Shown: positions 1-63,364 of the stretch, in pieces
Layout: each line of letters opens with the position of its first letter
How positions within the stretch are numbered: position 1 is the stretch's first letter
Virus record (IMG/VR): IMGVR_UViG_3300020581_000085
Location: 1-63,364 of that record
DNA length: 63,364 nucleotides
Direction: 5' to 3' (one strand)
Source: a virus
Taxonomy: Duplodnaviria; Caudoviricetes
Notes under the pieces: model-generated
What the model saw: the letters and a program-made list of their open reading frames with translations, nothing else
What the model was told of the DNA's origin: nothing
The model's database searches: none
Position numbers and translations under genes: made by a program

Positions 1-139
1 TGAGAAAACCTAAGTGTTCCGGTTCGAGGAGAACATCGGTGCCATCAACCGTGGTGGTAAGGATGGAGCAGGACGTGGTGTGTGTATGGCGGTGGAGTGG
101 GCTATTAAAGGTGGATACGATTACGTAGCCATCACCGAG
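1..139 (+). repeat. Terminal direct repeat, left copy (circular assembly overlap)
   Basis: Matches 63226-63364 except pos 11 (T vs G at 63236) and pos 128 (G vs T at 63353); lies inside a CDS spanning the junction. Confidence 0.95.
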
Positions 140-538
140 GCTGACTTCTTCTTTTGCGAGCCCGTACGCAAGATCATCAATCGAATGAATAAGTCCGGGG
201 TGAAGGTTGCCTCACCAGGATTTGCTGTGCCATTCTGGTTCCCGGAGTTTGGCATCTTCTTCCTCGACGTGGAGTACGCCAAGGAATTTGATTTCATCGG
301 GAAGTACGATTGGCAGAACACTCAGACCTATCCTCTCCTTGAGATCAAACTTGAGAATCTATTCGGTGATGACCTGTTCATGCTCGGCATCCGTGGACAG
401 CGCAACGACTATAACCAGGTCAATGTCGCTAACCTCGCAAACAACTATCCATACGGTAACTGCAAGTGGCTCACGCAAAACCGTGACCCGAATGTTTATC
501 TACGCCTACTAGAGGTCAATGGGATCGTACCGAAATGA
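14..538 (+). CDS. Putative GT2-like glycosyltransferase, 3' part
   Basis: Continuation of the 63065 ORF; 'GYDYVAITEADFFF'. Confidence 0.7.
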   Translation: MFRFEENIGAINRGGKDGAGRGVCMAVEWAIKGGYDYVAITEADFFFCEPVRKIINRMNKSGVKVASPGFAVPFWFPEFGIFFLDVEYAKEFDFIGKYDWQNTQTYPLLEIKLENLFGDDLFMLGIRGQRNDYNQVNVANLANNYPYGNCKWLTQNRDPNVYLRLLEVNGIVPK

Positions 539-621
539 TAAAATCCATCCGACGTTGGATTGCTATTCTTCGAGAACTCAAGGCCATGCTCGACTACGCC
601 ACCAACAGGAATACCCCATGA
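535..621 (+). CDS. Small 28-aa ORF coupling GT and acetyltransferase genes
   Basis: ATGA overlaps at both ends; MIKSIRRWIAILRELKAMLDYATNRNTP. Confidence 0.5.
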   Translation: MIKSIRRWIAILRELKAMLDYATNRNTP

Positions 622-1205
622 TCATCGCTATCGTAGGGGCGGGAGGGCAGGGTAAAACCGTGGAGGACTGTCTATCGTCCTACGCCGATCCTTCGCATCG
701 GATATTCTTCGACGACAAGACTAATCTTCCGGTCAAGTCACTTTATAAGCAGGAAGGTTTCAAGCAATTCCTGACCGTTGTAGCCATCGGGGACAACGTA
801 ATACGAAGCCTCATATGCGAGCAGATTTTGATTCGTGGCGGGAATCTTCTCACTGTCCAGCATAAGGATTGCTTCGTTTCATCGTCTGCCAAGATCGGGG
901 TTGGATCGACTATCCATTTCGGGGTTCACGTCGGGGCAGGGGTGGTACTCGGAAAAGGCTGTATCATCAACAATGGCGCCAGCGTCGGCCATGGATGCAA
1001 GCTAGGAAACTACGTAAACGTTTGTGACGGTACCATGTTTGGTGGCGACGTTAAAGTCGGAGACGAGACGTTCATAGGATTGAATTGCACAATCCTTCCC
1101 AAGATCAAGATCGGTAAGTCATGTACGATCGGAGCTGGATCGGTAGTCATCCACAATGTACATGATGGGGCCAAGGTAGTCGGTAATCCCGCGAGGCCGA
1201 TATGA
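618..1205 (+). CDS. NeuD/PglD/VioB-family sugar acetyltransferase (hexapeptide repeat)
   Basis: 'IVGAGGQG', 'FFDD', 'VAIGDN..R', 'VGHGC', hexapeptide repeats, C-terminal 'VVGNPAR'; start re-called to ATG 618. Confidence 0.9.
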   Translation: MIIAIVGAGGQGKTVEDCLSSYADPSHRIFFDDKTNLPVKSLYKQEGFKQFLTVVAIGDNVIRSLICEQILIRGGNLLTVQHKDCFVSSSAKIGVGSTIHFGVHVGAGVVLGKGCIINNGASVGHGCKLGNYVNVCDGTMFGGDVKVGDETFIGLNCTILPKIKIGKSCTIGAGSVVIHNVHDGAKVVGNPARPI

Positions 1206-2314
1206 CTTTACCCATTGTCAGACCCCAGCATCCGAGGCTGTTCGATATCGATAGCTATTTCGATAAGGCTCTGGAGACCGGGAATGTCACTAATAATGGC
1301 GATCACGTCCAAGCATTCGAGGCCAAGCTAACCGAGCTACTCGGCGTACCAACGATTTGCTTAAATAGCGGTATGTCAGCATTAGTCGCCATGCTACGCG
1401 CTATCGACGTCGTGGACATGGACGTTATCGTTCCGTCGTTCACTTTCGCCGCGACTCCTCATGCGGTGATCCTGGCTGGCGGTCGCCCGGTATTCGCCGA
1501 CATTGATGAACAAACCCTGTGCCTTGATCCAATCGCCGCGGAGAGAGCCATTACCGGCCGCACCACGGCAATCATGGGTGTGGATGCCTACGGACTATGC
1601 TGGCAACCTCCTAAAGGTTGGAGCGCCGGTGGGCATATAGACGTGCTGATTGATTCGGCCCCGGCGTTCGGTTCGGAGATATCCGGAACTAACTCATATG
1701 CCAGAGCCAAGGCACAGGTCTATTCGTTCCATGCGACAAAGCCATTCTCGACGATGGAGGGAGGATGTCTGTGCTCAAGTGATCCAACCTTAATAGATCG
1801 CGCCAAGGCCATACGAAACTTCGGTATCGGTCAGGATGGCAAGGTTGAGCAGATTGGGATTAACGGAAAGATGATAGAGGTCTGTGCCATCATCGGGCTA
1901 AAGCAATTGGAAACTTGGCCCGAGCGGAGGTTGGCAAGATCGGTAGCGGAGGCCGCGCTGCATGACACTTTAGAAGAGATCAGGGGAATTAAACTTATTA
2001 AGCCACCTTCCAACCAGATGCCGATCTGGACGTACATGCCAATCCTCGTCACCGACAATTTCGGCGTACCGCGGGATATCGTGGTCAAGAAACTCCACGA
2101 GAAAGGCATCATGGTCCGCCAGTATTATGAACCGTGCCATCTAATGCCAGCCTACCAATACAATCCAAAATACCCGTCAGGTCACGTTAAGCTTGCCGTG
2201 ACCGAACATATTGCAGAGCAGGTGATAGCGCTTCCGGTCTATGGAGATATGAAGAAGAAGGAGATCAACGAGATTTCCGGGGCGCTCCGATCAATCCAGA
2301 AAGAATACGCATGA
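1202..2314 (+). CDS. DegT/DnrJ/EryC1/StrS PLP sugar aminotransferase (VioA-like)
   Basis: 'VTNNG', 'VIVPSFTFAAT', 'PVFADID', 'DSAPAFG', 'YSFHATK' (PLP Lys), 'EGG', 'GINGKM'. Confidence 0.92.
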   Translation: MTLPIVRPQHPRLFDIDSYFDKALETGNVTNNGDHVQAFEAKLTELLGVPTICLNSGMSALVAMLRAIDVVDMDVIVPSFTFAATPHAVILAGGRPVFADIDEQTLCLDPIAAERAITGRTTAIMGVDAYGLCWQPPKGWSAGGHIDVLIDSAPAFGSEISGTNSYARAKAQVYSFHATKPFSTMEGGCLCSSDPTLIDRAKAIRNFGIGQDGKVEQIGINGKMIEVCAIIGLKQLETWPERRLARSVAEAALHDTLEEIRGIKLIKPPSNQMPIWTYMPILVTDNFGVPRDIVVKKLHEKGIMVRQYYEPCHLMPAYQYNPKYPSGHVKLAVTEHIAEQVIALPVYGDMKKKEINEISGALRSIQKEYA

Positions 2315-3312
2315 GGATTTTGATCGCCGGGGCTGGCGGGTATATCGGGATTCCTCTTTACGAAGAACTGGCGAAGAGAGGCCATGAGGTCTGGGGTTTC
2401 GACCGGTGGTTCTTCGGTAAGAAACCAATGGGAATTGCTAGCGGTATTTACGCAGATATAAGAACCGTAGACCCTAGAAAGATGCCGCAGATGGATGCGG
2501 TTATCGACCTAGCCGGTCTCTCCAATGATGCCTCTGCCGATATTGATCCGGAGTTGACGACATCCATCAATCTCCACGGTGCCTGTAGACTGGCTACGCT
2601 GGCCAAGGATGCGGGTACGCGAAGGTATATCTACTCCAGCTCATGTTCGATTTACGGAGCTGGTGAACGCGCTGGGCTATCTGAGGGCGATGATCCGAAC
2701 CCTCTGACGGCATATGCAAGGTCCAAGGTTGGCGTCGAGGATCATCTTCGATCGATAGCATCTCCAGATTTCGACCCGATCATATTTCGCAATGCAACAG
2801 TGTTTGGCGCATCTCCCCGCATGAGATTTGACCTGGCCGTCAACATCATGACGCTCAGGGCATGGCGGGATAGACTGATTTATGTGATGGGATCTGGAAA
2901 GCAGTATCGTCCCTTTGTTCATGTGTTGGATGTGGTAAGGGCATTCGTGCTTGCGGTGGAGCGGAAGGAATATACTAACGATACGTTCAACGTCGGATGT
3001 GACAGCATGAATATGTCGATTGAGGAACTATCCTCTCGGGTAAAAAATGTTTTCCCGTCTGCGGACGTTCACAACATCCCGGACGATCCCGATAAGCGCA
3101 GTTACAACGTCTCGTTCCAGAAGATAAAATCAGCCATGCAATTCAAGGTGCACCATGACGTCACCATGGGAATTTGCGAAGTTAAAGACGCCTTGATCAA
3201 GGGGAAGATCAGCGGAGATGACCCTACCGCATACACTTTGAACTGGTATCGTTCGTTGATGGACTGGGACCGTAGACTTAGCGAGATACGGCTAGACGGC
3301 AGGATCCTATGA
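2311..3312 (+). CDS. NAD-dependent NDP-sugar epimerase/dehydratase (extended SDR)
   Basis: 'GAGGYIG', 'YSSSCSIYG', 'YARSK', 'RNATVFG.SPRMRFDL', 'RPFVHV.D'. Confidence 0.92.
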   Translation: MRILIAGAGGYIGIPLYEELAKRGHEVWGFDRWFFGKKPMGIASGIYADIRTVDPRKMPQMDAVIDLAGLSNDASADIDPELTTSINLHGACRLATLAKDAGTRRYIYSSSCSIYGAGERAGLSEGDDPNPLTAYARSKVGVEDHLRSIASPDFDPIIFRNATVFGASPRMRFDLAVNIMTLRAWRDRLIYVMGSGKQYRPFVHVLDVVRAFVLAVERKEYTNDTFNVGCDSMNMSIEELSSRVKNVFPSADVHNIPDDPDKRSYNVSFQKIKSAMQFKVHHDVTMGICEVKDALIKGKISGDDPTAYTLNWYRSLMDWDRRLSEIRLDGRIL

Positions 3313-3554
3313 GCAAAGAAATAGCCGACAAATTCCGCGTCATGGCCGATCGTATAGAGAAGAACACTGGAGAGCCGTTCGGCGGCTGCGTCATGATCTT
3401 CCCGCCCGGAGATAACATCGAACCAATCGAGCTGCTTTGGCTTGATGCCAAGACCGATATCCCATCGTTCTGGGGTACGATTAGGGCCAAGTGCGATATC
3501 GCGGTAGCCGAACACGCCAACCAGTCTAGAATGGGGCAGGCTTTCCGAAGGTAA
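3309..3554 (+). CDS. Hypothetical protein
   Basis: ATGA-coupled ORF directly before terL. Confidence 0.6.
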   Translation: MSKEIADKFRVMADRIEKNTGEPFGGCVMIFPPGDNIEPIELLWLDAKTDIPSFWGTIRAKCDIAVAEHANQSRMGQAFRR

Positions 3555-3576
3555 GATATTGTGATATTTCTCATCT

Positions 3577-5499
3577 ATGGCCCCGTGGAGCAGAAAAAAG
3601 CGCGTCGAATTCGAAGGGGCGTTCTATGACTTCCTTTCCGAATGCCGAGTAAACAGCAAGGATGACGGAGAGATCATCCTTGGTAATTGCCTTTACCGAG
3701 CACAGCGCATACTTTTCACCGCGATATTCGACGGTATGGAGCAGGACATCCATACGTTTGACGCTCTCAAATCCCGACAATTGGGCATCTCGACATCGGC
3801 CCGCGCCCTTAATGTATTCTGGAGCGGCATGCACGATGGCCTAGCAAGCGCGTGCGTGTTCGATACCGATACCAATAAACAGAACGCCCGTCGCGAGATA
3901 GAAACTATGGTTGAGGCTTTGCCTGATAGCCTCGGGTTTCCCAAGATCAAAGCAAATAACCGAAACGCAATCACCTTGGAAAACAACTCGACTATTACCT
4001 TCATGTCGGCCGGCGTTAAAAAGAGTAAGTCGTCCGGAACTCTAGGCCGGTCTTTAGGCCTAAGCGCGTATAATGCCTCCGAAATTTGCAGCTTTGATAA
4101 CGATGAGGGCTGGGAAGCATTCCAAAACTCGGTATCTGATAAGCATCCAAACCGACTTTATGTGAGAGAGTCCACTGCCCGCGGCTACAACTCTTGGCAT
4201 GAAATATGGGAGGAAGATAGATCCGACCCCACTCATGTTACGTGCGTCTTCTTAGGATGGTGGTCTAAGGATACTCAGGTAATCGAGCGTAACGAAGCTG
4301 ACTTCGAACTCTACGGCGTCCAGCCACCTACCGATATCGAGATTAAGAAAATAGAGTTGGTAAAGAAGCTATACGGCTGGCAGATAACTCCTGAGCAGTT
4401 GGCATGGGTGCGCCGTAAGAGCGATCCTACCGGAAAGAAAGAGGGAGATGCGCCCGCTGAATTCACTCCAAACGTAATCCGTCTTCAGGAGCAGCCGTGG
4501 GTCGAGGAGGACGCATGGCAGATGACCGGGAGTGTGTTCTTCACTCCGGAGAAACTAGCTGAGCAGGCCAACCGTAATGTCGCCAAGAACTTCTCAACTT
4601 ACTACTTCGCTCCCGGTATAGAATTCACTGATATGCGCGTCTATAAACCGCCGAATAATAAGTCGATCGAGCTGAAGATATGGGAACCGCCGCAGCAAGA
4701 ATCGGTATACGTGGTAGCTGCTGACCCAGCCTTTGGTTCCCATGAGGATAATGACCGGTCCAGCATTCAAGTTCTGAGATGCTACGCTGACGGGTGCGAT
4801 CAGGTCGCCGAATACGCATGGCCACTGATAGGGACTCGACCATTTGCTTGGGTAATTCTTGCCTTGGCTGGCTGGTACGCCAAGGAGATGAGCGACATTT
4901 ATCTGATCGTTGAACTCAATGGGCCCGGCAACGCGGTGTGGGATGAGATCGTGTCCACTCGCCAGCATATTAACGCCGGGTATCAGCCCCATGAAATGGA
5001 CGATAAGGGATTGGCTAACGTTTTCTGGAACGTAAAGAATTACGTCTATAGCCGCCCTGATTCGCTGGGTGCTGGGAAGGCTCAGCAATGGCGCACGTCA
5101 GGTGGTGCGGGCCCTACTGCAAAGGTTCGTCTGATGGAGCGTCTGAGGGATTTTACCGACAATGGAATGCTTCGTATCAGGTCTCAGGACTCCCTCGAGG
5201 AAATGAGATCCGTTACCCGTGAAGGTGATACGATAGCCGCTCAGGGCAAGAATAAGGACGACCGAGTGATGGCCTTGGCCTTGGGCATTCGATGCTGGGA
5301 GGAACGGGTCAGGCGTACGCTATCGGTCAGCCAAAGAACCAGGGAACGGGAGTTGTCCAAGCTTCGGTTGACACCGGAGGACCGATACAAGATGTTCACC
5401 TCCTACCAGTTTCAGCAATTTTTGGGCGAGAAGAAGATATTGAGGGAGCGGGAAATGCGAGCTCTCAAGGCCCATAATCGGAGGTTTGGACGTCGATGA
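3577..5499 (+). CDS. terL: Terminase large subunit
   Basis: Walker A 'LKSRQLGIST', coupling motif 'ESTARG', RNaseH-like nuclease 'AADPAFG...DRS...DDRVMA'. Confidence 0.93.
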   Translation: MAPWSRKKRVEFEGAFYDFLSECRVNSKDDGEIILGNCLYRAQRILFTAIFDGMEQDIHTFDALKSRQLGISTSARALNVFWSGMHDGLASACVFDTDTNKQNARREIETMVEALPDSLGFPKIKANNRNAITLENNSTITFMSAGVKKSKSSGTLGRSLGLSAYNASEICSFDNDEGWEAFQNSVSDKHPNRLYVRESTARGYNSWHEIWEEDRSDPTHVTCVFLGWWSKDTQVIERNEADFELYGVQPPTDIEIKKIELVKKLYGWQITPEQLAWVRRKSDPTGKKEGDAPAEFTPNVIRLQEQPWVEEDAWQMTGSVFFTPEKLAEQANRNVAKNFSTYYFAPGIEFTDMRVYKPPNNKSIELKIWEPPQQESVYVVAADPAFGSHEDNDRSSIQVLRCYADGCDQVAEYAWPLIGTRPFAWVILALAGWYAKEMSDIYLIVELNGPGNAVWDEIVSTRQHINAGYQPHEMDDKGLANVFWNVKNYVYSRPDSLGAGKAQQWRTSGGAGPTAKVRLMERLRDFTDNGMLRIRSQDSLEEMRSVTREGDTIAAQGKNKDDRVMALALGIRCWEERVRRTLSVSQRTRERELSKLRLTPEDRYKMFTSYQFQQFLGEKKILREREMRALKAHNRRFGRR

Positions 5500-6008
5500 A
5501 GTACAAACTCCAGTGCAATTTCTGTAGCGAAACTTTCACCCATATTGGCAACTCTTTCCCTACGCACTGCCCGCTGTGCTTTGCCTACGTCGGGCTAGAT
5601 GGCAAGCCGGAGGTAAACCTCCCGTTCCTGTCCAAGGCGGTTAACAAGACACCGGATACCCTCAATAGACAAATGGAGTCAATGGCCAACGATAGACGGT
5701 ATCAAGCCGCGGAGATGACCGGAAATCCCGTATCAGACTTTGATTCGATGAAGCATACCAACATGAGGGATAGTCTCCATGAGGGTGACACTTCTTATGT
5801 CCCGACACGGCAGCCAGCCACCGATGATCTCAAGGTTCAATTCGGTGATGGGCAGGGAGGCAATATAGACCCGGCTATCCTGCAAGGAGTGAGAACCGGG
5901 GGCAACGCCAATATGGGGGCAAATCAGGTAATGCCGTCGATCAGAAGTCTACACCAAAGGAATGCCCACGCCATTGTTGCCAAGGGAAGCATTAAGGCAA
6001 AAGGCTGA
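5496..6008 (+). CDS. Hypothetical protein with N-terminal zinc ribbon
   Basis: CNFC...CPLC; between terL and portal. Confidence 0.7.
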   Translation: MKYKLQCNFCSETFTHIGNSFPTHCPLCFAYVGLDGKPEVNLPFLSKAVNKTPDTLNRQMESMANDRRYQAAEMTGNPVSDFDSMKHTNMRDSLHEGDTSYVPTRQPATDDLKVQFGDGQGGNIDPAILQGVRTGGNANMGANQVMPSIRSLHQRNAHAIVAKGSIKAKG

Positions 6009-7741
6009 TGCTTCATATCCCGACACAGGAAACCGCTCTAGTACGCTTTATCAACGAGCATATTGAATTGTGTATGGAGACGGCTGCGGGGCGGGCTTCC
6101 GAGTGTCGTCTAATCAATGCGATCGTGGAAACCGGAAGGACCGATGGCGCTAAGTCCAAGATGAACATGCTCTACAATCATCTGGATCGTTTGACTGCCT
6201 ACCTCTATTCTCCCACCGACCTACGGTTCACGCTAGATTTTGAGAACGATTACCCGGAGAGAATTTATCAGCAGGCCGGAGTAGTAGCACGAAGTCTTAC
6301 GCGGGATTGGGAGCGAAATAATATTGACACGCTATTCGGCGCCGGAGTTTTTGAATCCCTCAAGTACGGATCATCTATCCTGAAACAATGGACAGAGACG
6401 ACCGACGATGAGGATGTCTCGTTCTGTAGTCGGCTAACAAACCAGTGGAACTTTGGAGTTTATACGGAAGACGAAAACGACCTGTCAAAGCAGGAAGTCC
6501 TCTGCGAGCGCATGTACCTCACGATGCCGGAGGTATGGCAGCGAATCTATCGTCTGCCAGGCGCTAAAGAATTGATGAAGCGTATCAAGTCTCATTCAAG
6601 ATCGGGAGAATCCGACTGGGGCGCGACGTCATTCTTCCATCAGGTTCTATCGGTTTCCGCTCTCAATACATCTCAGGTTAATCCAGTTCCGCCTCCCGGT
6701 GGCATCGTCGATCTAGCCAATAACCAGAACTACTCGATGATGTCGCCGACCATCGCGGCAAATCGAGTTTTGATGCACGAACTCTGGGTCAAGGACGAGC
6801 ACGATTACGTCACGTTACAGATGATTGAGCCAGATATAATCGTCGCCCCGTACCGAAAGGACGGGATTGTGATGAGGAAACAGAACCTCATGGTTCCTGG
6901 CGACATGAAAACCGGTCGCCATCCGTACACTCTGATCCAACCCAACCAGATGAGGGGATATATCTGGGGACGAACCGAAATATCAGATCTGGTCGAACCT
7001 CAGATGTTACTCTCTCAAGGCGCAGACGACGCTCAGAGATTGCTAGGTGTCCAAGTCGATAAGATCATTGGGTACACTGGCGTCGACGGAATGACCGATG
7101 AGAGATACGACGCCATGAGGGGAGCAGGATGGGTGTCAGCTCCACAGCAAGCTACAATGGCCGACCTCACCCCTAAATTTCCCAATGAGCTTCTGCCAAT
7201 GCTCAAGTTCTATATCGAGCAGTTGAATGTCATTGGGGGGTTCTCTGACCTTATGCAAGGACGAGGAGAATCAGGAGTTCGTGCTGGAACGCACGCCAAT
7301 ACCCTGATGAAAACAGGGTCTCCCAGACTTAGAGATCGGTCGTTACTTGTGGAGCGTCAATGCGCCACAGCGGCCGATCTCACTCTTTTGCTCAAGACGG
7401 CAAAGGACGGAGACCAGTTTTGGACAAAAGCCGAAACGCTAGAGGATATCAAAAACACCACATTCCGTCTGACAGACCTTCCTGACGATAGGAGAGTGGC
7501 AGTAGATAGCCACAGCTCTAGTCCGATATTTGCGGACGATCATCAGCAACTAACGGCGTTTGGTTTGAAGGCCGGATTCATTGATGGCGAGGAAGCGATC
7601 GAAGACCTTCCGTATCCTAACAAGGAACGGAAAAAGCAGAAATATCGGATGAAGCAGGTTGCTCAGCAGAAGAAGCTGGAAGAGTTGAAGCAGGCCGATC
7701 CGGAAGCTTATGCTAAGCTATTGAGCCACGGTAAAAAGTAG
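6008..7741 (+). CDS. Portal protein
   Basis: 577 aa after terL; 'LMQGRGESGVRAGTHA' portal-like segment; helical, charged C-terminus; synteny. Confidence 0.8.
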   Translation: MLHIPTQETALVRFINEHIELCMETAAGRASECRLINAIVETGRTDGAKSKMNMLYNHLDRLTAYLYSPTDLRFTLDFENDYPERIYQQAGVVARSLTRDWERNNIDTLFGAGVFESLKYGSSILKQWTETTDDEDVSFCSRLTNQWNFGVYTEDENDLSKQEVLCERMYLTMPEVWQRIYRLPGAKELMKRIKSHSRSGESDWGATSFFHQVLSVSALNTSQVNPVPPPGGIVDLANNQNYSMMSPTIAANRVLMHELWVKDEHDYVTLQMIEPDIIVAPYRKDGIVMRKQNLMVPGDMKTGRHPYTLIQPNQMRGYIWGRTEISDLVEPQMLLSQGADDAQRLLGVQVDKIIGYTGVDGMTDERYDAMRGAGWVSAPQQATMADLTPKFPNELLPMLKFYIEQLNVIGGFSDLMQGRGESGVRAGTHANTLMKTGSPRLRDRSLLVERQCATAADLTLLLKTAKDGDQFWTKAETLEDIKNTTFRLTDLPDDRRVAVDSHSSSPIFADDHQQLTAFGLKAGFIDGEEAIEDLPYPNKERKKQKYRMKQVAQQKKLEELKQADPEAYAKLLSHGKK

Positions 7742-7842
7742 TTCACGTCCCGCTTTTCAAAAGCCATACCATCAGAATAATCACGGCACTGCAAAGCACA
7801 TATAGCGCGACCGTTTTCCACCGTTCTGGGCCGGGGCTTTGC

Positions 7843-8091
7843 CTAACGTATCGGGCCAATATGTAGTCCTCCGCCCATCCCAACTAGGCATCCCAATAAT
7901 CCGAACACGATCCAGATAATGAAAATCGCAACGATCGCCCACAGGACGATGTTGATGATGGCACCGATGGCTCCTCCGGCCGCTCCAATTAGGCTGAGCA
8001 AAAGCGGGACTAGTATTTTTATAATGGCAACGACGGCGAAGATGATAACTAGATCGATGCATAACTGCTGGACCCACCGATTGAGAAACAT
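7843..8091 (-). CDS. Small two-TM membrane protein
   Basis: Two long hydrophobic stretches; antisense to morphogenesis genes. Confidence 0.65.
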   Translation of the reverse strand: MFLNRWVQQLCIDLVIIFAVVAIIKILVPLLLSLIGAAGGAIGAIINIVLWAIVAIFIIWIVFGLLGCLVGMGGGLHIGPIR

Positions 8092-8160
8092 CCGCCCATG
8101 GTAAATCCCTCTGGGGGTTAATTCACAGAGGTCTAAGTCGCATAAGGGACAAAAGTTCCG

Positions 8161-8430
8161 TTAGGCGGTCTTCAGTGCCTCAAGCGCCGCGGTGTTGGTC
8201 GTGATCTGAGTGGTGTCAGCATCAACCCCAGCCTGATCGGTAGTACCTGACTGTAGCGTTGCGATGGTAGAAGCTTGTGTTGCGATCTCGGCTTTCAGCG
8301 AAGTGATGAGTGCCTGCATGTCAGTTACCGCCTGAGTATTAGCAGCTACGGCGGCATTCAAATTGGTTAAGTCGGCCATGATTTTCTCCAGTGCTTGAAG
8401 GACAAGCATTTGTAATTCACGTTCGTCCAT
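8161..8430 (-). CDS. Coiled-coil hypothetical protein
   Basis: Heptad-like 'MADLTNLNAAVAANTQAV...'; start uncertain (8430 or 8379). Confidence 0.6.
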   Translation of the reverse strand: MDERELQMLVLQALEKIMADLTNLNAAVAANTQAVTDMQALITSLKAEIATQASTIATLQSGTTDQAGVDADTTQITTNTAALEALKTA

Positions 8431-8446
8431 ATCAAACTTTCTGGGG

Positions 8447-8653
8447 TTACGCCACTTCGGCGCTTTCGCTCCATAAGATGAACTCGTAAGTCGGCAGTCG
8501 GTATACTCTGCCCCGCTTCCGATACGGTGGCCCACCGTCCCTTCCTAATCTATCGTAAATAAAGTCGGTGCAAACTCCAGCCAACTCGGCGGCCTCCTTG
8601 ACGGTCAGGTATCTCTTGCGCCTGACTAGCTGTTGTATCTCAACGGCCTGCAT
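8447..8653 (-). CDS. Excisionase-like winged HTH (HTH_17-type) DNA-binding protein
   Basis: 'YLTVKEAAELAGV...IY...GPPYRKRGRVYRL...FILW'. Confidence 0.8.
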   Translation of the reverse strand: MQAVEIQQLVRRKRYLTVKEAAELAGVCTDFIYDRLGRDGGPPYRKRGRVYRLPTYEFILWSESAEVA

Positions 8654-8860
8654 GTTCCGCTAATTGTCCTGTTTGCCGACACTCACCAAATACATCCGTT
8701 CTAGTCCTAAAGCAACCGAATGGCGGTTAACCCGTCGCTCAACGGACACATGACGTGTAGCCATCCCGGCTATCCGCGAAACCTCGCAGACACACGGAGG
8801 ACCAACCCGATGATCACTCGTAATCGGCGCAAAGGTCGCAAGCACCGGAAGTAAGCTTGC

Positions 8861-9277
8861 ATGGCACTACCTCCTTCTGTTTCTCCTCCGCCTACACCCG
8901 GACAACCTCCGGGAGGGGCACCAACTCAACCGCCGTTTGGTGGGTCGCCTGCCGTGACCCCTACCCCAAACAAGGGGTTCGAGATGGCGGGGAAGCAGAA
9001 GGTCGCCATGGCCGTTAAGGTTCTACAGGATGCTCTACCGATGTACGGGGCATCCTCTGACGAGGGGCAAGTCATTCTCGATTGCCTCAGGAAATTGGGG
9101 AAGATGGCCCAGCCAGGCGATGTCAGCCAGTCGGGCCAGGTCAACGGTCTTCAACAGCAGATGCTCAAGGCGTTGCAATCAGGTCAGACGCAGAAATCAA
9201 TGGCCGCTCCGCAAGCCGGGGCAGGCGCAGCGCCGGGGGGCGCACCTCCAACCCCGTCACCGGCAGCCGCCGCGTAA
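8861..9277 (+). CDS. Pro/Gln-rich head-assembly-region protein
   Basis: First gene of capsid operon; low-complexity termini. Confidence 0.7.
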   Translation: MALPPSVSPPPTPGQPPGGAPTQPPFGGSPAVTPTPNKGFEMAGKQKVAMAVKVLQDALPMYGASSDEGQVILDCLRKLGKMAQPGDVSQSGQVNGLQQQMLKALQSGQTQKSMAAPQAGAGAAPGGAPPTPSPAAAA

Positions 9278-9287
9278 GGAGATCAAG

Positions 9288-9467
9288 ATGAGTCTATTCC
9301 AGAACTCTACCAAAACCCTCCCGAAGAAACCCGACGAACAGATCGTCCGAGTTGACATGGAAGAGGACCAGATTTCCGGTCGCAAGAGCCATCTTCCTAA
9401 GGGCGCTACCGGTACTGGTGGGATGACCATCCAGCACGTCGGGTCGTCCTCGGGGAGCATGAAGTAA
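9288..9467 (+). CDS. Small hypothetical protein
   Basis: SD TAAGGAG before ATG 9288; MSLFQNSTK... Confidence 0.65.
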   Translation: MSLFQNSTKTLPKKPDEQIVRVDMEEDQISGRKSHLPKGATGTGGMTIQHVGSSSGSMK

Positions 9468-9468
9468 C

Positions 9469-10065
9469 ATGCCAGAGATCGACGAGACGAGGCTTGGAAG
9501 CTTGAACGCGGTCGCTCAGATCGCCGACGCGCTCCTGAAAAACCCCAAGACGCGCAAGAAGTATCTCGAGGCCGTCAAGGAAGCCCGTCCGGATCTCCCG
9601 ATCCCGGAGATTGATGCCGCGGCCCCGGTCGCTAGTGAGATCGCTGCCGTTCGCGAGGAATTTACGAAAGAGTTGAAGGCGATCCGCGAGGACCGGGAAA
9701 AAGATAAAAATGACCGCCTCCTCGGCTCCGTTCGCGAACAGTACAACAAGGGAAAGCAGGAATTGCTTGACCTTGGCTATACGACGGAAGGTGTGGCCGA
9801 CGTCGAGAAGTTCATGGAGGCCAACAACCTCACCGACTTCTCCCTAGCGCGCAAGGCATACGAATTCGATAACCCCCGTCCTGCTCCTGGCCGCCCGTCA
9901 AGAAACAATTTCTGGGATGCTCAGGAAGCCAAGGCCGCCGGCAGCGACGATTATATCAAGAAGCTTTTCGAGACAGGCGGACAGGACGAATCGGTTCTGG
10001 ACGCGCAGATCAGCACCGTGCTTGCCGAGGCCCGTCAGGGTTTAGGTGGAGCTAGGGCGAGGTAG
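9469..10065 (+). CDS. Putative scaffolding protein
   Basis: Charged coiled-coil, immediately upstream of capsid gene. Confidence 0.6.
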   Translation: MPEIDETRLGSLNAVAQIADALLKNPKTRKKYLEAVKEARPDLPIPEIDAAAPVASEIAAVREEFTKELKAIREDREKDKNDRLLGSVREQYNKGKQELLDLGYTTEGVADVEKFMEANNLTDFSLARKAYEFDNPRPAPGRPSRNNFWDAQEAKAAGSDDYIKKLFETGGQDESVLDAQISTVLAEARQGLGGARAR

Positions 10066-10076
10066 GAGAGAGACAA

Positions 10077-11123
10077 ATGTCCGTTTCGCCCATTCAAGGT
10101 ATCGGCGTTGCTCCATCAGGCGCCCTCGGAAATGAACTGAACAGCACCGTCAGACGTGCTTTCGTGCCAAATTTATTTGTCCAGATATACTTCTCAAGCC
10201 CAAATCTATTTTATCTGATCGGCAACGCGAAGAAGGCGGCCGGCGGCTTCAACCAGATCACCATTCCACTGCAGGGGCAGTCGATGGTGCAGGGCGGATT
10301 TACCAACTACGGCGGATCGTTCGCTCAGCCTCAGGTGATTCCGGCGGTACAGAATGCCCAGTTCAACCTGGCGTACTGGACCGTTGGCATTCCTCTTCCG
10401 TTTGGCGAGTCGGTTATCCAGTCGACAGAGACCGTCATTCCGCTTTTGAAAGCGAGAATGAACGATGCGTATTCGGTGACTTGGCAGAATTTCGCGCAGT
10501 TGGTTTATACATCGGCGTCGACCACGAATGCGATTTTCCCGGATTCATATGTCAACGCATTCGATAACGGTACAAACTTCTCCAACTATGGCGGTGTTAA
10601 CCGGTTGCAGGCCGGTAACTCCTTCTTCAAGGGACAGTACATCAATCTCGGTGCCGCACCGTGGTCTCTCTCCGCCGGTTTTACCCGTGCTTCGATGTCC
10701 AGTTTCCTTACGAAGGTTACGGATACTGCGGGTGGTGAAGCTCCAACCTTTGTGGTGATGAACCCAGCCGATTGGGCTACCCTCAACAAGGACTTCATCG
10801 GGACGGAAACGCTTTTCCTCCGGATGGGCGTCAATGGCGGGATGGATACGGCCAGGAATTCGTCGTTCCCTAATCTTCTGGTCAACAATATCCCGATTTT
10901 CGCCGATCACTTCTGCCCGGTTGGTCAGGTCTTTGCCGTCAACACCAAGTACGTCTCGATGTATTTGAGTGAAGACGCGGCCTTCGACTTCTCTGGGTTC
11001 TATTCGCTCGTTCCGCTGAACCAGATGGCGCAACAGGGCGTCGTGGTTGCCGGGTACAATATCGTCTGTGCCAAGCCAGTGTCTTGCGCGATCGGGTATG
11101 GCCTCGGTGGCAACGCCTTCTGA
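10077..11123 (+). CDS. Major capsid protein
   Basis: 348 aa, strong SD AGGAG; 'NYGGVNR', 'PTFVVMN', 'IPIFADHFCP...FAVNTKY' pattern typical of HK97-fold MCPs; synteny. Confidence 0.82.
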   Translation: MSVSPIQGIGVAPSGALGNELNSTVRRAFVPNLFVQIYFSSPNLFYLIGNAKKAAGGFNQITIPLQGQSMVQGGFTNYGGSFAQPQVIPAVQNAQFNLAYWTVGIPLPFGESVIQSTETVIPLLKARMNDAYSVTWQNFAQLVYTSASTTNAIFPDSYVNAFDNGTNFSNYGGVNRLQAGNSFFKGQYINLGAAPWSLSAGFTRASMSSFLTKVTDTAGGEAPTFVVMNPADWATLNKDFIGTETLFLRMGVNGGMDTARNSSFPNLLVNNIPIFADHFCPVGQVFAVNTKYVSMYLSEDAAFDFSGFYSLVPLNQMAQQGVVVAGYNIVCAKPVSCAIGYGLGGNAF

Positions 11124-11135
11124 TAGGAGAATGCA

Positions 11136-12248
11136 ATGAGCCAAATTCAGGGAGGCGCGGGTCTTGGATTAAAGCCGCCTCAGTACGCCTACCCCTCGGA
11201 ACTTAACCAAGCGGCCCCGGACGTTGCATCGGCGTATATCGGTTTTGCGGCTGGTGACGCTCTCCCCGTTCCTGCCGGACAGCAGTTTATCGAGCCAGGA
11301 TCGTATATGTTTCTCCAATACCTTGACCCGATCAACGGGGCATGGAGGGGACACAATACCGCTCGTGGCGCTGACGGAGGAATGCTCTGGTCTGACGGCG
11401 TAAATTACCGAATTTCCAACCTGACCGGTTGTCCGGTGGCTGCGGTCGTTACCGCGGGCGGGTCCGGTTATGTACAGTCATCGACGACCTGCGCGGCTTC
11501 AACCGGTGGCTCTCTTTGGCAGCCGATCGTCGGCGGCATGGTGTCAATGAGCACCATTTCGGTGGCTGGATCGGGTTATGGCATCGCGCCGCTTCTGTTT
11601 ATCCAGGAACCTCCGTTCCCCGGCGTGCAGGCTACCGGTCATTGCGCTATCACGGGCGGGTCGGTTACCAGCGTCGTGCTAGACAATGTGGGAGCTGGCT
11701 ATATCACCGCTCCGTCCGCGGTAATTATCCCGTCCCCGTACGATCCGAACTTGCCGACGCTCCCGGTGCAGGCCGCCGCCACCCTTGCCTTGGTTGGGTC
11801 TGGGTCTATCTCGGCCGTCATCTGCACCAACAACGGAGCTCCAACGGGCGCTACCGCACCGACGCTCACGATCTCCGGTGCGGGGACCGGCGCTTCGATT
11901 ACCGCGGTACAGTGCCTCACCATTACCGCCGGATCGGTAGCTGCCGGAGGTGCCGGGTTTACCGGTGGTGGCGGTGCCGTTACGGTAGGCGGTATTACGA
12001 CTGCCGTTCCGCAGTGGGTTAACCCGGCCATTCAGTTGACCGGTGCCATACCTCGCCCTGCCCAGATCGGGTTCTTCGCCACGGGCGGGTCTCTGATTTC
12101 CGTCTCTACTATTTTCGATGGCGGGCTGTTCTTTGGTACCCCCACGGTTCTTGTCACGGCCGGCGCCGGCAATCTCCAAACGACCACGGGATCGGTGACC
12201 GTCACCCTCGGGTCGACCAACGATACAGCCCGCATCGTGCCAATGTAG
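11136..12248 (+). CDS. Gly/Thr/Ser-rich virion protein (decoration/fibre-like) with GSGY-type repeats
   Basis: Follows MCP with strong SD; repeated 'GSGY/GAGY/GAGF' units. Confidence 0.7.
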   Translation: MSQIQGGAGLGLKPPQYAYPSELNQAAPDVASAYIGFAAGDALPVPAGQQFIEPGSYMFLQYLDPINGAWRGHNTARGADGGMLWSDGVNYRISNLTGCPVAAVVTAGGSGYVQSSTTCAASTGGSLWQPIVGGMVSMSTISVAGSGYGIAPLLFIQEPPFPGVQATGHCAITGGSVTSVVLDNVGAGYITAPSAVIIPSPYDPNLPTLPVQAAATLALVGSGSISAVICTNNGAPTGATAPTLTISGAGTGASITAVQCLTITAGSVAAGGAGFTGGGGAVTVGGITTAVPQWVNPAIQLTGAIPRPAQIGFFATGGSLISVSTIFDGGLFFGTPTVLVTAGAGNLQTTTGSVTVTLGSTNDTARIVPM

Positions 12249-12313
12249 GATATGGGGCGGCACTGACGGAGGCGCCGCCCTCGCTTATGCCTCCGATGTA
12301 ATAGGAGGCCGCT

Positions 12314-13039
12314 ATTCTCGTAACGTACGAAAACCGCACCAATCAATTACTTCAGTATCCAGTCGCTCCGGTCGACCCATTATATTCCACCGTTGATCTG
12401 GACAATTGGATAAATCAGGCTCGCACCCAGTGTGCCGGTGAGGGACAGTGCATCCGTGTATTGGGTACCATCGACACGGTAGCAGGCACCAACCTTTATC
12501 CATTCTCATCCATCACAGTTTCAGGGACGTCGGGGGTATCCGCCGCGCTCCATGTCAGGAGCATTCGGTACGCCGTAGGTAACGGCTACTCTCGTCTAAA
12601 GGTGAGAAATTACGAATGGATGGAGTCGTACGAACTAAATAATGCCGTTATCCCCTCCGGTCCACCTACGGTATGGGCACAGTACGGTCAGGGCGAGACG
12701 GGGAGTTTCTTCATCTCGCCTCTCCCCGACGACGTGTACATGATGACATGCGATTGTGTGTGCCTCCCCATCAATCTTGTGGACGACACGACGCCGGAAG
12801 CAATCCCTCCCCTATGGCAGGATGCCGTGGCCTATTTCGCAGCATACCTTGCTTTACTGTCGGCACAATCGGCACAAAGGCAATCTGACGCCGATCGGAT
12901 GTTTGCTCGTTACACCGAATTCGTAGATCGGGCCCGAAGATTCGCCACTCCTGACGTCAACAAGAACCTCTACCCACAGAACCAAGACCCGACAATCATC
13001 TCAAAGCTGGGTCTTACGCCTAAAGCGGGGGCCCAGTAA
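12314..13039 (+). CDS. Head-tail adaptor/tail tubular A-like protein, paralog 1; probable ATT start
   Basis: GGAGG at 12304-12308, ATT at 12314 in frame, in-frame TAG at 12302; N- and C-termini align with the next gene. Confidence 0.7.
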   Translation: MLVTYENRTNQLLQYPVAPVDPLYSTVDLDNWINQARTQCAGEGQCIRVLGTIDTVAGTNLYPFSSITVSGTSGVSAALHVRSIRYAVGNGYSRLKVRNYEWMESYELNNAVIPSGPPTVWAQYGQGETGSFFISPLPDDVYMMTCDCVCLPINLVDDTTPEAIPPLWQDAVAYFAAYLALLSAQSAQRQSDADRMFARYTEFVDRARRFATPDVNKNLYPQNQDPTIISKLGLTPKAGAQ

Positions 13040-13965
13040 TGCTGCACGAATATCTAAAGCAGACCCGCCGTTTTCTCCGTGACGCCAAGCAGGACATGCT
13101 CGAGGAGGAGGATGTCATTGAGCATATCAATGAGGCGCGTCGTGAAACCGCGATGCGAGCGCAGGCGATCCGGAGACTTACTCCGATCGCGGCCGGGCTA
13201 GTTTCTGCAAGCGTTACCTCGCCGGGCAGTGGATACACAAATCCAACCATAGTCATCTCTCCCCCGGATTTCCCCGATGGTCTTCCTGGATACCCAAATG
13301 GGCGTCAAGCAACGGCGCTTGCCACGCTACAAGGCGGACAAATATCCGCAGTAGACATTCAGGATGGCGGGGCGGGGTATCAAAACCCTCTCATGTCTAT
13401 CACTGACCCGACTGGCACCGGGGCTGTCGTGGTGCCCACGCCGGTCAAGTATAATCAGATAATTCAGGGGCAAGAAAAATATGACTGGGCAGACATAGAT
13501 ACGTCGATGTTTCCTGGGGTTGGCGCTGTGTTCTGGATCCAATCGGTTGGCGTTATCTATGCGAACTGGCGCTATGTACCTCAGTACTGCTCATTCACAA
13601 AGTACCAGGCAAAAATTCGCACCTACACTACAGCCTCGTACCAGTACGTGCCAGCTTTCTTCACTCAATACGGGCGTGGAGTGGACGGTTCTTTTTATAT
13701 GTATCCACCGCCGTCTCAGACATACCCAACTGAGTACGACTGCCTATGCCTGCCTATAAACTTAATCGACGACACGACTCCTGAGGCAATTCCTTCTCCG
13801 TGGACTGACGCGGTTAAATTCTACGCTGCGGCTATGTGTTACCTCGACCTGCAGAACGGAAATAAAGCGCGAGAGCACTTCGATCTGTATGATTCTTTCA
13901 TGCACAGGTATGGTGCCTACGCGATGCCCGGTCGTCAGATAAATCAGTATGGGCGTCCGTCGTAA
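13039..13965 (+). CDS. Head-tail adaptor/tail tubular A-like protein, paralog 2, with inserted GSGY domain
   Basis: Shares 'C.CLPINL.DDTTPEAIP..W.DAV..AA' with previous gene; 'INEARRE' N-terminal helix. Confidence 0.7.
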   Translation: MLHEYLKQTRRFLRDAKQDMLEEEDVIEHINEARRETAMRAQAIRRLTPIAAGLVSASVTSPGSGYTNPTIVISPPDFPDGLPGYPNGRQATALATLQGGQISAVDIQDGGAGYQNPLMSITDPTGTGAVVVPTPVKYNQIIQGQEKYDWADIDTSMFPGVGAVFWIQSVGVIYANWRYVPQYCSFTKYQAKIRTYTTASYQYVPAFFTQYGRGVDGSFYMYPPPSQTYPTEYDCLCLPINLIDDTTPEAIPSPWTDAVKFYAAAMCYLDLQNGNKAREHFDLYDSFMHRYGAYAMPGRQINQYGRPS

Positions 13966-15602
13966 TGGCTATCAAGGCCCAGCAGCCTGCCGCTCAAGGC
14001 GACCAGCCGTGGCAACCCACGATGCCTCCTCCGATGCTTATGGAGGAGTTTCAGGGTCTCTATACCTCCACGACTAGACCGGGAGTGAAGGACGAGGCGT
14101 GCTGGTGGATAGACGGCTATATCCCGCTCGGGCGTAATGATCTTCGCACGTTGCCGGGGACTGGTCCCGTAGTGTTCAGGGCGCCTACGGGGAAAACTAT
14201 TGCATTTTTTGATTTTACCAATATTGGACCCACGCCGTACTCGATTGTCATAGGAGCAACGGGAGAAATATACGCTGTTAACACCGATACCGGAGCGTTC
14301 TCAACGATTGCTCCTGCCGGGACAATTACGAACCCATCAAAGCAGAACGTGGGTATTTCCCAATACGGTAGTCAATATGTTCTCATCGTTGCAAAGCAAA
14401 CCAACGGATACTTTATCTGGGACGGGACTACGTTCTTTACGCCGGGTATGTCTTTCACCGGGGTTGGCGGCGGTACAATCCCAACCGGGATAGGCGGTAC
14501 TACCATCGAGACTTATGCTGGACGTATTTGGATCGGGAACGGAGCAACGATATTTTTTAGTGTCCCTGGATCTTTGACGGATTTCTCATCGGGAGATGGT
14601 GGTGGGAACTTCACCTCCAACGATAGCTTCTTGCGGGTTCAATATACGCAGCTAGTTCAAACCAACGGCTTCCTATATCTGATCGGAGATTCCTCGATCA
14701 ACTATATCTCCGGCGTTCAGACTTCTGCATCTCCTCCGGTCACGACGTTTACAAACCAGAATGCCGATCCTGAAGTTGGCACTCCATACTCTGCCTCTGT
14801 GACCGTAATTGGTAGAAATATTATCTTCGCAAACGCATGGGGAATTCACGTCAGCTACGGCGCGGCCGTAACCAAAATCAGCGAAGCTTGCGATGGGTTC
14901 TATACGTCAGTTCCTAATTTTGGCGGGCAGCAGTTAAGCGCAGCAAAATCCATCGTATACGGTAAGCGTCTTTGGTCTTTGCTATGTCCTGTGATTGATC
15001 AATTTACTGGCCAGCAGAGAAACAAGCTCATCACATGGAATAGCCAGTTGTGGTTTGTCTCGGAGCAGGATGTGGTTCTAACCTATATCCGGCATCAGGA
15101 AATCAACTCTGTGCTCACCGCATGGGGGACGGACGGGACCACGCTACGTAGGCTTTTCCAGAATCCGTCTACCGGGTTTACCAAGCGGGTGATGTCCAAG
15201 TTCTGGCGCAGCCAACTCGGCATTAACATGAAGGAAACCGCCAATCGGTTTTGGGCCTCCGCTCAGTATTATAATCTCTCCGATCCTAACGTTAACGTAT
15301 ACATCGAATCGGAGAATGCCGCTTCGTTTGGCGGCACAGCGCAAATCCAGCTCGTGCCAGGAACAACCAACGTGGAATGGACCACACTTGGTACGCAGGT
15401 GATGAACTGGACCACGATGGTTTTGGGAGTATCCACTCCTATGAAGTGGACAACCACAAATGCGGGCGGGATCGTGGTGTTTGATCCAAGATCGGTTGCC
15501 CAACAGGGGGTCTATTTAGGGTTTACGCTAGAGACCAACTCCGCTGACATGGCATGGATATCTGCTATGATAGGCAACGCTCTCTGGAATTATCGGGGAT
15601 AA
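13965..15602 (+). CDS. Tail nozzle/tubular B (P22 gp10-like) beta-rich protein
   Basis: Size, position after adaptors, beta-propeller-like composition ('YAGRIWI...FFS'). Confidence 0.65.
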   Translation: MAIKAQQPAAQGDQPWQPTMPPPMLMEEFQGLYTSTTRPGVKDEACWWIDGYIPLGRNDLRTLPGTGPVVFRAPTGKTIAFFDFTNIGPTPYSIVIGATGEIYAVNTDTGAFSTIAPAGTITNPSKQNVGISQYGSQYVLIVAKQTNGYFIWDGTTFFTPGMSFTGVGGGTIPTGIGGTTIETYAGRIWIGNGATIFFSVPGSLTDFSSGDGGGNFTSNDSFLRVQYTQLVQTNGFLYLIGDSSINYISGVQTSASPPVTTFTNQNADPEVGTPYSASVTVIGRNIIFANAWGIHVSYGAAVTKISEACDGFYTSVPNFGGQQLSAAKSIVYGKRLWSLLCPVIDQFTGQQRNKLITWNSQLWFVSEQDVVLTYIRHQEINSVLTAWGTDGTTLRRLFQNPSTGFTKRVMSKFWRSQLGINMKETANRFWASAQYYNLSDPNVNVYIESENAASFGGTAQIQLVPGTTNVEWTTLGTQVMNWTTMVLGVSTPMKWTTTNAGGIVVFDPRSVAQQGVYLGFTLETNSADMAWISAMIGNALWNYRG

Positions 15603-15603
15603 C

Positions 15604-16263
15604 ATGGCTCTGCCTACCGCATTTACGGGGAACGTCGCTCCTACCGGAGAAGAACTAGACGCCGATCTTGCGGCGCTTGGTGCTCTTACGCCAATTCCCT
15701 GCACGATAGCGGGCACAAACACAATCACCCTGACGCCAAACGCAAATACGCCAACTGTCGTAGCATACGCTCCATATACCCAATTCACCGGCATAGCCGC
15801 TGGCACCAACACGGGTCCGGTTACAGCTCAGGTTGGTTCTCTGGCATCTCTCAATGTCTATAAGGACACCATCAACGGCCCGGTTCAATTAAGCGGTAGT
15901 GAGATCGTCCTAAATACCAAACTCATCCTGATGTACGACCCAACCCTTAATACAGGAGCGGGAGGTTTCCATCTAGTCGGTACGGTTGCCTCAACCACTA
16001 GAGACCACACTACTACGGCATCGATTTCAATTACGGCTATCCCGCCGTTCACAGGATCGACGGCCACGGTTCTTCTCGCCGGTTCATCTATTGGCGATAT
16101 CGTATCGCTTGGATTCCCGTCCCTTGCATCGATAGGATTGTCTTGGCAGGGCTATGTCAATAATGCGGGGACGATCACATTGAACGTGTTCAACCTGTTC
16201 TCGCTAGCTACCGTCACTCCCAACGTCGGTGTCTATACCATCAACACTAGGGGTTTCACTTAA
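15604..16263 (+). CDS. Tail-associated structural protein
   Basis: Thr-rich beta-strand content; resembles N-terminal regions of tail fibres. Confidence 0.55.
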   Translation: MALPTAFTGNVAPTGEELDADLAALGALTPIPCTIAGTNTITLTPNANTPTVVAYAPYTQFTGIAAGTNTGPVTAQVGSLASLNVYKDTINGPVQLSGSEIVLNTKLILMYDPTLNTGAGGFHLVGTVASTTRDHTTTASISITAIPPFTGSTATVLLAGSSIGDIVSLGFPSLASIGLSWQGYVNNAGTITLNVFNLFSLATVTPNVGVYTINTRGFT

Positions 16264-16604
16264 TGTCTGACGTAGCTGGCCTAGCGAACGTCCCAAACTC
16301 TCCGCAGGAATTAGCGGAATGGAGCTTCGCTCACGCCGCTCACCACGCCGATATTGTTCGCGTCATCTATCAGATTACCAAACTAGCATTGCCGATTTTC
16401 ATTCTTGATCCGATTGACGTAAATAATCCCCAAGTGTGGGCAGACCAGCATCAGATAATGCACTCGCAGATGGACGATGTTTTGGGGATTGCTGGGTATA
16501 ACCTCGATGATTGGGACTGGAAAAACCAAAGTACATTGGCGGGGAATATTTGGAATAACTTTCAAGACCACCTTCAAGCATCTGAAATTTTGGAGATAGG
16601 GTAG
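16263..16604 (+). CDS. Hypothetical His-rich protein
   Basis: Coupled ORF; 'HAAHH', 'HQIMH'. Confidence 0.65.
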   Translation: MSDVAGLANVPNSPQELAEWSFAHAAHHADIVRVIYQITKLALPIFILDPIDVNNPQVWADQHQIMHSQMDDVLGIAGYNLDDWDWKNQSTLAGNIWNNFQDHLQASEILEIG

Positions 16605-16609
16605 GAAAC

Positions 16610-17179
16610 ATGGCAGACGCAGCACTCAAGATCGAACCGGAATACCATCCTTCTCGTCGCGTAGCTCGGTACGACCTCGTGGATTACGGGGCCTATCTCT
16701 GCAAGCGCATGAAGCAACATTGGCCTCACCTTCAGGACCGTCAAATCCTCGGGTATTTGCAGGGATGTTCGGATGGGCCTTCGTCGGGGGAATATCTGTT
16801 CATCCGCACCGATAGATCGTTTCTCCTCGCCCAATCGTTTCAGGAATTCCTTGAGCCCTATCCGTGGGTGAAAGAGATTTTCTGCTTTGCCTATTATGAA
16901 GACGCTAGGTATCCAGCCGAGGGCGATACGGTCGAAAAGTATCAGAAGGAAATGAAGGAGTCCGCCATCCTTCAGGCCGCGTCTCTATATGAAGATTTGA
17001 TCCGGTGGGCTCAGAAGATCGGGGCCAACGAGATCATCGTCGACAAGCTGACCGACGTCCCTGTCAAGGACGATAAAGACCCCAAGCATATGAGCACCAT
17101 CAAGGGCAGGATGGGCAAGCTTTACAAGTCGGAAGAGATTTTCGCCCGCATGGATCCGGACAAGATTAGGAAAGTCTAA
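16610..17179 (+). CDS. Hypothetical protein, possibly degenerate GNAT fold
   Basis: 'LIRWAQKIGANEI' resembles a GNAT C-terminal segment. Confidence 0.55.
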   Translation: MADAALKIEPEYHPSRRVARYDLVDYGAYLCKRMKQHWPHLQDRQILGYLQGCSDGPSSGEYLFIRTDRSFLLAQSFQEFLEPYPWVKEIFCFAYYEDARYPAEGDTVEKYQKEMKESAILQAASLYEDLIRWAQKIGANEIIVDKLTDVPVKDDKDPKHMSTIKGRMGKLYKSEEIFARMDPDKIRKV

Positions 17180-17931
17180 TGATCGAAAGGCATCGCACGG
17201 CTCAAGCATTGAACGAGATCGTCAATGATCCGCATGTCAGGCCGTGGGTAGCCCCTGGTAGTCAGACCTTGGATCTGACGTTTCAGGTCGAGAACGAGAA
17301 TAACGTATGTCTTGTCGGGGAACATGGATGCTGTGTTTTCCTGAAGGCGCTCCCCGGTGTTTATGAGGTCCATACACAGGTAAAGCGTGAGGGCAGAGGT
17401 GCGTGGACCAATGCCCTCACAAGGGCTTGCGCTCATTGGATGTTCCTTAAGACCGACGCCTATGAGATCCTAACCCGCGTACCGCAAGGCCATATTGCGG
17501 CTAAGGCGGCGGCTCAAAATGCTGGGATGCGGTTTGATTTCACTCGGGAGAAAGAGTGTTTGTTCCGAGGACAGATGATTGACGTTCATATCTATTCATT
17601 TCGTTTGCAGGACTGGCTTTCATCAGACCCTAGCGGTTTGATTGAGGTGGGCCGGGAATTTCATGATTTGCTGCACAAAGAGGCAGAGCGCCTTGGAGTA
17701 AAAGACCCCTCCCACGGGGATGATGAAAACCATAACCTTTATGTCGGGGCGGCTGTGGAAATGGTTAGAGCCGGATTCCCGGTAAAGGCGGCGCTGACCT
17801 ATAATCGGTGGGCCATAGTTTCCCGCCATGAGCCGATCAGTCTCATGTCAGTTAGCCCCGTGGTAGCCAAAATTGACCACGGGCTGTATGTTACCTTCGA
17901 AGGCGACGACATCAAAGTGAGCCTACCATGA
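17179..17931 (+). CDS. GNAT-fold protein (P22 gp14-like position)
   Basis: 'YEVHTQVKREGRG.W', 'HWMF...EILTRVP...A...AGMRF'; lies just before the ejection proteins. Confidence 0.65.
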   Translation: MIERHRTAQALNEIVNDPHVRPWVAPGSQTLDLTFQVENENNVCLVGEHGCCVFLKALPGVYEVHTQVKREGRGAWTNALTRACAHWMFLKTDAYEILTRVPQGHIAAKAAAQNAGMRFDFTREKECLFRGQMIDVHIYSFRLQDWLSSDPSGLIEVGREFHDLLHKEAERLGVKDPSHGDDENHNLYVGAAVEMVRAGFPVKAALTYNRWAIVSRHEPISLMSVSPVVAKIDHGLYVTFEGDDIKVSLP

Positions 17932-19289
17932 AACACCGCATTGCTAGTGATAGCGCGATAACTTTCGAGATTTACGCTCGGCATATATGTCATTTCGGTA
18001 TTACGGAAGGGTTAGCGGCTCTGGCGGGTGGGGCCGATCTTGCGTCCCTGTTTGGGTTTGGCGCTACCGAAGCGGCCCCGGTTGTTGCTGGAGCTACTGA
18101 CGCCGGTATTGCTGGCACCGGTACTGGACTATTCGGTGGGGCTACCGGTCTCGCTGGTACGGCACTGGCGGGTGGAGCCGGAACGGATATAGCCGCCCTT
18201 ACCGCCACTCCAGGGCTCGGTGCATTCGGTACGGCGGCCGATTTCTTGGCTGCTCCAACTGCTATCGGAGGCGTTAGTACGGCTGGAGGTTTTGGCGCCG
18301 CCGCTGATGCCGCGGCTGGGAGCGCGGCTAATACTGGCCTTGCAAGCGGTCTCGGCGGTATTGATTCCCTATCTGGTCTATCTGCCCCGACTGGCGGGAT
18401 AACTCCATCGGTTGCCGCCGCATCTCCCGTTTCCCCTACCGGTGGAGCCATATCGAGCCCGTCGCTCACCCCGGCCGCCGCCGGTACATCGGTGGCCCCT
18501 ACTGGCGCGGGACCGACCGACCTAACCTCCATCACCGGAACTGGAACGGGTCTTCCTGGAGGCGCTACGGGTGTTCAAGGCACGAATTTAGCGACGGGGG
18601 GAACTCTTGCCGATCCTACTACGGCCGCCGCTAGTGGGGGCTCTCCCACCGCTGGGTCTGGGGCCAGTAGTGGTGCGGCCGCTAACGGAGGGGCCGCTTC
18701 TTCATCTGGATTTTCCTTTGATAACCTCGTGAGTAATGCCACGAAATCGATCACCAATAATCCTCTTTCGCTAGCTGGGCCTCTCGTTGGCGCTGGCGGC
18801 CTTGCCTACAATCTTCTGCAGAGCAAGAAAGAATTGCCCAACGAGACAAATCTTGAAAATGCGGCGGCTACTGCTACTGGCAACGCCAACCAATTATCGT
18901 CTTACCTGTTGAACGGGAATCTTCCTCCCGGATTGCAGACCGCCGTATCCAAGGCAACGCAGGATGCCAAGACAGCGGCTATCTCGAATGCCGCCAAGAA
19001 TGGTCAGCCGACCGATCCGTCTCAGAACTCTACGTTGGCCGCAGAACTAGCATCGATCGATCAGCAGTCCACTATCACTACGGCTACGGTTGGCCAGCAA
19101 TTACTCCAGACCGGGCTGTCAGAGGCTCAGCTTGCATCTACCGATTTTGCTACGCTTGTGAATGCTGATTTGCAGCAGCAGCAAATGATTGGAAACGCTA
19201 TAGGAAATTTTGCAAAATCTTTAGGAGGATTGGGCAGTTCGGGCCTCAAGTTGAACGTTGGCAGTAGCGGGACAACGGTAAGCACCTAA
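17928..19289 (+). CDS. Internal virion/DNA ejection protein (Ala/Gly-rich)
   Basis: Very A/G/T/S-rich, Gln-rich C-terminus; podovirus synteny. Confidence 0.6.
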   Translation: MKHRIASDSAITFEIYARHICHFGITEGLAALAGGADLASLFGFGATEAAPVVAGATDAGIAGTGTGLFGGATGLAGTALAGGAGTDIAALTATPGLGAFGTAADFLAAPTAIGGVSTAGGFGAAADAAAGSAANTGLASGLGGIDSLSGLSAPTGGITPSVAAASPVSPTGGAISSPSLTPAAAGTSVAPTGAGPTDLTSITGTGTGLPGGATGVQGTNLATGGTLADPTTAAASGGSPTAGSGASSGAAANGGAASSSGFSFDNLVSNATKSITNNPLSLAGPLVGAGGLAYNLLQSKKELPNETNLENAAATATGNANQLSSYLLNGNLPPGLQTAVSKATQDAKTAAISNAAKNGQPTDPSQNSTLAAELASIDQQSTITTATVGQQLLQTGLSEAQLASTDFATLVNADLQQQQMIGNAIGNFAKSLGGLGSSGLKLNVGSSGTTVST

Positions 19290-21244
19290 TGGCCGACTCC
19301 GCTACCAGCGTAGCACCATCGACCTCCTCCGATATGTTCGGAGGATTGGACATGGACAAACTTGTCCGCCAATCCATGCCGTCCTCCAACGTAAACGAAC
19401 CTAAGATCATTGAGGGCATGAAAGCCGCGACGGCACAGGAAGCGCGCGATAAGGCCCCAGTCTATGACAAACTCATGCAGGCCGATAAGGAGAACCTTGA
19501 GCGGGTTCACAAGGCAGCGGACGGTATCCAGCCGGTCGAGTTGAAGGAATGGGATGCCAAGAAGGAATTAGCGAAAAACACTACCGACCCGATGGAAATA
19601 TTCGGATCGTTCGGGTTCATCGCTACGCAGTTGGCCTCCGCCTTCACCCGCATGCCGTTCGTGAACGGGCTTAACGCCGCGGCCGGTTTCATCAACGGAG
19701 TTCGTGAGCACGATCAGCAAGGGTATGAGAAAGCGTACGAGGCGTTCAAGACAAACACCGACATCGCAATCAAGCGCCACAACATCCAGCGCGAGGCTTA
19801 CGACGACGCCGCTAAGCGTTTCTCTACGGACCATAACGCATACGTTTCGGAATTGTCGGCCCTGAGCGACAAGTTCGGTGACAGGAGGACTCAGGTTCTA
19901 TTGGAAGGGGGGTACATCAAGGAACTGGAGGAGCTGCACCGGGCTAGAGAGAGTTCGGCGCGCGGCATGCTCCAGGCTATGCCTCAGATCGAGACGATGT
20001 ACGCCAAGAACCGCGCAGCGGATGAATTGCGCATCCAAGGCAAGAACGATATCGAGATTTACCACGAACTATATGCCCCGGCCTATTCTAACAACATCGG
20101 CAATTTCAAAGTCCAGATGATCAAGGAAAAGGCCAATGATATCGCCAAGTCTGAGGGGCGGGATTCCCCCAATAGCGATGACTGGAGCAAGGCTATCGCT
20201 AGTACAAATTCGTCCTTCAATCCTGGCAAAGGCAACAATGCAGCTGCCGCGGATGCTGATGAGGTAATCAAGAACCTCAATAGGGATGGCGTCAACCTTC
20301 CTCCTGAAATGAACGCCGTGATCCGCAATACCTTAGGGGATAAGGGCTCTAGCGCGGTATCCGGTGCTAGGAAATCAGCCCTTGTAAACGCCTTGGAGGA
20401 AATCCGCGCTCAGAAGGAAACCGGCGACAAGCCGATGGACAGCCAGAAGGCATCAAAGATCATCAACGATGCTTTGGAAGCCGCCAACTCGGGCAAGGTG
20501 AAGATAGACCAGGCGTTGGTCAACCAATTTCCCCAGTACGATGGGATGAATGCAAAGAAATTCGGCTATGTCGGGGTGAAGAACCAAGAGCGCATCATGA
20601 ATGCGATACAGAGTTCGGAGCAGATTGAGACTATCGCAAAGTATGCGGCCGAAAACCCCGAATCCATCGGCCTAGTCGCCGATGCGGCCAGAAAAATAAA
20701 CGTCGATGCGTATAAGGGGTTGATGACGAATCCAGCATCGTACATTACGAAAGTGACCACGGAACGGGATAGCGCGATTGATGCGGCAGCGAAGGAAAAG
20801 GGCCTGTCTCAGGATCAGGCCGCCAAGGCCAAGGTATTGAACAAGATGCTGGCTACGCAAGCCTTCGCCGACGCAGCTCAGGCTGGATCGCGAGGAGCAA
20901 CCATCTATCTCGACAAGGCATTCCGGGAGATTTACCAACAGGCATCGTCCCCGCCTGCGTTCTTCGACATTTTGCGGGTTCGCCAGCAGGATTCGGACAA
21001 TCTTCTGTCCAAATACGATATGTCACTCAAGGATCGTAAGGACGTGAAGGAAAAATTCCCGTTCTACCAAAGCCCCGAGTCGTTTCTGACCAAGGCCGTT
21101 ACGTCGAAGACTCCGGCTGTTCCGTCTGCGGCCCATCGGGAGGTCGGGAAGCCGTACAACACGTCCAAAGGCCAGTTGATTTGGGGCGGAAACGGAAATT
21201 GGTATACTGCGGAGGAATGGGCCCAACTTCACGGCGGTAACTGA
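19289..21244 (+). CDS. Internal virion/DNA ejection protein
   Basis: 651 aa, helical; synteny. Confidence 0.6.
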   Translation: MADSATSVAPSTSSDMFGGLDMDKLVRQSMPSSNVNEPKIIEGMKAATAQEARDKAPVYDKLMQADKENLERVHKAADGIQPVELKEWDAKKELAKNTTDPMEIFGSFGFIATQLASAFTRMPFVNGLNAAAGFINGVREHDQQGYEKAYEAFKTNTDIAIKRHNIQREAYDDAAKRFSTDHNAYVSELSALSDKFGDRRTQVLLEGGYIKELEELHRARESSARGMLQAMPQIETMYAKNRAADELRIQGKNDIEIYHELYAPAYSNNIGNFKVQMIKEKANDIAKSEGRDSPNSDDWSKAIASTNSSFNPGKGNNAAAADADEVIKNLNRDGVNLPPEMNAVIRNTLGDKGSSAVSGARKSALVNALEEIRAQKETGDKPMDSQKASKIINDALEAANSGKVKIDQALVNQFPQYDGMNAKKFGYVGVKNQERIMNAIQSSEQIETIAKYAAENPESIGLVADAARKINVDAYKGLMTNPASYITKVTTERDSAIDAAAKEKGLSQDQAAKAKVLNKMLATQAFADAAQAGSRGATIYLDKAFREIYQQASSPPAFFDILRVRQQDSDNLLSKYDMSLKDRKDVKEKFPFYQSPESFLTKAVTSKTPAVPSAAHREVGKPYNTSKGQLIWGGNGNWYTAEEWAQLHGGN

Positions 21245-22953
21245 TGCCAATTCCTGATTCCGAAGTTACCCAAGGTAGAGCCTCTGACGAGGCTGCGTTT
21301 ACGCCTCCGCCGTCCATGGCTCGCTCTGCTTCGGATTGGGCTACCTCGTTCATCCGAGGTCTTGCCAAGGGCACTGAGGGCATGGTTGGACTGCCAGGAG
21401 ACGCCGTTAATGCTCTGTCGCACGGCAGCAAGGTCGCATCTGACTATATCTCGGAAAAGATTGGGATTGATAAAGGTCCGGAGCCGTCAGGTCTGACTAT
21501 TCTCCCCAGTACCGAACAGGTTAACAAATTTGTCGGTGGAGATGAGAAACGACGGAATGCAATAGGCAAATTCACCGATGCCCAGCCTGAGACGCCGGGA
21601 GGAAAATACACTCAATCGATTGGCGAGATGGTCCCCGGAATGGTTGGTGGCCCCGGTGGATTGGTCCGTAAAGGCATTCAGGCTGTCGCTGGTGGTGTTG
21701 GAAGTGAGGCGGCTGGACAGGCCGCCAAAGAGTATATGCCCGACCACGAGACAGCGGCGCGAGTTCTAGGTGGCATTGCGGGGCAGGGTGTTCCTGGTGT
21801 TGTGCGAAAGGCCATCGCGCCGTCGAATATCAAGTCGGAACGGGAAGCGGCAGCCGAGTTCTTAAAGAAGGAAGGCGTAGACGTCACGGCTGGGGATCTG
21901 AGCGGTTCCAAGGTCACGAAGCATGCCGAGCATGCCTTGGGTACGTCTCCTGGGGCGGGCGGCGCGTATGACATCACCCGGGACAAGATCAACAAGCAGT
22001 TTACGTCGGCGGCTCTCAAGCATATTGGGGAGAAGGGCGAGGAATTATCGCCAGAGGTTCTTCGGGATGCTTCAAGGAAGATCGGTGGAGAATTTGACGG
22101 GTTAGCCGCTCGCAATTCGGTCAAACCGGATATGGCTTACGTCGCTGATGCCTTGAAGGCCCAGCAGAAATACGACGATTTGTTCCTGAATCCGCTGCAC
22201 AAGCCCTTGGTTGAGAAGATCGTCGAGCAGCAAATGAACAATGTTGCCAGAGGAGACATCAGCGGTAAGGCATATCAGGCCCAAGCATCGGCTTTGCGAG
22301 AAATCCAGAGGGGACATGGCGACCAGCGGGTCAGGGATTTTGCAGCCGACATGAAGGACGCGCTTGATGACGCGATGGAGCGCAGCATCAAGAAGAACAA
22401 TCCGGACGATCTTGGCAAATGGCAAGACGCGAGGAGAAAGTACCGCAATCTCTTGGTTCTCGAGCGGGTGGCGGCGGGTGGCGGGGAAGATGCTGCGGCG
22501 GGCGTCGTGTCAGCGCCGAGGCTAAGGCAGGCGATTGTCGCCGAGCAAGGTAGGCGTAGCTATGCTCGAGGTTATGGCGATTTTGATGAACTAGCACGTG
22601 CTGGAAACCTACTTTTGAGTAAACCCCCCACTTCCGGAACGTCGGAGAGGGCGTTTCTTCATGCTATCCCCGCGGCGATCGGAGGCGTTGCTGGTCATGC
22701 GCTAGAAGGTAATGTCGGTGGAGCCGCTGGAACTATGCTTGGCGTCATGGCCCCTGGTACTACCGGTAAGGCGCTTATGAACCCCGCCGTGCAGGGCTAT
22801 CTGAAGAACCAAATAGCGAAAAAACTTGGTGTGTCGGTTGAATATCTGGACAGCCTCAGGCCGGAGATGAGGGATAAGCTATTTCGCTCCACCCTTGCCG
22901 AGCACGGACGAGAGTCAACCGAACTTCCTCCGATCACGGTAGAGCCGGAATGA
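21244..22953 (+). CDS. Internal virion/DNA ejection protein
   Basis: 569 aa, helical with Gly-rich hydrophobic stretches, 'P.SGTSER'; synteny. Confidence 0.6.
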   Translation: MPIPDSEVTQGRASDEAAFTPPPSMARSASDWATSFIRGLAKGTEGMVGLPGDAVNALSHGSKVASDYISEKIGIDKGPEPSGLTILPSTEQVNKFVGGDEKRRNAIGKFTDAQPETPGGKYTQSIGEMVPGMVGGPGGLVRKGIQAVAGGVGSEAAGQAAKEYMPDHETAARVLGGIAGQGVPGVVRKAIAPSNIKSEREAAAEFLKKEGVDVTAGDLSGSKVTKHAEHALGTSPGAGGAYDITRDKINKQFTSAALKHIGEKGEELSPEVLRDASRKIGGEFDGLAARNSVKPDMAYVADALKAQQKYDDLFLNPLHKPLVEKIVEQQMNNVARGDISGKAYQAQASALREIQRGHGDQRVRDFAADMKDALDDAMERSIKKNNPDDLGKWQDARRKYRNLLVLERVAAGGGEDAAAGVVSAPRLRQAIVAEQGRRSYARGYGDFDELARAGNLLLSKPPTSGTSERAFLHAIPAAIGGVAGHALEGNVGGAAGTMLGVMAPGTTGKALMNPAVQGYLKNQIAKKLGVSVEYLDSLRPEMRDKLFRSTLAEHGRESTELPPITVEPE

Positions 22954-23198
22954 GCCTAGAATCTACCCTGACCGATCTAGCCGATCATTTGGCGGCAAAA
23001 GCCAAGACGGACACCTGTGACATTCAGGATGCGGTCAAGATATTCAAGGAGTTGCGTGAGTTCTATGCTATCTTGACCAAAGACGACGAAAAAGGCGATA
23101 AGGTTCCCGGCAGGCGACCCACCACTATTTCAGCGATGCGAGAGCGGATCGCGCTCGTCAGTGGTGGAGATGAAGATGGCGGAGACGACCCAGCCTAG
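22950..23198 (+). CDS. Hypothetical protein
   Basis: ATGA-coupled ORF. Confidence 0.6.
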   Translation: MSLESTLTDLADHLAAKAKTDTCDIQDAVKIFKELREFYAILTKDDEKGDKVPGRRPTTISAMRERIALVSGGDEDGGDDPA

Positions 23199-23478
23199 TC
23201 CGTTATTTCGCGTTGTCGGTCAAGAGCCTGACACCCCCCAAGCCAACCCCCAGCAGTATGCTCAGGCGATTGCTCTGATTCAGGTCGGACTTTCGACCGT
23301 TTGGCAGCAGTTTATCATCAGCTTAGCGCACTGGTTCACGATGCTTTCGACGGGCACCGTGTTCATCCTGTGCCTTTGGACGCCTGACCCCAACACACGT
23401 CAACTAATCATGTTGGGGGGGTACTCGTTGTTTATTCTAGCCGCGAATTATCTCGTCATATCGAGCCGACGCAAATGA
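23176..23478 (+). CDS. Two-TM membrane protein
   Basis: Hydrophobic helices, basic C-terminus 'SRRK'; directly precedes the signal-peptide gene block. Confidence 0.6.
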   Translation: MAETTQPSPLFRVVGQEPDTPQANPQQYAQAIALIQVGLSTVWQQFIISLAHWFTMLSTGTVFILCLWTPDPNTRQLIMLGGYSLFILAANYLVISSRRK

Positions 23479-25982
23479 TGAAGAAGATCGCAGGGGCACT
23501 ATTCGCACTTCTCATCGGGGCGCCGGCCTATGGGCAACAGGTCCAGCAGAGCGGAACAATAACCGCGCGTCATTTGCCAGCGTGGGTAGCCCCGGGCGTA
23601 ATTGGTGACGCTGGTACATCCGCCGATAGCCCCATTTCATCCATCGGAGCTACCGGCCAGATTTGTTCGAATTCCGCTCGAGTATCAAGTGGCGCATGGG
23701 CCTCTTTGTGCCTTCAGGCCAATACCAATTCGCCTTCGACCATCAGTTTGCAGAATAACGGCGCCTCCCCCAACGAAACGCTCCAATTCATCGTCAACGG
23801 AACCACGTTTCCGTTCCCGGGATCTCTAGCCAATATCACGATCGGGACGACGCCGGTTGTCGGTGGAACTAACAGCCTATGTCTATTCGTATCCGGAGGT
23901 TTTGTAGGTCAGCAGACATGCACGTTGTCGGCTATCACGTCTTTAACGGGAGACGGAACGGCTACTGGACCGGGGGCCTCAATATTCACCCTATCCACGG
24001 TTAATAGCAACACGGGTACGTTTGGGTCAGGGGCCCTCGTACCGATCATCACGGTAAACGGTAAGGGGCTTATTACGTCGGTATCTACCGCGTCTGTCGG
24101 TCTGACGGTCGGCTCCAGCACGATATCTTCTGGCGCCACCAACTCGATTCTTTATCAGAACGGAACGGTTTTAGGCGAACTCACCGTAGTTGGTAACGCT
24201 GTACTTAGCACCAATGTCAGTGGCGTTCCTTCGCTGTCGACCACGCTTCCATCAGGTTTGACCGTCCCCTCTCCTACGTTCACCGGAACGGAGACATTTC
24301 CCGATTCCGCTACATGGACCAGCACGGGAATTAGCAAAGTCGCCGCTCTATCTGTTGGAAGCGCGACCCTTCCTTCTGGTGGAAACGTATCCATAAGCGG
24401 GCAGTATCAGGTTAACGGTACGCAAATCGCCGCTAGCAACCTGAGTGACGGTAAAACCGGAACCGGATCGCTTGTCGGCGCTGTATCTCCGGCTATTTCC
24501 GGGACATGGACCGGATCTCCAACATTCTCCGGCAATATTACGTTTAGTGGGCAGTTGATCGAGACAGGAACCTCGCCGCCGTCATCTGCCGGCGGGCAGA
24601 GTTATATGATGGGAACGGTTGCCTCGCCCACACTTACAAATACCGGACAGCTTTCTCTCTACAACACGTTGGTCAACGGCGGCATTATTCAAGGTGACGG
24701 ATCAACCAACGACGTCAGTATTTTCAATAAAGGTGGCACTCTCGTTATGGGTGTCCCAACGGGAACGACAAAATTAAACTTACCATCCCTGTCGGTTGGC
24801 ACTTGCTCTTCTGGGTTAGCCTTGGATTCCGGCAATAATACTGTTCTTACATCCTGCCCGGGGTCATCCGCATCAATACAAGTAGGTACGACAACCATAG
24901 CTAGCGGAACGTCGGGGCGTATAGAATTCAATAACGCTGGTGTTCTGGGTGAGCTTATTATCGGAAATGGGCTGAGCAACGCTTCCGGCACCTTGATCTC
25001 TTCTATCCTCACCGAGCCGCAAGGCCGGATTACCCTGCAAGCCAATACGCCGGTGATGACCACATCGCAGTCGGCCCAGACTACTCTTCGCTACGATTGT
25101 TATACCGGCGGTGGTCAGATCCCATATTTCAATGGCACGATTGACCAAATCGACACGATCACGTCATGCGAGGTGACCGATGCCATGGTATCGGCTGCTA
25201 GCGCAGGTCAAGTTGTTAGCGCAAACGTATATGACGTTTGGTGGGTTCACTCCGGGACCAACCGAATTTGTTTAGCCATGTCGGCAAGTACTGGCGGAGG
25301 CGGCGGGTGGTCGGCTGATACTGGCGGTAGCAATACGGCCAGAGGTACCGGATATTCGCAGCTTGATCGCACCACGCGGCCCTACACTACCAATAAGAAC
25401 GCTATCGCGAATTGCTTCAACGGCGCGACGAACTATGGGTCCGTTAGTGCAAATCAGGCAACCTATCTAGGAACGGTATTCGCCTCGGCCAACGGCCAGA
25501 TCAGCTACACGTTCGGCGCGGCCGCCTCGGGCGGCACGGCAGCGCTCCTCGGCGTCTGGAATATGTATAATCGGGTAACGGTAACGACGACGGTCACCGA
25601 CAACGGTACTAGTTATTCGTACTCATCCGCCACCGTCCGGCAGGCACGAGCAAGTGCAGGAAATCAGATACAGTTTGTTCTTGGTGTCCAAGAGGATGGG
25701 GTTCAGTTTTCCTATGCAGCTAAAATGTTGATGTCCGCCACATCCCAGGCGTCAGCTTCTTGGGGTGTTGGGTTCGACGTGACTAACGCCTTTTCCATAG
25801 CCGCATCAAACTTTCAGTCGGGGTCTGCTACACAAGTCTCAAATGCCAGTTCCAACGCGGGAGTTTGGAGTGTGGGGGTTGGTCTACACACTCTAGCGGC
25901 CACGGAGTCAAGCGACGGATCAAACGGAAACGGATTTGATAGCGGAAGTTTAAATTCACTGATGGCATCAATCAGAATGTAG
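23475..25982 (+). CDS. Tail fibre-like protein with Sec-type signal peptide
   Basis: 'MMKKIAGALFALLIGAPAYG|Q'; S/T/G-rich repeats; C-terminal 'PQGRITL...PVMT...LGVWNMYNRV' fibre-like domain. Confidence 0.7.
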   Translation: MMKKIAGALFALLIGAPAYGQQVQQSGTITARHLPAWVAPGVIGDAGTSADSPISSIGATGQICSNSARVSSGAWASLCLQANTNSPSTISLQNNGASPNETLQFIVNGTTFPFPGSLANITIGTTPVVGGTNSLCLFVSGGFVGQQTCTLSAITSLTGDGTATGPGASIFTLSTVNSNTGTFGSGALVPIITVNGKGLITSVSTASVGLTVGSSTISSGATNSILYQNGTVLGELTVVGNAVLSTNVSGVPSLSTTLPSGLTVPSPTFTGTETFPDSATWTSTGISKVAALSVGSATLPSGGNVSISGQYQVNGTQIAASNLSDGKTGTGSLVGAVSPAISGTWTGSPTFSGNITFSGQLIETGTSPPSSAGGQSYMMGTVASPTLTNTGQLSLYNTLVNGGIIQGDGSTNDVSIFNKGGTLVMGVPTGTTKLNLPSLSVGTCSSGLALDSGNNTVLTSCPGSSASIQVGTTTIASGTSGRIEFNNAGVLGELIIGNGLSNASGTLISSILTEPQGRITLQANTPVMTTSQSAQTTLRYDCYTGGGQIPYFNGTIDQIDTITSCEVTDAMVSAASAGQVVSANVYDVWWVHSGTNRICLAMSASTGGGGGWSADTGGSNTARGTGYSQLDRTTRPYTTNKNAIANCFNGATNYGSVSANQATYLGTVFASANGQISYTFGAAASGGTAALLGVWNMYNRVTVTTTVTDNGTSYSYSSATVRQARASAGNQIQFVLGVQEDGVQFSYAAKMLMSATSQASASWGVGFDVTNAFSIAASNFQSGSATQVSNASSNAGVWSVGVGLHTLAATESSDGSNGNGFDSGSLNSLMASIRM

Positions 25983-25995
25983 AAAGATAGAGACG

Positions 25996-27975
25996 ATGAC
26001 AAAAAGCATAAAATATTTAGTTTTAGCGTTGGTCATCGCTATCTTTTTTGTACCAAAGCAGGCCAATGCTCAGGCGTCCGTAGCTCTATGGTGTTGGAAT
26101 CCATCCGGGTCACAAGCAACCAACAATCAATATACACCGTGCAACGCCTCTAATCCCCTCGTCGTTAGCGCGTCGGTCTCAGCATCAATCTCTGGCTTCC
26201 CTGGCGCGTCCCCAACGACTGGTACGCCTATCGCAGTAACTACTGGTGGGGTCACCGGCACCCTTCCAGCGGGATCTGTTGTGGTTGCCAGCAATGTGGG
26301 AACGACAAACACAGCGTATTGTAAGCTAGGTGCATCTGCCACAGTCAACGATCAACCCATATCTCCGAATGGAGGGTGGTTTGCATTCACCACGGGCGGG
26401 GCAACACAGTTAACCTGCATCACATCGACGTCTACCACTACCGTTAACATGGTTGGTGGTTCGGGTCTTCCAACTGGTTCTGGAGGCGGTGGAGGATCCG
26501 GCGGTGGAGGAGGAACTGTAACACAAGGACCAACGGGAACTAACGCGGCGGCATGGTGGGCACAAATTGGCGATACCACAAATGGTCCAGTAGCGGTAGG
26601 CACAGCAGGTGCTGATGCTGTTAGCAATACCCAAAATGGGCTGTCTACTTACAGCCGACTTGAATTGTATAATGGTACGACTTGGGATCGTTGGAAAGGA
26701 ACCAGCGGCGCTGCTAACATTGCTGGTACGGGAACAGCGGGCACAGCTGCCGGTGGAGTCTTGACCGTTCAAGGCGTAGCATCGATGACGCCTGTCCAAG
26801 TATCACAAGCAACAGCAGGTAATCTCAATGCGACTGTTGTTGGTACAGGCACATTTGTAACACAATCTGTTGTCACACAAGCGACAGGCACCAATTTGCA
26901 TGCTGTGCTTGATACGACATCAACTACAGCAGTTACACAAGCGACATCATCAAACCTGAAAGCCCAAGTTGATCCACTAACTGTTGCGACGTGGGGCCTT
27001 GCGGCGACAACTCAAAACGTAGCTGCCCCGACTAACGGCATGGTAGCTATGGGGCAGTTCAACACTAGCCCCACGACCATCACAACGGGGAACGTATCAC
27101 CCCTGCAAATGGATAATGCCGGCAACCTATTGGTGAACATTAAGGCTGGTGCTGGCTCTGGTGGTACGGCGATTGCCGACAATGCGGCATTCACGCAAAG
27201 CATAACGAACGAGACGCCGGTCGGCTGTCTGTTTATCACCTCTTATACCGCGGCAACCACCGGCCACTCGACAGTGATGCAGTGCGATTCGACCGGACAT
27301 CCTCTCGTCAATCCCGGCACGATCGGGTCATGGGGCCTGATGTCCGGTACGACTCCGGGGACCGCTCCAACCAATACACTAATTGCTGGGTTGATTTATA
27401 ACTCTGCGGCCCCGACGCCTTCCAGTGGACAAACTCTGCCATTTCAGGGCGATAGTTCTGGAAACCTAAAGGTGAACGTCCAAAGTGCTGTCGGGACCTC
27501 ACTTGGCACTGCCGTTTCTGGTATCACCGGATCGCCAATTCTTAATACCGCTTATAGCTCTGAGCCAACTAAATGCACCACGGCAGACACTTGCTGGACG
27601 ATGGTTGATCTTGTCGGCAAGACAGTCACGTCGCCTTACGCCAATCGCGAGAACTTCCTCAACTGCGCGGTGACGTTGACGGCCTCTACATCAGCAACAA
27701 CCTGCACAGGCATGGCCGCGCAAGGCGCCTCGGTCAAAATCTATGTCACCGATCTTCAGTGCATGAGAACTGATGCTGGCACTACGGCGTCAATCATGAC
27801 GTTGAACGATACGGCGACAACAATCCTCGTGCTGCCAAATAATGGTGGCGGCGGCGGGTTTGCCAAGACCTTCAACGTTCCCCTGCAAGTCGCAGCCAAT
27901 ACCGCATTCACGGTTCAATCCGGCACGTCTTTAACCAGCGTCTATTGCTCGGCATCTGGCTATAAGGGTTACTAA
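25996..27975 (+). CDS. Fibre-like protein with Sec-type signal peptide
   Basis: 'MTKSIKYLVLALVIAIFFVPKQANA|Q'; 'YNGTTWDRW', repeated 'VTQAT..NL.A' and 'PLQ.D..GNL.VN'. Confidence 0.7.
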   Translation: MTKSIKYLVLALVIAIFFVPKQANAQASVALWCWNPSGSQATNNQYTPCNASNPLVVSASVSASISGFPGASPTTGTPIAVTTGGVTGTLPAGSVVVASNVGTTNTAYCKLGASATVNDQPISPNGGWFAFTTGGATQLTCITSTSTTTVNMVGGSGLPTGSGGGGGSGGGGGTVTQGPTGTNAAAWWAQIGDTTNGPVAVGTAGADAVSNTQNGLSTYSRLELYNGTTWDRWKGTSGAANIAGTGTAGTAAGGVLTVQGVASMTPVQVSQATAGNLNATVVGTGTFVTQSVVTQATGTNLHAVLDTTSTTAVTQATSSNLKAQVDPLTVATWGLAATTQNVAAPTNGMVAMGQFNTSPTTITTGNVSPLQMDNAGNLLVNIKAGAGSGGTAIADNAAFTQSITNETPVGCLFITSYTAATTGHSTVMQCDSTGHPLVNPGTIGSWGLMSGTTPGTAPTNTLIAGLIYNSAAPTPSSGQTLPFQGDSSGNLKVNVQSAVGTSLGTAVSGITGSPILNTAYSSEPTKCTTADTCWTMVDLVGKTVTSPYANRENFLNCAVTLTASTSATTCTGMAAQGASVKIYVTDLQCMRTDAGTTASIMTLNDTATTILVLPNNGGGGGFAKTFNVPLQVAANTAFTVQSGTSLTSVYCSASGYKGY

Positions 27976-27978
27976 GCC

Positions 27979-28227
27979 ATGAAGTTTTTCTTCATGTTAG
28001 CGCTTCTATTTTTGTGGAACGGCAGTATTCTAAGCTGCCCGACCGCAACGATATCTAACGTGCCTAGTTCGATTGTGTCGGGTCTGCCTGCCTGCAACGC
28101 ATCAAGCAATGGACTGATCTACGAAATTACCGATGGTCTGACGCCTACAATTGGCGTGTTGGTCGTGGGTGGTGGCGCAGTGGCGTTGCTTGTTCACTGT
28201 AACGGTACTCAGTTTGTGGCGGGGTAA
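27979..28227 (+). CDS. Small Cys-containing protein with signal-like N-terminus
   Basis: 'MKFFFMLALLFLW'; 'LPACN...ITDG...V.GGG...VHCNGT' resembles a fibre-tip module. Confidence 0.6.
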   Translation: MKFFFMLALLFLWNGSILSCPTATISNVPSSIVSGLPACNASSNGLIYEITDGLTPTIGVLVVGGGAVALLVHCNGTQFVAG

Positions 28228-28228
28228 A

Positions 28229-29128
28229 ATGAAAAAGATATTTCCCCCCGCGATCCTCGCGTTGTTCCTGCTTGGGTGGTGTTCGTTTGCTATTGCGCCT
28301 GCTGCCTTCGCGCAGTCGAACATCGTCGGTGGAGGGATGTATGGGGATGTCAAGGCTAGTAGTGGCGGCGGCTGTTCACAGGCTACGACGCTTAACGCCA
28401 AGCTTGACGGCGGCCAAAATACCTCAGCGGTGACAACCGCTGTTTGCGGAATGGTCACGGATGGCGATTGGGCCAAGCTCGATTTTCTTTATGTCTTTGC
28501 CATCAATTCATCTGGCAACGCACTTCTGAATTGGGTCTCGACAAGCTTTAATGGAACGGTAGGCGGAACTGGCTGCACGTTCACTGCCAATGCAGGCTAT
28601 AATAATAGCAATTCTTCATGCTTTATTTCGACGGGATATATTCCATCTTCGTCTGGTGGCAACGCAACATTGAATAGTGCTACGGTTAGCGCGTGCCAGG
28701 AAACAAGCAATACAATAACCGCAGAGGGCTTCTATCTTGGAGCTGGCGATGCTTCAAATTCTACCTTACTAGGCCCTTTTTACGGCGGGATAACTCCTAC
28801 ATTCGCTGACATCAATGACGCCAACTTCACAAGCGCCGGAACTCCGACAAATGCGCAAGGAAGCTGGATATTAAGCCGAACTAGTTCATCGGCAACTACA
28901 CTATATCGAAACGGAACGTCGTTCTCTACCCCCGGGGGCACGAGCGGAGCATTGGTGACGGTTCAGCTTTATGTGATGGCACGAAACAATAACGGGACGG
29001 CGGACTCATTTACTCCAGCAGGGTCAATCTTTGGTTATGCCTTTGGGGGGTCTGGCAGCATCAATGCTGCGAATATCCGGGCAAGACTAAATACCTATAT
29101 GACGGCGGTGGGAGCGAGTGGGTGCTAA
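28229..29128 (+). CDS. Beta-sandwich/lectin-like protein with signal peptide
   Basis: 'MKKIFPPAILALFLLGWCSFAIAPAAFA|Q'; 'DGDWAKLDFLYVFA', 'TLYRNG'. Confidence 0.65.
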   Translation: MKKIFPPAILALFLLGWCSFAIAPAAFAQSNIVGGGMYGDVKASSGGGCSQATTLNAKLDGGQNTSAVTTAVCGMVTDGDWAKLDFLYVFAINSSGNALLNWVSTSFNGTVGGTGCTFTANAGYNNSNSSCFISTGYIPSSSGGNATLNSATVSACQETSNTITAEGFYLGAGDASNSTLLGPFYGGITPTFADINDANFTSAGTPTNAQGSWILSRTSSSATTLYRNGTSFSTPGGTSGALVTVQLYVMARNNNGTADSFTPAGSIFGYAFGGSGSINAANIRARLNTYMTAVGASGC

Positions 29129-31482
29129 AGAGAACAATCCTCGCTCTTATGACTTTTATTGTTTTTTCACCGGCCAGTCTCGCGGCAGGGCTTGGAACTC
29201 TTCCGTATAGCGGTGCTTCGCAATCCGTCTCGAATAATTGGGTTCCTCAAAAGATCGGTGCGGGCGGGAAACTAACCAGCATCGATATCGCGCCGGATGG
29301 AACCAAAGTTGTCCGCGCTGATACTTACGGAGCGTGGTGGTTCAACCCAGCGACGACAAACTGCGGCAACGCCAATACGACGGGGTGCTGGCAGCAGCTA
29401 GTCACTCTCAACACGATGCCGTCATCCGATCTGACCATTGGCGGCGGCCTTGGCAGCGGCGTAAGTGCACAGGGCGTCCTCGAAATTGTAGTCGCGCCGA
29501 ATAATACGTCCGTCTTCTATATGCTGTTCAATGGCTACGTCTATGTAACCGCCAACCATGGAGCGTCGTGGACCAGGACCGGATTCACTCAAACATTGAG
29601 CGGCGGCAACCCGCCGCAAGCAAACGGCAGTGTTAATGGAAAGAAAAAATTCATTGCTGTTGATCCTAATAATTCCAACATCGTCTACGCCTCCACGATC
29701 TTCAACGAATTGAGAGTATCGACTAACGGCGGCACATCATTCTCAACCACACCCAACGTTGGAAATGCCGGATCAAGCTTTGGCCACGCTATCGCATTTG
29801 ACCCCAGCTCGTCCGTCGTTGGCTCTACGTGTTCCACGCCGGGAAACTGCACCACGCAGGGCATCTACGTTTTCACCTACGGCGCGCAGATGTGGCATTC
29901 CACCAATGGTGGCACGTCGTTCACGCAGACCTCGGGCGGACCTACGACGTTTCAGGACATGAGGGTTGGATCTGACGGGACCGTCTGGGTAGTTGATGGT
30001 CAAAGCACTGCAAGCAGTTTGTGGAAATTTTCGTCAGGGACATGGACGAATATTGCGTCTTTTAGTGGGATGCTCGGTCTTCAGTCTGTTGCAGTCGATC
30101 CGGCAAATTCATCTCGTATTTTTGTCACTGATTTCTGCGGCGACACTAGTCTATCTACCAACAAAGGAACTTCATGGTCGGCGACGGCTAGCCTTCCAGT
30201 TACCCGCACGGCGACGGATATGCCATGGTTAGCGTGGACCGATGAAGGAACGTCAAACGCATGCTTCACAACTGGCGCGGTCATGTTCGACCCAAACCAA
30301 AGTAATGTGGTCTACACTTCAGAGGGGGTCGGCGTCTGGTTCGCATCTCCTACCGGCTCAAGTCCTGTCAGCTATACATCACAATCAGCAGCTATCGAAC
30401 AACTGGTTACCAATCGGGTGATTGTACCGCCAAGCGGGACGCTGAACTATTTTGCTTGGGATCGCCCCGAGTTTTATCTCCCCAACAACACGACCTATGA
30501 TTCGACGCACAACCCGAATAATACGAACGGCATCGTTGGCGGTTGGGATGGCGACTGGTGTTCGTCATCAACCACTACACTAGTCGGTTTGATGACATCT
30601 AATGCGTCATCGGCAGATGTCTCCGGCTCATCGTCGAACGGTGGCCAGACGTGGACGGCATTCGGGACTTTCCCCGATATTAATGCTGGTGGCAGCATTG
30701 CTTGCTCGACCCCTTCCGACATCATCAGAGTTGCCGGGCTGACTACTAGCGCGGCATATTTTACATCTAATGGGGGATCGACGTGGACCAAGATTACCTT
30801 CCCGTCTCCCATCCCTACCACCGGCGATCTTGGTTGGAATAACGATTTCGGCTCACTCGGTAACAGCCACCGTTTCGCGGCTGATCGCGTTAATTCAACT
30901 ACCTTTTACGCTTATAATACCAGCACCGCAGGCGTTGGCCTTTACATAAGCACCGACGGTGGCTCTACATGGGCCCAACAATTTTCAGGGTCCATTACCG
31001 GCCTTGGCGAAAGTGCAGACCAGCAGGGGAAACTAGCAACTGTGCCGGGACAGGCTGGAAATCTATTCTGGAATAGTGTGATTAGCCCTTGTAACAGTGG
31101 AGACTGCTTTGTGCGGTCTACTAATTCGGGTGTTTCTTGGAGCGTCGTTAATACCGGATTCAGTTTGGTTTGTTCCTACGGCTTCGGCGCTATATTCTCT
31201 GGGCAATCCTATCCTTCCATTTTGGTGTTTGGTGTTCGATCAGGCGTCTATGGCATTTGGGAGTCGAAAGACGACGCTGTGACTTGGACAAACGTCACCG
31301 GTAATTATTACTCCGGGGATGTTCCGACCGATATTGATGGCGACAAATCAACGCCCGGTCTGTGGTACATTGGCCAGCAGGGTTCGGGGCTGATCAAGGG
31401 CCAAGTTAATTGGCTACTAAAGCGCGACCTCGATCCGGCATCTAACGACAACGATCCGTTATGGCTGGAGAAGGCGGCGTAG
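29122..31482 (+). CDS. BNR/Asp-box beta-propeller protein, GH74 (xyloglucanase)-like, with signal peptide
   Basis: 'IGAGG', 'RADTYGAW' (GH74-like R.D.GG.Y region), many S-x-D/N-G-G-x-S/T-W/F boxes, 'WDR'. Confidence 0.75.
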   Translation: MLKRTILALMTFIVFSPASLAAGLGTLPYSGASQSVSNNWVPQKIGAGGKLTSIDIAPDGTKVVRADTYGAWWFNPATTNCGNANTTGCWQQLVTLNTMPSSDLTIGGGLGSGVSAQGVLEIVVAPNNTSVFYMLFNGYVYVTANHGASWTRTGFTQTLSGGNPPQANGSVNGKKKFIAVDPNNSNIVYASTIFNELRVSTNGGTSFSTTPNVGNAGSSFGHAIAFDPSSSVVGSTCSTPGNCTTQGIYVFTYGAQMWHSTNGGTSFTQTSGGPTTFQDMRVGSDGTVWVVDGQSTASSLWKFSSGTWTNIASFSGMLGLQSVAVDPANSSRIFVTDFCGDTSLSTNKGTSWSATASLPVTRTATDMPWLAWTDEGTSNACFTTGAVMFDPNQSNVVYTSEGVGVWFASPTGSSPVSYTSQSAAIEQLVTNRVIVPPSGTLNYFAWDRPEFYLPNNTTYDSTHNPNNTNGIVGGWDGDWCSSSTTTLVGLMTSNASSADVSGSSSNGGQTWTAFGTFPDINAGGSIACSTPSDIIRVAGLTTSAAYFTSNGGSTWTKITFPSPIPTTGDLGWNNDFGSLGNSHRFAADRVNSTTFYAYNTSTAGVGLYISTDGGSTWAQQFSGSITGLGESADQQGKLATVPGQAGNLFWNSVISPCNSGDCFVRSTNSGVSWSVVNTGFSLVCSYGFGAIFSGQSYPSILVFGVRSGVYGIWESKDDAVTWTNVTGNYYSGDVPTDIDGDKSTPGLWYIGQQGSGLIKGQVNWLLKRDLDPASNDNDPLWLEKAA

Positions 31483-31571
31483 TCATTGGCCAGCACCAGA
31501 CTGGCGATCTGCGCTCTCTATGAGCCTTGCGTCAGGGGCGCGACCCCATCACAGACCAAACCGTTCTTCGC

Positions 31572-31631
31572 TTAAGAACGTGTCTGACGGCGCTTGAGCC
31601 AATCCGCGATATCCTGGCCAAATATCGTCAT
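31572..31631 (-). CDS. 19-aa mini-ORF MTIFGQDIADWLKRRQTRS
   Basis: ATG overlaps stop of 31628..31891 and duplicates that gene's MAIFGQDIADYLKR segment. Confidence 0.45.
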   Translation of the reverse strand: MTIFGQDIADWLKRRQTRS

Positions 31632-31891
31632 GTTTCGCGCTTTCTCTTCATGTAAAGGCTTCCGACAGAGAACCGGCGAATAAATCGAGTGCGGACCAGC
31701 CAGATCCCGATCCTTTCCGCCCGCTCATGGGTTGATAGCCGCTTAAGGTAGTCGGCAATATCTTGGCCGAAGATCGCCATGGACCATCCTATCCAGAAAG
31801 CAGAAACCCACATCTGCTTCTCCGGCCAGTTGTTAATCACGATGACGGAAGCGGCTAGCCAGATGAATAGCCAGAATAGTGGGGTTCGCAT
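31628..31891 (-). CDS. Small membrane protein
   Basis: Two hydrophobic segments; SD GAGG. Confidence 0.6.
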   Translation of the reverse strand: MRTPLFWLFIWLAASVIVINNWPEKQMWVSAFWIGWSMAIFGQDIADYLKRLSTHERAERIGIWLVRTRFIRRFSVGSLYMKRKRET

Positions 31892-31909
31892 CTCAAACCT
31901 CGTCTTCGC

Positions 31910-32143
31910 TTAATGGGCCACGGCGCCCTGAGCACAGTAGGCGGCAACCACCTTTGGCTTCTGCCCCATCATCTCTTTTTCCCAACCGATGCCGCCCGTA
32001 TTGAGTTCCTCGCCTATCCTATGCGGGGCCTCGGCGGCGCAAGTCATTTGGTCCTTCTTAGCCTCGATTTGAGTGCCAGCGAAGTAAGGGCTGATAGGTG
32101 AGTATAACAGCACAAGGACATAGGTGATACCGACTGCTTCCAT
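31910..32143 (-). CDS. Small hypothetical protein with hydrophobic N-terminus and two Cys
   Basis: SD AAGGAG. Confidence 0.6.
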   Translation of the reverse strand: MEAVGITYVLVLLYSPISPYFAGTQIEAKKDQMTCAAEAPHRIGEELNTGGIGWEKEMMGQKPKVVAAYCAQGAVAH

Positions 32144-32590
32144 CGTTCGTCTCCTTAGTCTTACTTATCAACCAGCCTCGCAGAGCGGCAGAAACCCAAC
32201 ATAGAACACGGGAAACTGTCCCCAATGGCTGATCGAATACATATAGCAACCTTCGATCATCAACGGCCCATGGCCCTTAGCCACTTGCGGTGCTGAATGA
32301 ACGCTCCGAACGCCGCTCCAAAGCAAAAGCCTGTCGCAATCCCGAAGCAAACATCAATCCAATGGGGTGTCATGGCTAGCTCTCTATTTATAAACGAGCC
32401 GAAGGCTCATTAAGCCTCTCACAAATGAAATCCACGCTCGGATGATTGTAGATGATTCCGCACCTTTTCGGACCAGTGTCGGTTTGCTGCCATAGGTGGT
32501 ATACGCCCTCGCCGGCCCAAGTATAAAACCAGGTGCCTTCAGGCCGATTTGGTTGCTCATCCATGGCGGATTCTCTGCTCATCACCGGGC

Positions 32591-33340
32591 CTAAGTTAAA
32601 ATCAATTGTGTAGCCGGTATATTAACCTTCGGCATCCACTTCGGTGCATCGGCCGCGATCTGTTCGTATACCTTCGGATGCTGCGCCTTGAAATCCGGCA
32701 TGTGACCGCGGACATAACGGCCATTTTCTACCACGAGCCAGCTATTCGGCTTCAACCAGCGGCGGTGATCAATCTTGAGGGCTTTGAAGTCCTCCCTGGT
32801 GACGTAGCCGCGCTGCTCTAGCGTGACCATGATCTTGATCGCGGCGATCTTCCATGAAGTCAGTTGGACCGGAGCCGATGATCCTGCGGCGACGTCGGGG
32901 ACATATTCAGGAAGCGTATGGCGCTTGGCTGGGCACCATTCGTGCCACTCCGAATGCATCCAATCCTCTTTCAGCTTTGGCAGATAGGGCGTGAATACAG
33001 GGCCAGAGATTCCCTTTTCGTATGGCGGCCGAACGCGGATGATCGTGATCCCGATATAATCCGCGATCCTATCAAAGCCAGCCTCGCCTTCTGGCACCAG
33101 TACAGCACGGCAATCCGGGCCTGCATGGTCAACCCAATATATCGAATCCTCGATTGCCTGATTGATGACATCCAAGTTTAGCTTCAGCTTCGCCTCAATG
33201 CCGATCTGAAAGCCGTCCTGATCTCGAACAAGAAGAATGTCCCAGCCCGAAGTCTCTGCGTAGGGCGTCCAGCCCTTTTCGAGCCCGGCAATGAAGCGGG
33301 CGCAGAGATCAACTTCGGTCGCAAATGGCTTCTTGGTCAT
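32591..33340 (-). CDS. Hypothetical protein, possible PD-(D/E)xK nuclease fold
   Basis: 'E.DL...WDILLV...GIEAKL'; start re-called to ATG 33340. Confidence 0.55.
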   Translation of the reverse strand: MTKKPFATEVDLCARFIAGLEKGWTPYAETSGWDILLVRDQDGFQIGIEAKLKLNLDVINQAIEDSIYWVDHAGPDCRAVLVPEGEAGFDRIADYIGITIIRVRPPYEKGISGPVFTPYLPKLKEDWMHSEWHEWCPAKRHTLPEYVPDVAAGSSAPVQLTSWKIAAIKIMVTLEQRGYVTREDFKALKIDHRRWLKPNSWLVVENGRYVRGHMPDFKAQHPKVYEQIAADAPKWMPKVNIPATQLILT

Positions 33341-33542
33341 GTTAGGTCTTCGGTCAAGAATGGGTAGCAACAAAGACGGCAGCAACGCCCACCCCGATCG
33401 CCGCGCCTATCACAATGTTGATGATCGGAAAGATACCGTGATCGACCAGATACAACCAACCAAAAAAGGTGAACGTCAAAAACCACGCGCCGAATAATGC
33501 CGCCGCAAAGTAGATCATGTTCATTCTCCATTCGAAACCGTA

Positions 33543-33971
33543 CTATCGATCTTTCGGATCAACCAAAACACACTTGGCGTATTTGATCTCGCGCACAGGA
33601 TCGTAAATCGAGCCATATCCCATCGTGGAATACGAATGGCGCGTGAACGAGACGGTCTTGGTATCGTCATCGACCATGCACGTCAGGTCATTTCCAGACC
33701 TAAAGCTTATGCTGCTTTTAGTGCCGTGGATGCACTTAGCGTTGTCATCAGCGGTAGCGGGTCGGGACGGGTGGGATGCAGCGAATTCCTGATCAAGCCG
33801 CGCTTCGCGGATCTTCTCAGCCTCTTCGGCTGATTTATTTTCCATGACCGTCATGCCGGTTTTGGCGATACTGATTGCATCCTCGCATAGTGTCTTGCTC
33901 GGATATCCGGTCGATATGTTCACGTTCGCAGTGCCCGTCACAATAATCAAAGCCCAGATCATACCTTCCAT
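33543..33971 (-). CDS. Hypothetical exported protein
   Basis: Hydrophobic N-terminus; four Cys. Confidence 0.6.
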   Translation of the reverse strand: MEGMIWALIIVTGTANVNISTGYPSKTLCEDAISIAKTGMTVMENKSAEEAEKIREARLDQEFAASHPSRPATADDNAKCIHGTKSSISFRSGNDLTCMVDDDTKTVSFTRHSYSTMGYGSIYDPVREIKYAKCVLVDPKDR

Positions 33972-34194
33972 GGAAGTTCCCTGTTAAGTGTTGTGACTAC
34001 TGATGACCATTCGGACATGCGACCGGATCACCCGCTTGCATGCCGAAAGAGCACAGAACTGCCGTTCGTCTTTCAAGCGATACTGTGTGGTTCCAAAAAA
34101 CCATCAGGAACGGGCCTACAACGCAGACCTGAAAGACCATTATTGCAACAAGTAGAATGTCTCTGAATCTCATGTCACCCTCGGTCTTCTGCGT
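33972..34194. other. Candidate attP region
   Basis: Non-coding gap immediately downstream of the integrase; core sequence not identifiable from this window. Confidence 0.35.
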
Positions 34195-35217
34195 TCACCT
34201 AACCGGCTTCCGCAATCCCATGCGAACAGCTTGGACGTTCGCGATCTTGTTCGCGACGTTGCGGTCATACTTCCGCGTTTGCGCGATGTCGCTGTGGGTT
34301 GCGGCTTCCCTAACGTGCTCGATCTCGGCGCCAGCGTCTCTCGCCTCGCTGATACCGCCGGCCCGCGAATCCTGGTTCCGTACGTTCTTTGGAACTCCGG
34401 CCATGTCAGCGAGAAGCCGCCATTTCCGGCGGAAGTCATCGGCGTGATACGGCAATCCGGTGGATTCGCTGATGACCAGCGGTCCAGATGCCGGAAGTAA
34501 TTCACGGTGAACCGTGACGACTTTCGTCTCGGTATCCTCGATGACCAGCGTTTCCCACCACCGCGGATCTAACTCTTCCAGCACCATGATAGCCATCTTC
34601 AGGTCGACCACCAATATTTTCTGTTTTTTGCTGGTGACGTGATGCAGCATCAGGTTTTCGTCGATCTCTTCCCACCGGAGCCCGCGTATCCACTTCTCTT
34701 TCTCGGTCACAACATCGGAGATGCCAGGTTCGGCATGCGGGATATACTCTCCAATTACGTCTTTCTGCCTGAGAATTAGTTCAAATTGCAGAGCTTGAGC
34801 CAAGGCTATGCTGTAGCGGAACTGACTTCTGGCGACCCGTCGAACGGCAATGGCATGTTCGGCGGTAATAACCGACGTCCGCGGCTCGCACTGTGGAACC
34901 TTCAGTTTGTTGAGAACTAAACAAAGCCGCTCGCATTCCTCATCCTCGAGGAGCGTAAGGCCGAACCCGGCCAAGGTCCGTAAGATACCAATCAGGGCAT
35001 GAGCAATGGCAACCTTATTCTCGGGGCCGAGCCAGTCCATGTGCCATTCTTTGGCGGTGACGTACCGGATGTCCTTAAGCTCGAAATGACCATAAAGCCG
35101 GTCGATCCTGGCGAGCATCGACGCCTGCCACTTGCGGTTATGATAGCGAAGCTTGTGGAACGACGAGACTTTGTGCGTCTGGTACGCCTCGATCAGGTCT
35201 TTGAGGGTTCTACTCAT
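34195..35217 (-). CDS. int: Tyrosine recombinase/integrase
   Basis: R ('LILRQKD'), K ('TSKK'), xxxR ('QDSR'), H ('ATHS'), Y ('TRKYDR'). Confidence 0.85.
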   Translation of the reverse strand: MSRTLKDLIEAYQTHKVSSFHKLRYHNRKWQASMLARIDRLYGHFELKDIRYVTAKEWHMDWLGPENKVAIAHALIGILRTLAGFGLTLLEDEECERLCLVLNKLKVPQCEPRTSVITAEHAIAVRRVARSQFRYSIALAQALQFELILRQKDVIGEYIPHAEPGISDVVTEKEKWIRGLRWEEIDENLMLHHVTSKKQKILVVDLKMAIMVLEELDPRWWETLVIEDTETKVVTVHRELLPASGPLVISESTGLPYHADDFRRKWRLLADMAGVPKNVRNQDSRAGGISEARDAGAEIEHVREAATHSDIAQTRKYDRNVANKIANVQAVRMGLRKPVR

Positions 35218-35218
35218 A

Positions 35219-35512
35219 CTATTTCACCGGCTTTATCTTCTGCTGGAGGCGAAGGGTAAACTGCCGATAGACCTTCATCGGGAGGTTTTCCAAGGCCTCG
35301 TTGAGGGTGGCTATATCGTTGGCGTCCAGCCCCTCGATATTCCATGCCGTAGGCTGGGCTGGCGCGGCCTGTGGTGCTGGCGGCGGAGGAGGGGTGGGTG
35401 TTGGGGCCGGAGCGGACTGAGCCTCACTGGCGGGCTTCTCTGCTTGCTGGGGGGCATCCTCGGCAAATGCCGGGGTGGCTAGTAGGACGGCGATAATAGC
35501 TAATTTCTTCAA
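35219..35512 (-). CDS. Small exported Pro-rich protein
   Basis: Signal peptide 'MKKLAIIAVLLATPAFA|E'. Confidence 0.65.
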   Translation of the reverse strand: MKKLAIIAVLLATPAFAEDAPQQAEKPASEAQSAPAPTPTPPPPPAPQAAPAQPTAWNIEGLDANDIATLNEALENLPMKVYRQFTLRLQQKIKPVK

Positions 35513-35699
35513 GTTACGTCTCCTCGTTTGAAAGCTAGGCTGTTTTGGTAGGCGAGTTGGTTAGTCATAACCAAGAACCGAATGTCATCGGCATTGAGGT
35601 ATTTCCGGAGCGAGGCTTTGAAGACCTCCTCCGAAACCTCACCGCAAACATACCTGATGACGAGCGCTTGTACTTCTTCATCGGTTATTCTGCGGTTTC

Positions 35700-36362
35700 T
35701 TAGGACCATTGGTTTCTCCTTGGATAAACCGTTATTTTGGGTGTCATTAACGCATCCTCCAAGGACATCCCACGCGCTATTCTATGGGTGACCGTACCGC
35801 TGTTAATTGCCGAACCTGACATTTCTATCGCTTCAGCCAGTGTCATGGTTGCCCCATGGTAATTGACTAGGCGATTTCTTCTTGTATTTCTTGATTGTTC
35901 TTTCTTAGTAGCCCAGGTGCAGTTCACCGGCTCGTAATTTCCGTCATTGTTCTTGCGTTCTATCGTATGTTTGGGAGTGGGTTTCGGGCCCATATCTTCG
36001 TAGAAGTCTTCGACGCTATTACGCCACCGCTCACAGACGATTATTCCCCGACCTCCGTAGTTTGGATAGTTAATGGACGATTCGTCGTGGCACCGCGCTA
36101 TCATCAGATTCCATGTGACATACTCTGGAGTACGACTGAGCCCATACTTGGCACTAGCCTCTCCGCGCTTGACCCCGGCTTCGCGTCTGAAACACCCGCA
36201 TGATATAGTTTTGCCGGATTTTAGGAGATGCCCAAAAACGCAGGTCTCCGCACCGCAATCACACTTGCAAAACCACTTGGTATTATAAGTTTTGCTAGGA
36301 GCTTGCCCGATAACAATTAATCTACCGTATCGGTTGCCGCTCAAATCTAAAACATTTGCCAT
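35700..36362 (-). CDS. HNH homing endonuclease-like protein
   Basis: 'DLSGNRYGRLIVI', 'CKCDCG', 'SCGC', 'YGGRGI.VCERW', 'TIER.NNDGNYEP.NC.WAT...Q..N'. Confidence 0.88.
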   Translation of the reverse strand: MANVLDLSGNRYGRLIVIGQAPSKTYNTKWFCKCDCGAETCVFGHLLKSGKTISCGCFRREAGVKRGEASAKYGLSRTPEYVTWNLMIARCHDESSINYPNYGGRGIIVCERWRNSVEDFYEDMGPKPTPKHTIERKNNDGNYEPVNCTWATKKEQSRNTRRNRLVNYHGATMTLAEAIEMSGSAINSGTVTHRIARGMSLEDALMTPKITVYPRRNQWS

Positions 36363-36801
36363 TCATGGGCCTCCCTTCCTCGCTAGCACGACGTCTCTCC
36401 TGTGGAGTTTCGTAGCAAACTTTCCGGTGCTTATGACACCAAGGATATCCATGTGAGCCGCAGTAACGATGGGATGAATGAAGCGCATCTCCGAAGATGT
36501 ACCGGCAGTCGTCGTCTGTAAGCTCCTCCAGCGTTACCATCCTCGGTAATTCGACAACGGTTTCTATTTTCATTGGCTTGGGTCTCTTGGGCTTATAAAT
36601 TCTCGGTGCTTTTGATGTATTTTGTCCGTCGCCGACCGGCCCACCCTTACCCCCGAATTGAAACCCTCTCCTGAATGCCAACCCGAGTATGCCGCTTCTG
36701 GTCATTCCCGGCATTAACAGCGCCACCTTGGCGGCGCTCAATCCCTGACTAGCCAATAATCTGATTTTCTCTACCAAATGCTCAGGAACGGGATACGGCA
36801 T
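36322..36801 (-). CDS. gcrA: GcrA-like cell-cycle regulator
   Basis: N-terminal HTH 'GLSA..VA...GMTRSGILG...R'; C-terminal 'LEEL...CRY..GD.....YCG....PWC..H...Y'. Confidence 0.8.
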   Translation of the reverse strand: MPYPVPEHLVEKIRLLASQGLSAAKVALLMPGMTRSGILGLAFRRGFQFGGKGGPVGDGQNTSKAPRIYKPKRPKPMKIETVVELPRMVTLEELTDDDCRYIFGDALHSSHRYCGSHGYPWCHKHRKVCYETPQERRRASEEGRPMNGKCFRFERQPIR

Positions 36802-36809
36802 TGGAACCC

Positions 36810-37082
36810 CTACGTTAAAGGTATCTCGATTGATCCAATAATTTCCCTTGCGAGGTCTTTCCAGCCCTCCATGCGGGAGACGACCGCCTCTAGTTTTTCA
36901 ATTCTATTTTCGGCGTCCTTACGCAGTCCGTCCGAAATATCCGCCTCCGCAAGTGCCACATCTCTCTTCTCGTTGAGTTCGAAGCATCGATCCGTCAGAA
37001 GTTTAACCTGCTTCTGAAGATTCGCGATCGTTACCTTTGGATCCTCGCCACGAGGAATCGGCGGCGGCTTAATCTTAGGCAT
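36810..37082 (-). CDS. Coiled-coil hypothetical protein
   Basis: MPKIKPP... heptads. Confidence 0.55.
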   Translation of the reverse strand: MPKIKPPPIPRGEDPKVTIANLQKQVKLLTDRCFELNEKRDVALAEADISDGLRKDAENRIEKLEAVVSRMEGWKDLAREIIGSIEIPLT

Positions 37083-37531
37083 CAACGTCTCTCCCGAATC
37101 ATCTTTTCGATCTCTACCTTGATCGCGCTGGCCGGCGTCCCCGGCAGGAACTTTTGCTCTACTGCGTACTTTGCCCGCTCTATCAATCGTACCCACTGAT
37201 CGGCGGTGAGGTTGCGAGTGGTCTTAGCCCTTATTTCCGTCTCCCCGCGCTTTCGATCATGGTGGTAAGTGACGTGCCGGCACTCCATCAAAACCTGCTC
37301 TTTAGCGAATTCGGCGTCTTCCTTTAGCCAGTCACACTGCTCTGCCAAAAGTCCGCATAGAGCTCGGAAATATCTCATGTACTTTAGTGTAGCTGGAACC
37401 GTGACGTCTGCCCTAACCTCTGCTCCTCGCGGTATGGAATTCCACTCAGGTTCGAATACATCGGTTTCCAGAAACAATCCTATCTCGCCCGCCTTACCCG
37501 GACGTTTACGAAAGTGAATTTCCTGGCTCAT
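37082..37531 (-). CDS. Hypothetical protein (NinB/DUF1367-like position)
   Basis: Follows the SSAP gene; family assignment weak. Confidence 0.5.
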   Translation of the reverse strand: MSQEIHFRKRPGKAGEIGLFLETDVFEPEWNSIPRGAEVRADVTVPATLKYMRYFRALCGLLAEQCDWLKEDAEFAKEQVLMECRHVTYHHDRKRGETEIRAKTTRNLTADQWVRLIERAKYAVEQKFLPGTPASAIKVEIEKMIRERR

Positions 37532-38601
37532 GGTTCAAGGCGGGCCTGCGCTTCCCTCATCGCGGATTGGATCGATTCTTTGTCCGCCGGGAACAGATCG
37601 GCCCATTCCACGTCGACCACATGGGTAAAGAACGTATCGATCTCCTCCGCGACTTCCATCTTGGCGAATCGCTCAAGAACGAAAGCCACCCATCGGTCGT
37701 AGTCCTTCTTGATATCGGGGACGGCGCCCTTCTTTGGCTTCTTCGTCTCTGCCGGGGCGTCGTCGGACATGGCCCCAGGCTCAACCGGCTCCGTCTTGCG
37801 CAGAAAATTAATATGCTTTTCCGTTGCGGCCTTGCATCGCGCGGCATCATCGGGGCTGCCGTTCTTCAGCTTATCCAACTGCGGCTGATTGGCGTCGATC
37901 CATTTGAATACGACCGACACTTCGGATTCGTTCTGCACGGCAGCAATGAATTTGTCGGCCCATCCCTGATAGGTCCCACCCACAATCCTTTGAGGCCCGA
38001 CTTGTTGCACGATAGGGTCCGAATGTTGCACCGGATGGTGATCTTGTGGCTTTGGGGCGACGACTTGTTGCGTGACCACCGCCGCCTGGCGCGGGGGAGC
38101 GGCATCGCGGCTGACTTCCTGTTTGGCAGACGCGGGGATATCCTCCACCTCAGATTCGTCCAACATCCCTAGACCGCAGATTGATAGTGTGGCGCGCCGC
38201 TTGGCCTTGGTCTCAGCCTTCATCAAAGCGTTGGCGAGACCTTCGCCCTTCAAGCCAGCGATGTTGACCGCGCCGGTCGAAACGTCTGTCCGATTATTGA
38301 TGTTGCAGACCTTGGCCTTTACCACGAACACGCCTTCCCGTTCGCTCTCGGCGAGTTCAGTGACGGAAATGCCGTGGATAGAGCGGAGTTGGTCGGTACA
38401 ATCTTTGAGCGCGTAAAGGCGCATCTTGCCGTTAAGCACGATGTACTCAAATGGTTTCGTTAGCGGATTGAGACCAACTGACTTACAGACGGCCTGATAG
38501 TAGGAGTTACGCTCCTCGGACGTAAGCTTGGACAGATCGCCCTTAATTAGGACGTCCTCCATTAACTTATGGCCATCATCGGTTTTGGCTAATGCGTTCA
38601 T
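37528..38601 (-). CDS. Single-strand annealing recombinase (Bet/RecT-like)
   Basis: 'C..VGLNPL.K', 'MKAETKAKRRA.L..CGLG..D..E' followed by a flexible C-terminus. Confidence 0.65.
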   Translation of the reverse strand: MNALAKTDDGHKLMEDVLIKGDLSKLTSEERNSYYQAVCKSVGLNPLTKPFEYIVLNGKMRLYALKDCTDQLRSIHGISVTELAESEREGVFVVKAKVCNINNRTDVSTGAVNIAGLKGEGLANALMKAETKAKRRATLSICGLGMLDESEVEDIPASAKQEVSRDAAPPRQAAVVTQQVVAPKPQDHHPVQHSDPIVQQVGPQRIVGGTYQGWADKFIAAVQNESEVSVVFKWIDANQPQLDKLKNGSPDDAARCKAATEKHINFLRKTEPVEPGAMSDDAPAETKKPKKGAVPDIKKDYDRWVAFVLERFAKMEVAEEIDTFFTHVVDVEWADLFPADKESIQSAMREAQARLEP

Positions 38602-39518
38602 CGGATCCTGACCTTCATAACAATGGTTGCCCCGGGCACGGATATCCCCGCATTGACAGCTTCTTGGGCGATGTTGGACAGAAGTGAAATCAGCCTGTCG
38701 TCAGACTTAAACTGCGCAAACACCTTGTCGATATCGATTGTCTCGACAAACGGATAATCCTTGGCTGTTGCCGCCCTACCCATCCCGCCGCTGATCTTCG
38801 CCGCTGGCGCTGGCATATTCGGCTTGACGCCCGCTTGTTCTGCTGCAATCGCGGCCTTGCGCTTGGCTAGCTCCCAATCTTCAAGCGCCGTCCGGAGCTG
38901 GATAGACGACGATTCGGCATCATCCATAATCGGATTCCAGATGGCGCGGATGAACTTCTGCTCATCGAGGAGAGGGCGGTTCAAGGCATCATATGCCTTC
39001 TTAGCCTCACCCTTCAGCCCCGTCAGTGTGGATCGAAGGGATTGAGCCCGCGTAGCAGCTTCGTCGCTTTCGATTTTGAGATACTGCGGGACGGCGGCTT
39101 TGGCTTCCGCGATTTTCGCCGCAATTTGCTTTTCCGGCGGGATTTCAACTTTGACTGCGGCTGGTCTCCCGTCGTCGTGGATTGTAACCCCAGTGATGAC
39201 CGCTCCTTGTATCGTGGCATCAATGTCTCCCCACAAACCAGTGTCGCGGAATTGCCAAAACAAGGCTTCCGAAATTGGGGTCTTGCTTACATACGGCCAG
39301 CGCTCCCGCGCCTTCATATCGTCGACGTCGCGACCATTATCCTGATATCGTAGATCGCCCGTGAACGAATCGTACCAGATCGCAACGGCGCTCAATGTAC
39401 CGTCACGCGACTTCGCACGGTAATATCCTGCGCGAGGGTTGTCCGCGTCTATCGGGCCGCGGTCGCCCTTGAGAGCGGCGTAGTACCAATCCGTTGTGCG
39501 GTCGATATCGTCCATCAT
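38598..39518 (-). CDS. Hypothetical recombination-module protein with coiled coil
   Basis: C-terminal 'G..VPGA' as in Gp157-like proteins. Confidence 0.55.
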   Translation of the reverse strand: MMDDIDRTTDWYYAALKGDRGPIDADNPRAGYYRAKSRDGTLSAVAIWYDSFTGDLRYQDNGRDVDDMKARERWPYVSKTPISEALFWQFRDTGLWGDIDATIQGAVITGVTIHDDGRPAAVKVEIPPEKQIAAKIAEAKAAVPQYLKIESDEAATRAQSLRSTLTGLKGEAKKAYDALNRPLLDEQKFIRAIWNPIMDDAESSSIQLRTALEDWELAKRKAAIAAEQAGVKPNMPAPAAKISGGMGRAATAKDYPFVETIDIDKVFAQFKSDDRLISLLSNIAQEAVNAGISVPGATIVMKVRIR

Positions 39519-39860
39519 TGGGAGAGAATCCTTTTAATCCTGGCGTGCAGGAACTTGTGTCTGCTTTCCCATGAATACAGATGCTCAAACGCAAATAATA
39601 AAAATAGTCTGTGGACCAACGGCCCAGCCCAAAATGACCACAGCAACTTTCTCATTCTTTCGCTCCGAAGATAGTCATGTCCGCTTGACGGACTAAATCC
39701 ATGATGGCGCTACGCAGGGGCCACTCTTGGTACCCGTCGGTAGATAACTTGCTGGCGATATGACGCCATTGTTTTACAGTCATCGTGACCGTCATGGTCG
39801 CCAGGATTTCCTCTACCTTCTCTAGGTGGAACGTAGCATTTATGCCCGGATAATTGCTGC

Positions 39861-40265
39861 TCACTTGCCAAATCCCCTCTGTGATTTTGGGAACGGACGA
39901 CTCGGTATTGGCTTCGCCTCCCGCTTCTTTGTGCGCCCCTCAAGTCGACTGAACTTGCTCTTAAGCCAAATATCGCTTCCCTTGGTGGTGACCGTGGTAG
40001 ACGCCCCCGGCATCCTGCCAATCGTTCGCCTCAAATGACACGGCGTCTTATGTAGGGCGTCGATGAAATTGGGGTCATTCTGCGGAGGAAAATAGTCCGT
40101 ACCTTCCACGTTGACCGACCGCATAATTATGCTGGGGCGATGGTCGAACTCGATCTTGTCGTCCTCGGTGAAGATCGTCTTGCACTCGGCGCAATGAAAA
40201 TTCTGCCGGAGCAAAACCTCGGCCTTGACCTTCGGTGGGATGTTCTTGCGCTTTGGTCGGGTCAC
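39861..40265 (-). CDS. HNH-fold protein
   Basis: 'RQ...CAEC...EFDHRP...N...LH...CH..RT'. Confidence 0.7.
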   Translation of the reverse strand: MTRPKRKNIPPKVKAEVLLRQNFHCAECKTIFTEDDKIEFDHRPSIIMRSVNVEGTDYFPPQNDPNFIDALHKTPCHLRRTIGRMPGASTTVTTKGSDIWLKSKFSRLEGRTKKREAKPIPSRPFPKSQRGFGK

Positions 40266-40435
40266 CGGCCGTCCTCAATCTTCCAAGCCTGAGACATTAG
40301 ACCATCGACATCAGACCGGAGTTGATTTATTTTCTCTCGGTCCTTTTCCATGCGGTCAAGTTTCGAATTCACCGTCGCGACGTCAATGATAATGATAACT
40401 ATTCCGGATATCGTCATCCATTCGAAGAAACTCAT
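40262..40435 (-). CDS. Small membrane-anchored coiled-coil protein (first gene of leftward arm)
   Basis: MSFFEWMTISGIVIIIIDV...; 57 aa; stop overlaps the next GTG. Confidence 0.55.
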   Translation of the reverse strand: MSFFEWMTISGIVIIIIDVATVNSKLDRMEKDREKINQLRSDVDGLMSQAWKIEDGR

Positions 40436-40477
40436 AGCAGTTCCCCTATTTTCGTAAACACTACGTTGTCGCTTCCT

Positions 40478-40530
40478 GATTTGTCAATGGTCCCTTGTCA
40501 AATTAATTTTGATTGTGTATATCGCAAATC
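40478..40530. promoter_or_regulatory. Divergent early promoters/operator
   Basis: + strand TTGTCA(40495)-N17-TATATC(40518); two TTGACA hexamers on the - strand; AT-rich. Confidence 0.6.
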
Positions 40531-40779
40531 ATGGCCGCTAAAACACATCCTGGAGACGCAGAAGGCTGGGCGAAGGTTATTCGCTCTCTCCGCGCCCAAG
40601 GTCATAAGTTTCCCCATGCCTTCATAGCTTCGAAAATCGGTATTTCGAGGCAGAGTGTAAGACTTTGGCAGGCCGTTCCAATCGAGCACCTAGCCAAGGT
40701 GGCCGAATTGAGTGGGATGCCGAGGGCTAGAATTCTCCCCGCGAAATTCAAACAAATGCAGGAGTTGATGGGATCATGA
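40531..40779 (+). CDS. Cro/YdaS-like HTH regulator, probably leaderless mRNA
   Basis: 'IASKIGISRQSV.LW..VP.E....V...SG.PR..I.P'; ATG 7 nt after the -10 box. Confidence 0.75.
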   Translation: MAAKTHPGDAEGWAKVIRSLRAQGHKFPHAFIASKIGISRQSVRLWQAVPIEHLAKVAELSGMPRARILPAKFKQMQELMGS

Positions 40780-41288
40780 AAAAGCCGAGGCTGCCAAAGA
40801 AGGCCAAGGAACCGAAGGCCGCCAACTCCAAATCCAACTCTGTGGATCCGGAAAAGCGCGCATTGTTCCTCGCTGACCGCGATGCTTATGCCAAAGCCGC
40901 GGAGAAGCTGAAAAAGGCCCAAGCCGCTGTCCGGACGCTCGGCAAGACAATCAAGGCGGACGGCTTCAGTTTGAGACAGGTAAAGCTTGCAATCCAGCTC
41001 GAGACGCCAGAGGGCGAGGCCGAATTCAAATCCTCCGTTGCAAACGATCTTCTAGCCGCCCAGTACGTCGGCGCCGCGATCGGATCTCAACTATCGATGT
41101 TCATGGAGCCGGATAGGACGCCGGCCGTGGATATCGCCGCGGATGAGGGGCAAAAGGATGCTCTTGAGCACAAAGCGGCAAAACCTAAGTACGATCCGTC
41201 CACGCCGCAGTTCCAGATCTACATGGAATCGTACTTGGCTGAGCAATCTCGCCAGGTCAAGGCAGGCATCGGCAAACTCGACAGTTAA
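40776..41288 (+). CDS. Hypothetical DNA-binding protein, distantly GapR-like
   Basis: 'K.IKADGF....VK.AI.L' coiled-coil motif; resemblance only. Confidence 0.5.
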   Translation: MKKPRLPKKAKEPKAANSKSNSVDPEKRALFLADRDAYAKAAEKLKKAQAAVRTLGKTIKADGFSLRQVKLAIQLETPEGEAEFKSSVANDLLAAQYVGAAIGSQLSMFMEPDRTPAVDIAADEGQKDALEHKAAKPKYDPSTPQFQIYMESYLAEQSRQVKAGIGKLDS

Positions 41289-41328
41289 CCAAATCCTCCG
41301 GTGGTTGACCCCCTCTCCGCCGGATGAT

Positions 41329-41376
41329 CGAAGGCCCGCCGTCCAATCAGCCCGGATAGGCGGGCCTTCGTATTTT
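41329..41376 (+). terminator. Rho-independent terminator
   Basis: CGAAGGCCCGCC / GGCGGGCCTTCG 12-bp stem followed by TATTTT. Confidence 0.7.
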
Positions 41377-41388
41377 AGGTTAGGATAT

Positions 41389-41820
41389 ATGGATAACCTA
41401 CCGATAATCATAGAGCTTCTTGGCCCACCTAGAGGTAAGGGGCGGCCCAGGTTCCGTGTTATGGGGAAGTTCGTGTCGACCTACACTGACGCTGAGACGA
41501 GAAAATATGAGGACAGGCTGAAGGGCGAGGCAACGTTGAAAATGCTCGGTATTCCTGCCCTAGATTGCGCGCTTTCGGTAAGGATAGAGGCTCACATGCC
41601 CATCCCTCAAAGTTGGAGCAAAAAAAATACCGAGGCCGCCATTGGTGGTCGTTTTATGCCAATCACGAAGCCTGATTCAGATAATATCGTCAAGATGTTG
41701 GATGCTTTAAATAAAGTAGTTTGGAAGGATGATTCTCAGATCGTAAGTCTGTTCGTGCTCAAGCGGTATAGCGATAACCCAAGGCTCAGGATTGTGGTTT
41801 GGAAGTGGTTTGATCAATAG
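41389..41820 (+). CDS. rusA: RusA-family Holliday junction resolvase
   Basis: 'P.GKGRPRF', 'YTD..T..YE', 'KPDSDNIVK..DALN...W.DDSQIV'. Confidence 0.9.
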   Translation: MDNLPIIIELLGPPRGKGRPRFRVMGKFVSTYTDAETRKYEDRLKGEATLKMLGIPALDCALSVRIEAHMPIPQSWSKKNTEAAIGGRFMPITKPDSDNIVKMLDALNKVVWKDDSQIVSLFVLKRYSDNPRLRIVVWKWFDQ

Positions 41821-41885
41821 GTAGTTTACCTAACTGATTGATTCTAGCCATAGCGGTATTGACACATAGGCACGACTCAATCCAT

Positions 41886-41965
41886 AAAAAGGCGCGGCCC
41901 GCAGGGGACAAATCCTGCGGGCCGAATAGAAGTCCGATGCTCTTTGCGGGGCACCACCGGACGAG
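41886..41965 (-). ncRNA. Candidate counter-transcribed antisense RNA to ncRNA A
   Basis: - strand TTGACG(41997)-N17-TAAGTC; two hairpins, the last an 11-bp stem (41895-41924) followed after 4 nt by TTTTT. Confidence 0.5.
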
Positions 41966-42330
41966 ATTGACTTAGGACATATAGATTCCGACGTCAACCC
42001 TCGCCGTCAACCCCAGCAAATATCATCGGTTCCATAGGCCAGCCCGTCTAACGGGATAGGTCCTGCGAGCCTAGTCATGGTTGTTGCGGGATTACCTAGC
42101 CAAATCAATGAAACATTGGACGCTGGCGTTACGACGACCAGCACGAACGGCGCCTTAGCCTGATCTGGGGTGTTCGATCCGCCGCCGCATGGGTCTGTGA
42201 GTGTTCTGACAGAGCGACCCCAGAACAATACTCCTCGATCAGGTTCCGAAAACCGGAATCGCCTTCTGTTAGGCGGGTTTCCTCTGCCCGGTAGATTTTT
42301 CCCTTCGGGAAAAACTACCATAGTTAGAAT
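41890..42330 (+). ncRNA. Candidate long structured ncRNA A
   Basis: Promoter TTGACA(41859)-N18-CATAAA; nested helices (CGCCGT/ACGGCG, CCCGT/ACGGG, GCTGG/CCAGC, CCTGATC/GATCAGG, TTCCG/CGGAA, CGCCT/AGGCG); terminal cUUCGg hairpin. Confidence 0.55.
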
Positions 42331-42361
42331 AGTTTATCGATGTAAGTTAAGGGGACTTCCA

Positions 42362-42598
42362 ATGAACGGGATCGAGAGAATTGCATCTGTATCAAGGTTG
42401 AGTAGAGCCGCAAAGGAAGAGATGAAGAAATGGAAGGAGAAGTCTGGAATACGCGCGATAGTGCCAAAAACTCAAAACCAGAAGCTTGGGGCTAAGAGGC
42501 TTCGGCTCTTGGCTAGAAAGATGGACAGGCACGAGCGACGAAAAATATCCCTAGGACCAGCGAGCGAAGTGAGAATCATCAAGTCGTCTGGTGCCTAA
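42362..42598 (+). CDS. Small basic protein
   Basis: SD-like GGGGA; stop overlaps dnaB ATG. Confidence 0.55.
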   Translation: MNGIERIASVSRLSRAAKEEMKKWKEKSGIRAIVPKTQNQKLGAKRLRLLARKMDRHERRKISLGPASEVRIIKSSGA

Positions 42599-43989
42599 TG
42601 CACAACGTCGAGATTGAGCAAATCGTCTTAGGTTCCATTTTGATGGACAACCGGTTATTCCAGGTGGTGTCGGAGAAGATCAGCTCATTCGATTATTTCG
42701 AGCCGCTGCACGCCGAAATCCACGGGATAGCCGAAACCCTGATATCTATGGGTAAGCAGGCTTCACCTATTTCTGTGGTTACGTTCCTACCGTCAGATTT
42801 CAAAATATTAAACCTCACTGCACGGGAATACCTTGCTCGCCTCGCCGCGGCGTCGACAATCCCCACCGAAGTTCCCCAACTGGCCGATATGATCCGTGAC
42901 TTGTCCGACCGTCGCGCCCTAAACGGCGTCGCAACCGAGTTAGGAAGGGCAGGGAGTGGCGATCCGGGCCAGATGGCTACGGAGGCCATAGAGCGGCTGG
43001 ACGCGATCCTAGCAGCCCGTACGGTCTCTGGAGTGCCTTCCCTGAGTATGGAACAATCCATCGCCAGGGCGATGGATGCCGCGGCCAAGGCATATCAACG
43101 AGATGGCGCCATTTCGGGCCTATCCACAGGGCTGAAGGATTTAGACCGGAAACTTCTCGGCCTGCAGCGGGGCGAACTCGTAGTGATGGCCGGCCGGCCT
43201 GGTTCCGGTAAGACCGCAGTTTCCCTGTGTCTCGCCCGCAACATGGCAGAGAGGGGGCACAAGGGCATCTTCTATTCACTTGAGATGGGTGACGTGCAGT
43301 TATCCCAACGGATGCTGACTGACGAGGCCTATGACGCTGAGAAGATTGCCTATAGCTGGCTTAGATCGGGGCGGTTTAGGGAGAATCAGTTTTTGGCAAT
43401 CCGGGACGCCGGGTACCGTCTGCAATGTCTACCAGTGAGGATAGAACAACAACCTTCGATGACAATGGGGCAGGTAGCTACGCGAGCTCGGCAGCAAAAA
43501 CGCTCGAAAGGGCTGGATTTTTTCATCATCGATTATCTCGGACTGATGAAGCCCTCCGGCCGGTACGCCGGCAACAAAACAAATGAAATCGGGGAGCTCA
43601 CCGCGGGCATCAAGGCCCTGGCGAAGGAATTGGATTGTGTCGGTCTCCTATTGTGCCAACTTTCGCGCGGGGTTGAGGGGCGGGAAGACAAGCGCCCCAA
43701 CATGGGGGATCTTCGTGATTCGGGGAATATCGAGCAGGATGCGGACGTGATCGTCATGATTTACCGCGAAGCCTATTACCTTGAGCGGAAAGAGCCCCCC
43801 GCAGGGTCTGCCGAATATCTCGTTTGGTCTGACCGGATGCAGGCTTGTTACAACGAAATGCACCTTATCGTGGAAAAGCAGAGGTCGGGCCCGATCGGAA
43901 CCGTCAAGGTGTTCTGCGACGTCGCATCCAATGCGATCCGAGATCACGGCTACCAGCGAGCAGAAGATTTGAACCAAATGGCAATCTAA
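42598..43989 (+). CDS. dnaB: DnaB-like replicative helicase
   Basis: 'AGRPGSGKT', 'FYSLEM', 'IDYLGLM', 'QLSRGVE.R.DKRP...DLRDSGNIEQDAD', 'KQRSGP.G'. Confidence 0.95.
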   Translation: MHNVEIEQIVLGSILMDNRLFQVVSEKISSFDYFEPLHAEIHGIAETLISMGKQASPISVVTFLPSDFKILNLTAREYLARLAAASTIPTEVPQLADMIRDLSDRRALNGVATELGRAGSGDPGQMATEAIERLDAILAARTVSGVPSLSMEQSIARAMDAAAKAYQRDGAISGLSTGLKDLDRKLLGLQRGELVVMAGRPGSGKTAVSLCLARNMAERGHKGIFYSLEMGDVQLSQRMLTDEAYDAEKIAYSWLRSGRFRENQFLAIRDAGYRLQCLPVRIEQQPSMTMGQVATRARQQKRSKGLDFFIIDYLGLMKPSGRYAGNKTNEIGELTAGIKALAKELDCVGLLLCQLSRGVEGREDKRPNMGDLRDSGNIEQDADVIVMIYREAYYLERKEPPAGSAEYLVWSDRMQACYNEMHLIVEKQRSGPIGTVKVFCDVASNAIRDHGYQRAEDLNQMAI

Positions 43990-44003
43990 CAACGGAGAAT
44001 TGC

Positions 44004-44417
44004 ATGACTGCCCAGCTATTCGCATTCCCTGAGACCATCCAATCTCCACCAAAGACGAAGGAAAAATATACTGAGGAATTCGAGACCTTCTGGCTGGCCT
44101 ACCCTCGGAAGATGAATTGCTCAAAGCTCATGGCATTCAGGGCGTGGAAGAAATTAGACCCGGGCGAACAGTTGCAGGCAGCCAGAGCACTAGTAACATT
44201 CTGCAACTCATGTCGGGGTAAGGAAGAACAGTATATCCCCCACGCCGCCACATGGCTCAACCAGCGCCGATTCGAGACCGTCCAGATACAGATCAAGCCG
44301 CAGCAAACAATAAATATCGACTGGCCCACCGTGCTTAAAATCTATTCCAAAACAAATAATTGGAACTACTCTTACGGTCCTGCCCCTGATGAAAAAGGTT
44401 ATCGGGGACCAAAATAA
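44004..44417 (+). CDS. Stand-alone replication-protein C-terminal-type domain
   Basis: 'FETFWLAYPRK...K..A.RAW.KL', 'YIPHAATWLNQRRF'; no N-terminal HTH or iteron segment. Confidence 0.7.
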   Translation: MTAQLFAFPETIQSPPKTKEKYTEEFETFWLAYPRKMNCSKLMAFRAWKKLDPGEQLQAARALVTFCNSCRGKEEQYIPHAATWLNQRRFETVQIQIKPQQTINIDWPTVLKIYSKTNNWNYSYGPAPDEKGYRGPK

Positions 44418-44455
44418 TTTGACAAGGTATCGTGACATTGATAACTTGTCGAAAT
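44415..44455 (+). promoter_or_regulatory. Promoter/operator for the accessory early genes
   Basis: TAATTTGACAAGG identical to 40493-40505 (-). Confidence 0.55.
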
Positions 44456-45039
44456 CGAGAGGGGATTGCTATGAGCAGAGAGAATATCGCTAGCAGGATA
44501 GCCGCCAAGTGTTCGGATGATGAACTCGCCATGTGCATCAAACTGGATCACTCGCTGGTAGACGCCACGTTCCGCAGTTTCCGCGTTCTCGAGGATGTTT
44601 ATGAGATCGGGACAGGCCCGGATCCGGTAGAAGTGTGGCCTCGCCTGACCACGGTAATCGGGAGGACCGAATGATCCTCCGCTCCGACACGATCGGACCT
44701 CACGGCGAAATGCAGATGAAACTCGTCCATCGCCGCGGGTCGTATTTCGTCCAGGCCAAGCACGATTCGATGCCTACGCTGATTGGGTTTCGGCGGATTA
44801 TCTGCGACAACCCGGATCAGGCCGAAAGGCAGTATTGCCGTAGTGTCGAAGCGTCCAGCGCCGAGTTGGTTGCCGCGGATAGGGTATCGGCATGATTGAT
44901 GGCGCTCCGGTCCCGGTATTCACGCAGGAAATGCTAACCGAACTTCTCGCATGGTTCGCTATTTTCCTTGGTTTCTCGGCAATCATAATCGCGGTGGTGA
45001 GAAAATGACCTCATCTTCCCCTGATACCGGGGCTCGCCA

Positions 45040-45540
45040 ATGACGCTCGGCAGCCACCAAACCACAATCGGCAAAACCCAGACGTGGATTACGCCAAAAT
45101 TCATCCTTGATGACCTCGGGCCGTTCGATCTTGACCCGGCTTCGTCTTGGGTCCGGCCATGGGATTGCGCGAAAACGAATTGGTGCGGCGGAACAACCGG
45201 CGACGGCCTGGAGCTAGAGTGGTTTGGTCAGGTTTGGCTAAATCCTCCGTTCCATCGCTATGAGGTTTCGCGCTGGATCGGGCGGCTGGCTGCTCACGGC
45301 AAGGGCATCGCACTCGTTCACGCGCGTACTGAGGCAAAATGGTTTGAGCCGATCTGGCAACACGCCAGCATGATCGGTTTCCTGAAAGACCGGCTCTATT
45401 TTCATTATCCTGATGGGCGCCGAGCAGAAGCTAACAGTGGAGCGCCCGCCGTGATTGCCGCCTTTGGGTTAGACGCCACTATGCGTCTTGCTGAATCCAA
45501 GATCCCGATGATCCGTATAACCGAATGGGAGCGGCCATGA
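45040..45540 (+). CDS. Phage N6-adenine DNA methyltransferase (Dam-like family)
   Basis: 'WITP', 'FDLDPA', 'DGL..EW.G.VWLNPPF', 'ART...WF', 'RL.F'. Confidence 0.85.
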   Translation: MTLGSHQTTIGKTQTWITPKFILDDLGPFDLDPASSWVRPWDCAKTNWCGGTTGDGLELEWFGQVWLNPPFHRYEVSRWIGRLAAHGKGIALVHARTEAKWFEPIWQHASMIGFLKDRLYFHYPDGRRAEANSGAPAVIAAFGLDATMRLAESKIPMIRITEWERP

Positions 45541-46211
45541 CCGAGGATCTTGTCGAGCGACTACGCTGGGAGGGGAAATTCGGTTCCAGAAACCAGCTTA
45601 ACGATGAAGCCGCCAACGAGATCGAGCGCCTGCGTGGTGTTGCCCAATCACCTAGCGTGGATGCTATCGCGGCTGCAGTGCACGAAGGCCGCTTCTCCGA
45701 GGGCAAGGACCAAAGCAACTATTGCACGTTCGAAGATGAGTGCGAATCCGGCAAGATTTACTGCCGACGCATCGCCAGCTCGGTCATCGCCGCCCTAGCG
45801 CCCGGCAATGCTGGCGCGCCGTGGCCTGCCGATACGAACGAAGGACGAGAAGCCGTCGCGAGTTACATATATGACGCCTTCCCATTCGATGGACCGCCCC
45901 ACAAGACAAAACCAGCGTGGATTCCTCACGGCAACAGCGATTGGCAGGACAAGGCGAGAGAAACGGCAGACACGATCATCAACTTGCTCCGGCCCGGCAA
46001 TGCTGGCGCGGTGGAGGCGAACTACATTCGTCGCGTGGTTCTCGAAAACGCAGATCGTGCCGACGACATCGTTTTCGATACTGCAAGCCAGGAACAGAAC
46101 GGTGGCATATTGGGCATCAAGGCCGTTGCTGAACAAACGGCAGCTAGCTTACGCGCAGTCGCAGATCGGATCGCCGCCCCGCTTCCCGCAACTCAGGGAG
46201 ACTGGGAATGA
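45537..46211 (+). CDS. Modular Ead/Ea22-like hypothetical protein
   Basis: 'DLVERLR...EAANEIERLR'; internal repeated PGNAGA linker. Confidence 0.6.
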   Translation: MTEDLVERLRWEGKFGSRNQLNDEAANEIERLRGVAQSPSVDAIAAAVHEGRFSEGKDQSNYCTFEDECESGKIYCRRIASSVIAALAPGNAGAPWPADTNEGREAVASYIYDAFPFDGPPHKTKPAWIPHGNSDWQDKARETADTIINLLRPGNAGAVEANYIRRVVLENADRADDIVFDTASQEQNGGILGIKAVAEQTAASLRAVADRIAAPLPATQGDWE

Positions 46212-46742
46212 GCGAGAAAATGACGAATGATGAAATGGCTTGTGCACTTCGAAAGGCTGGCTGGTTAGTTGAAAGGCCGCTTTCGTCAAGCGCTAAGATA
46301 GCGGGCGCAATCTTCGTGGCCGCAAGCCTCTCGTTCTTGGGGTACTTCGCTTACATCGTTCACGGCCTGATGTCGCTTGGTCCGATTGAACACTACCACA
46401 TGTTTGGGTGACTGCCATGACAGACGCAATGCAAGTGAAAGAGGCGCTGCAACTTCGCCACGACGAAATCTCGAAATGGCTCGGCGATAACGCGCCATAC
46501 GTCGTGGCTGATCAGAAGCATCTGGACGAAAACACGCCGGAGCGCGCCTATTGGCACTACGGCTACAAAGCCGCCCTGTCTGACGTGCTGGCGCTCGCCC
46601 CTTCCCCCGCCGCGCTGGACCCGGTGACGGTGGAGGCAATCGAGCGTCAGTATTTCTATACGGGCGAGCCGGGAGATCATGAGGCGATTAAGGCGGCCTT
46701 CCGCGCCCTGATCGGCCATCCCGCCCCCACCGGAGACGGCAA

Positions 46743-47699
46743 ATGAAAATGCAAAATCCCTATTCTGTTATAGGTGATGCCTTTGTTGATTCCGTCGTCG
46801 CTGGCAATCGCGGCAAGATCGAAGGCAAGCAGGAAGGTCTGTCAGATCGCCTGCGGCAGTATGCCTATTATCTCACGGAAAACATGGTTGAAGCTGGAGA
46901 CGCGCTTTTCGTCAATGACCTGCTTGACGCAGCCAAACGTCTCAATCCGGCCCCCACCGGCAATGCGCCGGAGCCGGTGCAAAAGCCAGTCAATAAACGC
47001 GATGCTATGACGGTTTTACATGACAGTCTTCAAGAATGGAACACAGAAGAGTTTTGTAAGTCTGACTGGAACACGAAAGCAGCCCAACGAGCCATCAAGG
47101 ATTTAAACCGCGCCGGCTTTTTTATTGGTGCTAACGATGAGCTAGCGCTTCTCAAGGGATTTGTTTCTCCGCGTTCCTCTTGGGCAATCTACCGTGACGG
47201 GGAAATTGTGGAAGTGTGTTTCGAGCGTGGGGAAGCTCAAGCCATATTTGATGGGTTACAATTGGATGACGAGGATCAAAAGTACACTTGGTCTATGTGT
47301 CAAGTACGTAATAATATTGGTGTGGTAGTGGCATGGCGATGGAGACCAAAGAGCAGAAAGGCGGATTGGGATTATACGGCTAGCGCGGCATGGGTTGAGA
47401 AATACAAAACCACTATTGAAGCCGAACCGCTCTACGCCGCCCCGGCCAGCAATCCCCAAGAGGCTGGGCGCTGGCAACCCATCAACACGGCTCCACGCGA
47501 CGGCACAGTGATCGACCTGATGTTAACCGGCGGTTGTCGCATGACCGACCAATGGTGGGATGATGAGGACAAAAGCTGGTGCGGGCTTGAGGAGTCCATG
47601 TTTACACATTGGGCTCCCCTACCAGAACACCCAGTCTCATCGACAAAAGAGGCCGGGACCGAAGGCTTTAGCAATCCGGACGATGAGGACGAATTATAA
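46743..47699 (+). CDS. Modular protein with C-terminal DUF551-like domain
   Basis: 'EPLYAAP', 'WQPINTAPRDGT.IDL...THW.PLP'. Confidence 0.7.
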   Translation: MKMQNPYSVIGDAFVDSVVAGNRGKIEGKQEGLSDRLRQYAYYLTENMVEAGDALFVNDLLDAAKRLNPAPTGNAPEPVQKPVNKRDAMTVLHDSLQEWNTEEFCKSDWNTKAAQRAIKDLNRAGFFIGANDELALLKGFVSPRSSWAIYRDGEIVEVCFERGEAQAIFDGLQLDDEDQKYTWSMCQVRNNIGVVVAWRWRPKSRKADWDYTASAAWVEKYKTTIEAEPLYAAPASNPQEAGRWQPINTAPRDGTVIDLMLTGGCRMTDQWWDDEDKSWCGLEESMFTHWAPLPEHPVSSTKEAGTEGFSNPDDEDEL

Positions 47700-47907
47700 T
47701 GGCGACAGTCAAAACATACGATCCGCGCTGCTATGACCTCGCTGCAATCTTTCTTGGAGATGAGCCAGAGATTCACACGAAGGAACATATCCACGCACTC
47801 GCGCTCGAAATTCAGCAGTGCATCGAGGATGAAATGTATTTCATGCTGAATATTCCAGAACTCTATCCAACTCTAAGTAGAGTCACCTCTAAGAACGAGG
47901 TTTCGAA

Positions 47908-48495
47908 ATGAAAGCTATTTCGCTCTGGCAGCCTTGGGCAACACTAATCGCATGCGGCGCTAAGCCGTTTGAGACGCGGAGCTGGGCACCCCCGCGCGAT
48001 CTGATCGGCCAGCATATTGCCATCCACGCGGCGAAAAAGATCGACAAGGGCGTGGCACAGTTCGCCGAGGAACTATCTTACGGCCAACACAAAGATGGCG
48101 GGTTCGATCTGGCTGACAAGATCGAAGCCTCAATGTCAGAAACGCCAGATGAATTGATGGGCCTGTTCGGAGAGGCGACGGCGATGCCCATCGGATGCAT
48201 TGTCGCGATTGCCAGACTCGACGCGGCATTCCAGTTGGGTGAGAAGTCCGAAGGAACAGCGTTCCCCGCCGCAAGCGTCGTGCGTCGTCTTATCAGCCGA
48301 CCAATGCCAGAATGTTTCACTATCCGTTACGACGACTTCGGTGACTACGCGCCGGGCCGATGGGCATGGCTGCTGAAGGACATCCAGCCGCTCAATCCCG
48401 CAATTGCGGCGAAGGGTGCACAGGGATTTTTCGAGTTGCCGCAAGGCTGGCTTGTGCCGGACTCGGTCGCTCTAAATCAGGGGGTGGAGAAATGA
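47908..48495 (+). CDS. ASCH domain protein
   Basis: 'AISLWQPWATLI..G.K..ETRSW', 'IAIHAAK', 'FGDY.PGRWAW', 'KGAQG'. Confidence 0.88.
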   Translation: MKAISLWQPWATLIACGAKPFETRSWAPPRDLIGQHIAIHAAKKIDKGVAQFAEELSYGQHKDGGFDLADKIEASMSETPDELMGLFGEATAMPIGCIVAIARLDAAFQLGEKSEGTAFPAASVVRRLISRPMPECFTIRYDDFGDYAPGRWAWLLKDIQPLNPAIAAKGAQGFFELPQGWLVPDSVALNQGVEK

Positions 48496-48836
48496 ATCTT
48501 GTTAGTTCTGACAGCCGCAACCAAACGGAACGTCTGCTCAACGCCGCGATGGATCACATTTGCGATACGCACGAGCAGCCGACAGATCCTCGCGCATGGG
48601 ATCATCTGTTGATCTACTGCCCGCGAGAGATTTTGGAGCGCCGTCTCGTATCTCTACATCAAAAGGTGCCCGATGCATCTAATGATTAAAAAGTCGTGGT
48701 TTAGAAATAGATGGAGCGTCTACGAGATGGGACATCTTGAGGGCGACTGGACTTGGCTCGCCACCTTTCAAAATTTCAATGACGCCCACGCTTGGATGAG
48801 CCTAGTGACGCGCCCACAACACGCCGGAGATTCCAA

Positions 48837-49268
48837 ATGATGACGGACCTTTTGCCATGCCCGTTCTGCGGTTCGAAGAATATAGACCCGAAAGGATGGG
48901 CATCGACCGATCGCGCTGGTCCTGCGTGTGATGATTGCGCCGGTAGTGCTGATACCGTCGAAATCTGGAACACTCGACCAGGAGCCAAGCATATCGAGGT
49001 AGATATCGGGGCGGCCGCAGCTGCATTGCAATCCAGTCCCGAACTATGCGCCATGATGAACGAGATGGTCGGCGGACCGGCACTCGTCGAGGCCCAATCT
49101 CAGATCGAGAGACTTCAAGAAGCTCTCCGGTTCATTGGAGATTGGGTTGCTCGGCCTCCCTCGGCATTCTCGATGGGCGCGCTCGATGTTGTGTTTAAGA
49201 AAATCCGCAACAAAATCGACGAGACGCTGGGCGTGGTCTCTTCGCATGAACGGGTGAAGGAGGAATAG
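48837..49268 (+). CDS. Lar-family (restriction alleviation-like) zinc-ribbon protein
   Basis: 'LLPCPFCGS...C..C...WNTR'. Confidence 0.75.
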   Translation: MMTDLLPCPFCGSKNIDPKGWASTDRAGPACDDCAGSADTVEIWNTRPGAKHIEVDIGAAAAALQSSPELCAMMNEMVGGPALVEAQSQIERLQEALRFIGDWVARPPSAFSMGALDVVFKKIRNKIDETLGVVSSHERVKEE

Positions 49269-49442
49269 ATGGCAAAGTTAAAAAAGCGGGATGACCGAGT
49301 ATTCGACGTGACAGTTTGGAACTTGATGGATGGCGATATTGTCAAGAAGGGCTGGAGTCTTTCCCCGGCCGAGGTCGCCGAGATTGAGGAACAGTTTGAA
49401 GATGAGCCGATGTGTCAGGTTCAGATTGAAGAGGTTTGAGCG

Positions 49443-50729
49443 ATGCCTAAACGCATTCCAATAGCGACAGCCAAGGCGGTGGCCGAGAAACATGACCTGC
49501 GACAGGTCTTGCTGGTCGGATATGACGGCGAACTTGTCCATGTGGTCACATACGGCAAGACGAAGGCCGATTGTGAGCAAGCCGCCAAGGCGCAGGATTT
49601 TTGGACGGGAAAAATCCGAGAGTTTTCTTTTGAGGGCACTCGGTGTCCACAGGAGACCGAGTGATGTGTGGCCTTCTGCTTTTTGTTGGAATCATCGTCG
49701 GACTGATTTTGTGGATGCGTTACGAAGACAGCAAAATTAATACGGATTTTTGATCATGAGTGAACACCATTTGCCGTGGGTTTATAGGCCGCGCCACTTC
49801 GATGATTGGGGCTGGATCAGGGACTTCGCGGGAAATATTGCCGCGATTGCCAGGGGCGATGACGGCAGCAAATCGCACGATCAGCACAGGTCGGACAAAA
49901 CCGATCCATATGGCGAATACGCCGCCTTCATCGTCAAGGCCGTCAACAACCACGATGCGCTTGTTTCGGCACTGAAGGAATGCGCTATCCGGCTGCGATA
50001 CGATGGTGACCTATTCCGCGATCAAGGCAATGAGATGCGCCGAGATGCTTCGTGGAAGGCGCAAGAAATGGCCGAAGCTGTACTCGTTCTTGTGGGAGGA
50101 CCGGGCCATGAGTGAAATGATAGATCGAGTCTACAAGGTTCTCGAAGAACACTTTTGGAGAGATGATAGCGAAGGCTCTGACTGTGGGCAGATGCTCTAT
50201 ATTCAAACGGCAGCGAGACTTGTTATTGAAGCGATGCGCGAGCCGACCGCGGAAATGCTGTTTGTTGGAAGCAACGACGAGGCGGGATTCACTGAACGTA
50301 ACTTGCTCCAAAGCTGGCATTTGATGATCGACGAGGCGCTTGCCGCTGTCACTCCGGCAAACCACACCAACAAAAAATCAACGTAAAGGAGTTAACGTGT
50401 CATCCATCACCAATGACGTTGCCGAGCTCGAATCCTTGGTCGAATCGCTTCAGGCCGAGAACCGGATCCTGCACAATACGAAGGTCCAGCATGAGTTTGA
50501 GCTTTTCGAACTCCGGCAGAACAACAAGAAGCTTCAATTAGAGCGGGACCAGGCAAGGGATGCCTGTACCACGATGAAGTTGATCCTGGATGAGGCTGGG
50601 GCCGCAATTATTCATGGAATGAAGAGGTTCCGGGAGATCAGCCGAGATCGCCAAGCCAAGGATTTGGAAAAGGGCGAGGGCTTGCCGCTATTTCTCGAAA
50701 AGGAAGCCCCAGAGCAAACGGTTCAATGA
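49443..50729 (+). other. Run of small hypothetical early genes (49443-49664, 49750-50115, ~50108-50386, ~50397-50729)
   Basis: Coupled ORFs with phage-like motifs (e.g. 'AFIVKAVNNHDALV', 'IEAMREPT.EM'). Confidence 0.55.
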
Positions 50730-51531
50730 CCGTTTTGCCTGAGCGGCGCGGTCATTTCCTCGTTGGCCTCATAAATCGTTGTTATGTACGGGATATTGTT
50801 GCGGAATATCCATACGTCCCGCAGCAGACAGCGAACCGGATGGGGCGAGCTAGCGGCCTCTCTTAGCCTTTGGATTAACTCATCCGATTCGGCGATTGCC
50901 TGCTCATATTTGGACATCACGTCTTTCTTTCGGTGAACAGGAACGTCTTTAGTTCGGCCATTACGGTTAGAGCCCGGTCTGATAAATCCTCTAGCTTTTC
51001 GTCACGGGTTCTTACCTCTTGCAATAACCGGACCCGTTCGGCGTTGAGCCAGTAGACGGCCATCAATAGCATCGGCGCGCACCAAGCGCCGCCTTCCTTC
51101 ACATAGGCGATCCAATCAATCCCTGCTTCAACAGCACCCACCCCTGAGCCTGCATTTCATTTTCTATTTTGCATTAACAACAGCTTTGGCCCCTTCCAAG
51201 GCCATCGCCTTCAAAACATCGTCAGAAATGGCAAACCCGTAGCCGCTTTTGTCGGCATCGGCTCGAAGGATGGCGAAAAGAGCATCAATCTGCGTTTGGG
51301 TGGGTTCGATCATTCTTCGACTCCATCTTTTAAGTTCATTGATGATACTTCGCCAGCCTTCACCCCTCTAGCGTAGCTTTCCTTGTCGGTTGATTCTATC
51401 AGCCTATCGGTCAGGGAATTAGTAGCCTTATGAACTTGTTCAATCTTCTTGCCGTTCCGGTAGCTCTGGTAAAAATTCAATGCCAACACTAGAGCGGTTA
51501 TCAATTGTGCGATTTCCCCCAGTGTTGGCAT
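50723..51531 (-). other. Small genes at the end of the lysis block, including single-TM proteins 50917-51141 and 51310-51531 (holin/accessory candidates)
   Basis: N-terminal TM followed by coiled coil. Confidence 0.5.
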
Positions 51532-51541
51532 TGTTTCATCC

Positions 51542-52240
51542 TCAGTATTTTAGGGAAACACCGATCCGGGCCATGTTGCCCGGCTTTACGCAGTTGGATC
51601 CGAAACAAATTGAGTTGGTGGCATTCATCTGCCAACCAGCCCAAGTATCGACGACCATATTGTTAGAATATCGGGTCAGAAGACCGATTCCTATAATCGG
51701 CGCCACAACCCAGTTGTGAGCGGACGGATTGTTTCCGATTTGAGCCCCGAAGTCCTGCTCCACGAGGCCAGCGAAGCCGTATGAGGCCGGGGCACCTGGT
51801 GTAGCGCCCGGCGTTGATGGCAAGGCAGGGACCGCAGGCAGATTCAAGTTCGGCAGAATGCCAGAAAGGTACTGCTGGATTGGCGATCCAACGCCAACGC
51901 GCTCAATGAATACGCCTGGCCCAGAGAGAGCCAATCCATTGGTCCCGCCGTTGAGGTTGGAGAAACCGCCTTGGACTTCAACAAACCCAAACGCATTACC
52001 CGCGAATGGGCAGGTATAACCTAGTATGGCGTCAAGATCGCCTTGGACAATTTGAGTGCCCACAGGCCCGCCCGAGACCGCGCCGGCATTCCCGCCAGTT
52101 CCGACACCGTAGTAGAAACCACATCGGGTAGGATAGCCTGACGTCAGAGCCTTATTGATTGCGCCGAGGCCCGCCAGGTCCGCAGCATTAGCCGCACTAG
52201 ACAAAAGCCCAAGGGCAAGAACGATACTTCGAATCTTCAT
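51542..52240 (-). CDS. Outer-membrane beta-barrel-like protein
   Basis: Signal peptide '...SSAANA|ADL', 'CGFYYG', alternating strands, C-terminal aromatic 'RIGVSLKY'. Confidence 0.65.
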   Translation of the reverse strand: MKIRSIVLALGLLSSAANAADLAGLGAINKALTSGYPTRCGFYYGVGTGGNAGAVSGGPVGTQIVQGDLDAILGYTCPFAGNAFGFVEVQGGFSNLNGGTNGLALSGPGVFIERVGVGSPIQQYLSGILPNLNLPAVPALPSTPGATPGAPASYGFAGLVEQDFGAQIGNNPSAHNWVVAPIIGIGLLTRYSNNMVVDTWAGWQMNATNSICFGSNCVKPGNMARIGVSLKY

Positions 52241-52316
52241 TTTTCATTCCCCATGTTCGAGTTGAAGAGGCCCGAACATACTCCCGAAGACATTCGTTAA
52301 CTGTTGCCTAAATGTC

Positions 52317-52679
52317 TCACGACGCGGCTTTTGCAACCAAGGCTGGCCTGATATCAGGTGTCGCTGGACCAACCTTTGTCTGTGCTGGGTCGACGGCGAC
52401 AGACGCGGCTGCTGGTGACGCATTTTCGTTGATGCTGATTCGCTCGACGCCGGGCATAGCGGCTACGTCCTGTATCTGCGCGGTTTGGGTTGTCAGCGCC
52501 ACGGTTATCCCTTGGAGGACCATATTCAGAAGGCCGGCAACGGTTACAATTGTCTTTGCGAGCGGCGCTCCAAGAAGATCGGTCAACTGCGCGGAACTAA
52601 CCATCAAAACGCTAATAATCACTCCAATAATTTGAATTATCTGCTTACCGTTAAGATTCAACATCTTAATCCCTTTCAT
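52317..52679 (-). CDS. Two-TM membrane protein (holin candidate)
   Basis: Two hydrophobic helices; two genes downstream of the endolysin. Confidence 0.5.
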   Translation of the reverse strand: MKGIKMLNLNGKQIIQIIGVIISVLMVSSAQLTDLLGAPLAKTIVTVAGLLNMVLQGITVALTTQTAQIQDVAAMPGVERISINENASPAAASVAVDPAQTKVGPATPDIRPALVAKAAS

Positions 52680-52870
52680 TCAACTAGTTTGTCTGTGATG
52701 ATTTTAGCCGCGCCGTCGTAAGCTTTTACCAATGAACCAAAGCCGTTACCAAACTTGTCTAAGGCTTGTGGGTCTCGAGCGGTGATATTCCCCGCCATGA
52801 CGCGAATCAGCAGGCCCATCTCGTCGTCTAAGGCATTGTCTAGGGCTTTGAGGGCGGTTTCTCGCTTCAT
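52676..52870 (-). CDS. Hypothetical protein
   Basis: MKRETALKALD...; ATG overlaps endolysin stop. Confidence 0.55.
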   Translation of the reverse strand: MKRETALKALDNALDDEMGLLIRVMAGNITARDPQALDKFGNGFGSLVKAYDGAAKIITDKLVE

Positions 52871-53763
52871 ACGTCGAGCCGCTTGGCGAGAGTTTTGAGG
52901 GTTTCCAATCTGGCGATCCCATCTTCCGCCAATCCATTCGCCGCTTGGAACCGCTTGACGGCGGCTATCGTGCCCGGGCCATATTGGCCATCGACCGATA
53001 TTTGCTCGTCGGAGATTGCGTTCAAACTCGCCTGTACCCATGCCACGCTGAATTTCGGGTGAATCGGTGCCGGGACTGGAGACGGTGGGGCCTCGGGCGC
53101 AGGAACGGGGACAGGGTCAACAGAAACGGCCACTGGCGCGGGTTCCGCTATGGGCTCTCTCAGGCCCTTCTCGAATAGATCGGCCTCTTGGCGGCGCCTA
53201 GACTGCAATCCAGGCACGTTCGGCCATAGACGTTGCATTGATCGGATATTGCCGGGGATGGCCGCGAAGTTCTTATCCGCCATGTTGGCGTGGATCTCGC
53301 GCATTTCGAGGTAGCGGTCGCCCGCCCCGTTGAATGACGCGCCGCGGTTATAGGCGAGGGAAACGAGGGAACCGAACGAATCGCCCGACAGCAAATCGCA
53401 GTTCGGCAAAGCCTTCTCGACCAAAGCTTCCCATTTTGGCATGTCGTGGTTCTGGAACACGGCCATTGCGGCTGTCCAAGACACAGAGACGGCATTGCGG
53501 ATTTTGTGGGTTTCGACTTGAGCCCTAGCGCCAGTCATACCGGCCGCCGCGCCAAGTTTGCTAATCATGTCAGCGGTTAGATACTGGCCCCAATCCGAGG
53601 CGATTTGCGCCGCGGTCTCAAACCCGCAATCGTACCCTATGCCGATCGTCACTCCAGAGGCGCCGCCCGGCCAAGTTGGCGGACGATAGAGTTTATTATA
53701 CGTTTCTTCCGAGCTCACCTCGAAAAAAACGATCATAGACATTGCGGCAGGGGATGATCTCAC
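52867..53763 (-). CDS. Endolysin: lysozyme/pesticin-like muramidase plus C-terminal peptidoglycan-binding domain
   Basis: 'FE...SGVTIGIGYD.G', 'LVSL.YNRG', 'GL..RR..EA.LF', Pro linker, 'VDG.YGP.T.AAVKRFQ...GL..DGIA'. Confidence 0.88.
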   Translation of the reverse strand: MRSSPAAMSMIVFFEVSSEETYNKLYRPPTWPGGASGVTIGIGYDCGFETAAQIASDWGQYLTADMISKLGAAAGMTGARAQVETHKIRNAVSVSWTAAMAVFQNHDMPKWEALVEKALPNCDLLSGDSFGSLVSLAYNRGASFNGAGDRYLEMREIHANMADKNFAAIPGNIRSMQRLWPNVPGLQSRRRQEADLFEKGLREPIAEPAPVAVSVDPVPVPAPEAPPSPVPAPIHPKFSVAWVQASLNAISDEQISVDGQYGPGTIAAVKRFQAANGLAEDGIARLETLKTLAKRLDV

Positions 53764-53764
53764 G

Positions 53765-53797
53765 AAAAACGGCCCACCTTAGGGTTAAGGTGAGCCG
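53765..53797 (-). terminator. Terminator-like hairpin immediately upstream of the endolysin
   Basis: CGGCTCACCTTA-ACCC-TAAGGTGGGCCG followed by TTTTT on the - strand. Confidence 0.65.
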
Positions 53798-54021
53798 CCT
53801 GCCGTGAACAGTTATGCGACGGATTGCCACAATTCGTCAAGGTTGCGGGTCTTGAACTACTTTCGCGGCATAGATGTAAGGGTACGGAGACGTGATAATA
53901 ATTCGGCAAATCGCGCCGTTTTCATCAATGATAGCGGTGCATTTACTAGTTTGCCTTCCCCATTGGTCAACGGGAAATGGTTTGGCGTCGCGTTCCGCCT
54001 CTTGCTCTGTGATCGTTTTCA

Positions 54022-54282
54022 TCAGATTTCCTCAACTATCTTGCGAAGGGGCCGTTTTTTCTCTCTCACGGGTGGAATTTCGGGGAAACGAGAGGCTTGG
54101 CCAAGTGTTTTGGTCCACAGTTGTTTGACGTAAGCCTCTCGCGACGCGGCAAAATCCAACCCCCAATGGCGGCATATTTGCCTAGATCGGCCGGACGCTT
54201 TGGCGATCTCAAAAGGGGTTGCCAGCCCCTTCCGCATTAACGAAATAGCGGCGTGACGGATATGATCGTTACGGGCGGCCAT
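54022..54282 (-). CDS. HTH-containing protein
   Basis: 'ATPFEIAKASGRSRQICRHW'. Confidence 0.6.
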   Translation of the reverse strand: MAARNDHIRHAAISLMRKGLATPFEIAKASGRSRQICRHWGLDFAASREAYVKQLWTKTLGQASRFPEIPPVREKKRPLRKIVEEI

Positions 54283-55880
54283 GTTGACGCTCTTTGAACG
54301 TCGCAGGCTGTATCCATTGAATGTTGAATGACGGGCCAAACGTGCCGCGACCATAGGTGATTTGCTTGGCCTTCGGGTATTGCTCGATTGCTGCAGCGAT
54401 AGCTTCCTCCTCCGAATCGAAAGGGCCGACCATTTGCTTAATCTTGCCGATCGGATGCGCCCAATATTGAGCCGACATGGCTATTCCTCCGTTTGCTCCG
54501 TAAACCAAGAAACTAAATCGAGCTGATCCGCCTCATCTGAGAAAAGGCCAATGTCGCAAGGTCTCTGCGGCTTTGACGGCCGCAACGGTTGCCTAGCCTT
54601 CAGCCTCGCAAGCGATATTTGCTCCGCGCCAGGAATGACGCCTTGCGGCTTTCCATCGGCGCCGACCTCAAAATGGAATTGTGTCTCCATAATAAAACCC
54701 CTCTTTGCTGGTTAGGATATCAAGTGCATAGTGTGATCGGGCTATCTCGCATTGCTGCCGATAGCGGTGAAGCATTTCGATACAAGCCTGTTGGAACGGG
54801 CTCATTTCCTTGAAGCCGCGAGCGTCGTAGTAGGCTTGGCTGGTCATATAGACCTTGTGCGCTCCGCCTCCGCCGTTTCGCTGATAGCGGTCGGCGGAGA
54901 CGTGACGCAGCTCCGCCATTGCGTTGGAATCGAATGCCATGGTTCAAGCCGCTACTTTCGGACGATCAAGCTGGAATTGCTCGATTACGGCGTTGGCCTC
55001 TGCCAACCATCGCGGCCTTTGCTTTTCCACCCACGCAGCAAGCTTAGCCTTAGCTTTCGTGGCTTCGCCGCTCGAAAGGAAACCGGCGTGAACGGAAAAA
55101 CTATCCCCGAAAAGGTCTGCTACCAACCACTTAGCTTCGTCTTCTGTGATCCGGAAATGGCGCGCGGCTACGTCGAATTGTGGCCGTTGCCAATGAGTCC
55201 CTCCGAGATGGTAGAAGCCATTTTCCAGCGCGTGCATTGGAATGCCGTCGATATCTGACAAGTGCAAATCGGCAAGCGGCTGTAAATCTGGCCAATGCTT
55301 CAAAATTTCGTCATGGCAGCATCCGCCGAATTTGGATCCGCGATCTTTTCCATCTGCGGTTAGCGAGAAGTATGGCTTTGCGTTACCTCTGTGCCAAGAA
55401 AGCGCGGCGGTTGCCGTGATGTAGTAGCGGTTTTCTCTGTCAATAAATTTACGGATCATAGTCGTATTCCCCTCTGTTAGATGATTGTCAGGAAGTGAAG
55501 AACGTGGACGGCCGAAACGAAGCAGCAAATCGCCAATGGCCAGATGACGAGATGTTCTAGGGCGGTCATTGGTTAACCGCATTCGAATAATCAAGGCCGG
55601 GATAGGCAGGCATTGATCGGGTCACGCGATCCAGAAATGGATCATGCGGCCGGTTGGCGATTGAAACGCCGCGCGCCCCATGCTCGATAGATGCAGCGGC
55701 ACAATTCGGCTTTGTGACCCTAGCTAAGGCCTCGTCTAGCCTCTCGATGAGCCATTTCTGATCTTCGCAACCAGCCACGGCATAAGCGGCCGCTTGGAAA
55801 GCCCTTGTTGCGGTTTCTGCTTCGAAATAGGCCGGACGATATTGACCCAAGAAATAGATTGACGCGGTATAAGCCATTTC
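54269..55880 (-). other. Leftward cluster of small early hypothetical genes (54269-54478, 54481-54690, 54668-54940, 54944-55459, 55566-55877)
   Basis: Tandem ORFs with GAGG/GAGGGG SD motifs; starts approximate. Confidence 0.55.
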
Positions 55881-56039
55881 GGTATCCCCTCTGTTTCGGT
55901 AAGGATACCTTGTCAGATGATTTGATATTTGTCCATAGGCAAAAACGAAAAATCTCAAAACTATTTTAGTTCTGATGTGATTTCAGATATTTGAGGCTCA
56001 GGAATTTGGGCGCAATTCGTCCCCGTTTCTGCCTCCTCC

Positions 56040-56530
56040 TCTAAAAAGCCCTTGCTGGCTTTGAGGAGTGACCCGGCAGGCCACCATTTCATCCCCGTAT
56101 TCCGCGCTATCCTTTTATCGGTGGACCAAGCCGGCCTCCCTAGACCGAGACCCTGCGAGCAAGGCCCTGGACTAGGGAGCTATTCTAGCTCCAAGCTACG
56201 CTTTCCCATTTGGCCTGCCGTCCAAGCGGTTTTGAGCGTAAGGCGAGCAATATTCGACGTAGAATCACTCTCGCCTGCGTTTGTCTCTCAGGGCGGTGTG
56301 CAGCCCATTCGAGCCGTCGGGGATAGCTTTCGCTATGAGGGTCCCGGCGGGGAAATCCGTCTTGAGGAAGGTGGCTTGCGCTCTGTCGGAACTAGGTCCG
56401 GGCTGCGGGCTTTGCGGTTGACCGAGGCGGGATGCGTGCCATATAAGGCTTGGGCGCCGCGCTCTTTTCCAAACTGCCCCATCAAGCCAGTTTGGGCCGA
56501 ACCCGTCCTGCTCAACCAGGGCGGGTTTCG
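56040..56530 (-). ncRNA. Candidate long structured ncRNA B
   Basis: - strand TTGATT(56561)-N17-TAGAAA; helices 56074-83/56211-20 (10 bp), 56136-43/56172-79, AGGCGAG/CTCGCCT; GAAA tetraloop hairpin at 56323-36 on the - strand. Confidence 0.55.
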
Positions 56531-56537
56531 TGTTTCT
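56450..56537 (+). ncRNA. Candidate counter-transcribed antisense RNA to ncRNA B
   Basis: + strand TTGACC(56418)-N17-ATATAA; hairpin 56469-56495, then terminator-like hairpin 56500-56527 with T-rich tail. Confidence 0.5.
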
Positions 56538-56549
56538 AGCCCTATTTCA

Positions 56550-56577
56550 TTGCAAAATCAACGCCCCGTGCTATGAT
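56550..56577 (+). promoter_or_regulatory. Sigma70-type promoter
   Basis: TTGCAA-N16-TATGAT with extended TG. Confidence 0.55.
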
Positions 56578-57067
56578 CGCAAATCAACCCGTGGCGGGGT
56601 CATTCGGTTGGATAGCAGGGGATTCGGCCGCCGCGATGAAAGATTGCTTGCCGCTCGCTAACGGGAAGGCACGTGGTATTCCGGTTCAAAGCAATCGTCC
56701 CCTGCAAAAAGGCTTCGCAATGAGGGATAAACCCTATCCAGCTTGCGCACCTGGTCTCGGTGGTATCTGCACGATATGCGGCCACGGGCCCTGCACAAAG
56801 ACGGATTTGGCCAATGACGTGATTCTTCCGGCGATCGGCGCCGCGGCTCTATTCGCGGCTTGGTATTACGACTATCTGCCGTGGAAAGTCATAAAGGCGA
56901 TTTTGACGGAGGCGGTATGAGTGAAACGCTTTACGTTTATCGCTGGGATCGCCAAGGCCGCAAAAACGAGATTTGCCGCATTCTGGCCAGAGGCAAGATG
57001 AATAGCTGTCTCGCCGAGTTTGAGGATGGCTACCAGATGATAACCAGCCGAAACGCATTCCGCCGGC

Positions 57068-57529
57068 TCAAACCTCTTTCGCCCGCTTCCTCCCCACCTT
57101 CGGCCTCCCGCTCAATCCCGTCTCAGGATCTATCGCTCGAAAGCCAACCGCCGGCCTCTTCGGTGGATTAGCCAAGGCATAGGCTTCCAGCTCCGCTATC
57201 AGCCTATCCCCAGCCTCACAGCGCGCCCTGATAGCCTCAGACAGCATCAAGGCCGCCGCTGCAGGCATCACCTGTTTCCCCTTCCACCACCCCCTCATCG
57301 TCTCTAACGCATACCGACCACCAAACAATTCTACAGCGCCCTTCTGTAGTCCTGGATAATCGTCAATATTCCAAGGCAATACCCACCGCGTACCTCGCAC
57401 CGCAATAGGCTTAGCCCCATGCGCTATATATTTTGGGCTTAGTGAACGCGGACGTTTGCGGACATATGATCGAAGGCCGTGTTTATCTGCGATTTCAAGG
57501 GGTTTTTGAGCTGTTTCGGCCTCGCGCAT
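57068..57529 (-). CDS. Hypothetical protein
   Basis: 153-aa ORF with basic C-terminus. Confidence 0.55.
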   Translation of the reverse strand: MREAETAQKPLEIADKHGLRSYVRKRPRSLSPKYIAHGAKPIAVRGTRWVLPWNIDDYPGLQKGAVELFGGRYALETMRGWWKGKQVMPAAAALMLSEAIRARCEAGDRLIAELEAYALANPPKRPAVGFRAIDPETGLSGRPKVGRKRAKEV

Positions 57530-57794
57530 AGGGCATTCGTAAGGCTATCAGGCGGGGTCGGCAAGCGATCCTAGCTGTATTGTCAGCCATGCGATGCGAT
57601 GTTCTCATATTCACCACCTAACCCATTGATATATAACGGCACCGTCTCGTTGGTCCGGTGTTGGGGAATGACTGATGCGGCGAGAAACCGCAGCCAGGTG
57701 ACGAATCAGGGGCTATTTTTCTTGGCGTCGGCCCACGAGCGAGTGGCGAAGCGGGGTGGCGCCCGTCTTCGCCCCGCATAGAAAAAATAAACAT

Positions 57795-57838
57795 GCGTTA
57801 CCTCTTGACGTAACGCCGTTACCCGGTTCTAGGTAACG
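57795..57838. promoter_or_regulatory. Tandem palindromic operators over a TTGACG promoter
   Basis: CGTTAC-N8-GTAACG and CGTTAC-N10-GTAACG just upstream of ATG 57842. Confidence 0.6.
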
Positions 57839-57841
57839 CTA

Positions 57842-58111
57842 ATGGATATGGAGTTGATGCAAGCTATATCGCGTGTCCGGCGGTCTACGACGAACCGGGA
57901 TGTTCTGTTTGTTTGCGATGAGTGTGAGAGGTTGCTGTCTCGTAGCTCAGTGGTAGAGCAGGGCGCTGTTAACGCTCAGGTCGCAGGTTCGATGCCTACC
58001 GTGACAGTCAGGGCTAAGTTGAGCCGAGCGGAGATACAGAAGAACTATCGGGTGAGGAAGAAGGCTGAGGCTTCAGAAGCGAGGAAACGGCGTATGACGA
58101 ACCAGAACTAG
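57842..58111 (+). CDS. Small basic hypothetical protein containing a tRNA-like segment
   Basis: Basic C-terminal helix 'SRAEIQKNYRVRKK'. Confidence 0.55.
   Translation: MDMELMQAISRVRRSTTNRDVLFVCDECERLLSRSSVVEQGAVNAQVAGSMPTVTVRAKLSRAEIQKNYRVRKKAEASEARKRRMTNQN
57936..58007 (+). tRNA. tRNA-Asn(GTT), possibly degenerate
   Basis: D arm TAGCTCAGTGGTAGAGC, anticodon stem GGGCG-CTGTTAA-CGCTC, T arm GCAGG-TTCGATG-CCTAC, acceptor TGTCTCG/CGTGACA, G73; two stem mismatches; followed by TCA not CCA. Confidence 0.7.
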
Positions 58112-58298
58112 AAACAGGACATGGACGAATGAGTGTACGCAGATGGCATAGGCAATCGAAGTGGCCGACGATCAAGGCATCGGCTCAGAAGGGCCAACCA
58201 GGAACACCCATGCGTCGGATCGAGATGCGGGCGTATCCTACCACAAAGGGATTTCGGCTTCGAGGTTTTCATCCAACCAAGGGATGGAGAATGTTCGC

Positions 58299-58481
58299 AT
58301 GAATCGCCCCGGCCGTCCTCGTCGTATCGATCCGACGCCGTGGGAAAAGTTAGGATATTCGCGTCGCACATATTATCGACGCAAGAAACTTGGTCTGTTT
58401 CCAAAGATACAGAAGTTCTGGTCTCCGATGAATTGCGAGTCTGCCCCGCAAATCCAGCCCAATGGCACGGTGAAGATATGA
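58299..58481 (+). CDS. Small HTH-like DNA-binding protein
   Basis: 'GRPR...PWEKLGYSRRTYYRR'. Confidence 0.6.
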   Translation: MNRPGRPRRIDPTPWEKLGYSRRTYYRRKKLGLFPKIQKFWSPMNCESAPQIQPNGTVKI

Positions 58482-58717
58482 ACTGGTATGATTATCTCGG
58501 GTTAGCAGGGTTTGTGGTGGAGAGTTCGGTCATACTCGGGTTTGCATTTCGGAGGATGGGGTGATTGCCCTCGCCTGTATCCTTGCGTTCTTTCTGGGGA
58601 TGGCATTCCGTCAATGGCTCACGTGGCTAGATTATCCTCATATAACGCCGTGGGGAGAATCTACCCAGATGTGGTCACAGACCGATTGGGATTGGTACCG
58701 GGAAACAGGAGGCCGGC

Positions 58718-60751
58718 ATGTACGGCGGGATGATCCATAGGAGATTTCTGACGATAGCCTCGCTGTTGTCGGTCGCGTTTCTCGTCATGTGTTACTTTCT
58801 CTCCCAAGCATTGGCGGCTGACATGAAGATACCGCCGAAGGAAAATCCTGCCGTCAGGGCATGGATATGCGGATACTCGGCCGGGTTCGAGGACGGTATC
58901 CGAAAGCTGGACGATCCCCGTCAACCGGAGTCACCGCAATGCGAGAAGTACAAGGCCCAGGCAAAGTCGGGCGCACGGTAGGGTTCGCCGACGTCATCAT
59001 TATCAACTCCGCACTGATCGTCTGCATCGCGATTGTTGTCCTGAAATGCCTTGGCGTCGTCTGATAGGGAAGTGGATCGATAAATTGTCCCTGCCATCCA
59101 AAGCATATAGCGGAATGCCGGAGTGCCCGTTCGCCAGGATGGCGGACATCAGGTTTCATATAGCCAGAACCGAACTTCTTCTGACCTCGCTTCGTCTGTC
59201 CAGGGACCTCAAGCCAAAGCAGGTTATCGTTCTAAACTTCGATCCAGATAAATTCTCCCTTGGCCGTGTTGAGGATGACGTCGACCGCCTTAACCTGCTT
59301 CTCAGATCGAAGGACAGGATCATCCTGTTCACCCATCCCGATAGTGACGAACCTTCCCATCCGGAACTTGGGATAGTGTTCATCCAGCACAGGTCGGACA
59401 TGATATCCTCGGTAAATATCCTTCGCCGGACCTCGTATTACGATAGCAAGTCTTTGCCGGAGTGGTACGAATGACCGAAGTCGTATCGATCGTCAGGAAG
59501 AAAACGGTAGACGAGGAGATCAAGTCTCGCGTCATCGAGATGCTGAAGACCACTTTGGCGGAGGCGGAAGCTGGAGATATCGGAGCGATTTTTATGATCG
59601 TGGAACGCCCCGACGAAATGTGGACCGAGCGTTGGGACGGTACGGCCAAGCTATCCGAGATGATCGGTCGTATAGAGATCATCAAGCACAAGATTATCCA
59701 TCAATATTTCGAATCCGAGGGGGAGTTATGACCGAACTCTCACGTCGCTCCCTGATCACCGGCCTAGTATCGCTTGTCGCCGCTCCTGCGATTGTCCGTG
59801 CCACGTCGCTAATGCCGGTGAAGACGATTGATCCTGAGTTGGTATATTTCGAGTGGGCTGGGAACTCGATTCGTGCTGAGGCTCACATTGTTGAATTGCT
59901 CAAGCGGCGTATTGCGAATGCCGAGCGAGTGATGATCGAGAATATTAATACCTGTATATTTGGCGGTCGTGTCTACGGAATATCTGGATCGTCAAATTAT
60001 ATATACTATAGCGATCCTCTTGGTTCGGTATCATGACCGAACCTCCATATGGATACCGTGAATTCAACGGAGGGATGGTTCCTAACGAACTGGAGCAAAG
60101 CACGCTGTTCTGGATCAAGTCAGTCAGGAATAAGTTTCCATCCGACAAAGCATTGGCCGATGCTCTTAACCAGATGACGATGTTGCGTAGGGGGGAGAAT
60201 TGGACAGCGGAGAGTATCGCCGAGGTCACCAGGATAAATCGTCCATGACATTCCCTTCCAGTCCATACAAGTTCAATTCATTCGAGGACGCCCTTGATGA
60301 TTTGATCGAGGACTGGGCCGGAGAGGAAAGCGAGCAGGAAATCGTCAACGCGATGCAGGCCAAGATCGAGGAAATGCAGATGGTGCCTGAAACCAAGGTA
60401 TCGGAGGAAAAGCCAAATGCCGAAGAAGAAGATCAAGGGTAGTGTCACCACAGCGACGAAGAGACTTGCGTCCTACGGTGAGCAGCCGCGCTCTCCATAC
60501 GCTCCCAGCAAGATCCGCGCGCCACTCAAGGGGAAGAAGAAGTAATGCCGCTTACTCCTGATGAATTTGAATCTGCGGTCAACGGAACTTGCAAGCACTG
60601 CGCTTCAGGTAATGAGCCAAGGTGGCGGCCGGAGACCTCGGAATACTGCCACGACTTCGTTGTGGATCGCGGGACTTCAAAAGTTCAATCACACTCATTC
60701 TGTCTCGCCACCGGCTTGAGGAAATTCTACCAGAAGCAGAACAATGAGTAG
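58718..60751 (+). other. Run of small accessory genes (58718-58981, 59046-59474, 59471-59731, 59728-60036, 60033-60248, 60245-60442, 60545-60751)
   Basis: ATGA-coupled ORFs; 59728 starts with a Tat-like 'SRRSLI' motif; 59046 has 'CPFA...HP' DUF1415-like motifs. Confidence 0.55.
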
Positions 60752-60909
60752 CTTCTTCGGAGAATCCCTTATTGTCACTAAGCTACCAGATGGTGGCTAC
60801 GTCGTGTCAGACGTTCCTCAGTACAATGGTATAACCACTTTCCTATACGCCGCCTCGTCTATCACCGAAGTGCTGAATTACGTCCGACAGAAAATGGAAG
60901 AAAAAAATA

Positions 60910-62307
60910 ATGGGTGATCGAAAGGCCGCGATACTCCAGTTCAATTCGGCGATCTCTCCATCTCAGGCTGCTAGAGAAGGCAGGGCTGACTGGCAACTTC
61001 CCTATCAGTTCTATTCCTCAGCCTGCATGAACGATGACACGATGTCATTAGCCTGGCATGAGTTGGGTAACACCCTTTGCGACATGAGCCTCACGCCGGC
61101 CGCGCTCGCCGCCCATCGCATAGCCGTTGAATGTCCGGATGGAGAATTACCGGGAGATATCCGCGCGAAGGATCGCGGCAAGTCCATGGTGCAGATCGCG
61201 TATCGCCTCAACACGATGGGAAGGCTCGAAGAAGCCGACGAGGCTATTGAGAAGGCATTGAACATGGATGGTACCGCGCAAGCATGGCTTGTCCGGTCGC
61301 TGATATCATCCGCTAAATGCAATCATGCCGATGCCGTGGTAGCCGGACGCCGCGCTCTTGACCTTGAACCAGATAATGCCACGATCGAAACCGCTCTCGG
61401 TCTCACCCTCATGTTCAAGGGGGATCTATCGAAAGGTCTAAAGCATTTCGATGCTAGGTTCCGGTATAAACTTAAGCATTTCCTGACATTCCCTTATCCT
61501 CAATGGCACGGTGAACAAGGTAAGACCGTTTTTCTGGTCGCCGACCAGGGTCTAGGCGATACGATATCATTCGCCAGATTTCTCCCCGAGTCTGCCAAGC
61601 GATGCAAGTTCATGTATGTCGGAGCTCAGAAAGAGCTTGTCAGGCTGTTCAAGGCTTCGTTCCAGCACATACCCAATATCGAGATCATCCCGCCGATGGC
61701 AACCGGATGGCCGCCGTGCGAATCGTGGACTACGTTCGTTAGCCTGCCTACCGCGCTAGGTCTCAACGATCATGAGATCAAGGAAACACGCGGTATTGCT
61801 ATTCCACAGTTCACAGTGCCGATGTCTTGGAAGTCCCCGGATCGCAAGTATCATATCGGTGTCGCTTGGTCTGGTTCTCCTATTGGAGATATCAACCACC
61901 ATAAATCCTTTCCGGTTGAGAACCTGCTGCGGCTGTATGAAATCCCAGGTGTTCAACTGTACTCATTGCAGATCGACGCCAAATCTGCGGACCTTCACGC
62001 CGCCGGGTGCGCCGCGCTCATCCGAGACCTAAGTCCTTTCGTAAATGACGTGGCGGACACCACGGCAATCATTAGGAATCTCGACCTGATAGTCACCGTC
62101 GAGAGCGCGTTGGGGCATGTCGCCGGGGCATGCGGTAAGCGAACGATCATTCCGTATAGCGCAAATGGCCACGACTACCGTTTGGGTCGTGATGGCGAGA
62201 ACATTATCTGGTACCCGCGGCACAGCATCGTGAAACAAAAAAGGTATGAACCTTGGTCGCTCACGTTTGACAGAGTAGTAGAGGCGGTGAGGGGGGAGTT
62301 GAGGTGA
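60910..62307 (+). CDS. TPR repeat plus GT-B (GT9-like) glycosyltransferase
   Basis: N-terminal TPR-like helices; 'W.GE..K...L..DQGLGDTI.FARF', 'IGVAWSG', 'YSLQ', 'DTTAII.NLDLIVTVES..GH.AGA', 'WYP'. Confidence 0.85.
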   Translation: MGDRKAAILQFNSAISPSQAAREGRADWQLPYQFYSSACMNDDTMSLAWHELGNTLCDMSLTPAALAAHRIAVECPDGELPGDIRAKDRGKSMVQIAYRLNTMGRLEEADEAIEKALNMDGTAQAWLVRSLISSAKCNHADAVVAGRRALDLEPDNATIETALGLTLMFKGDLSKGLKHFDARFRYKLKHFLTFPYPQWHGEQGKTVFLVADQGLGDTISFARFLPESAKRCKFMYVGAQKELVRLFKASFQHIPNIEIIPPMATGWPPCESWTTFVSLPTALGLNDHEIKETRGIAIPQFTVPMSWKSPDRKYHIGVAWSGSPIGDINHHKSFPVENLLRLYEIPGVQLYSLQIDAKSADLHAAGCAALIRDLSPFVNDVADTTAIIRNLDLIVTVESALGHVAGACGKRTIIPYSANGHDYRLGRDGENIIWYPRHSIVKQKRYEPWSLTFDRVVEAVRGELR

Positions 62308-62524
62308 GTTTTAGAACTACCGTAGATTTTCAAGGTCGTGGATTAACAATCCAATGGCCAATGTCGGAGTCTATTATAGATATCTACGTCAGAACATTTA
62401 CCTGTAAGAGGTGGCCTGACCGATTATCTGACTGCAAGATTAACGGAAAGTTAGTTAGTCCAATCATTTACGCTATTTCCAAAGACAATCCTCCTAGCGC
62501 GAAGAATATTTCTAGGAAGAAGAA

Positions 62525-62854
62525 ATGAGTGCCCAAGACCTCCGACCGACCAAAGCAGATTTACAATTCTTCTCGGATCACCCAGACCGCAAGGCGCGTA
62601 TCCGCATAGTTGAGGATCGTGAGAACATTGGGGAGTTTTGGTCACTCGGGGCGCATGACGCATCTAGGCGACGTATGCTGTTATGGAGGGTACCAGACAG
62701 TCATCCTCTGAAGCGGGCGTACCCCTTCCTTAAAATACCTTTCCTGGCGTTTGCCGACGAATCGATTGAGGATACGGACAAGGTTCTTCTGCCGTTGATT
62801 GACCAAATCATGAATGACGCCAGATCCAAGCCGAGTATGAAAAATGGAAGATGA
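62525..62854 (+). CDS. Hypothetical protein
   Basis: Coupled ORF; 'D..FF..HPDRKARIR'. Confidence 0.6.
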   Translation: MSAQDLRPTKADLQFFSDHPDRKARIRIVEDRENIGEFWSLGAHDASRRRMLLWRVPDSHPLKRAYPFLKIPFLAFADESIEDTDKVLLPLIDQIMNDARSKPSMKNGR

Positions 62855-63068
62855 TATTACGTGGACGGAGGTACTTTCCTCTCGTGTCACCAAGGTTGGC
62901 TATTCTCCATCTTCTCAGCATTTGTATGTGGTTTGGGCACGAGGGGGTAAGACCAGCATGTATTCTGACGTACCTGCAGATATTGCCGATCAGTTTGCTA
63001 AGAGTTGGTCGGTCGGTAGCAGGGTCAACACGATGCTCAATGGCTATCCAATGGAATATGTCGCATGA
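62844..63068 (+). CDS. KTSC domain protein
   Basis: 'V.SS.V..VGY......L.V.W..G...Y.DVP......F..S.SVG...N'. Confidence 0.8.
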   Translation: MEDDITWTEVLSSRVTKVGYSPSSQHLYVVWARGGKTSMYSDVPADIADQFAKSWSVGSRVNTMLNGYPMEYVA

Positions 63069-63364
63069 CGCCACGCATTCTGATCGCTGGGACGAGTCAT
63101 GTTCATGACGAGTACACTAGAGAACTCTGCAAGCTATGGTATCGCGTTGTAAAGACGCTTAACCCTGAGGATGACTTCATTCTGATCGATTGCGGCAGCC
63201 CGTTTGATCCTCGTCAATTTCTGCCTGAGAAAACCGAAGTGTTCCGGTTCGAGGAGAACATCGGTGCCATCAACCGTGGTGGTAAGGATGGAGCAGGACG
63301 TGGTGTGTGTATGGCGGTGGAGTGGGCTATTAAAGGTGGATACGATTACGTATCCATCACCGAG
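63065..63364 (+). CDS. Putative GT-A fold (GT2-like) glycosyltransferase, 5' part; continues through the circular junction to 538
   Basis: ATG 63065 overlaps KTSC stop; reads MTPRILIAGTSHVHDEY...FILIDCGSP...EVFRFEENIG in frame with ORF 14..538; 'ILIDxGS', 'ENIG' and 'YDYVAITEAD' (DxD-like) match the GT2 layout. Confidence 0.7.
   Translation, partial: MTPRILIAGTSHVHDEYTRELCKLWYRVVKTLNPEDDFILIDCGSPFDPRQFLPEKTEVFRFEENIGAINRGGKDGAGRGVCMAVEWAIKGGYDYVSITE
63226..63364 (+). repeat. Terminal direct repeat, right copy
   Basis: Same 139 bp as 1-139 with 2 mismatches. Confidence 0.95.

Follow-up and report, generated by a model that had tools for sequence, protein, structure and literature searches.

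Secretion leaders and paired cysteines on fibre-like proteins of a podovirus-like phage suggest maturation outside the cytoplasm

Secretion leaders and paired cysteines on a set of adjoining genes suggest that the host-recognition parts of this phage mature outside the cytoplasm, unlike those of textbook tailed phages, whose assembly is wholly cytoplasmic. The genes lie in a 63-kb window (the whole stretch of DNA analysed, 63,364 nucleotides) that is a whole podovirus-like phage genome. As judged from sequence comparisons, the pattern of leaders is not a chance one, and leader-bearing fibre-like proteins occur in a large group of uncultured tailed phages.

A sequence-only reading of the window had proposed that five consecutive genes at 23475-31482 start with signal-peptide-like sequences. 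All five open reading frames were recovered at these coordinates on the plus strand, each beginning with a basic n-region that leads into a short hydrophobic core and small residues at -3 and -1. Gene A (23475..25982, 835 aa) carries the leader MMKKIAGALFALLIGAPAYG (aa 1-20, nt 23475-23534) and gene B (25996..27975, 659 aa) the leader MTKSIKYLVLALVIAIFFVPKQANA (aa 1-25, nt 25996-26070), both with a predicted cut before Gln. Gene C (27979..28227, 82 aa) starts with MKFFFMLALLFLWNGSILS, followed by Cys20. The leader of gene D (28229..29128, 299 aa) is MKKIFPPAILALFLLGWCSFAIAPAAFA (aa 1-28, nt 28229-28312), with a predicted cut before Gln, and that of gene E (29122..31482, 786 aa) is MLKRTILALMTFIVFSPASLA (aa 1-21, nt 29122-29184), with a predicted cut before Ala. 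The genes are tightly packed or overlapping: gene C is closely spaced with B and D, and the ATG of gene D at 28229, which has an in-frame TTG upstream, is found one base past the gene C stop. Gene E, the final gene of the rightward late block, starts with a GTG preceded by GGGAG.

The two-helix membrane gene said to precede the block is real (23161..23478, plus strand). It encodes a small protein of ~100 aa with two C-terminal hydrophobic helices, overlaps gene A by ATGA and is conserved directly upstream of the leader block in five related loci (G001, L014, L022, L027 and L028). It ends just before the A-like gene in L022, and alignment of the homologues from the other four loci gave 15 invariant columns. 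A P-D-P turn between the helices and a C-terminal RR/RK are conserved. The size, the two hydrophobic helices and the basic C-terminus fit a class II holin, the topology being judged by eye; class II holins (N-in/C-in) are, however, encoded with the endolysin, and here the endolysin-like gene (52867-53763) is ~29 kb away. A trio of sugar-synthesis genes and a gene for a TPR protein adjoin the structural genes.

Leaders were searched for with a home-made n/h/c plus -3/-1 heuristic, not SignalP, and the cleavage sites are predictions. The scan covered 98 ORFs of 60 aa or more, chosen greedily, in which a longer overlapping frame masked gene C. Six of the 98 were flagged, namely A, B, D, E and two minus-strand ORFs (35219-35512 and 51542-52240), and none of the head, portal, adaptor, nozzle and ejection genes was. 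Both the sequences and the heuristic fit the Sec/SPase I pattern for A, B, D and E, with hydrophobic cores of 12-14 residues in A, B and E and, longer than the usual 7-15 or so, ~22 in D. Of the four AxA/AxG sites described earlier, those of A, B and D stand, while the site of gene E is SxA. The Tat motif is S/T-R-R-x-F-L-K in the n-region; inspection by eye detected no twin-arginine motif in the five leaders and no RR before the core. The lipobox consensus, [LVI][ASTVI][GAS]C, closes the hydrophobic core. The core of gene C ends in I-L-S-C20, whose -3 and -1 residues fit this consensus, the Leu at -2 being atypical (by eye), and gene C is a probable small lipoprotein. Its Cys are at positions 20, 39 and 74, and a lipidated Cys20 would leave two to pair.

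The leaders could in principle be a matter of chance or gene calling, given the home-made predictor and the non-ATG or ambiguous starts of E and D. Against this, four of the six ORFs flagged genome-wide adjoin each other in the block, and leaders conserved in hundreds of independent metagenomic relatives contradict it. We hold this explanation to be extremely improbable.

Conservation was followed position by position. Of 73 gene A relatives, 67 carry Ala at position -3 (the others V, T or S), 52 have Ala and 21 have Gly at -1, and 69 have Gln at +1; of 79 gene B relatives, 63 carry Ala at -3, 77 have Ala, Gly or Ser at -1, and 75 have Gln at +1. These three are the sole conserved leader positions in both sets of relatives, and the mean pairwise identity of the leaders is only 0.38 for A and 0.29 for B. 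Since -3, -1 and +1 are kept while the rest of the leader drifts, the leaders appear to be under purifying selection as SPase I substrates. The leader itself was present in 42 of 43 motif-bearing gene A matches and in all 14 related phage loci with an intact start. For gene B, which had 697 relatives at E<=1e-3, it was flagged in 105 of the best 120 matches, most of the others being truncated. A search with a leader-plus-N-domain profile retrieved 1,759 clusters at 50% identity, and 132 of 135 new representatives of this family carry the leader. In the scan of viral contigs, gene A as a single sequence gave no match and the alignment-based scan did. For gene E, the leader was flagged in only 57 of the 120 matches listed.

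Another possibility is that the N-terminal segments are hydrophobic helices that are retained, as a tether on the cytoplasmic face of the membrane, a tail socket or an aid to membrane penetration. The N-terminal helices of the AF2 models (residues 2-14 in A, 2-17 in B), the long hydrophobic stretch of D and the small membrane protein always encoded just upstream would be compatible with it, cleavage itself being a prediction. However, only the peptidase-site positions of the leader are conserved, the cores of A, B and E are short for a membrane span and their n-regions are basic. The even-numbered conserved Cys described below argue for an oxidising compartment, and the start of leaderless paralogues coincides exactly with the predicted mature N-terminus. 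We consider this possibility improbable.

Genes A and B have the architecture of fibres. In gene A, the leader is followed by a conserved N-domain beginning Q-QVQQSGTIT..H.P.WV and then by a fibre-like shaft, and the protein ends in a TNF/C1q-like knob (aa ~698-835). In gene B, a short Cys loop comes after the leader; a conserved beta domain (aa ~70-160) is then joined through a Gly-rich linker to a jelly-roll at the C-terminus (aa ~550-659), similar in kind to the gene A knob. The structural models are of only moderate confidence overall (pLDDT 63-64; 62.8 for A), with pLDDT >90 for aa 80-160 of B. The moderate-confidence model of the A knob (aa 698-835) matched the PLTL lectin with Z 13.2, Bd2734 with Z 9.3, the short fibre of cyanophage A-1(L) with Z 9.1 and PRD1 P5 with Z 8.9, and Foldseek related gene B to the Sf6/HS1 needle knob, TNF-like lectins, the Bd2133 fibre and virus jelly rolls. 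Gene A also had 232 BFVD matches at E<=1e-3, tail fibres among them, and its aa 506-814 share 35% identity with the Pam5 tail spike. No match was found for A, B or C in Pfam, NCBIfam and PHROGs, nor anything meaningful for A, B or D in PDB sequence searches, and 50,697 phage records gave only partial-domain matches to A and B, with no cultured relative. Among the relatives of A and B, the N-terminal part is conserved and the C-terminal modules are exchanged, these including Gly_rich_2, Collar and, in a G001 relative, a weak match to Peptidase_S74. A block protein of G001 matches phrog_5939 'tail protein' at 1.7e-33. A and B are modular, fibre-like and probably trimeric.

The A-type motif was also found in leaderless, Cys-free proteins of 160-162 aa, which start with the same ~28 residues right after Met, exactly at the predicted mature N-terminus of A-type proteins. 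Thus, the motif would work at a free N-terminus and its partner would be reachable from the cytoplasm. An Atlas search with the 162-aa leaderless paralogue returned chance-level leads only (Mtd_N, T4 gp9/10, score 0.80).

The closely spaced Cys pairs remarked on in the sequence-only reading were borne out by counting. The leader-block proteins contain 42 Cys in 2,543 mature residues (1.65%), versus 47 in 5,979 (0.79%) for the other 18 proteins of the structural module (Fisher p = 6e-4). Mature Cys number 10 in A and 12 in B (all of those in either protein), 6 in D and 11 in E, with short spacings of 15, 13, 17 and 23 in A, of 16, 32, 19, 6 and 13 in B and of 8, 6 and 5 in E. The mature count is even in 81 of 89 leader-bearing relatives of A, 102 of 105 relatives of B and 124 of 132 leader-bearing new family representatives, statistics that count related sequences and not independent events. 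C64/C79 and C136/C149 are conserved in A and C109/C141 in B, the latter two being invariant among gene B relatives. Leader-bearing relatives have ~8-10 Cys each and leaderless ones, among them the Pam5 tail spike, 0-1. The gene A matches follow this division: the median is 10 Cys in leader-bearing ones, none of which has zero, versus 1 in the 31 unflagged ones (Mann-Whitney p = 4e-10). The homologous domains of the cultured phages Pam5, Mwe-JY13 and elemo have neither leader nor Cys, and none of the window Cys aligns to a Cys there. Cys richness is not strictly tied to the leader, since the relatives L025-L028 encode a leaderless pectate-lyase-like spike of 814 aa with 14 Cys. Export and oxidative folding, as proposed at the outset, draw strong support from the peptidase-site residues kept while leaders diverge, from the retention of the leader across hundreds of relatives, from the even Cys counts and from the near absence of Cys in leaderless relatives.

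These Cys also bear on a dual targeting of the fibres, in which an uncleaved or cytoplasmic fraction would build virions and an exported fraction would serve exclusion, matrix clearing or glycosylation. Such a scheme would reconcile cytoplasmic tail assembly with real leaders, and the sugar-synthesis trio and TPR protein beside the structural genes could fit it. But the Cys would remain reduced in the cytoplasm, yet they are conserved in pairs, and no second in-frame start past the leader was seen by eye in A or B. The scheme is purely speculative and we see a very slim chance for it.

Genes C, D and E are of different kinds. Over its C-terminal 44 aa, gene C shows 39% identity (E 5e-6 to 1e-5) to the end of a leader-bearing protein of 485-502 aa in L025-L027. 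Gene D matches phrog_26223 at 1.7e-10 and phrog_18498; its nearest Atlas clusters are 90-100% viral and include a ConA-like/Laminin_G_3 cluster at TM 0.74, so that it is predicted to be a concanavalin-A-like lectin/glucanase-type domain. Leader-bearing homologues of gene D occur in L025, L026 and L028 (37-38% identity), and the homologue in Microcystis phage Mwe-JY13 has no leader and no Cys. Gene E matches PF15902 (Sortilin-Vps10/BNR) at 3.4e-11, above the cut-off, 6p2m over aa 116-760 at E 9.1e-33, and the GH74 xyloglucanases 5fkq, 4lgn and 7kn8 at about 1e-11 to 3e-8; it is predicted to be a GH74-like glycosidase with a double seven-bladed beta-propeller. Most of its relatives were found on large contigs of bacteria (Bradyrhizobium, for instance, at 40% identity), and a match was found in 1 of 50,697 phage records. 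Gene E looks like a captured cellular secreted glycosidase and may be unrelated to the virion.

The closest analogue that we found is the set of MAT fibres of Bdellovibrio bacteriovorus, which, in the available text of PMC10769870, have a signal peptide, a conserved beta-rich N-domain of ~130 aa and variable trimeric tips. Both sets run from signal peptide through conserved N-domain and fibre-like shaft to swapped tips, and some MATs carry an S74 chaperone, as the weak S74 match in the G001 relative recalls. This likeness is one of architecture, taken from the published description (PMC10769870, as far as available), and points to a MAT-like working, not to membership. According to the same text, MATs are encoded by cellular predator genes and act on the predator surface or on a vesicle, whereas the block genes belong to the late operon of a tailed phage. 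The PDB entries of MATs cover C-terminal parts only.

The block may be exported without being part of the virion: its products would be released at lysis, cross the outer membrane (e.g. by type II secretion) or be displayed on the infected cell. They would bind the glucan/EPS matrix or clear it, cover receptors on debris against trapping of the progeny, or act as MAT-like adhesins, the virion using a leaderless binder such as the product of 15604-16263. The GH74-like gene E with its mostly cellular relatives and the lectin/glucanase-type gene D speak for this, as do the resemblances of the A knob to Bd2734 and of B to Bd2133. In Bdellovibrio, 21 trimers that resemble phage fibres are exported, all of them with a signal peptide (PMC10769870, available text), and signal peptides were reported on 5% (3,261/64,678) of prophage CAZymes in the accessible part of PMC13507307. 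In that survey the likeness concerns gene E, as a leader-bearing glycoside-hydrolase-like protein in a temperate phage; tail fibres and structural proteins were removed from it, and its accessible part describes no leaders on fibres or on whole modules.

The organisation of the tail genes weighs on the same question. Upstream of the block, on the plus strand, lie an SU10-type adaptor (12461-13039; PF24175 SU10_adaptor at 4.6e-11), a tail protein of 308 aa (13039-13965), a nozzle-like protein of 545 aa (13965-15602) and a protein of 219 aa (15604-16263) whose N-half is conserved and whose C-half is variable. All four are leaderless, synteny is kept in relatives, and 12461..16263 would be the leaderless tail core on which the fibres would need to dock. 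The 15604-16263 product is a possible leaderless needle or receptor binder, a candidate that also counts for the non-virion role; were it the essential binder, the block would be dispensable for infectivity. Against that role, the window yielded no further long gene for a fibre or spike, and A and B follow the fibre pattern of a conserved anchor and swapped tips across 1,759 clusters. In L023 a leader-bearing fibre gene sits inside the tail-core run, between the 308-aa tail protein and nozzle-like genes; in L009 a large gene at the same place has a possible hydrophobic leader only (by eye). The extreme N-terminal motif is common to leaderless cytoplasmic proteins, and translation of the block is coupled to that of the late structural operon, with no excess over shuffles in a promoter and terminator scan of the window (14 promoter-like sites versus 11.9 +/- 3.5 expected). 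For A and B, the order of the genes and the fibre-like build speak for fibres of the virion, and we regard an exported set acting wholly outside the virion as rather unlikely.

A membrane-containing virion was considered and rejected in view of the phrog_9953 'major head protein' match, the SU10-type adaptor, the ordinary ejection proteins and the lack of other leader-bearing structural genes. As for the host, a relative of the head protein is encoded on a contig of 15 kb that was binned with an Acetobacteraceae MAG. Among 401 Acetobacteraceae genomes, the head protein had a single match, to that very MAG, and the gene B profile matched 2, weakly and in the C-terminal part only.

We propose that the block is a distal host-recognition set, whose five products would all use the host Sec pathway, fold in the periplasm and be attached at lysis, a reading that we put just short of an even chance. 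The genes would be expressed late, in the same operon as the ejection proteins, and the unfolded chains of the five proteins would pass the inner membrane. Signal peptidase I would cleave after A-x-A/G to leave an N-terminal Gln, signal peptidase II would process the gene C product, and the paired Cys would be oxidised in the periplasm to give disulfide-stapled fibres. Heads and tail cores, without leaders and with few Cys, would be assembled in the cytoplasm. Holin and endolysin would then breach the envelope, the cytoplasmic and periplasmic pools would mix, and the mature N-terminus of A-type fibres (QxVQQSG.VT..H.P.WV..GVIGD.G) would dock on the tail. The soluble enzyme E, in this reading a GH74-like beta-glucan hydrolase, and the lectin D would act mostly free, on the host glucan matrix. 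Sec export, cleavage and disulfide formation we strongly infer from the leader and Cys patterns; for the joining of the fibres to virions at lysis, which we infer and favour, the chances appear about even or slightly lower. No precedent for post-lysis attachment was found, and such attachment would have to fit into the brief time between membrane breach and dilution. A more elaborate version, rather less likely than not, has the virions of a large uncultured group of tailed phages built in two compartments, with fibres exported, trimmed to Gln, stapled, possibly glycosylated and snapped on at holin opening, the upstream membrane protein being a docking or release factor. The glycan could be a 4-acetamido-4,6-dideoxyhexose, makeable by the phage's own gene trio.

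Known podovirus fibres and spikes (T7 gp17, P22 gp9) lack a leader, and their folding is cytoplasmic. The block shares with them, Pam5 being an example, the site after the ejection genes, a conserved N-terminal anchor with a variable C-terminus and trimeric knob folds; the tail spike of Pseudanabaena phage Pam5, however, has 0 Cys and no leader, whereas gene A has both a leader and 10 Cys. The leaderless homologues in Pam5, Mwe-JY13 and Flavobacterium phage elemo agree with the earlier premise that fibres normally lack signal peptides, and the P22 tailspike is described without one in the available part of bioRxiv 10.64898/2026.09.13.751334. Among open-licence PMC and bioRxiv texts, as far as accessible, no report of signal peptides on tailed-phage fibres was found, which is not proof of absence; the accessible parts of PMC3556154, PMC13001222, PMC3322345, PMC13412088 and of bioRxiv 10.1101/2020.10.09.334284, 10.64898/2026.09.15.751708 and 10.64898/2026.09.13.751334 contain none.

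Other phage proteins do leave the cytoplasm. The coat proteins pIII and pVIII of filamentous phages use the host export machinery and form periplasmic disulfides, and filamentous virions are extruded through the envelope without lysis. The likeness lies in virion proteins that use host export and periplasmic disulfides (PMC4823517, available part). In contrast to extrusion without lysis, the phage analysed here has an HK97-type head, a portal, ejection proteins and an endolysin. Morons of the lambda Lom/Bor type are exported proteins encoded in the tail-fibre region. They are single small genes with their own promoters, whereas here five large coupled genes bear leaders and two have the full fibre architecture. 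Pantoea WceF is an exported protein with a tailspike-like fold that works in the envelope (PMC7949094, available part).

If maturation in the periplasm holds for the fibres of this family of at least 1,759 clusters, their late assembly can hinge on the host Sec and Dsb systems and on the lysis step. Annotation pipelines that take a signal peptide as the mark of a non-structural 'moron' or auxiliary gene would then mislabel host-range determinants, and for use in engineering or diagnostics such fibres would have to be expressed in the periplasm or under oxidising conditions. They would also supply natural binding modules that are stabilised by disulfides and probably tolerate acid and proteases. 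Should the block instead act outside the virion, late export of a fibre-like adhesin set with a glucanase would be a new phage route to alter the cell surface or matrix, and would link phage fibres with those that predatory bacteria export as MATs.

Leaders, meaning N-termini resembling signal peptides, were all called with a home-made n/h/c plus -3/-1 heuristic and inspection of the sequences by eye. The window is a single contig of 63,364 bases, the full extent of the record, and 6 of its 98 ORFs were flagged as leader-bearing. These include A (23475-25982, leader MMKKIAGALFALLIGAPAYG, predicted cut before Q), B (25996-27975, MTKSIKYLVLALVIAIFFVPKQANA, before Q), D (28229-29128, MKKIFPPAILALFLLGWCSFAIAPAAFA, before Q) and E (29122-31482, GTG start, MLKRTILALMTFIVFSPASLA, before A); C (27979-28227, MKFFFMLALLFLWNGSILS, before C) was masked in the ORF scan by a longer overlapping frame. 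Genes A to E form a gapless run that comes after the ejection genes and a small membrane gene. Among the 98 ORFs, the head, portal, adaptor, nozzle and ejection genes all went unflagged. The five consecutive signal-peptide-like starts described in the sequence-only reading are real, far beyond chance, and kept across a large group of uncultured phages. The two other flagged ORFs, neither with a family match, encode a 97-aa Ala/Pro/Gln-rich protein adjoining the integrase (35219-35512, minus strand) and a 232-aa protein adjoining the lysis genes (51542-52240, minus strand). By eye, a small protein at 59620-60036 also shows, from an internal start, a Tat (twin-arginine)-like leader, MTELSRRSLITGLVSLVAAPAIVRA.

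At E<=1e-3, 128 database relatives of A (8,000 candidates scored) and 697 of B were found. In the 73 A relatives aligned, the mean pairwise identity was 0.38 in the leader versus 0.55 in the next 30 residues, with Ala at -3 in 67 of 73, Ala (52) or Gly (21) at -1 in all 73 and Gln at +1 in 69. Leader identity was 0.29 in the 79 aligned B relatives, with Ala at -3 in 63, Ala, Gly or Ser at -1 in 77 and Gln at +1 in 75. By this residue pattern, the predicted leaders have been kept as substrates for a peptidase. A leader was found in 42 of the 43 A matches bearing the N-terminal motif, the remaining one being truncated, and 105 of the best 120 of the 697 B matches were flagged, the other 15 being mostly fragments or having extra N-terminal residues. 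A profile of the leader and N-domain retrieved 1,759 clusters at 50% identity (1,110 at E<=1e-10, 335 at E<=1e-30); 132 of the 135 new representatives among its best 150 matches were flagged, and in 2 of the 3 unflagged ones the start was mis-called and a leader lies behind it. We also compared the 18 viral loci matched by the A alignment, plus the related genome G001. The A-type start is intact in 14 of these, with a leader in 14/14; one locus (L022) has stop codons within the leader region of its A-type gene, and in 4 loci the match is restricted to later parts of the protein.

The block recurs as a module in these relatives. In G001, the membrane-gene homologue leads into a run of leader-bearing genes: the first is B-like, the next matches phrog_5939 'tail protein' (1.7e-33), the third encodes a beta-helix protein carrying a GH141-type insertion and the last an A-type fibre of 1,012 aa; the lysis genes lie beyond. 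In the four loci L025-L028, the membrane gene is followed by 6 or 7 consecutive leader-bearing genes, B-like and D-like ones included. L023 has its leader-bearing A-type fibre gene flanked by the genes for a 308-aa tail protein and a nozzle-like protein, the position occupied in L009 by a large beta-helix-like gene. The membrane gene noted ahead of the block was confirmed, its homologues being conserved with 15 invariant columns over five sequences; its product could be holin-like, a final ejection protein or a factor linked with the exported block. Relatives also encode strikingly His-rich leader-bearing proteins (MKYLFSVLIFFALFSSAEA, cut before GHRHYKH...) close to where the late region ends (L017 14239-14916, L031 4027-4623, L013 17152-17904).

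A relatives have their first ~500 residues in common and then differing C-terminal modules (Gly_rich_2, Collar and, in G001, a weak Peptidase_S74 match). In the AF2 model of A (moderate confidence, pLDDT 62.8), residues 2-14 form an N-terminal helix and the last 140 a TNF/C1q-like jelly roll. This knob matches the PLTL lectin (Z 13.2), the Bdellovibrio Bd2734 tip (Z 9.3), the cyanophage A-1(L) short fibre (Z 9.1) and PRD1 P5 (Z 8.9). Of the predicted viral structures, 232 match the model in full at E<=1e-3, annotated tail fibres among them, and the Pam5 tail spike shares 35% identity with residues 506-814. In the B model (pLDDT 63.9), residues 2-17 are helical, ~70-160 are a beta domain predicted with confidence, and the C-terminus is a jelly roll similar to the needle knobs of Sf6 and HS1, to TNF-like lectins and to the Bd2133 fibre. 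D, a member of almost purely viral clusters, has a ConA-like lectin/glucanase fold, and its domain recurs in Sinorhizobium and Flavobacterium phage proteins annotated 'YapH'. E is a double propeller of GH74-like type (6p2m, E 9.1e-33); because its relatives lie mainly on large bacterial contigs and a match occurs in just 1 of 50,697 phage records, it appears to be a secreted enzyme captured from a cellular genome. C is small, with two Cys left to pair if Cys20 is the lipid-modified residue of a lipoprotein, the lipobox fit being imperfect.

Mature A-E contain 42 Cys in 2,543 residues versus 47 in 5,979 for 18 other structural-module proteins (p = 6e-4), and of the 120 A matches listed, the 89 flagged ones have a median of 10 Cys, none with zero, versus 1 for the 31 unflagged ones, at least 6 of which are N-terminal, Cys-rich pieces of family members (p = 4e-10); the sequences being related, these p-values overstate independence, the Cys counts nevertheless spanning 4 to 20. 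The two large ejection proteins have no Cys. The mature Cys count is even in 81/89 A matches, 102/105 B matches, 124/132 new representatives and 40/59 E relatives, and C64/C79 and C136/C149 in A and C109/C141 in B are invariant or nearly so. Homologous domains occur without leader or Cys in the Pam5 tail spike, a 304-aa protein of Microcystis phage Mwe-JY13 and a 260-aa Flavobacterium phage protein, and no window Cys aligned to a Cys in these three cultured-phage homologues. Their lack of leaders agrees with the earlier statement that tailed-phage fibres normally have no signal peptide. Cys pairs present only alongside a leader are the pattern expected of folding in an oxidising periplasm; an exception is a leaderless 814-aa pectate-lyase/beta-helix spike with 14 Cys among leader-bearing neighbours (L026 6430-8874, also in L025, L027 and L028). 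From leader conservation and this Cys pattern, we strongly infer Sec export and periplasmic disulfide formation of the block proteins. This part of the initial proposal is strongly supported; of the fates it offered, joining virions is favoured over display or secretion.

Just upstream of the A-type fibre, several related loci encode a short leaderless protein of 160-162 aa (L018 9995-10477; L025-L028 9992-10480; L013 ~11012-11533; G001 by eye). Right after its Met, the protein carries the ~28 residues found at the start of the predicted mature fibre (VQQSGN.TPGH.P.WV..GVIGDGG), beyond which it diverges completely and has no Cys. In one database representative (P0382), this protein seems to be fused to the fibre N-domain. 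The gene is absent from the window, where tblastn matched solely the N-terminus of A itself. Since the motif directly follows Met in the short protein, it would be the extreme N-terminus of both proteins only once the fibre leader is removed; the short protein being leaderless and cytoplasmic, the binding partner of the motif should also be accessible from the cytoplasm. Along with the order of the genes, the motif favours attachment of A-type fibres to the tail, which they would join once the compartments mix at lysis; attachment at lysis is our leading idea for the exported fibres. Such joining would need speed, and the presence of block proteins in particles is a prediction of this reading. 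It is possible, though somewhat unlikely in our estimation, that the block instead encodes exported accessory proteins clearing or binding matrix or masking receptors. E, and perhaps D, fit better as a free enzyme and lectin, and precedents exist in prophage CAZymes, 5% of 64,678 of which are predicted to have signal peptides (PMC13507307), and in the exported mosaic adhesive trimer (MAT) fibres of Bdellovibrio bacteriovorus (PMC10769870). The essential binder could also be a leaderless 219-aa protein behind the nozzle gene, with a conserved N-half and a variable C-half, and the leaderless Cys-rich spike of L025-L028 likewise counts against virion attachment.

The window phage is temperate and podovirus-like, with a head protein (10077-11123, phrog_9953), an SU10-type adaptor (12461-13039, PF24175, 4.6e-11), a DNA-ejection protein (21244-22953, phrog_26400, 3.4e-29), an integrase (34195-35217, minus strand) and an endolysin-like gene with a peptidoglycan-binding domain (52867-53763, minus strand). 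A lone tRNA-Asn (GTT) gene lies at 57935-58009. Two phages from spring-water metagenomes come closest among the 50,697 phage records (33% head-protein identity). Its relatives are uncultured; IMG/VR holds relatives of 62-67 kb, G001 being complete with terminal repeats. An Acetobacteraceae MAG bin includes the contig of one relative; otherwise the head protein and B profile were absent or weak in 401 Acetobacteraceae genomes.

Three sugar genes stand directly upstream of the terminase-like gene: 519-1205 encodes a NeuD/PglB/VioB-family sugar N-acetyltransferase (TIGR03570, 161.2 bits, the cut-off being 160.8), 1202-2314 a DegT/DnrJ/EryC1 aminotransferase (9e-77) and 2311-3312 an NAD-dependent epimerase/dehydratase (2e-37). 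Nearby, where the stretch continues over the ends of the record, 60910-62307 encodes a TPR protein having a weak, sub-threshold GT9-like end. The gene content suggests a 4-acetamido-4,6-dideoxyhexose pathway, which might be used to glycosylate the exported fibres, rich in Ser, Thr and Asn, or for host surface conversion. An epimerase-type gene is present in L017 too.

No description of signal peptides on tailed-phage fibres was found in full-text searches of open-licence papers and preprints, and a figure legend presents the P22 tailspike as lacking one (bioRxiv 10.64898/2026.09.13.751334). As an analogue, the MAT family comes closest: its part order (PMC10769870) is the one seen in the window fibres. 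MAT fibres are cellular whereas the window fibres are phage-encoded, and the likeness lies in part order. The leader trait belongs to a large uncultured phage group, beyond this window. Were two-compartment virion assembly to be shown, it would be categorically new, over and above phage fibres with predicted Sec leaders and disulfides.

Follow-up and report, generated by a model that had tools for sequence, protein, structure and literature searches.

Control of replication genes by antisense RNAs encoded in cis is textbook knowledge for plasmids and for the lambda oop RNA, and to our knowledge very few such units have been defined in phages. The lambda oop RNA is 77 nt long and covers the end of the cII reading frame. 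ColE1 RNA I carries three stem-loops in ~108 nt, and the longer RNA II stays hybridized at the origin, where RNase H cuts it to prime Pol I. pT181 and pIP501 use counter-transcript-driven attenuation, and in the hok/sok layout a long structured RNA is faced by a short antisense RNA. Activity of the lambda promoter pO is reported to modulate both pR transcription and replication initiation (PMC3985674). Two further reports describe antisense RNAs that regulate replication genes of plasmids and whose terminator hairpins are bound by FinO-domain proteins (PMC9977716, PMC8136791), and one of them states that the ribosome-binding site and the start codon of the target are covered by RepX and FinP (PMC8136791).

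Here, we analyzed a gap at positions 41821–42361 of a phage DNA of 63,364 nucleotides, the whole of which is called the window. The gap separates rusA from a small ORF and dnaB and is without a conserved coding frame. Coordinates of the features are given in Table 1. The rusA ORF is open from 41143, and its start near 41389 is likely, as judged from the translation and not from tool output. The stop codon of the small ORF overlaps the dnaB start (TAATG), and its product showed one homolog, in the relative L162 (49% identity over 65 aa, E 7e-7), and no Pfam, PHROG or ESM Atlas lead. The short protein downstream of dnaB matched PHROG 270 with an E value of 2e-16 at profile positions 163–256 of 383. 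A search of the 63-kb record for Phage_rep_O, HTH_36, the DnaG zinc ribbon, Prim-Pol and DNA_pol_A found 0/5. Thus, the claim of an earlier reading made from the sequence only, that replication genes are missing, is true for the five families searched, yet this short protein is a match to the C-terminal part of an initiation family. Among the sequencing runs, a single DNA run contained much of the stretch (0.42 of its words) and may be its source.

Table 1. Features of the rusA–dnaB gap and its neighboring genes in the window
Feature	Coordinates	Strand	Basis or description
rusA, upstream gene	41389..41820	+	Pfam RusA E 9e-33
Predicted plus-strand promoter P(+)	41859..41888	+	−35 TTGACA 41859–41864, 18-nt spacer, −10-like CATAAA 41883–41888
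Predicted antisense small RNA, ~76–80 nt	41883..41962	−	MFE fold, conserved layout
Hairpin H1, 11-bp perfect stem, 8-nt loop	41895..41924	both	arms 41895–41905 / 41914–41924
SL1, GUCCGGUG / CAUCGGAC, 8 bp including one G-U, 15-nt loop	41932..41962	−	fold
Long-range helix X:Y	41934..42029	+	X 41934–41951 inside antisense target, Y 42012–42029 outside
Leader hairpin spanning P(−) DNA	41967..41997	+	MFE folds
Predicted minus-strand promoter P(−)	41969..41997	−	−35 TTGACG 41997→41992, 17-nt spacer, −10 TAAGTC 41974→41969
Lineage-specific 3′ non-coding domain	42036..42289	+	identity to L162, RNAalifold
Terminal hairpin, cUUCGg loop	42290..42319	+	43 nt before small ORF
Small ORF, 78 aa, basic	42362..42598	+	ORF list
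dnaB-type replicative helicase	42598..43989	+	Pfam DnaB_C E 5e-73, DnaB N-terminal domain E 5e-17
Short protein akin to C-terminal part of phage replication-initiation proteins	44007..44417	+	PHROG 270

That the gap holds no convincing CDS, as the sequence-only reading had stated, was borne out by Pfam, tblastx and the comparison with L162, the one relative with a homologous gap. Pfam gave no match for the two open frames in question, ORF 42170+ and ORF 42007−, and tblastx among the gaps of 10 relatives gave nothing for the window below E 0.2. As observed in the alignment with L162, frame-breaking indels of 3, 2 and 11 nt were present, and the ATG of a 28-aa ORF at 42077 was lost. ARAGORN identified no tRNA-like gene in 41800–42500.

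Next, the 5′ third of the gap was compared among phages. This 5′ module (41859–42033) was present in 36 distinct phage sequences. In the window, the predicted small RNA starts at ~41962, a position inferred as 7 nt past the −10 hexamer, and has its stem-loop SL1 joined by a 7-nt linker to a terminator hairpin, ending in a U-run at 41890–41886; its MFE fold of −38.3 kcal/mol contains two hairpins. The hairpin H1 has a role on either strand. Read on the minus strand, it forms an intrinsic terminator, which was flagged by a terminator scan and is followed by UUUUU (plus-strand AAAAA at 41886–41890), and on the plus strand it is the 5′-terminal hairpin of the leader. The predicted start from P(+) lies near its base (~41893). 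The end of the small RNA (41886) lies ~65 nt past the rusA stop (41820), and the RNA overlaps only the non-coding leader, ~400 nt upstream of the first start codon (42362).

The layout of stem-loop, terminator hairpin and T-rich tail was found in 36/36 sequences, with a hairpin of 9–16 bp; a script counted two hairpins per small RNA in 25 sequences, three in 10 and four in 1. The P(−) pattern TTGAC[GT]-N17-TA was likewise seen in 36/36, with a variable spacer sequence. For P(+), TTGAC was present in 29/36, and an A-rich hexamer of the [TC]A[CT]AAA type followed 17–18 nt further. A strict sigma-70 scan called neither promoter, and both −10 hexamers are weak; therefore, the case for both promoters is made by their conservation at fixed spacing. 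The arms of H1 differed in sequence, with 19 different 5′-arm strings in the first 19 sequences, two of which were mis-extracted by the script, and in alignment A16 both-side changes occurred in 6/10 pairs. SL1 also differed between clades through a G:C to A:U exchange, reading CCGAU/AUCGG in the window clade and CCAAU(CG)/(CG)AUUGG in the distant clade. Thus, the anatomy that had been proposed, namely the start of a structured plus-strand RNA with a facing P(−) and an ~80-nt terminator-ended antisense RNA, gained the strong backing of 35 other sequences, and TTGACA, the hairpin with TTTTT, TTGACG-N17-TAAGTC and the cUUCGg hairpin were all at the places given for them. The small-RNA interval folded more stably on the minus strand in only 10/19 sequences (p = 0.34). 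The only RNA-library contig matching the window spans 42135–42283, outside the small RNA, and no sequencing run had cover of the small RNA as RNA.

We then analyzed the structure of the plus-strand leader. In the hairpin that spans the P(−) DNA, UUGAC (41967–71) pairs with GUCAA (41993–97), and the apical GGA (41975–77) pairs with UCC (41987–89). In the distant clade, both-side changes were observed in 3/5 and 4/4 pairs of its two helices. This hairpin lies outside the small RNA, which argues for a plus-strand RNA. The second element is the long-range helix X:Y, whose Y arm lies in a C-rich tract with a direct repeat CG[AC]CGTCAACCC at 41989 and 42002. Its 18-nt arms are 83% complementary, and the helix appeared in the MFE fold of 10/11 window-clade leaders. 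The inner arms of X:Y paired more stably with their cognate than with non-cognate partners (−9.99 vs −8.33 kcal/mol in a permutation test, p = 0.0014, n = 21), as was also seen in a smaller set (p = 0.0018, n = 10). Two one-sided changes, in L002 and L070, give G-U on the plus strand only.

Co-variation was evaluated on 14 plus-strand leaders in a MAFFT alignment that was not fitted to structure. As a result, 83.8% of cells were paired compared to 76.3% in shuffles, and 13/26 pairs changed on both sides compared to 6.5 in shuffles; 0/500 shuffles reached the observed value on any of five measures, and slid controls were at most 56% paired. Two of the four co-varying helices lie outside the small RNA and thus speak for a plus-strand RNA. 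MAFFT and RNAalifold applied to mixed or window-clade small RNAs recovered the terminator only partly, with misaligned arms, which is why per-sequence folds and the cognate versus non-cognate duplex test were used. Covariance model R1, built from the distant clade, matched window-clade copies weakly, and R1 alignment A13 was left out of the counts since it contains reverse-strand partial matches. Fold energy relative to dinucleotide shuffles gave z = −6.4 on the plus and −4.75 on the minus strand for 41885–42330, −2.96 and −0.74 for 42034–42361, and −2.44 and −1.49 for 42130–42320. The z of the 3′ part alone is thus closer to zero, indicating that much of the fold signal comes from the 5′ hairpins.

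The genes downstream of the module point to replication. Among the 36 sequences, dnaB follows in 22, SNF2-related or ResIII/DEAD helicases in 4 and DUF1376 in 1. The module stands directly against the dnaB start, without a long RNA between, in 12 sequences; these are 7 of the first 19 and 5 of 6 further distinct ones, the latter from a search with a DNA pattern in which no gene is specified. In the pattern-found sequences, which belong to the distant clade and whose hairpin arms were paired by eye, the dnaB start lies 55–65 nt past the promoter pattern. In MFE folds of 9 dnaB-abutting leaders, the ribosome-binding site was contained in a hairpin immediately upstream of the start codon, 8 being variants of one design and that of L065 a different hairpin. 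When the antisense target was forced unpaired in 12 leaders, no consistent change in access to the ribosome-binding site was predicted, and a simple translational switch is thus not supported. In L010, a ProQ/FinO RNA-chaperone gene (Pfam E 1e-19) lies between the module and dnaB; PF04352 (ProQ/FinO) is absent from the window's own record, and L010 is the only one of the 36 sequences with it.

Searches in collections gave few further leads. Rfam 15 showed no match in the region, at gathering score or at E up to 10, and none in 12 related loci; blastn against cultured phages and 72,556 plasmid records showed none either. A metagenome scan returned 7 loci, 3 of them useful. Two extra matches of the first DNA pattern scan (L004 and L006) were judged to be chance, and a second DNA pattern scan gave 0 matches. 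As for the host, one relative, L007, is on a 4.6-kb contig belonging to a MAG with the label Terriglobia and was obtained through a dnaB alignment scan of genome contigs; a dnaB single-protein scan of genome contigs gave no relatives, and the distant-clade pattern was absent from 401 genomes searched in the phylum of that MAG.

On balance, we consider it probable that the module is a counter-transcript-controlled leader of the helicase operon, lowering or timing its expression. The sequence comparison shows both promoters and the terminator, a small RNA with two hairpins, leader helices that co-vary, and a constant position before replication genes; we infer the production of the two RNAs, their pairing and the direction of the effect. 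According to this model, two promoters ~100 bp apart would face each other. P(−) would make the ~76–80-nt terminator-ended RNA, and P(+), together with read-through from rusA, would make the leader of the small-ORF–dnaB message, with full complementarity between its first ~70 nt and the small RNA. As long as the leader is free, X would be paired with the C-rich Y. Binding of the small RNA would open X:Y and yield an ~70-bp RNA duplex, and the small RNA may then act by triggering decay through the duplex or by causing the leader to refold. The effect could be enhanced by collision between the facing promoters. The sequence-only reading had listed an antisense-controlled attenuator of dnaB as its alternative, and, taken as an antisense-controlled leader of dnaB, this alternative fits the comparative data, including the 12 sequences with the module against the dnaB start.

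Compared with the known systems, the module, as we read it by analogy, resembles lambda oop/pO by position and plasmid counter-transcripts by logic. Similar to oop/pO, a predicted short antisense RNA with an intrinsic terminator is driven by a promoter facing the operon, immediately upstream of replication genes. However, the upstream gene is rusA and not cII, the RNA overlaps the non-coding leader only, a dedicated facing P(+) and a co-varying leader are present, and no sequence relation was detected. Like the plasmid counter-transcripts of RSF1010 (RepX/repA-repC), ColIb-P9 (Inc/repZ with FopA) and the F plasmid (FinP/traJ with FinO), the predicted RNA is encoded in cis, measures ~70–80 nt and is complementary to a replication-gene leader; of its two stem-loops, the second serves as a terminator and carries a 3′ tail. 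L010 shares with the FinO systems a FinO-domain gene beside the module, whereas, unlike in plasmids, such a gene occurs in 1/36 only, the carrier is a phage, and none of the 72,556 plasmid records matched. In contrast to RepX and FinP, the overlap ends 55–65 nt (distant clade) or ~400 nt (window) before the start codon. As with pT181 and pIP501, the leader target pairs with a downstream segment, here X:Y, and antisense binding would free Y. However, no plus-strand terminator-like site was found next to Y in the window, nor in the leaders of L002 or L007, so that no intrinsic terminator for the freed segment lies just downstream. The attenuator detail of the sequence-only reading is not supported, as no conserved plus-strand terminator follows the antisense target.

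The remainder of the gap, 42036–42320 (~300 nt), is a separate, lineage-specific and well-kept non-coding block, a candidate leader domain, attenuator or origin. The 3′ domain was 84.8% identical to L162 over 256 nt, compared to 67.8% over the whole 693 nt. RNAalifold of the two sequences gave 87 pairs, 9 of them compensatory and 0 broken, with z = −2.48 on the plus and −1.95 on the minus strand; there are two full sequences only, so that the co-variation statistics are weak. Contigs from three other studies matched the 3′ part alone at 95–100%. The domain includes a UACG-loop hairpin at 42123–42141 and a core at 42135–42300, and this core recurs in other samples. The gaps of 9 other relatives were not similar to the domain, a 26-mer of the 42135–42300 core had 0 matches in viral contigs, and no second copy of the domain was found in the window or in any fetched locus.

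What this block does can be read in several ways. One possible, still tentative reading is that it is part of the messenger leader, a structured regulatory RNA, for example one that senses a ligand or protein or an attenuator with its end at the 42290–42319 hairpin, which would gate read-through to the small ORF and dnaB. The compensatory changes in the UACG hairpin and the stronger fold support on the plus than on the minus strand are consistent with such a role. L162 and soil contig X6 keep a terminal hairpin at the same place, although its stem differs and its loop is AAGA; the L162 hairpin precedes GATTTTTG, terminator-like in look, and three weak plus-strand terminator-like sites lie at 42242–42300 of the window. 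However, the window's own terminal hairpin is without a clean U-run, Rfam gave no match, and the weak statistics from two full sequences weigh on this reading as well.

It is unlikely that 42036–42320 is a lineage-specific DNA origin, perhaps read by the small protein, with the facing promoters regulating it by transcription through it, comparable to pR and pO at the lambda origin; the antisense module would then be a shared control unit before exchangeable origin cassettes. In line with this, the gap and the small ORF change together (window/L162, L002/L016/L072, L007 with a zinc ribbon, L010 with ProQ), and the non-coding block is better kept than the neighbor genes both between the window and L162 and between L070 and L072. 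The lambda promoter facing pR beside the origin is reported to modulate replication initiation (PMC3985674). Nevertheless, no iterons were found beyond one two-copy 12-nt repeat, itself in the 5′ module, no DnaA box within one mismatch occurs in the window (19 gaps held 3 vs 1.5 expected), and no AT-rich stretch was present, AT being at most 0.65 in 40-nt windows. The compensatory hairpin changes also point to RNA and not to protein-bound DNA.

Less probable is an origin of the ColE1 kind, in which the plus transcript from 41859 through the 3′ domain would form a persistent RNA–DNA hybrid to be processed into a primer and the antisense RNA, by refolding it, would set the replication rate. The geometry fits, with an antisense RNA over the 5′ end of an ~430-nt structured plus-strand RNA whose folding it would change, as RNA I does with the several-hundred-nt RNA II. 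Moreover, 0/5 of the initiator, primase and polymerase families searched and only a fragment-like C-terminal initiator relative were found in the record, and the 3′ domain is better kept than flanking genes, as functional origins often are. On the other hand, most relatives with the antisense module do not have the 3′ domain, in 12 sequences the module abuts the dnaB start, unrelated sequences occupy the 3′ slot in other lineages, and the structure support for the domain is only moderate (z about −2.5). In contrast to RNA I, the small RNA is ~80 nt long and, for the majority of the 36 sequences, forms two stem-loops, the long RNA body is shared only with L162, and a helicase operon rather than a primer-processing site lies downstream. 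Rfam offered no match to RNAI or any other family, in the region or in the 12 related loci. The headline of the sequence-only reading, membership of the ColE1 RNA II/RNA I family, is therefore not supported, given the missing RNAI match, two stem-loops in place of three and the mostly absent 350-nt body. We regard it as rather improbable that the phage starts replication from a plus-strand RNA, as a primer or R-loop through 42036–42320, with the antisense RNA setting the firing rate; if true, a tailed phage would have an origin under RNA control in the manner of plasmids, and exchangeable "RNA origin" cassettes would follow one common antisense control unit.

More improbable again is a main action of the small RNA in trans, on messages of the host or other phage messages, or a P(−) that only blocks transcription, the leader pairing being incidental. 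The stem-loop is invariant in the distant clade (CCAAUCG/CGAUUGG, 14/14) and maybe serves as a seed or protein-binding site, and facing promoters can interfere without RNA pairing, as reported for lambda pO/pR (PMC3985674). However, the co-varying leader helix involves exactly the antisense target, and the unit always stands before replication genes. Finally, a degraded or unrecognized protein gene (ORF 42170+ or 42007−) or a type I toxin–antitoxin locus, suggested by open frames of 142 aa (plus) and 104 aa (minus) and by the hok/sok-like facing of a short antisense and a long RNA, is largely refuted by the Pfam, tblastx and indel results above, by the lack of a hydrophobic small ORF among 9 ORFs ≥ 20 aa, and by a distant clade without room for a peptide between module and dnaB.

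The counter-transcript-controlled leader thus remains the preferred reading of the module. It is a compact, recognizable unit in 36 uncultured phage sequences, standing before helicases of at least three families; it is not in any RNA family library searched, and it most likely tunes replication genes. The 3′ block, better kept than the neighboring genes in a phage with 0/5 of the initiator, primase and polymerase families, is therefore a candidate origin or new structured RNA. The unit offers a handle on the timing of replication genes in soil phages and a search motif for replication modules in metagenomic contigs.

We analyzed the gap between rusA and dnaB in the window (63,364 bases, completeness estimated at ~95%), whose surroundings form a plus-strand early gene block. 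The sequence-only reading had described a structured plus-strand RNA and a facing antisense unit here, and this observation was confirmed as a whole, every named element being found in place. Folding of 41885-42330 against dinucleotide shuffles gave z scores of -6.4 on the plus strand and -4.75 on the minus strand; the 3′ part alone was less striking (42034-42361, -2.96 and -0.74), and 42130-42320 gave -2.44 and -1.49. Neither the plus-strand promoter P(+) nor the facing promoter P(-) was called by a strict sigma-70 scan, because both -10 hexamers are weak. The proposed Infernal search returned zero Rfam family matches for the region with the E cut-off relaxed up to 10. The record also carries a single tRNA gene.

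Coordinates of features in the window and in related phage loci (L-numbers)
Feature	Locus	Position	Strand	Remark
HTH protein and 170-aa protein	window		+	first in block, ahead of RusA
RusA	window		+	upstream of gap; Pfam E 9e-33
Gap, 541 bp	window	41821-42361		
P(+), TTGACA	window	41859	+	
Antisense terminator	window	41895-41924	-	perfect 11-bp hairpin, then TTTTT
P(-), TTGACG-N17-TAAGTC	window	41997->41969	-	
Predicted small RNA	window	~41962 to 41886-41890	-	fold -38.3 kcal/mol
X arm, CCGAUG...	window	41934-41951	+	
Y arm, ...CAUCGG	window	42012-42029	+	
UACG-loop hairpin	window	42123-42141		two compensatory pairs against L162
Three overlapping weak terminator-like hairpins	window	42242-42300	+	
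cUUCGg hairpin	window	42290-42319		
Basic ORF, 78 aa	window	42362-42598	+	slot ahead of helicase; stop overlaps dnaB start; same type in L162
DnaB-type helicase	window	42598-43989	+	Pfam DnaB_C E 5e-73
136-aa protein	window	44007-44417	+	PHROG 270 'replication initiation protein', E 2e-16, profile positions 163-256 of 383
tRNA gene	window	57936-58007		Rfam tRNA, 55.9 bits
Basic '...SELR...' type	L002	3762-4001		slot ahead of helicase; also L016, L072
Zinc-ribbon type	L007	1027-1227		slot ahead of helicase
ProQ type (ProQ/FinO domain)	L010	2660-2995		slot ahead of helicase, between module and dnaB; PF04352, E 1e-19
Perfect TTATCCACA	L007	667-675		loop region of promoter hairpin
Terminal hairpin of 3′ domain, then GATTTTTG	L162	~4880-4930	-	just ahead of small ORF
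Non-coding block behind module	L070	5074-5430		
Non-coding block behind module	L072	3586-3961		

Relatives were gathered by scanning with three protein queries (DnaB, RusA and the 136-aa protein); among all fetched loci, nhmmer with a 5′-core profile then identified 19 distinct core-bearing sequences. Two gene-blind DNA-pattern scans of viral contigs followed. The first gave 15 hits, with seven new contigs representing six distinct sequences, and the second gave 15 hits, of which nhmmer confirmed 14 and 11 were new. The module was thus present in 36 distinct sequences, none of which came from the cultured phages and plasmids searched. This comparison indicated gene-like conservation of the minus-strand unit. 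P(-) read TTGAC plus G or T, exactly 17 variable bases and TA in 36/36, and from ~7 nt past the -10 element all 36 continued with a stem-loop that a short linker joins to a 9-16-bp hairpin with a T-rich tail behind it. Predicted small-RNA lengths were 71-95 nt, with an extra inserted hairpin in L010 and L016. Terminators of the first 19 sequences had 19 different 5′-arm strings (the script extracted the wrong hairpin in L070 and L079), and the first stem-loop showed a G:C to A:U exchange between the clades (CCGAU/AUCGG versus CCAAU/AUUGG).

The plus strand is likewise predicted to be a structured RNA, beyond a mirror image of the minus-strand structure. In 29/36, a -35-like TTGAC stood upstream of the terminator hairpin with constant spacing and was followed after 17-18 nt by an A-rich hexamer of the TACAAA/CATAAA type that overlaps the minus-strand U-tail. 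Fourteen leaders of the distant clade, aligned by MAFFT without any fitting, served to score a four-helix structure. This structure paired 83.8% of cells compared with 76.3% in shuffles, with two-sided changes at 13 of 26 pairs compared with 6.5; each of 500 shuffles fell short of the real alignment on all five measures, and slid controls paired at most 56%. Two of the helices form one hairpin spanning the P(-) DNA. This DNA lies upstream of the small-RNA start, and therefore only the plus-strand transcript can contain the hairpin, whose G-U pairs are consistent with the plus strand. Window-clade leaders pair X with Y ~90 nt away in 10 of 11 MFE folds. The inner arms paired better with their own than with foreign partners (-10.5 versus -7.8 kcal/mol, p = 0.0018, n=10), as also in the enlarged set (-9.99 versus -8.33, p = 0.0014, n=21), where only the inner arms of the 11 newer sequences were informative because the outer CCGAU/AUCGG had been required by the search pattern. 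In L007 alone, the loop of the promoter hairpin holds the perfect TTATCCACA, the DnaA-box consensus, which the other relatives lack; boxes within one mismatch numbered three in the 7004 nt scanned, with 1.5 expected.

The module always pointed into replication genes. Downstream, dnaB was found within the fetched DNA in 22 of 36 sequences, an SNF2-related or ResIII/DEAD helicase in four, a DUF1376 protein in one, and unidentified ORFs or the contig end in nine. The pre-helicase slot is occupied by small proteins unrelated between lineages, and in those examined (window, L002, L007, L010) all ends overlap the dnaB start. Seven of the initial 19 sequences had the module directly abutting the start codon of dnaB, as did five of the six distinct ones that the first gene-blind pattern supplied. 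MFE folds of nine leaders of this kind end, ahead of the start codon, in a hairpin whose 3′ arm contains the ribosome-binding site. Eight of these vary one design (GUCCC/GGGAC, GCCCC/GGGGC, CCUGCC/GGCAGG, AGCCCU/AGGGCU; arms of the first gene-blind-pattern sequences paired by eye), and that of L065 is of another kind. Therefore, what is conserved is a leader of the messenger, faced by a small-RNA gene, and not a 400-nt primer precursor. The metagenome relative L010, alone among the 36, carries a ProQ/FinO-domain gene, which is absent from the window's record; its product might serve the small RNA as a phage-borne chaperone. In PMC9977716 and PMC8136791, the targets of FinO-domain proteins are terminator hairpins on cis-antisense RNAs, among them Inc/repZ and RepX/repA-repC, which control plasmid replication genes.

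The ~300-nt block behind the module is lineage-specific. Neither blastn nor tblastx related the gaps of nine other relatives to that of the window; their fold z scores ranged from +0.1 to -5.1. L162 carries the same 3′ domain at 84.8% identity over 256 nt, compared with 67.8% over the whole 693-nt alignment and 49% for the small ORFs. Open frames in the gap, which would have made it protein-coding, were excluded by frame-breaking indels relative to L162 (3, 2 and 11 nt) and by the loss of an ATG. The consensus of window and L162 had 87 pairs, nine compensatory and none broken; 20 of 54 substitutions fell in paired columns (52% of columns), and Alifold z was -2.48 on the plus and -1.95 on the minus strand. 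Positions 42135-42300 (165 nt) were the sole window part matched, at 95-100%, by short contigs from three further studies (a metatranscriptome of leaf litter, a run presumed to be RNA and a soil DNA run), with flanks uncovered at 85% likeness; at depth 2-6, these contigs speak to presence and not to transcription. The pattern is similar in a second lineage, where L070 and L072 share their own block at 78% identity over 387 nt, ~160 nt of it nearly identical, with coding flanks at ~70%; the L072 block folds with z of -5.1 (plus) and -3.9 (minus). The terminal hairpin is retained with different stems in L162 and the soil contig X6. In L162 it resembles an intrinsic terminator because GATTTTTG comes directly after, and the window's hairpin has no clean U-run. 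The last of the weak terminator-like trio excludes the cUUCGg hairpin, since its T-run is the cUUCGg 5′ arm; L002 and L007 lack this trio. DnaA boxes, an AT-rich stretch and iterons were absent from the block. It may be an origin particular to this lineage, a primer precursor, or an RNA domain of leader or attenuator type.

From the parts recognized, we infer that the small RNA would form a duplex with the leader over its first ~70 nt. X lies within the antisense target and Y outside, and therefore antisense binding would open the X:Y helix. A ribosome-binding-site switch through freed Y was not supported, as predicted access in 12 leaders did not change consistently when the target was held unpaired. 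The duplex may trigger decay of the leader, the C-rich Y tract may be exposed as a candidate Rho entry site, or the facing promoters may interfere with each other, as an excerpt of PMC3985674 reports for lambda pR and pO.

Two functions had been proposed for the gap, an interpretation that is supported in part. An RNA-primed origin appears improbable; it is kept alive because the 3′ block is unusually conserved and because none of five initiator, primase and polymerase families (Phage_rep_O, HTH_36, DnaG zinc ribbon, Prim-Pol, DNA_pol_A) was found in the window's record, in agreement with the sequence-only reading. The 136-aa protein is a partial initiator match, covering just the C-terminal portion of phage replication-initiation proteins, and seems to lack the origin-binding part. 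RNA I has 108 nt and three loops, whereas the small RNA matches no RNA I model and lacks three stem-loops, so ColE1-type membership is not supported. Of the second function, an antisense-controlled helicase leader is supported by module position and direct dnaB contact, as judged from sequence, and the attenuator part is not supported because no plus-strand terminator was found beside the antisense target in the window, L002 or L007. The leader likewise differs from pT181, an attenuation system, in lacking an attenuator terminator, and the module differs from hok/sok in lacking a toxin ORF. Unlike FinP/RepX-type antisense RNAs, the small RNA leaves the ribosome-binding site uncovered and has no FinO partner in the window. 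Lambda oop/pO is the closest known system by position and size, although the 77-nt oop RNA overlaps cII and the module has no such overlap; plasmid counter-transcripts are closest by logic. No description of an antisense RNA unit ahead of a phage dnaB was found in the non-subscription literature searched. We filed the module, as a member so far undescribed in that literature, under cis-antisense control of replication genes.
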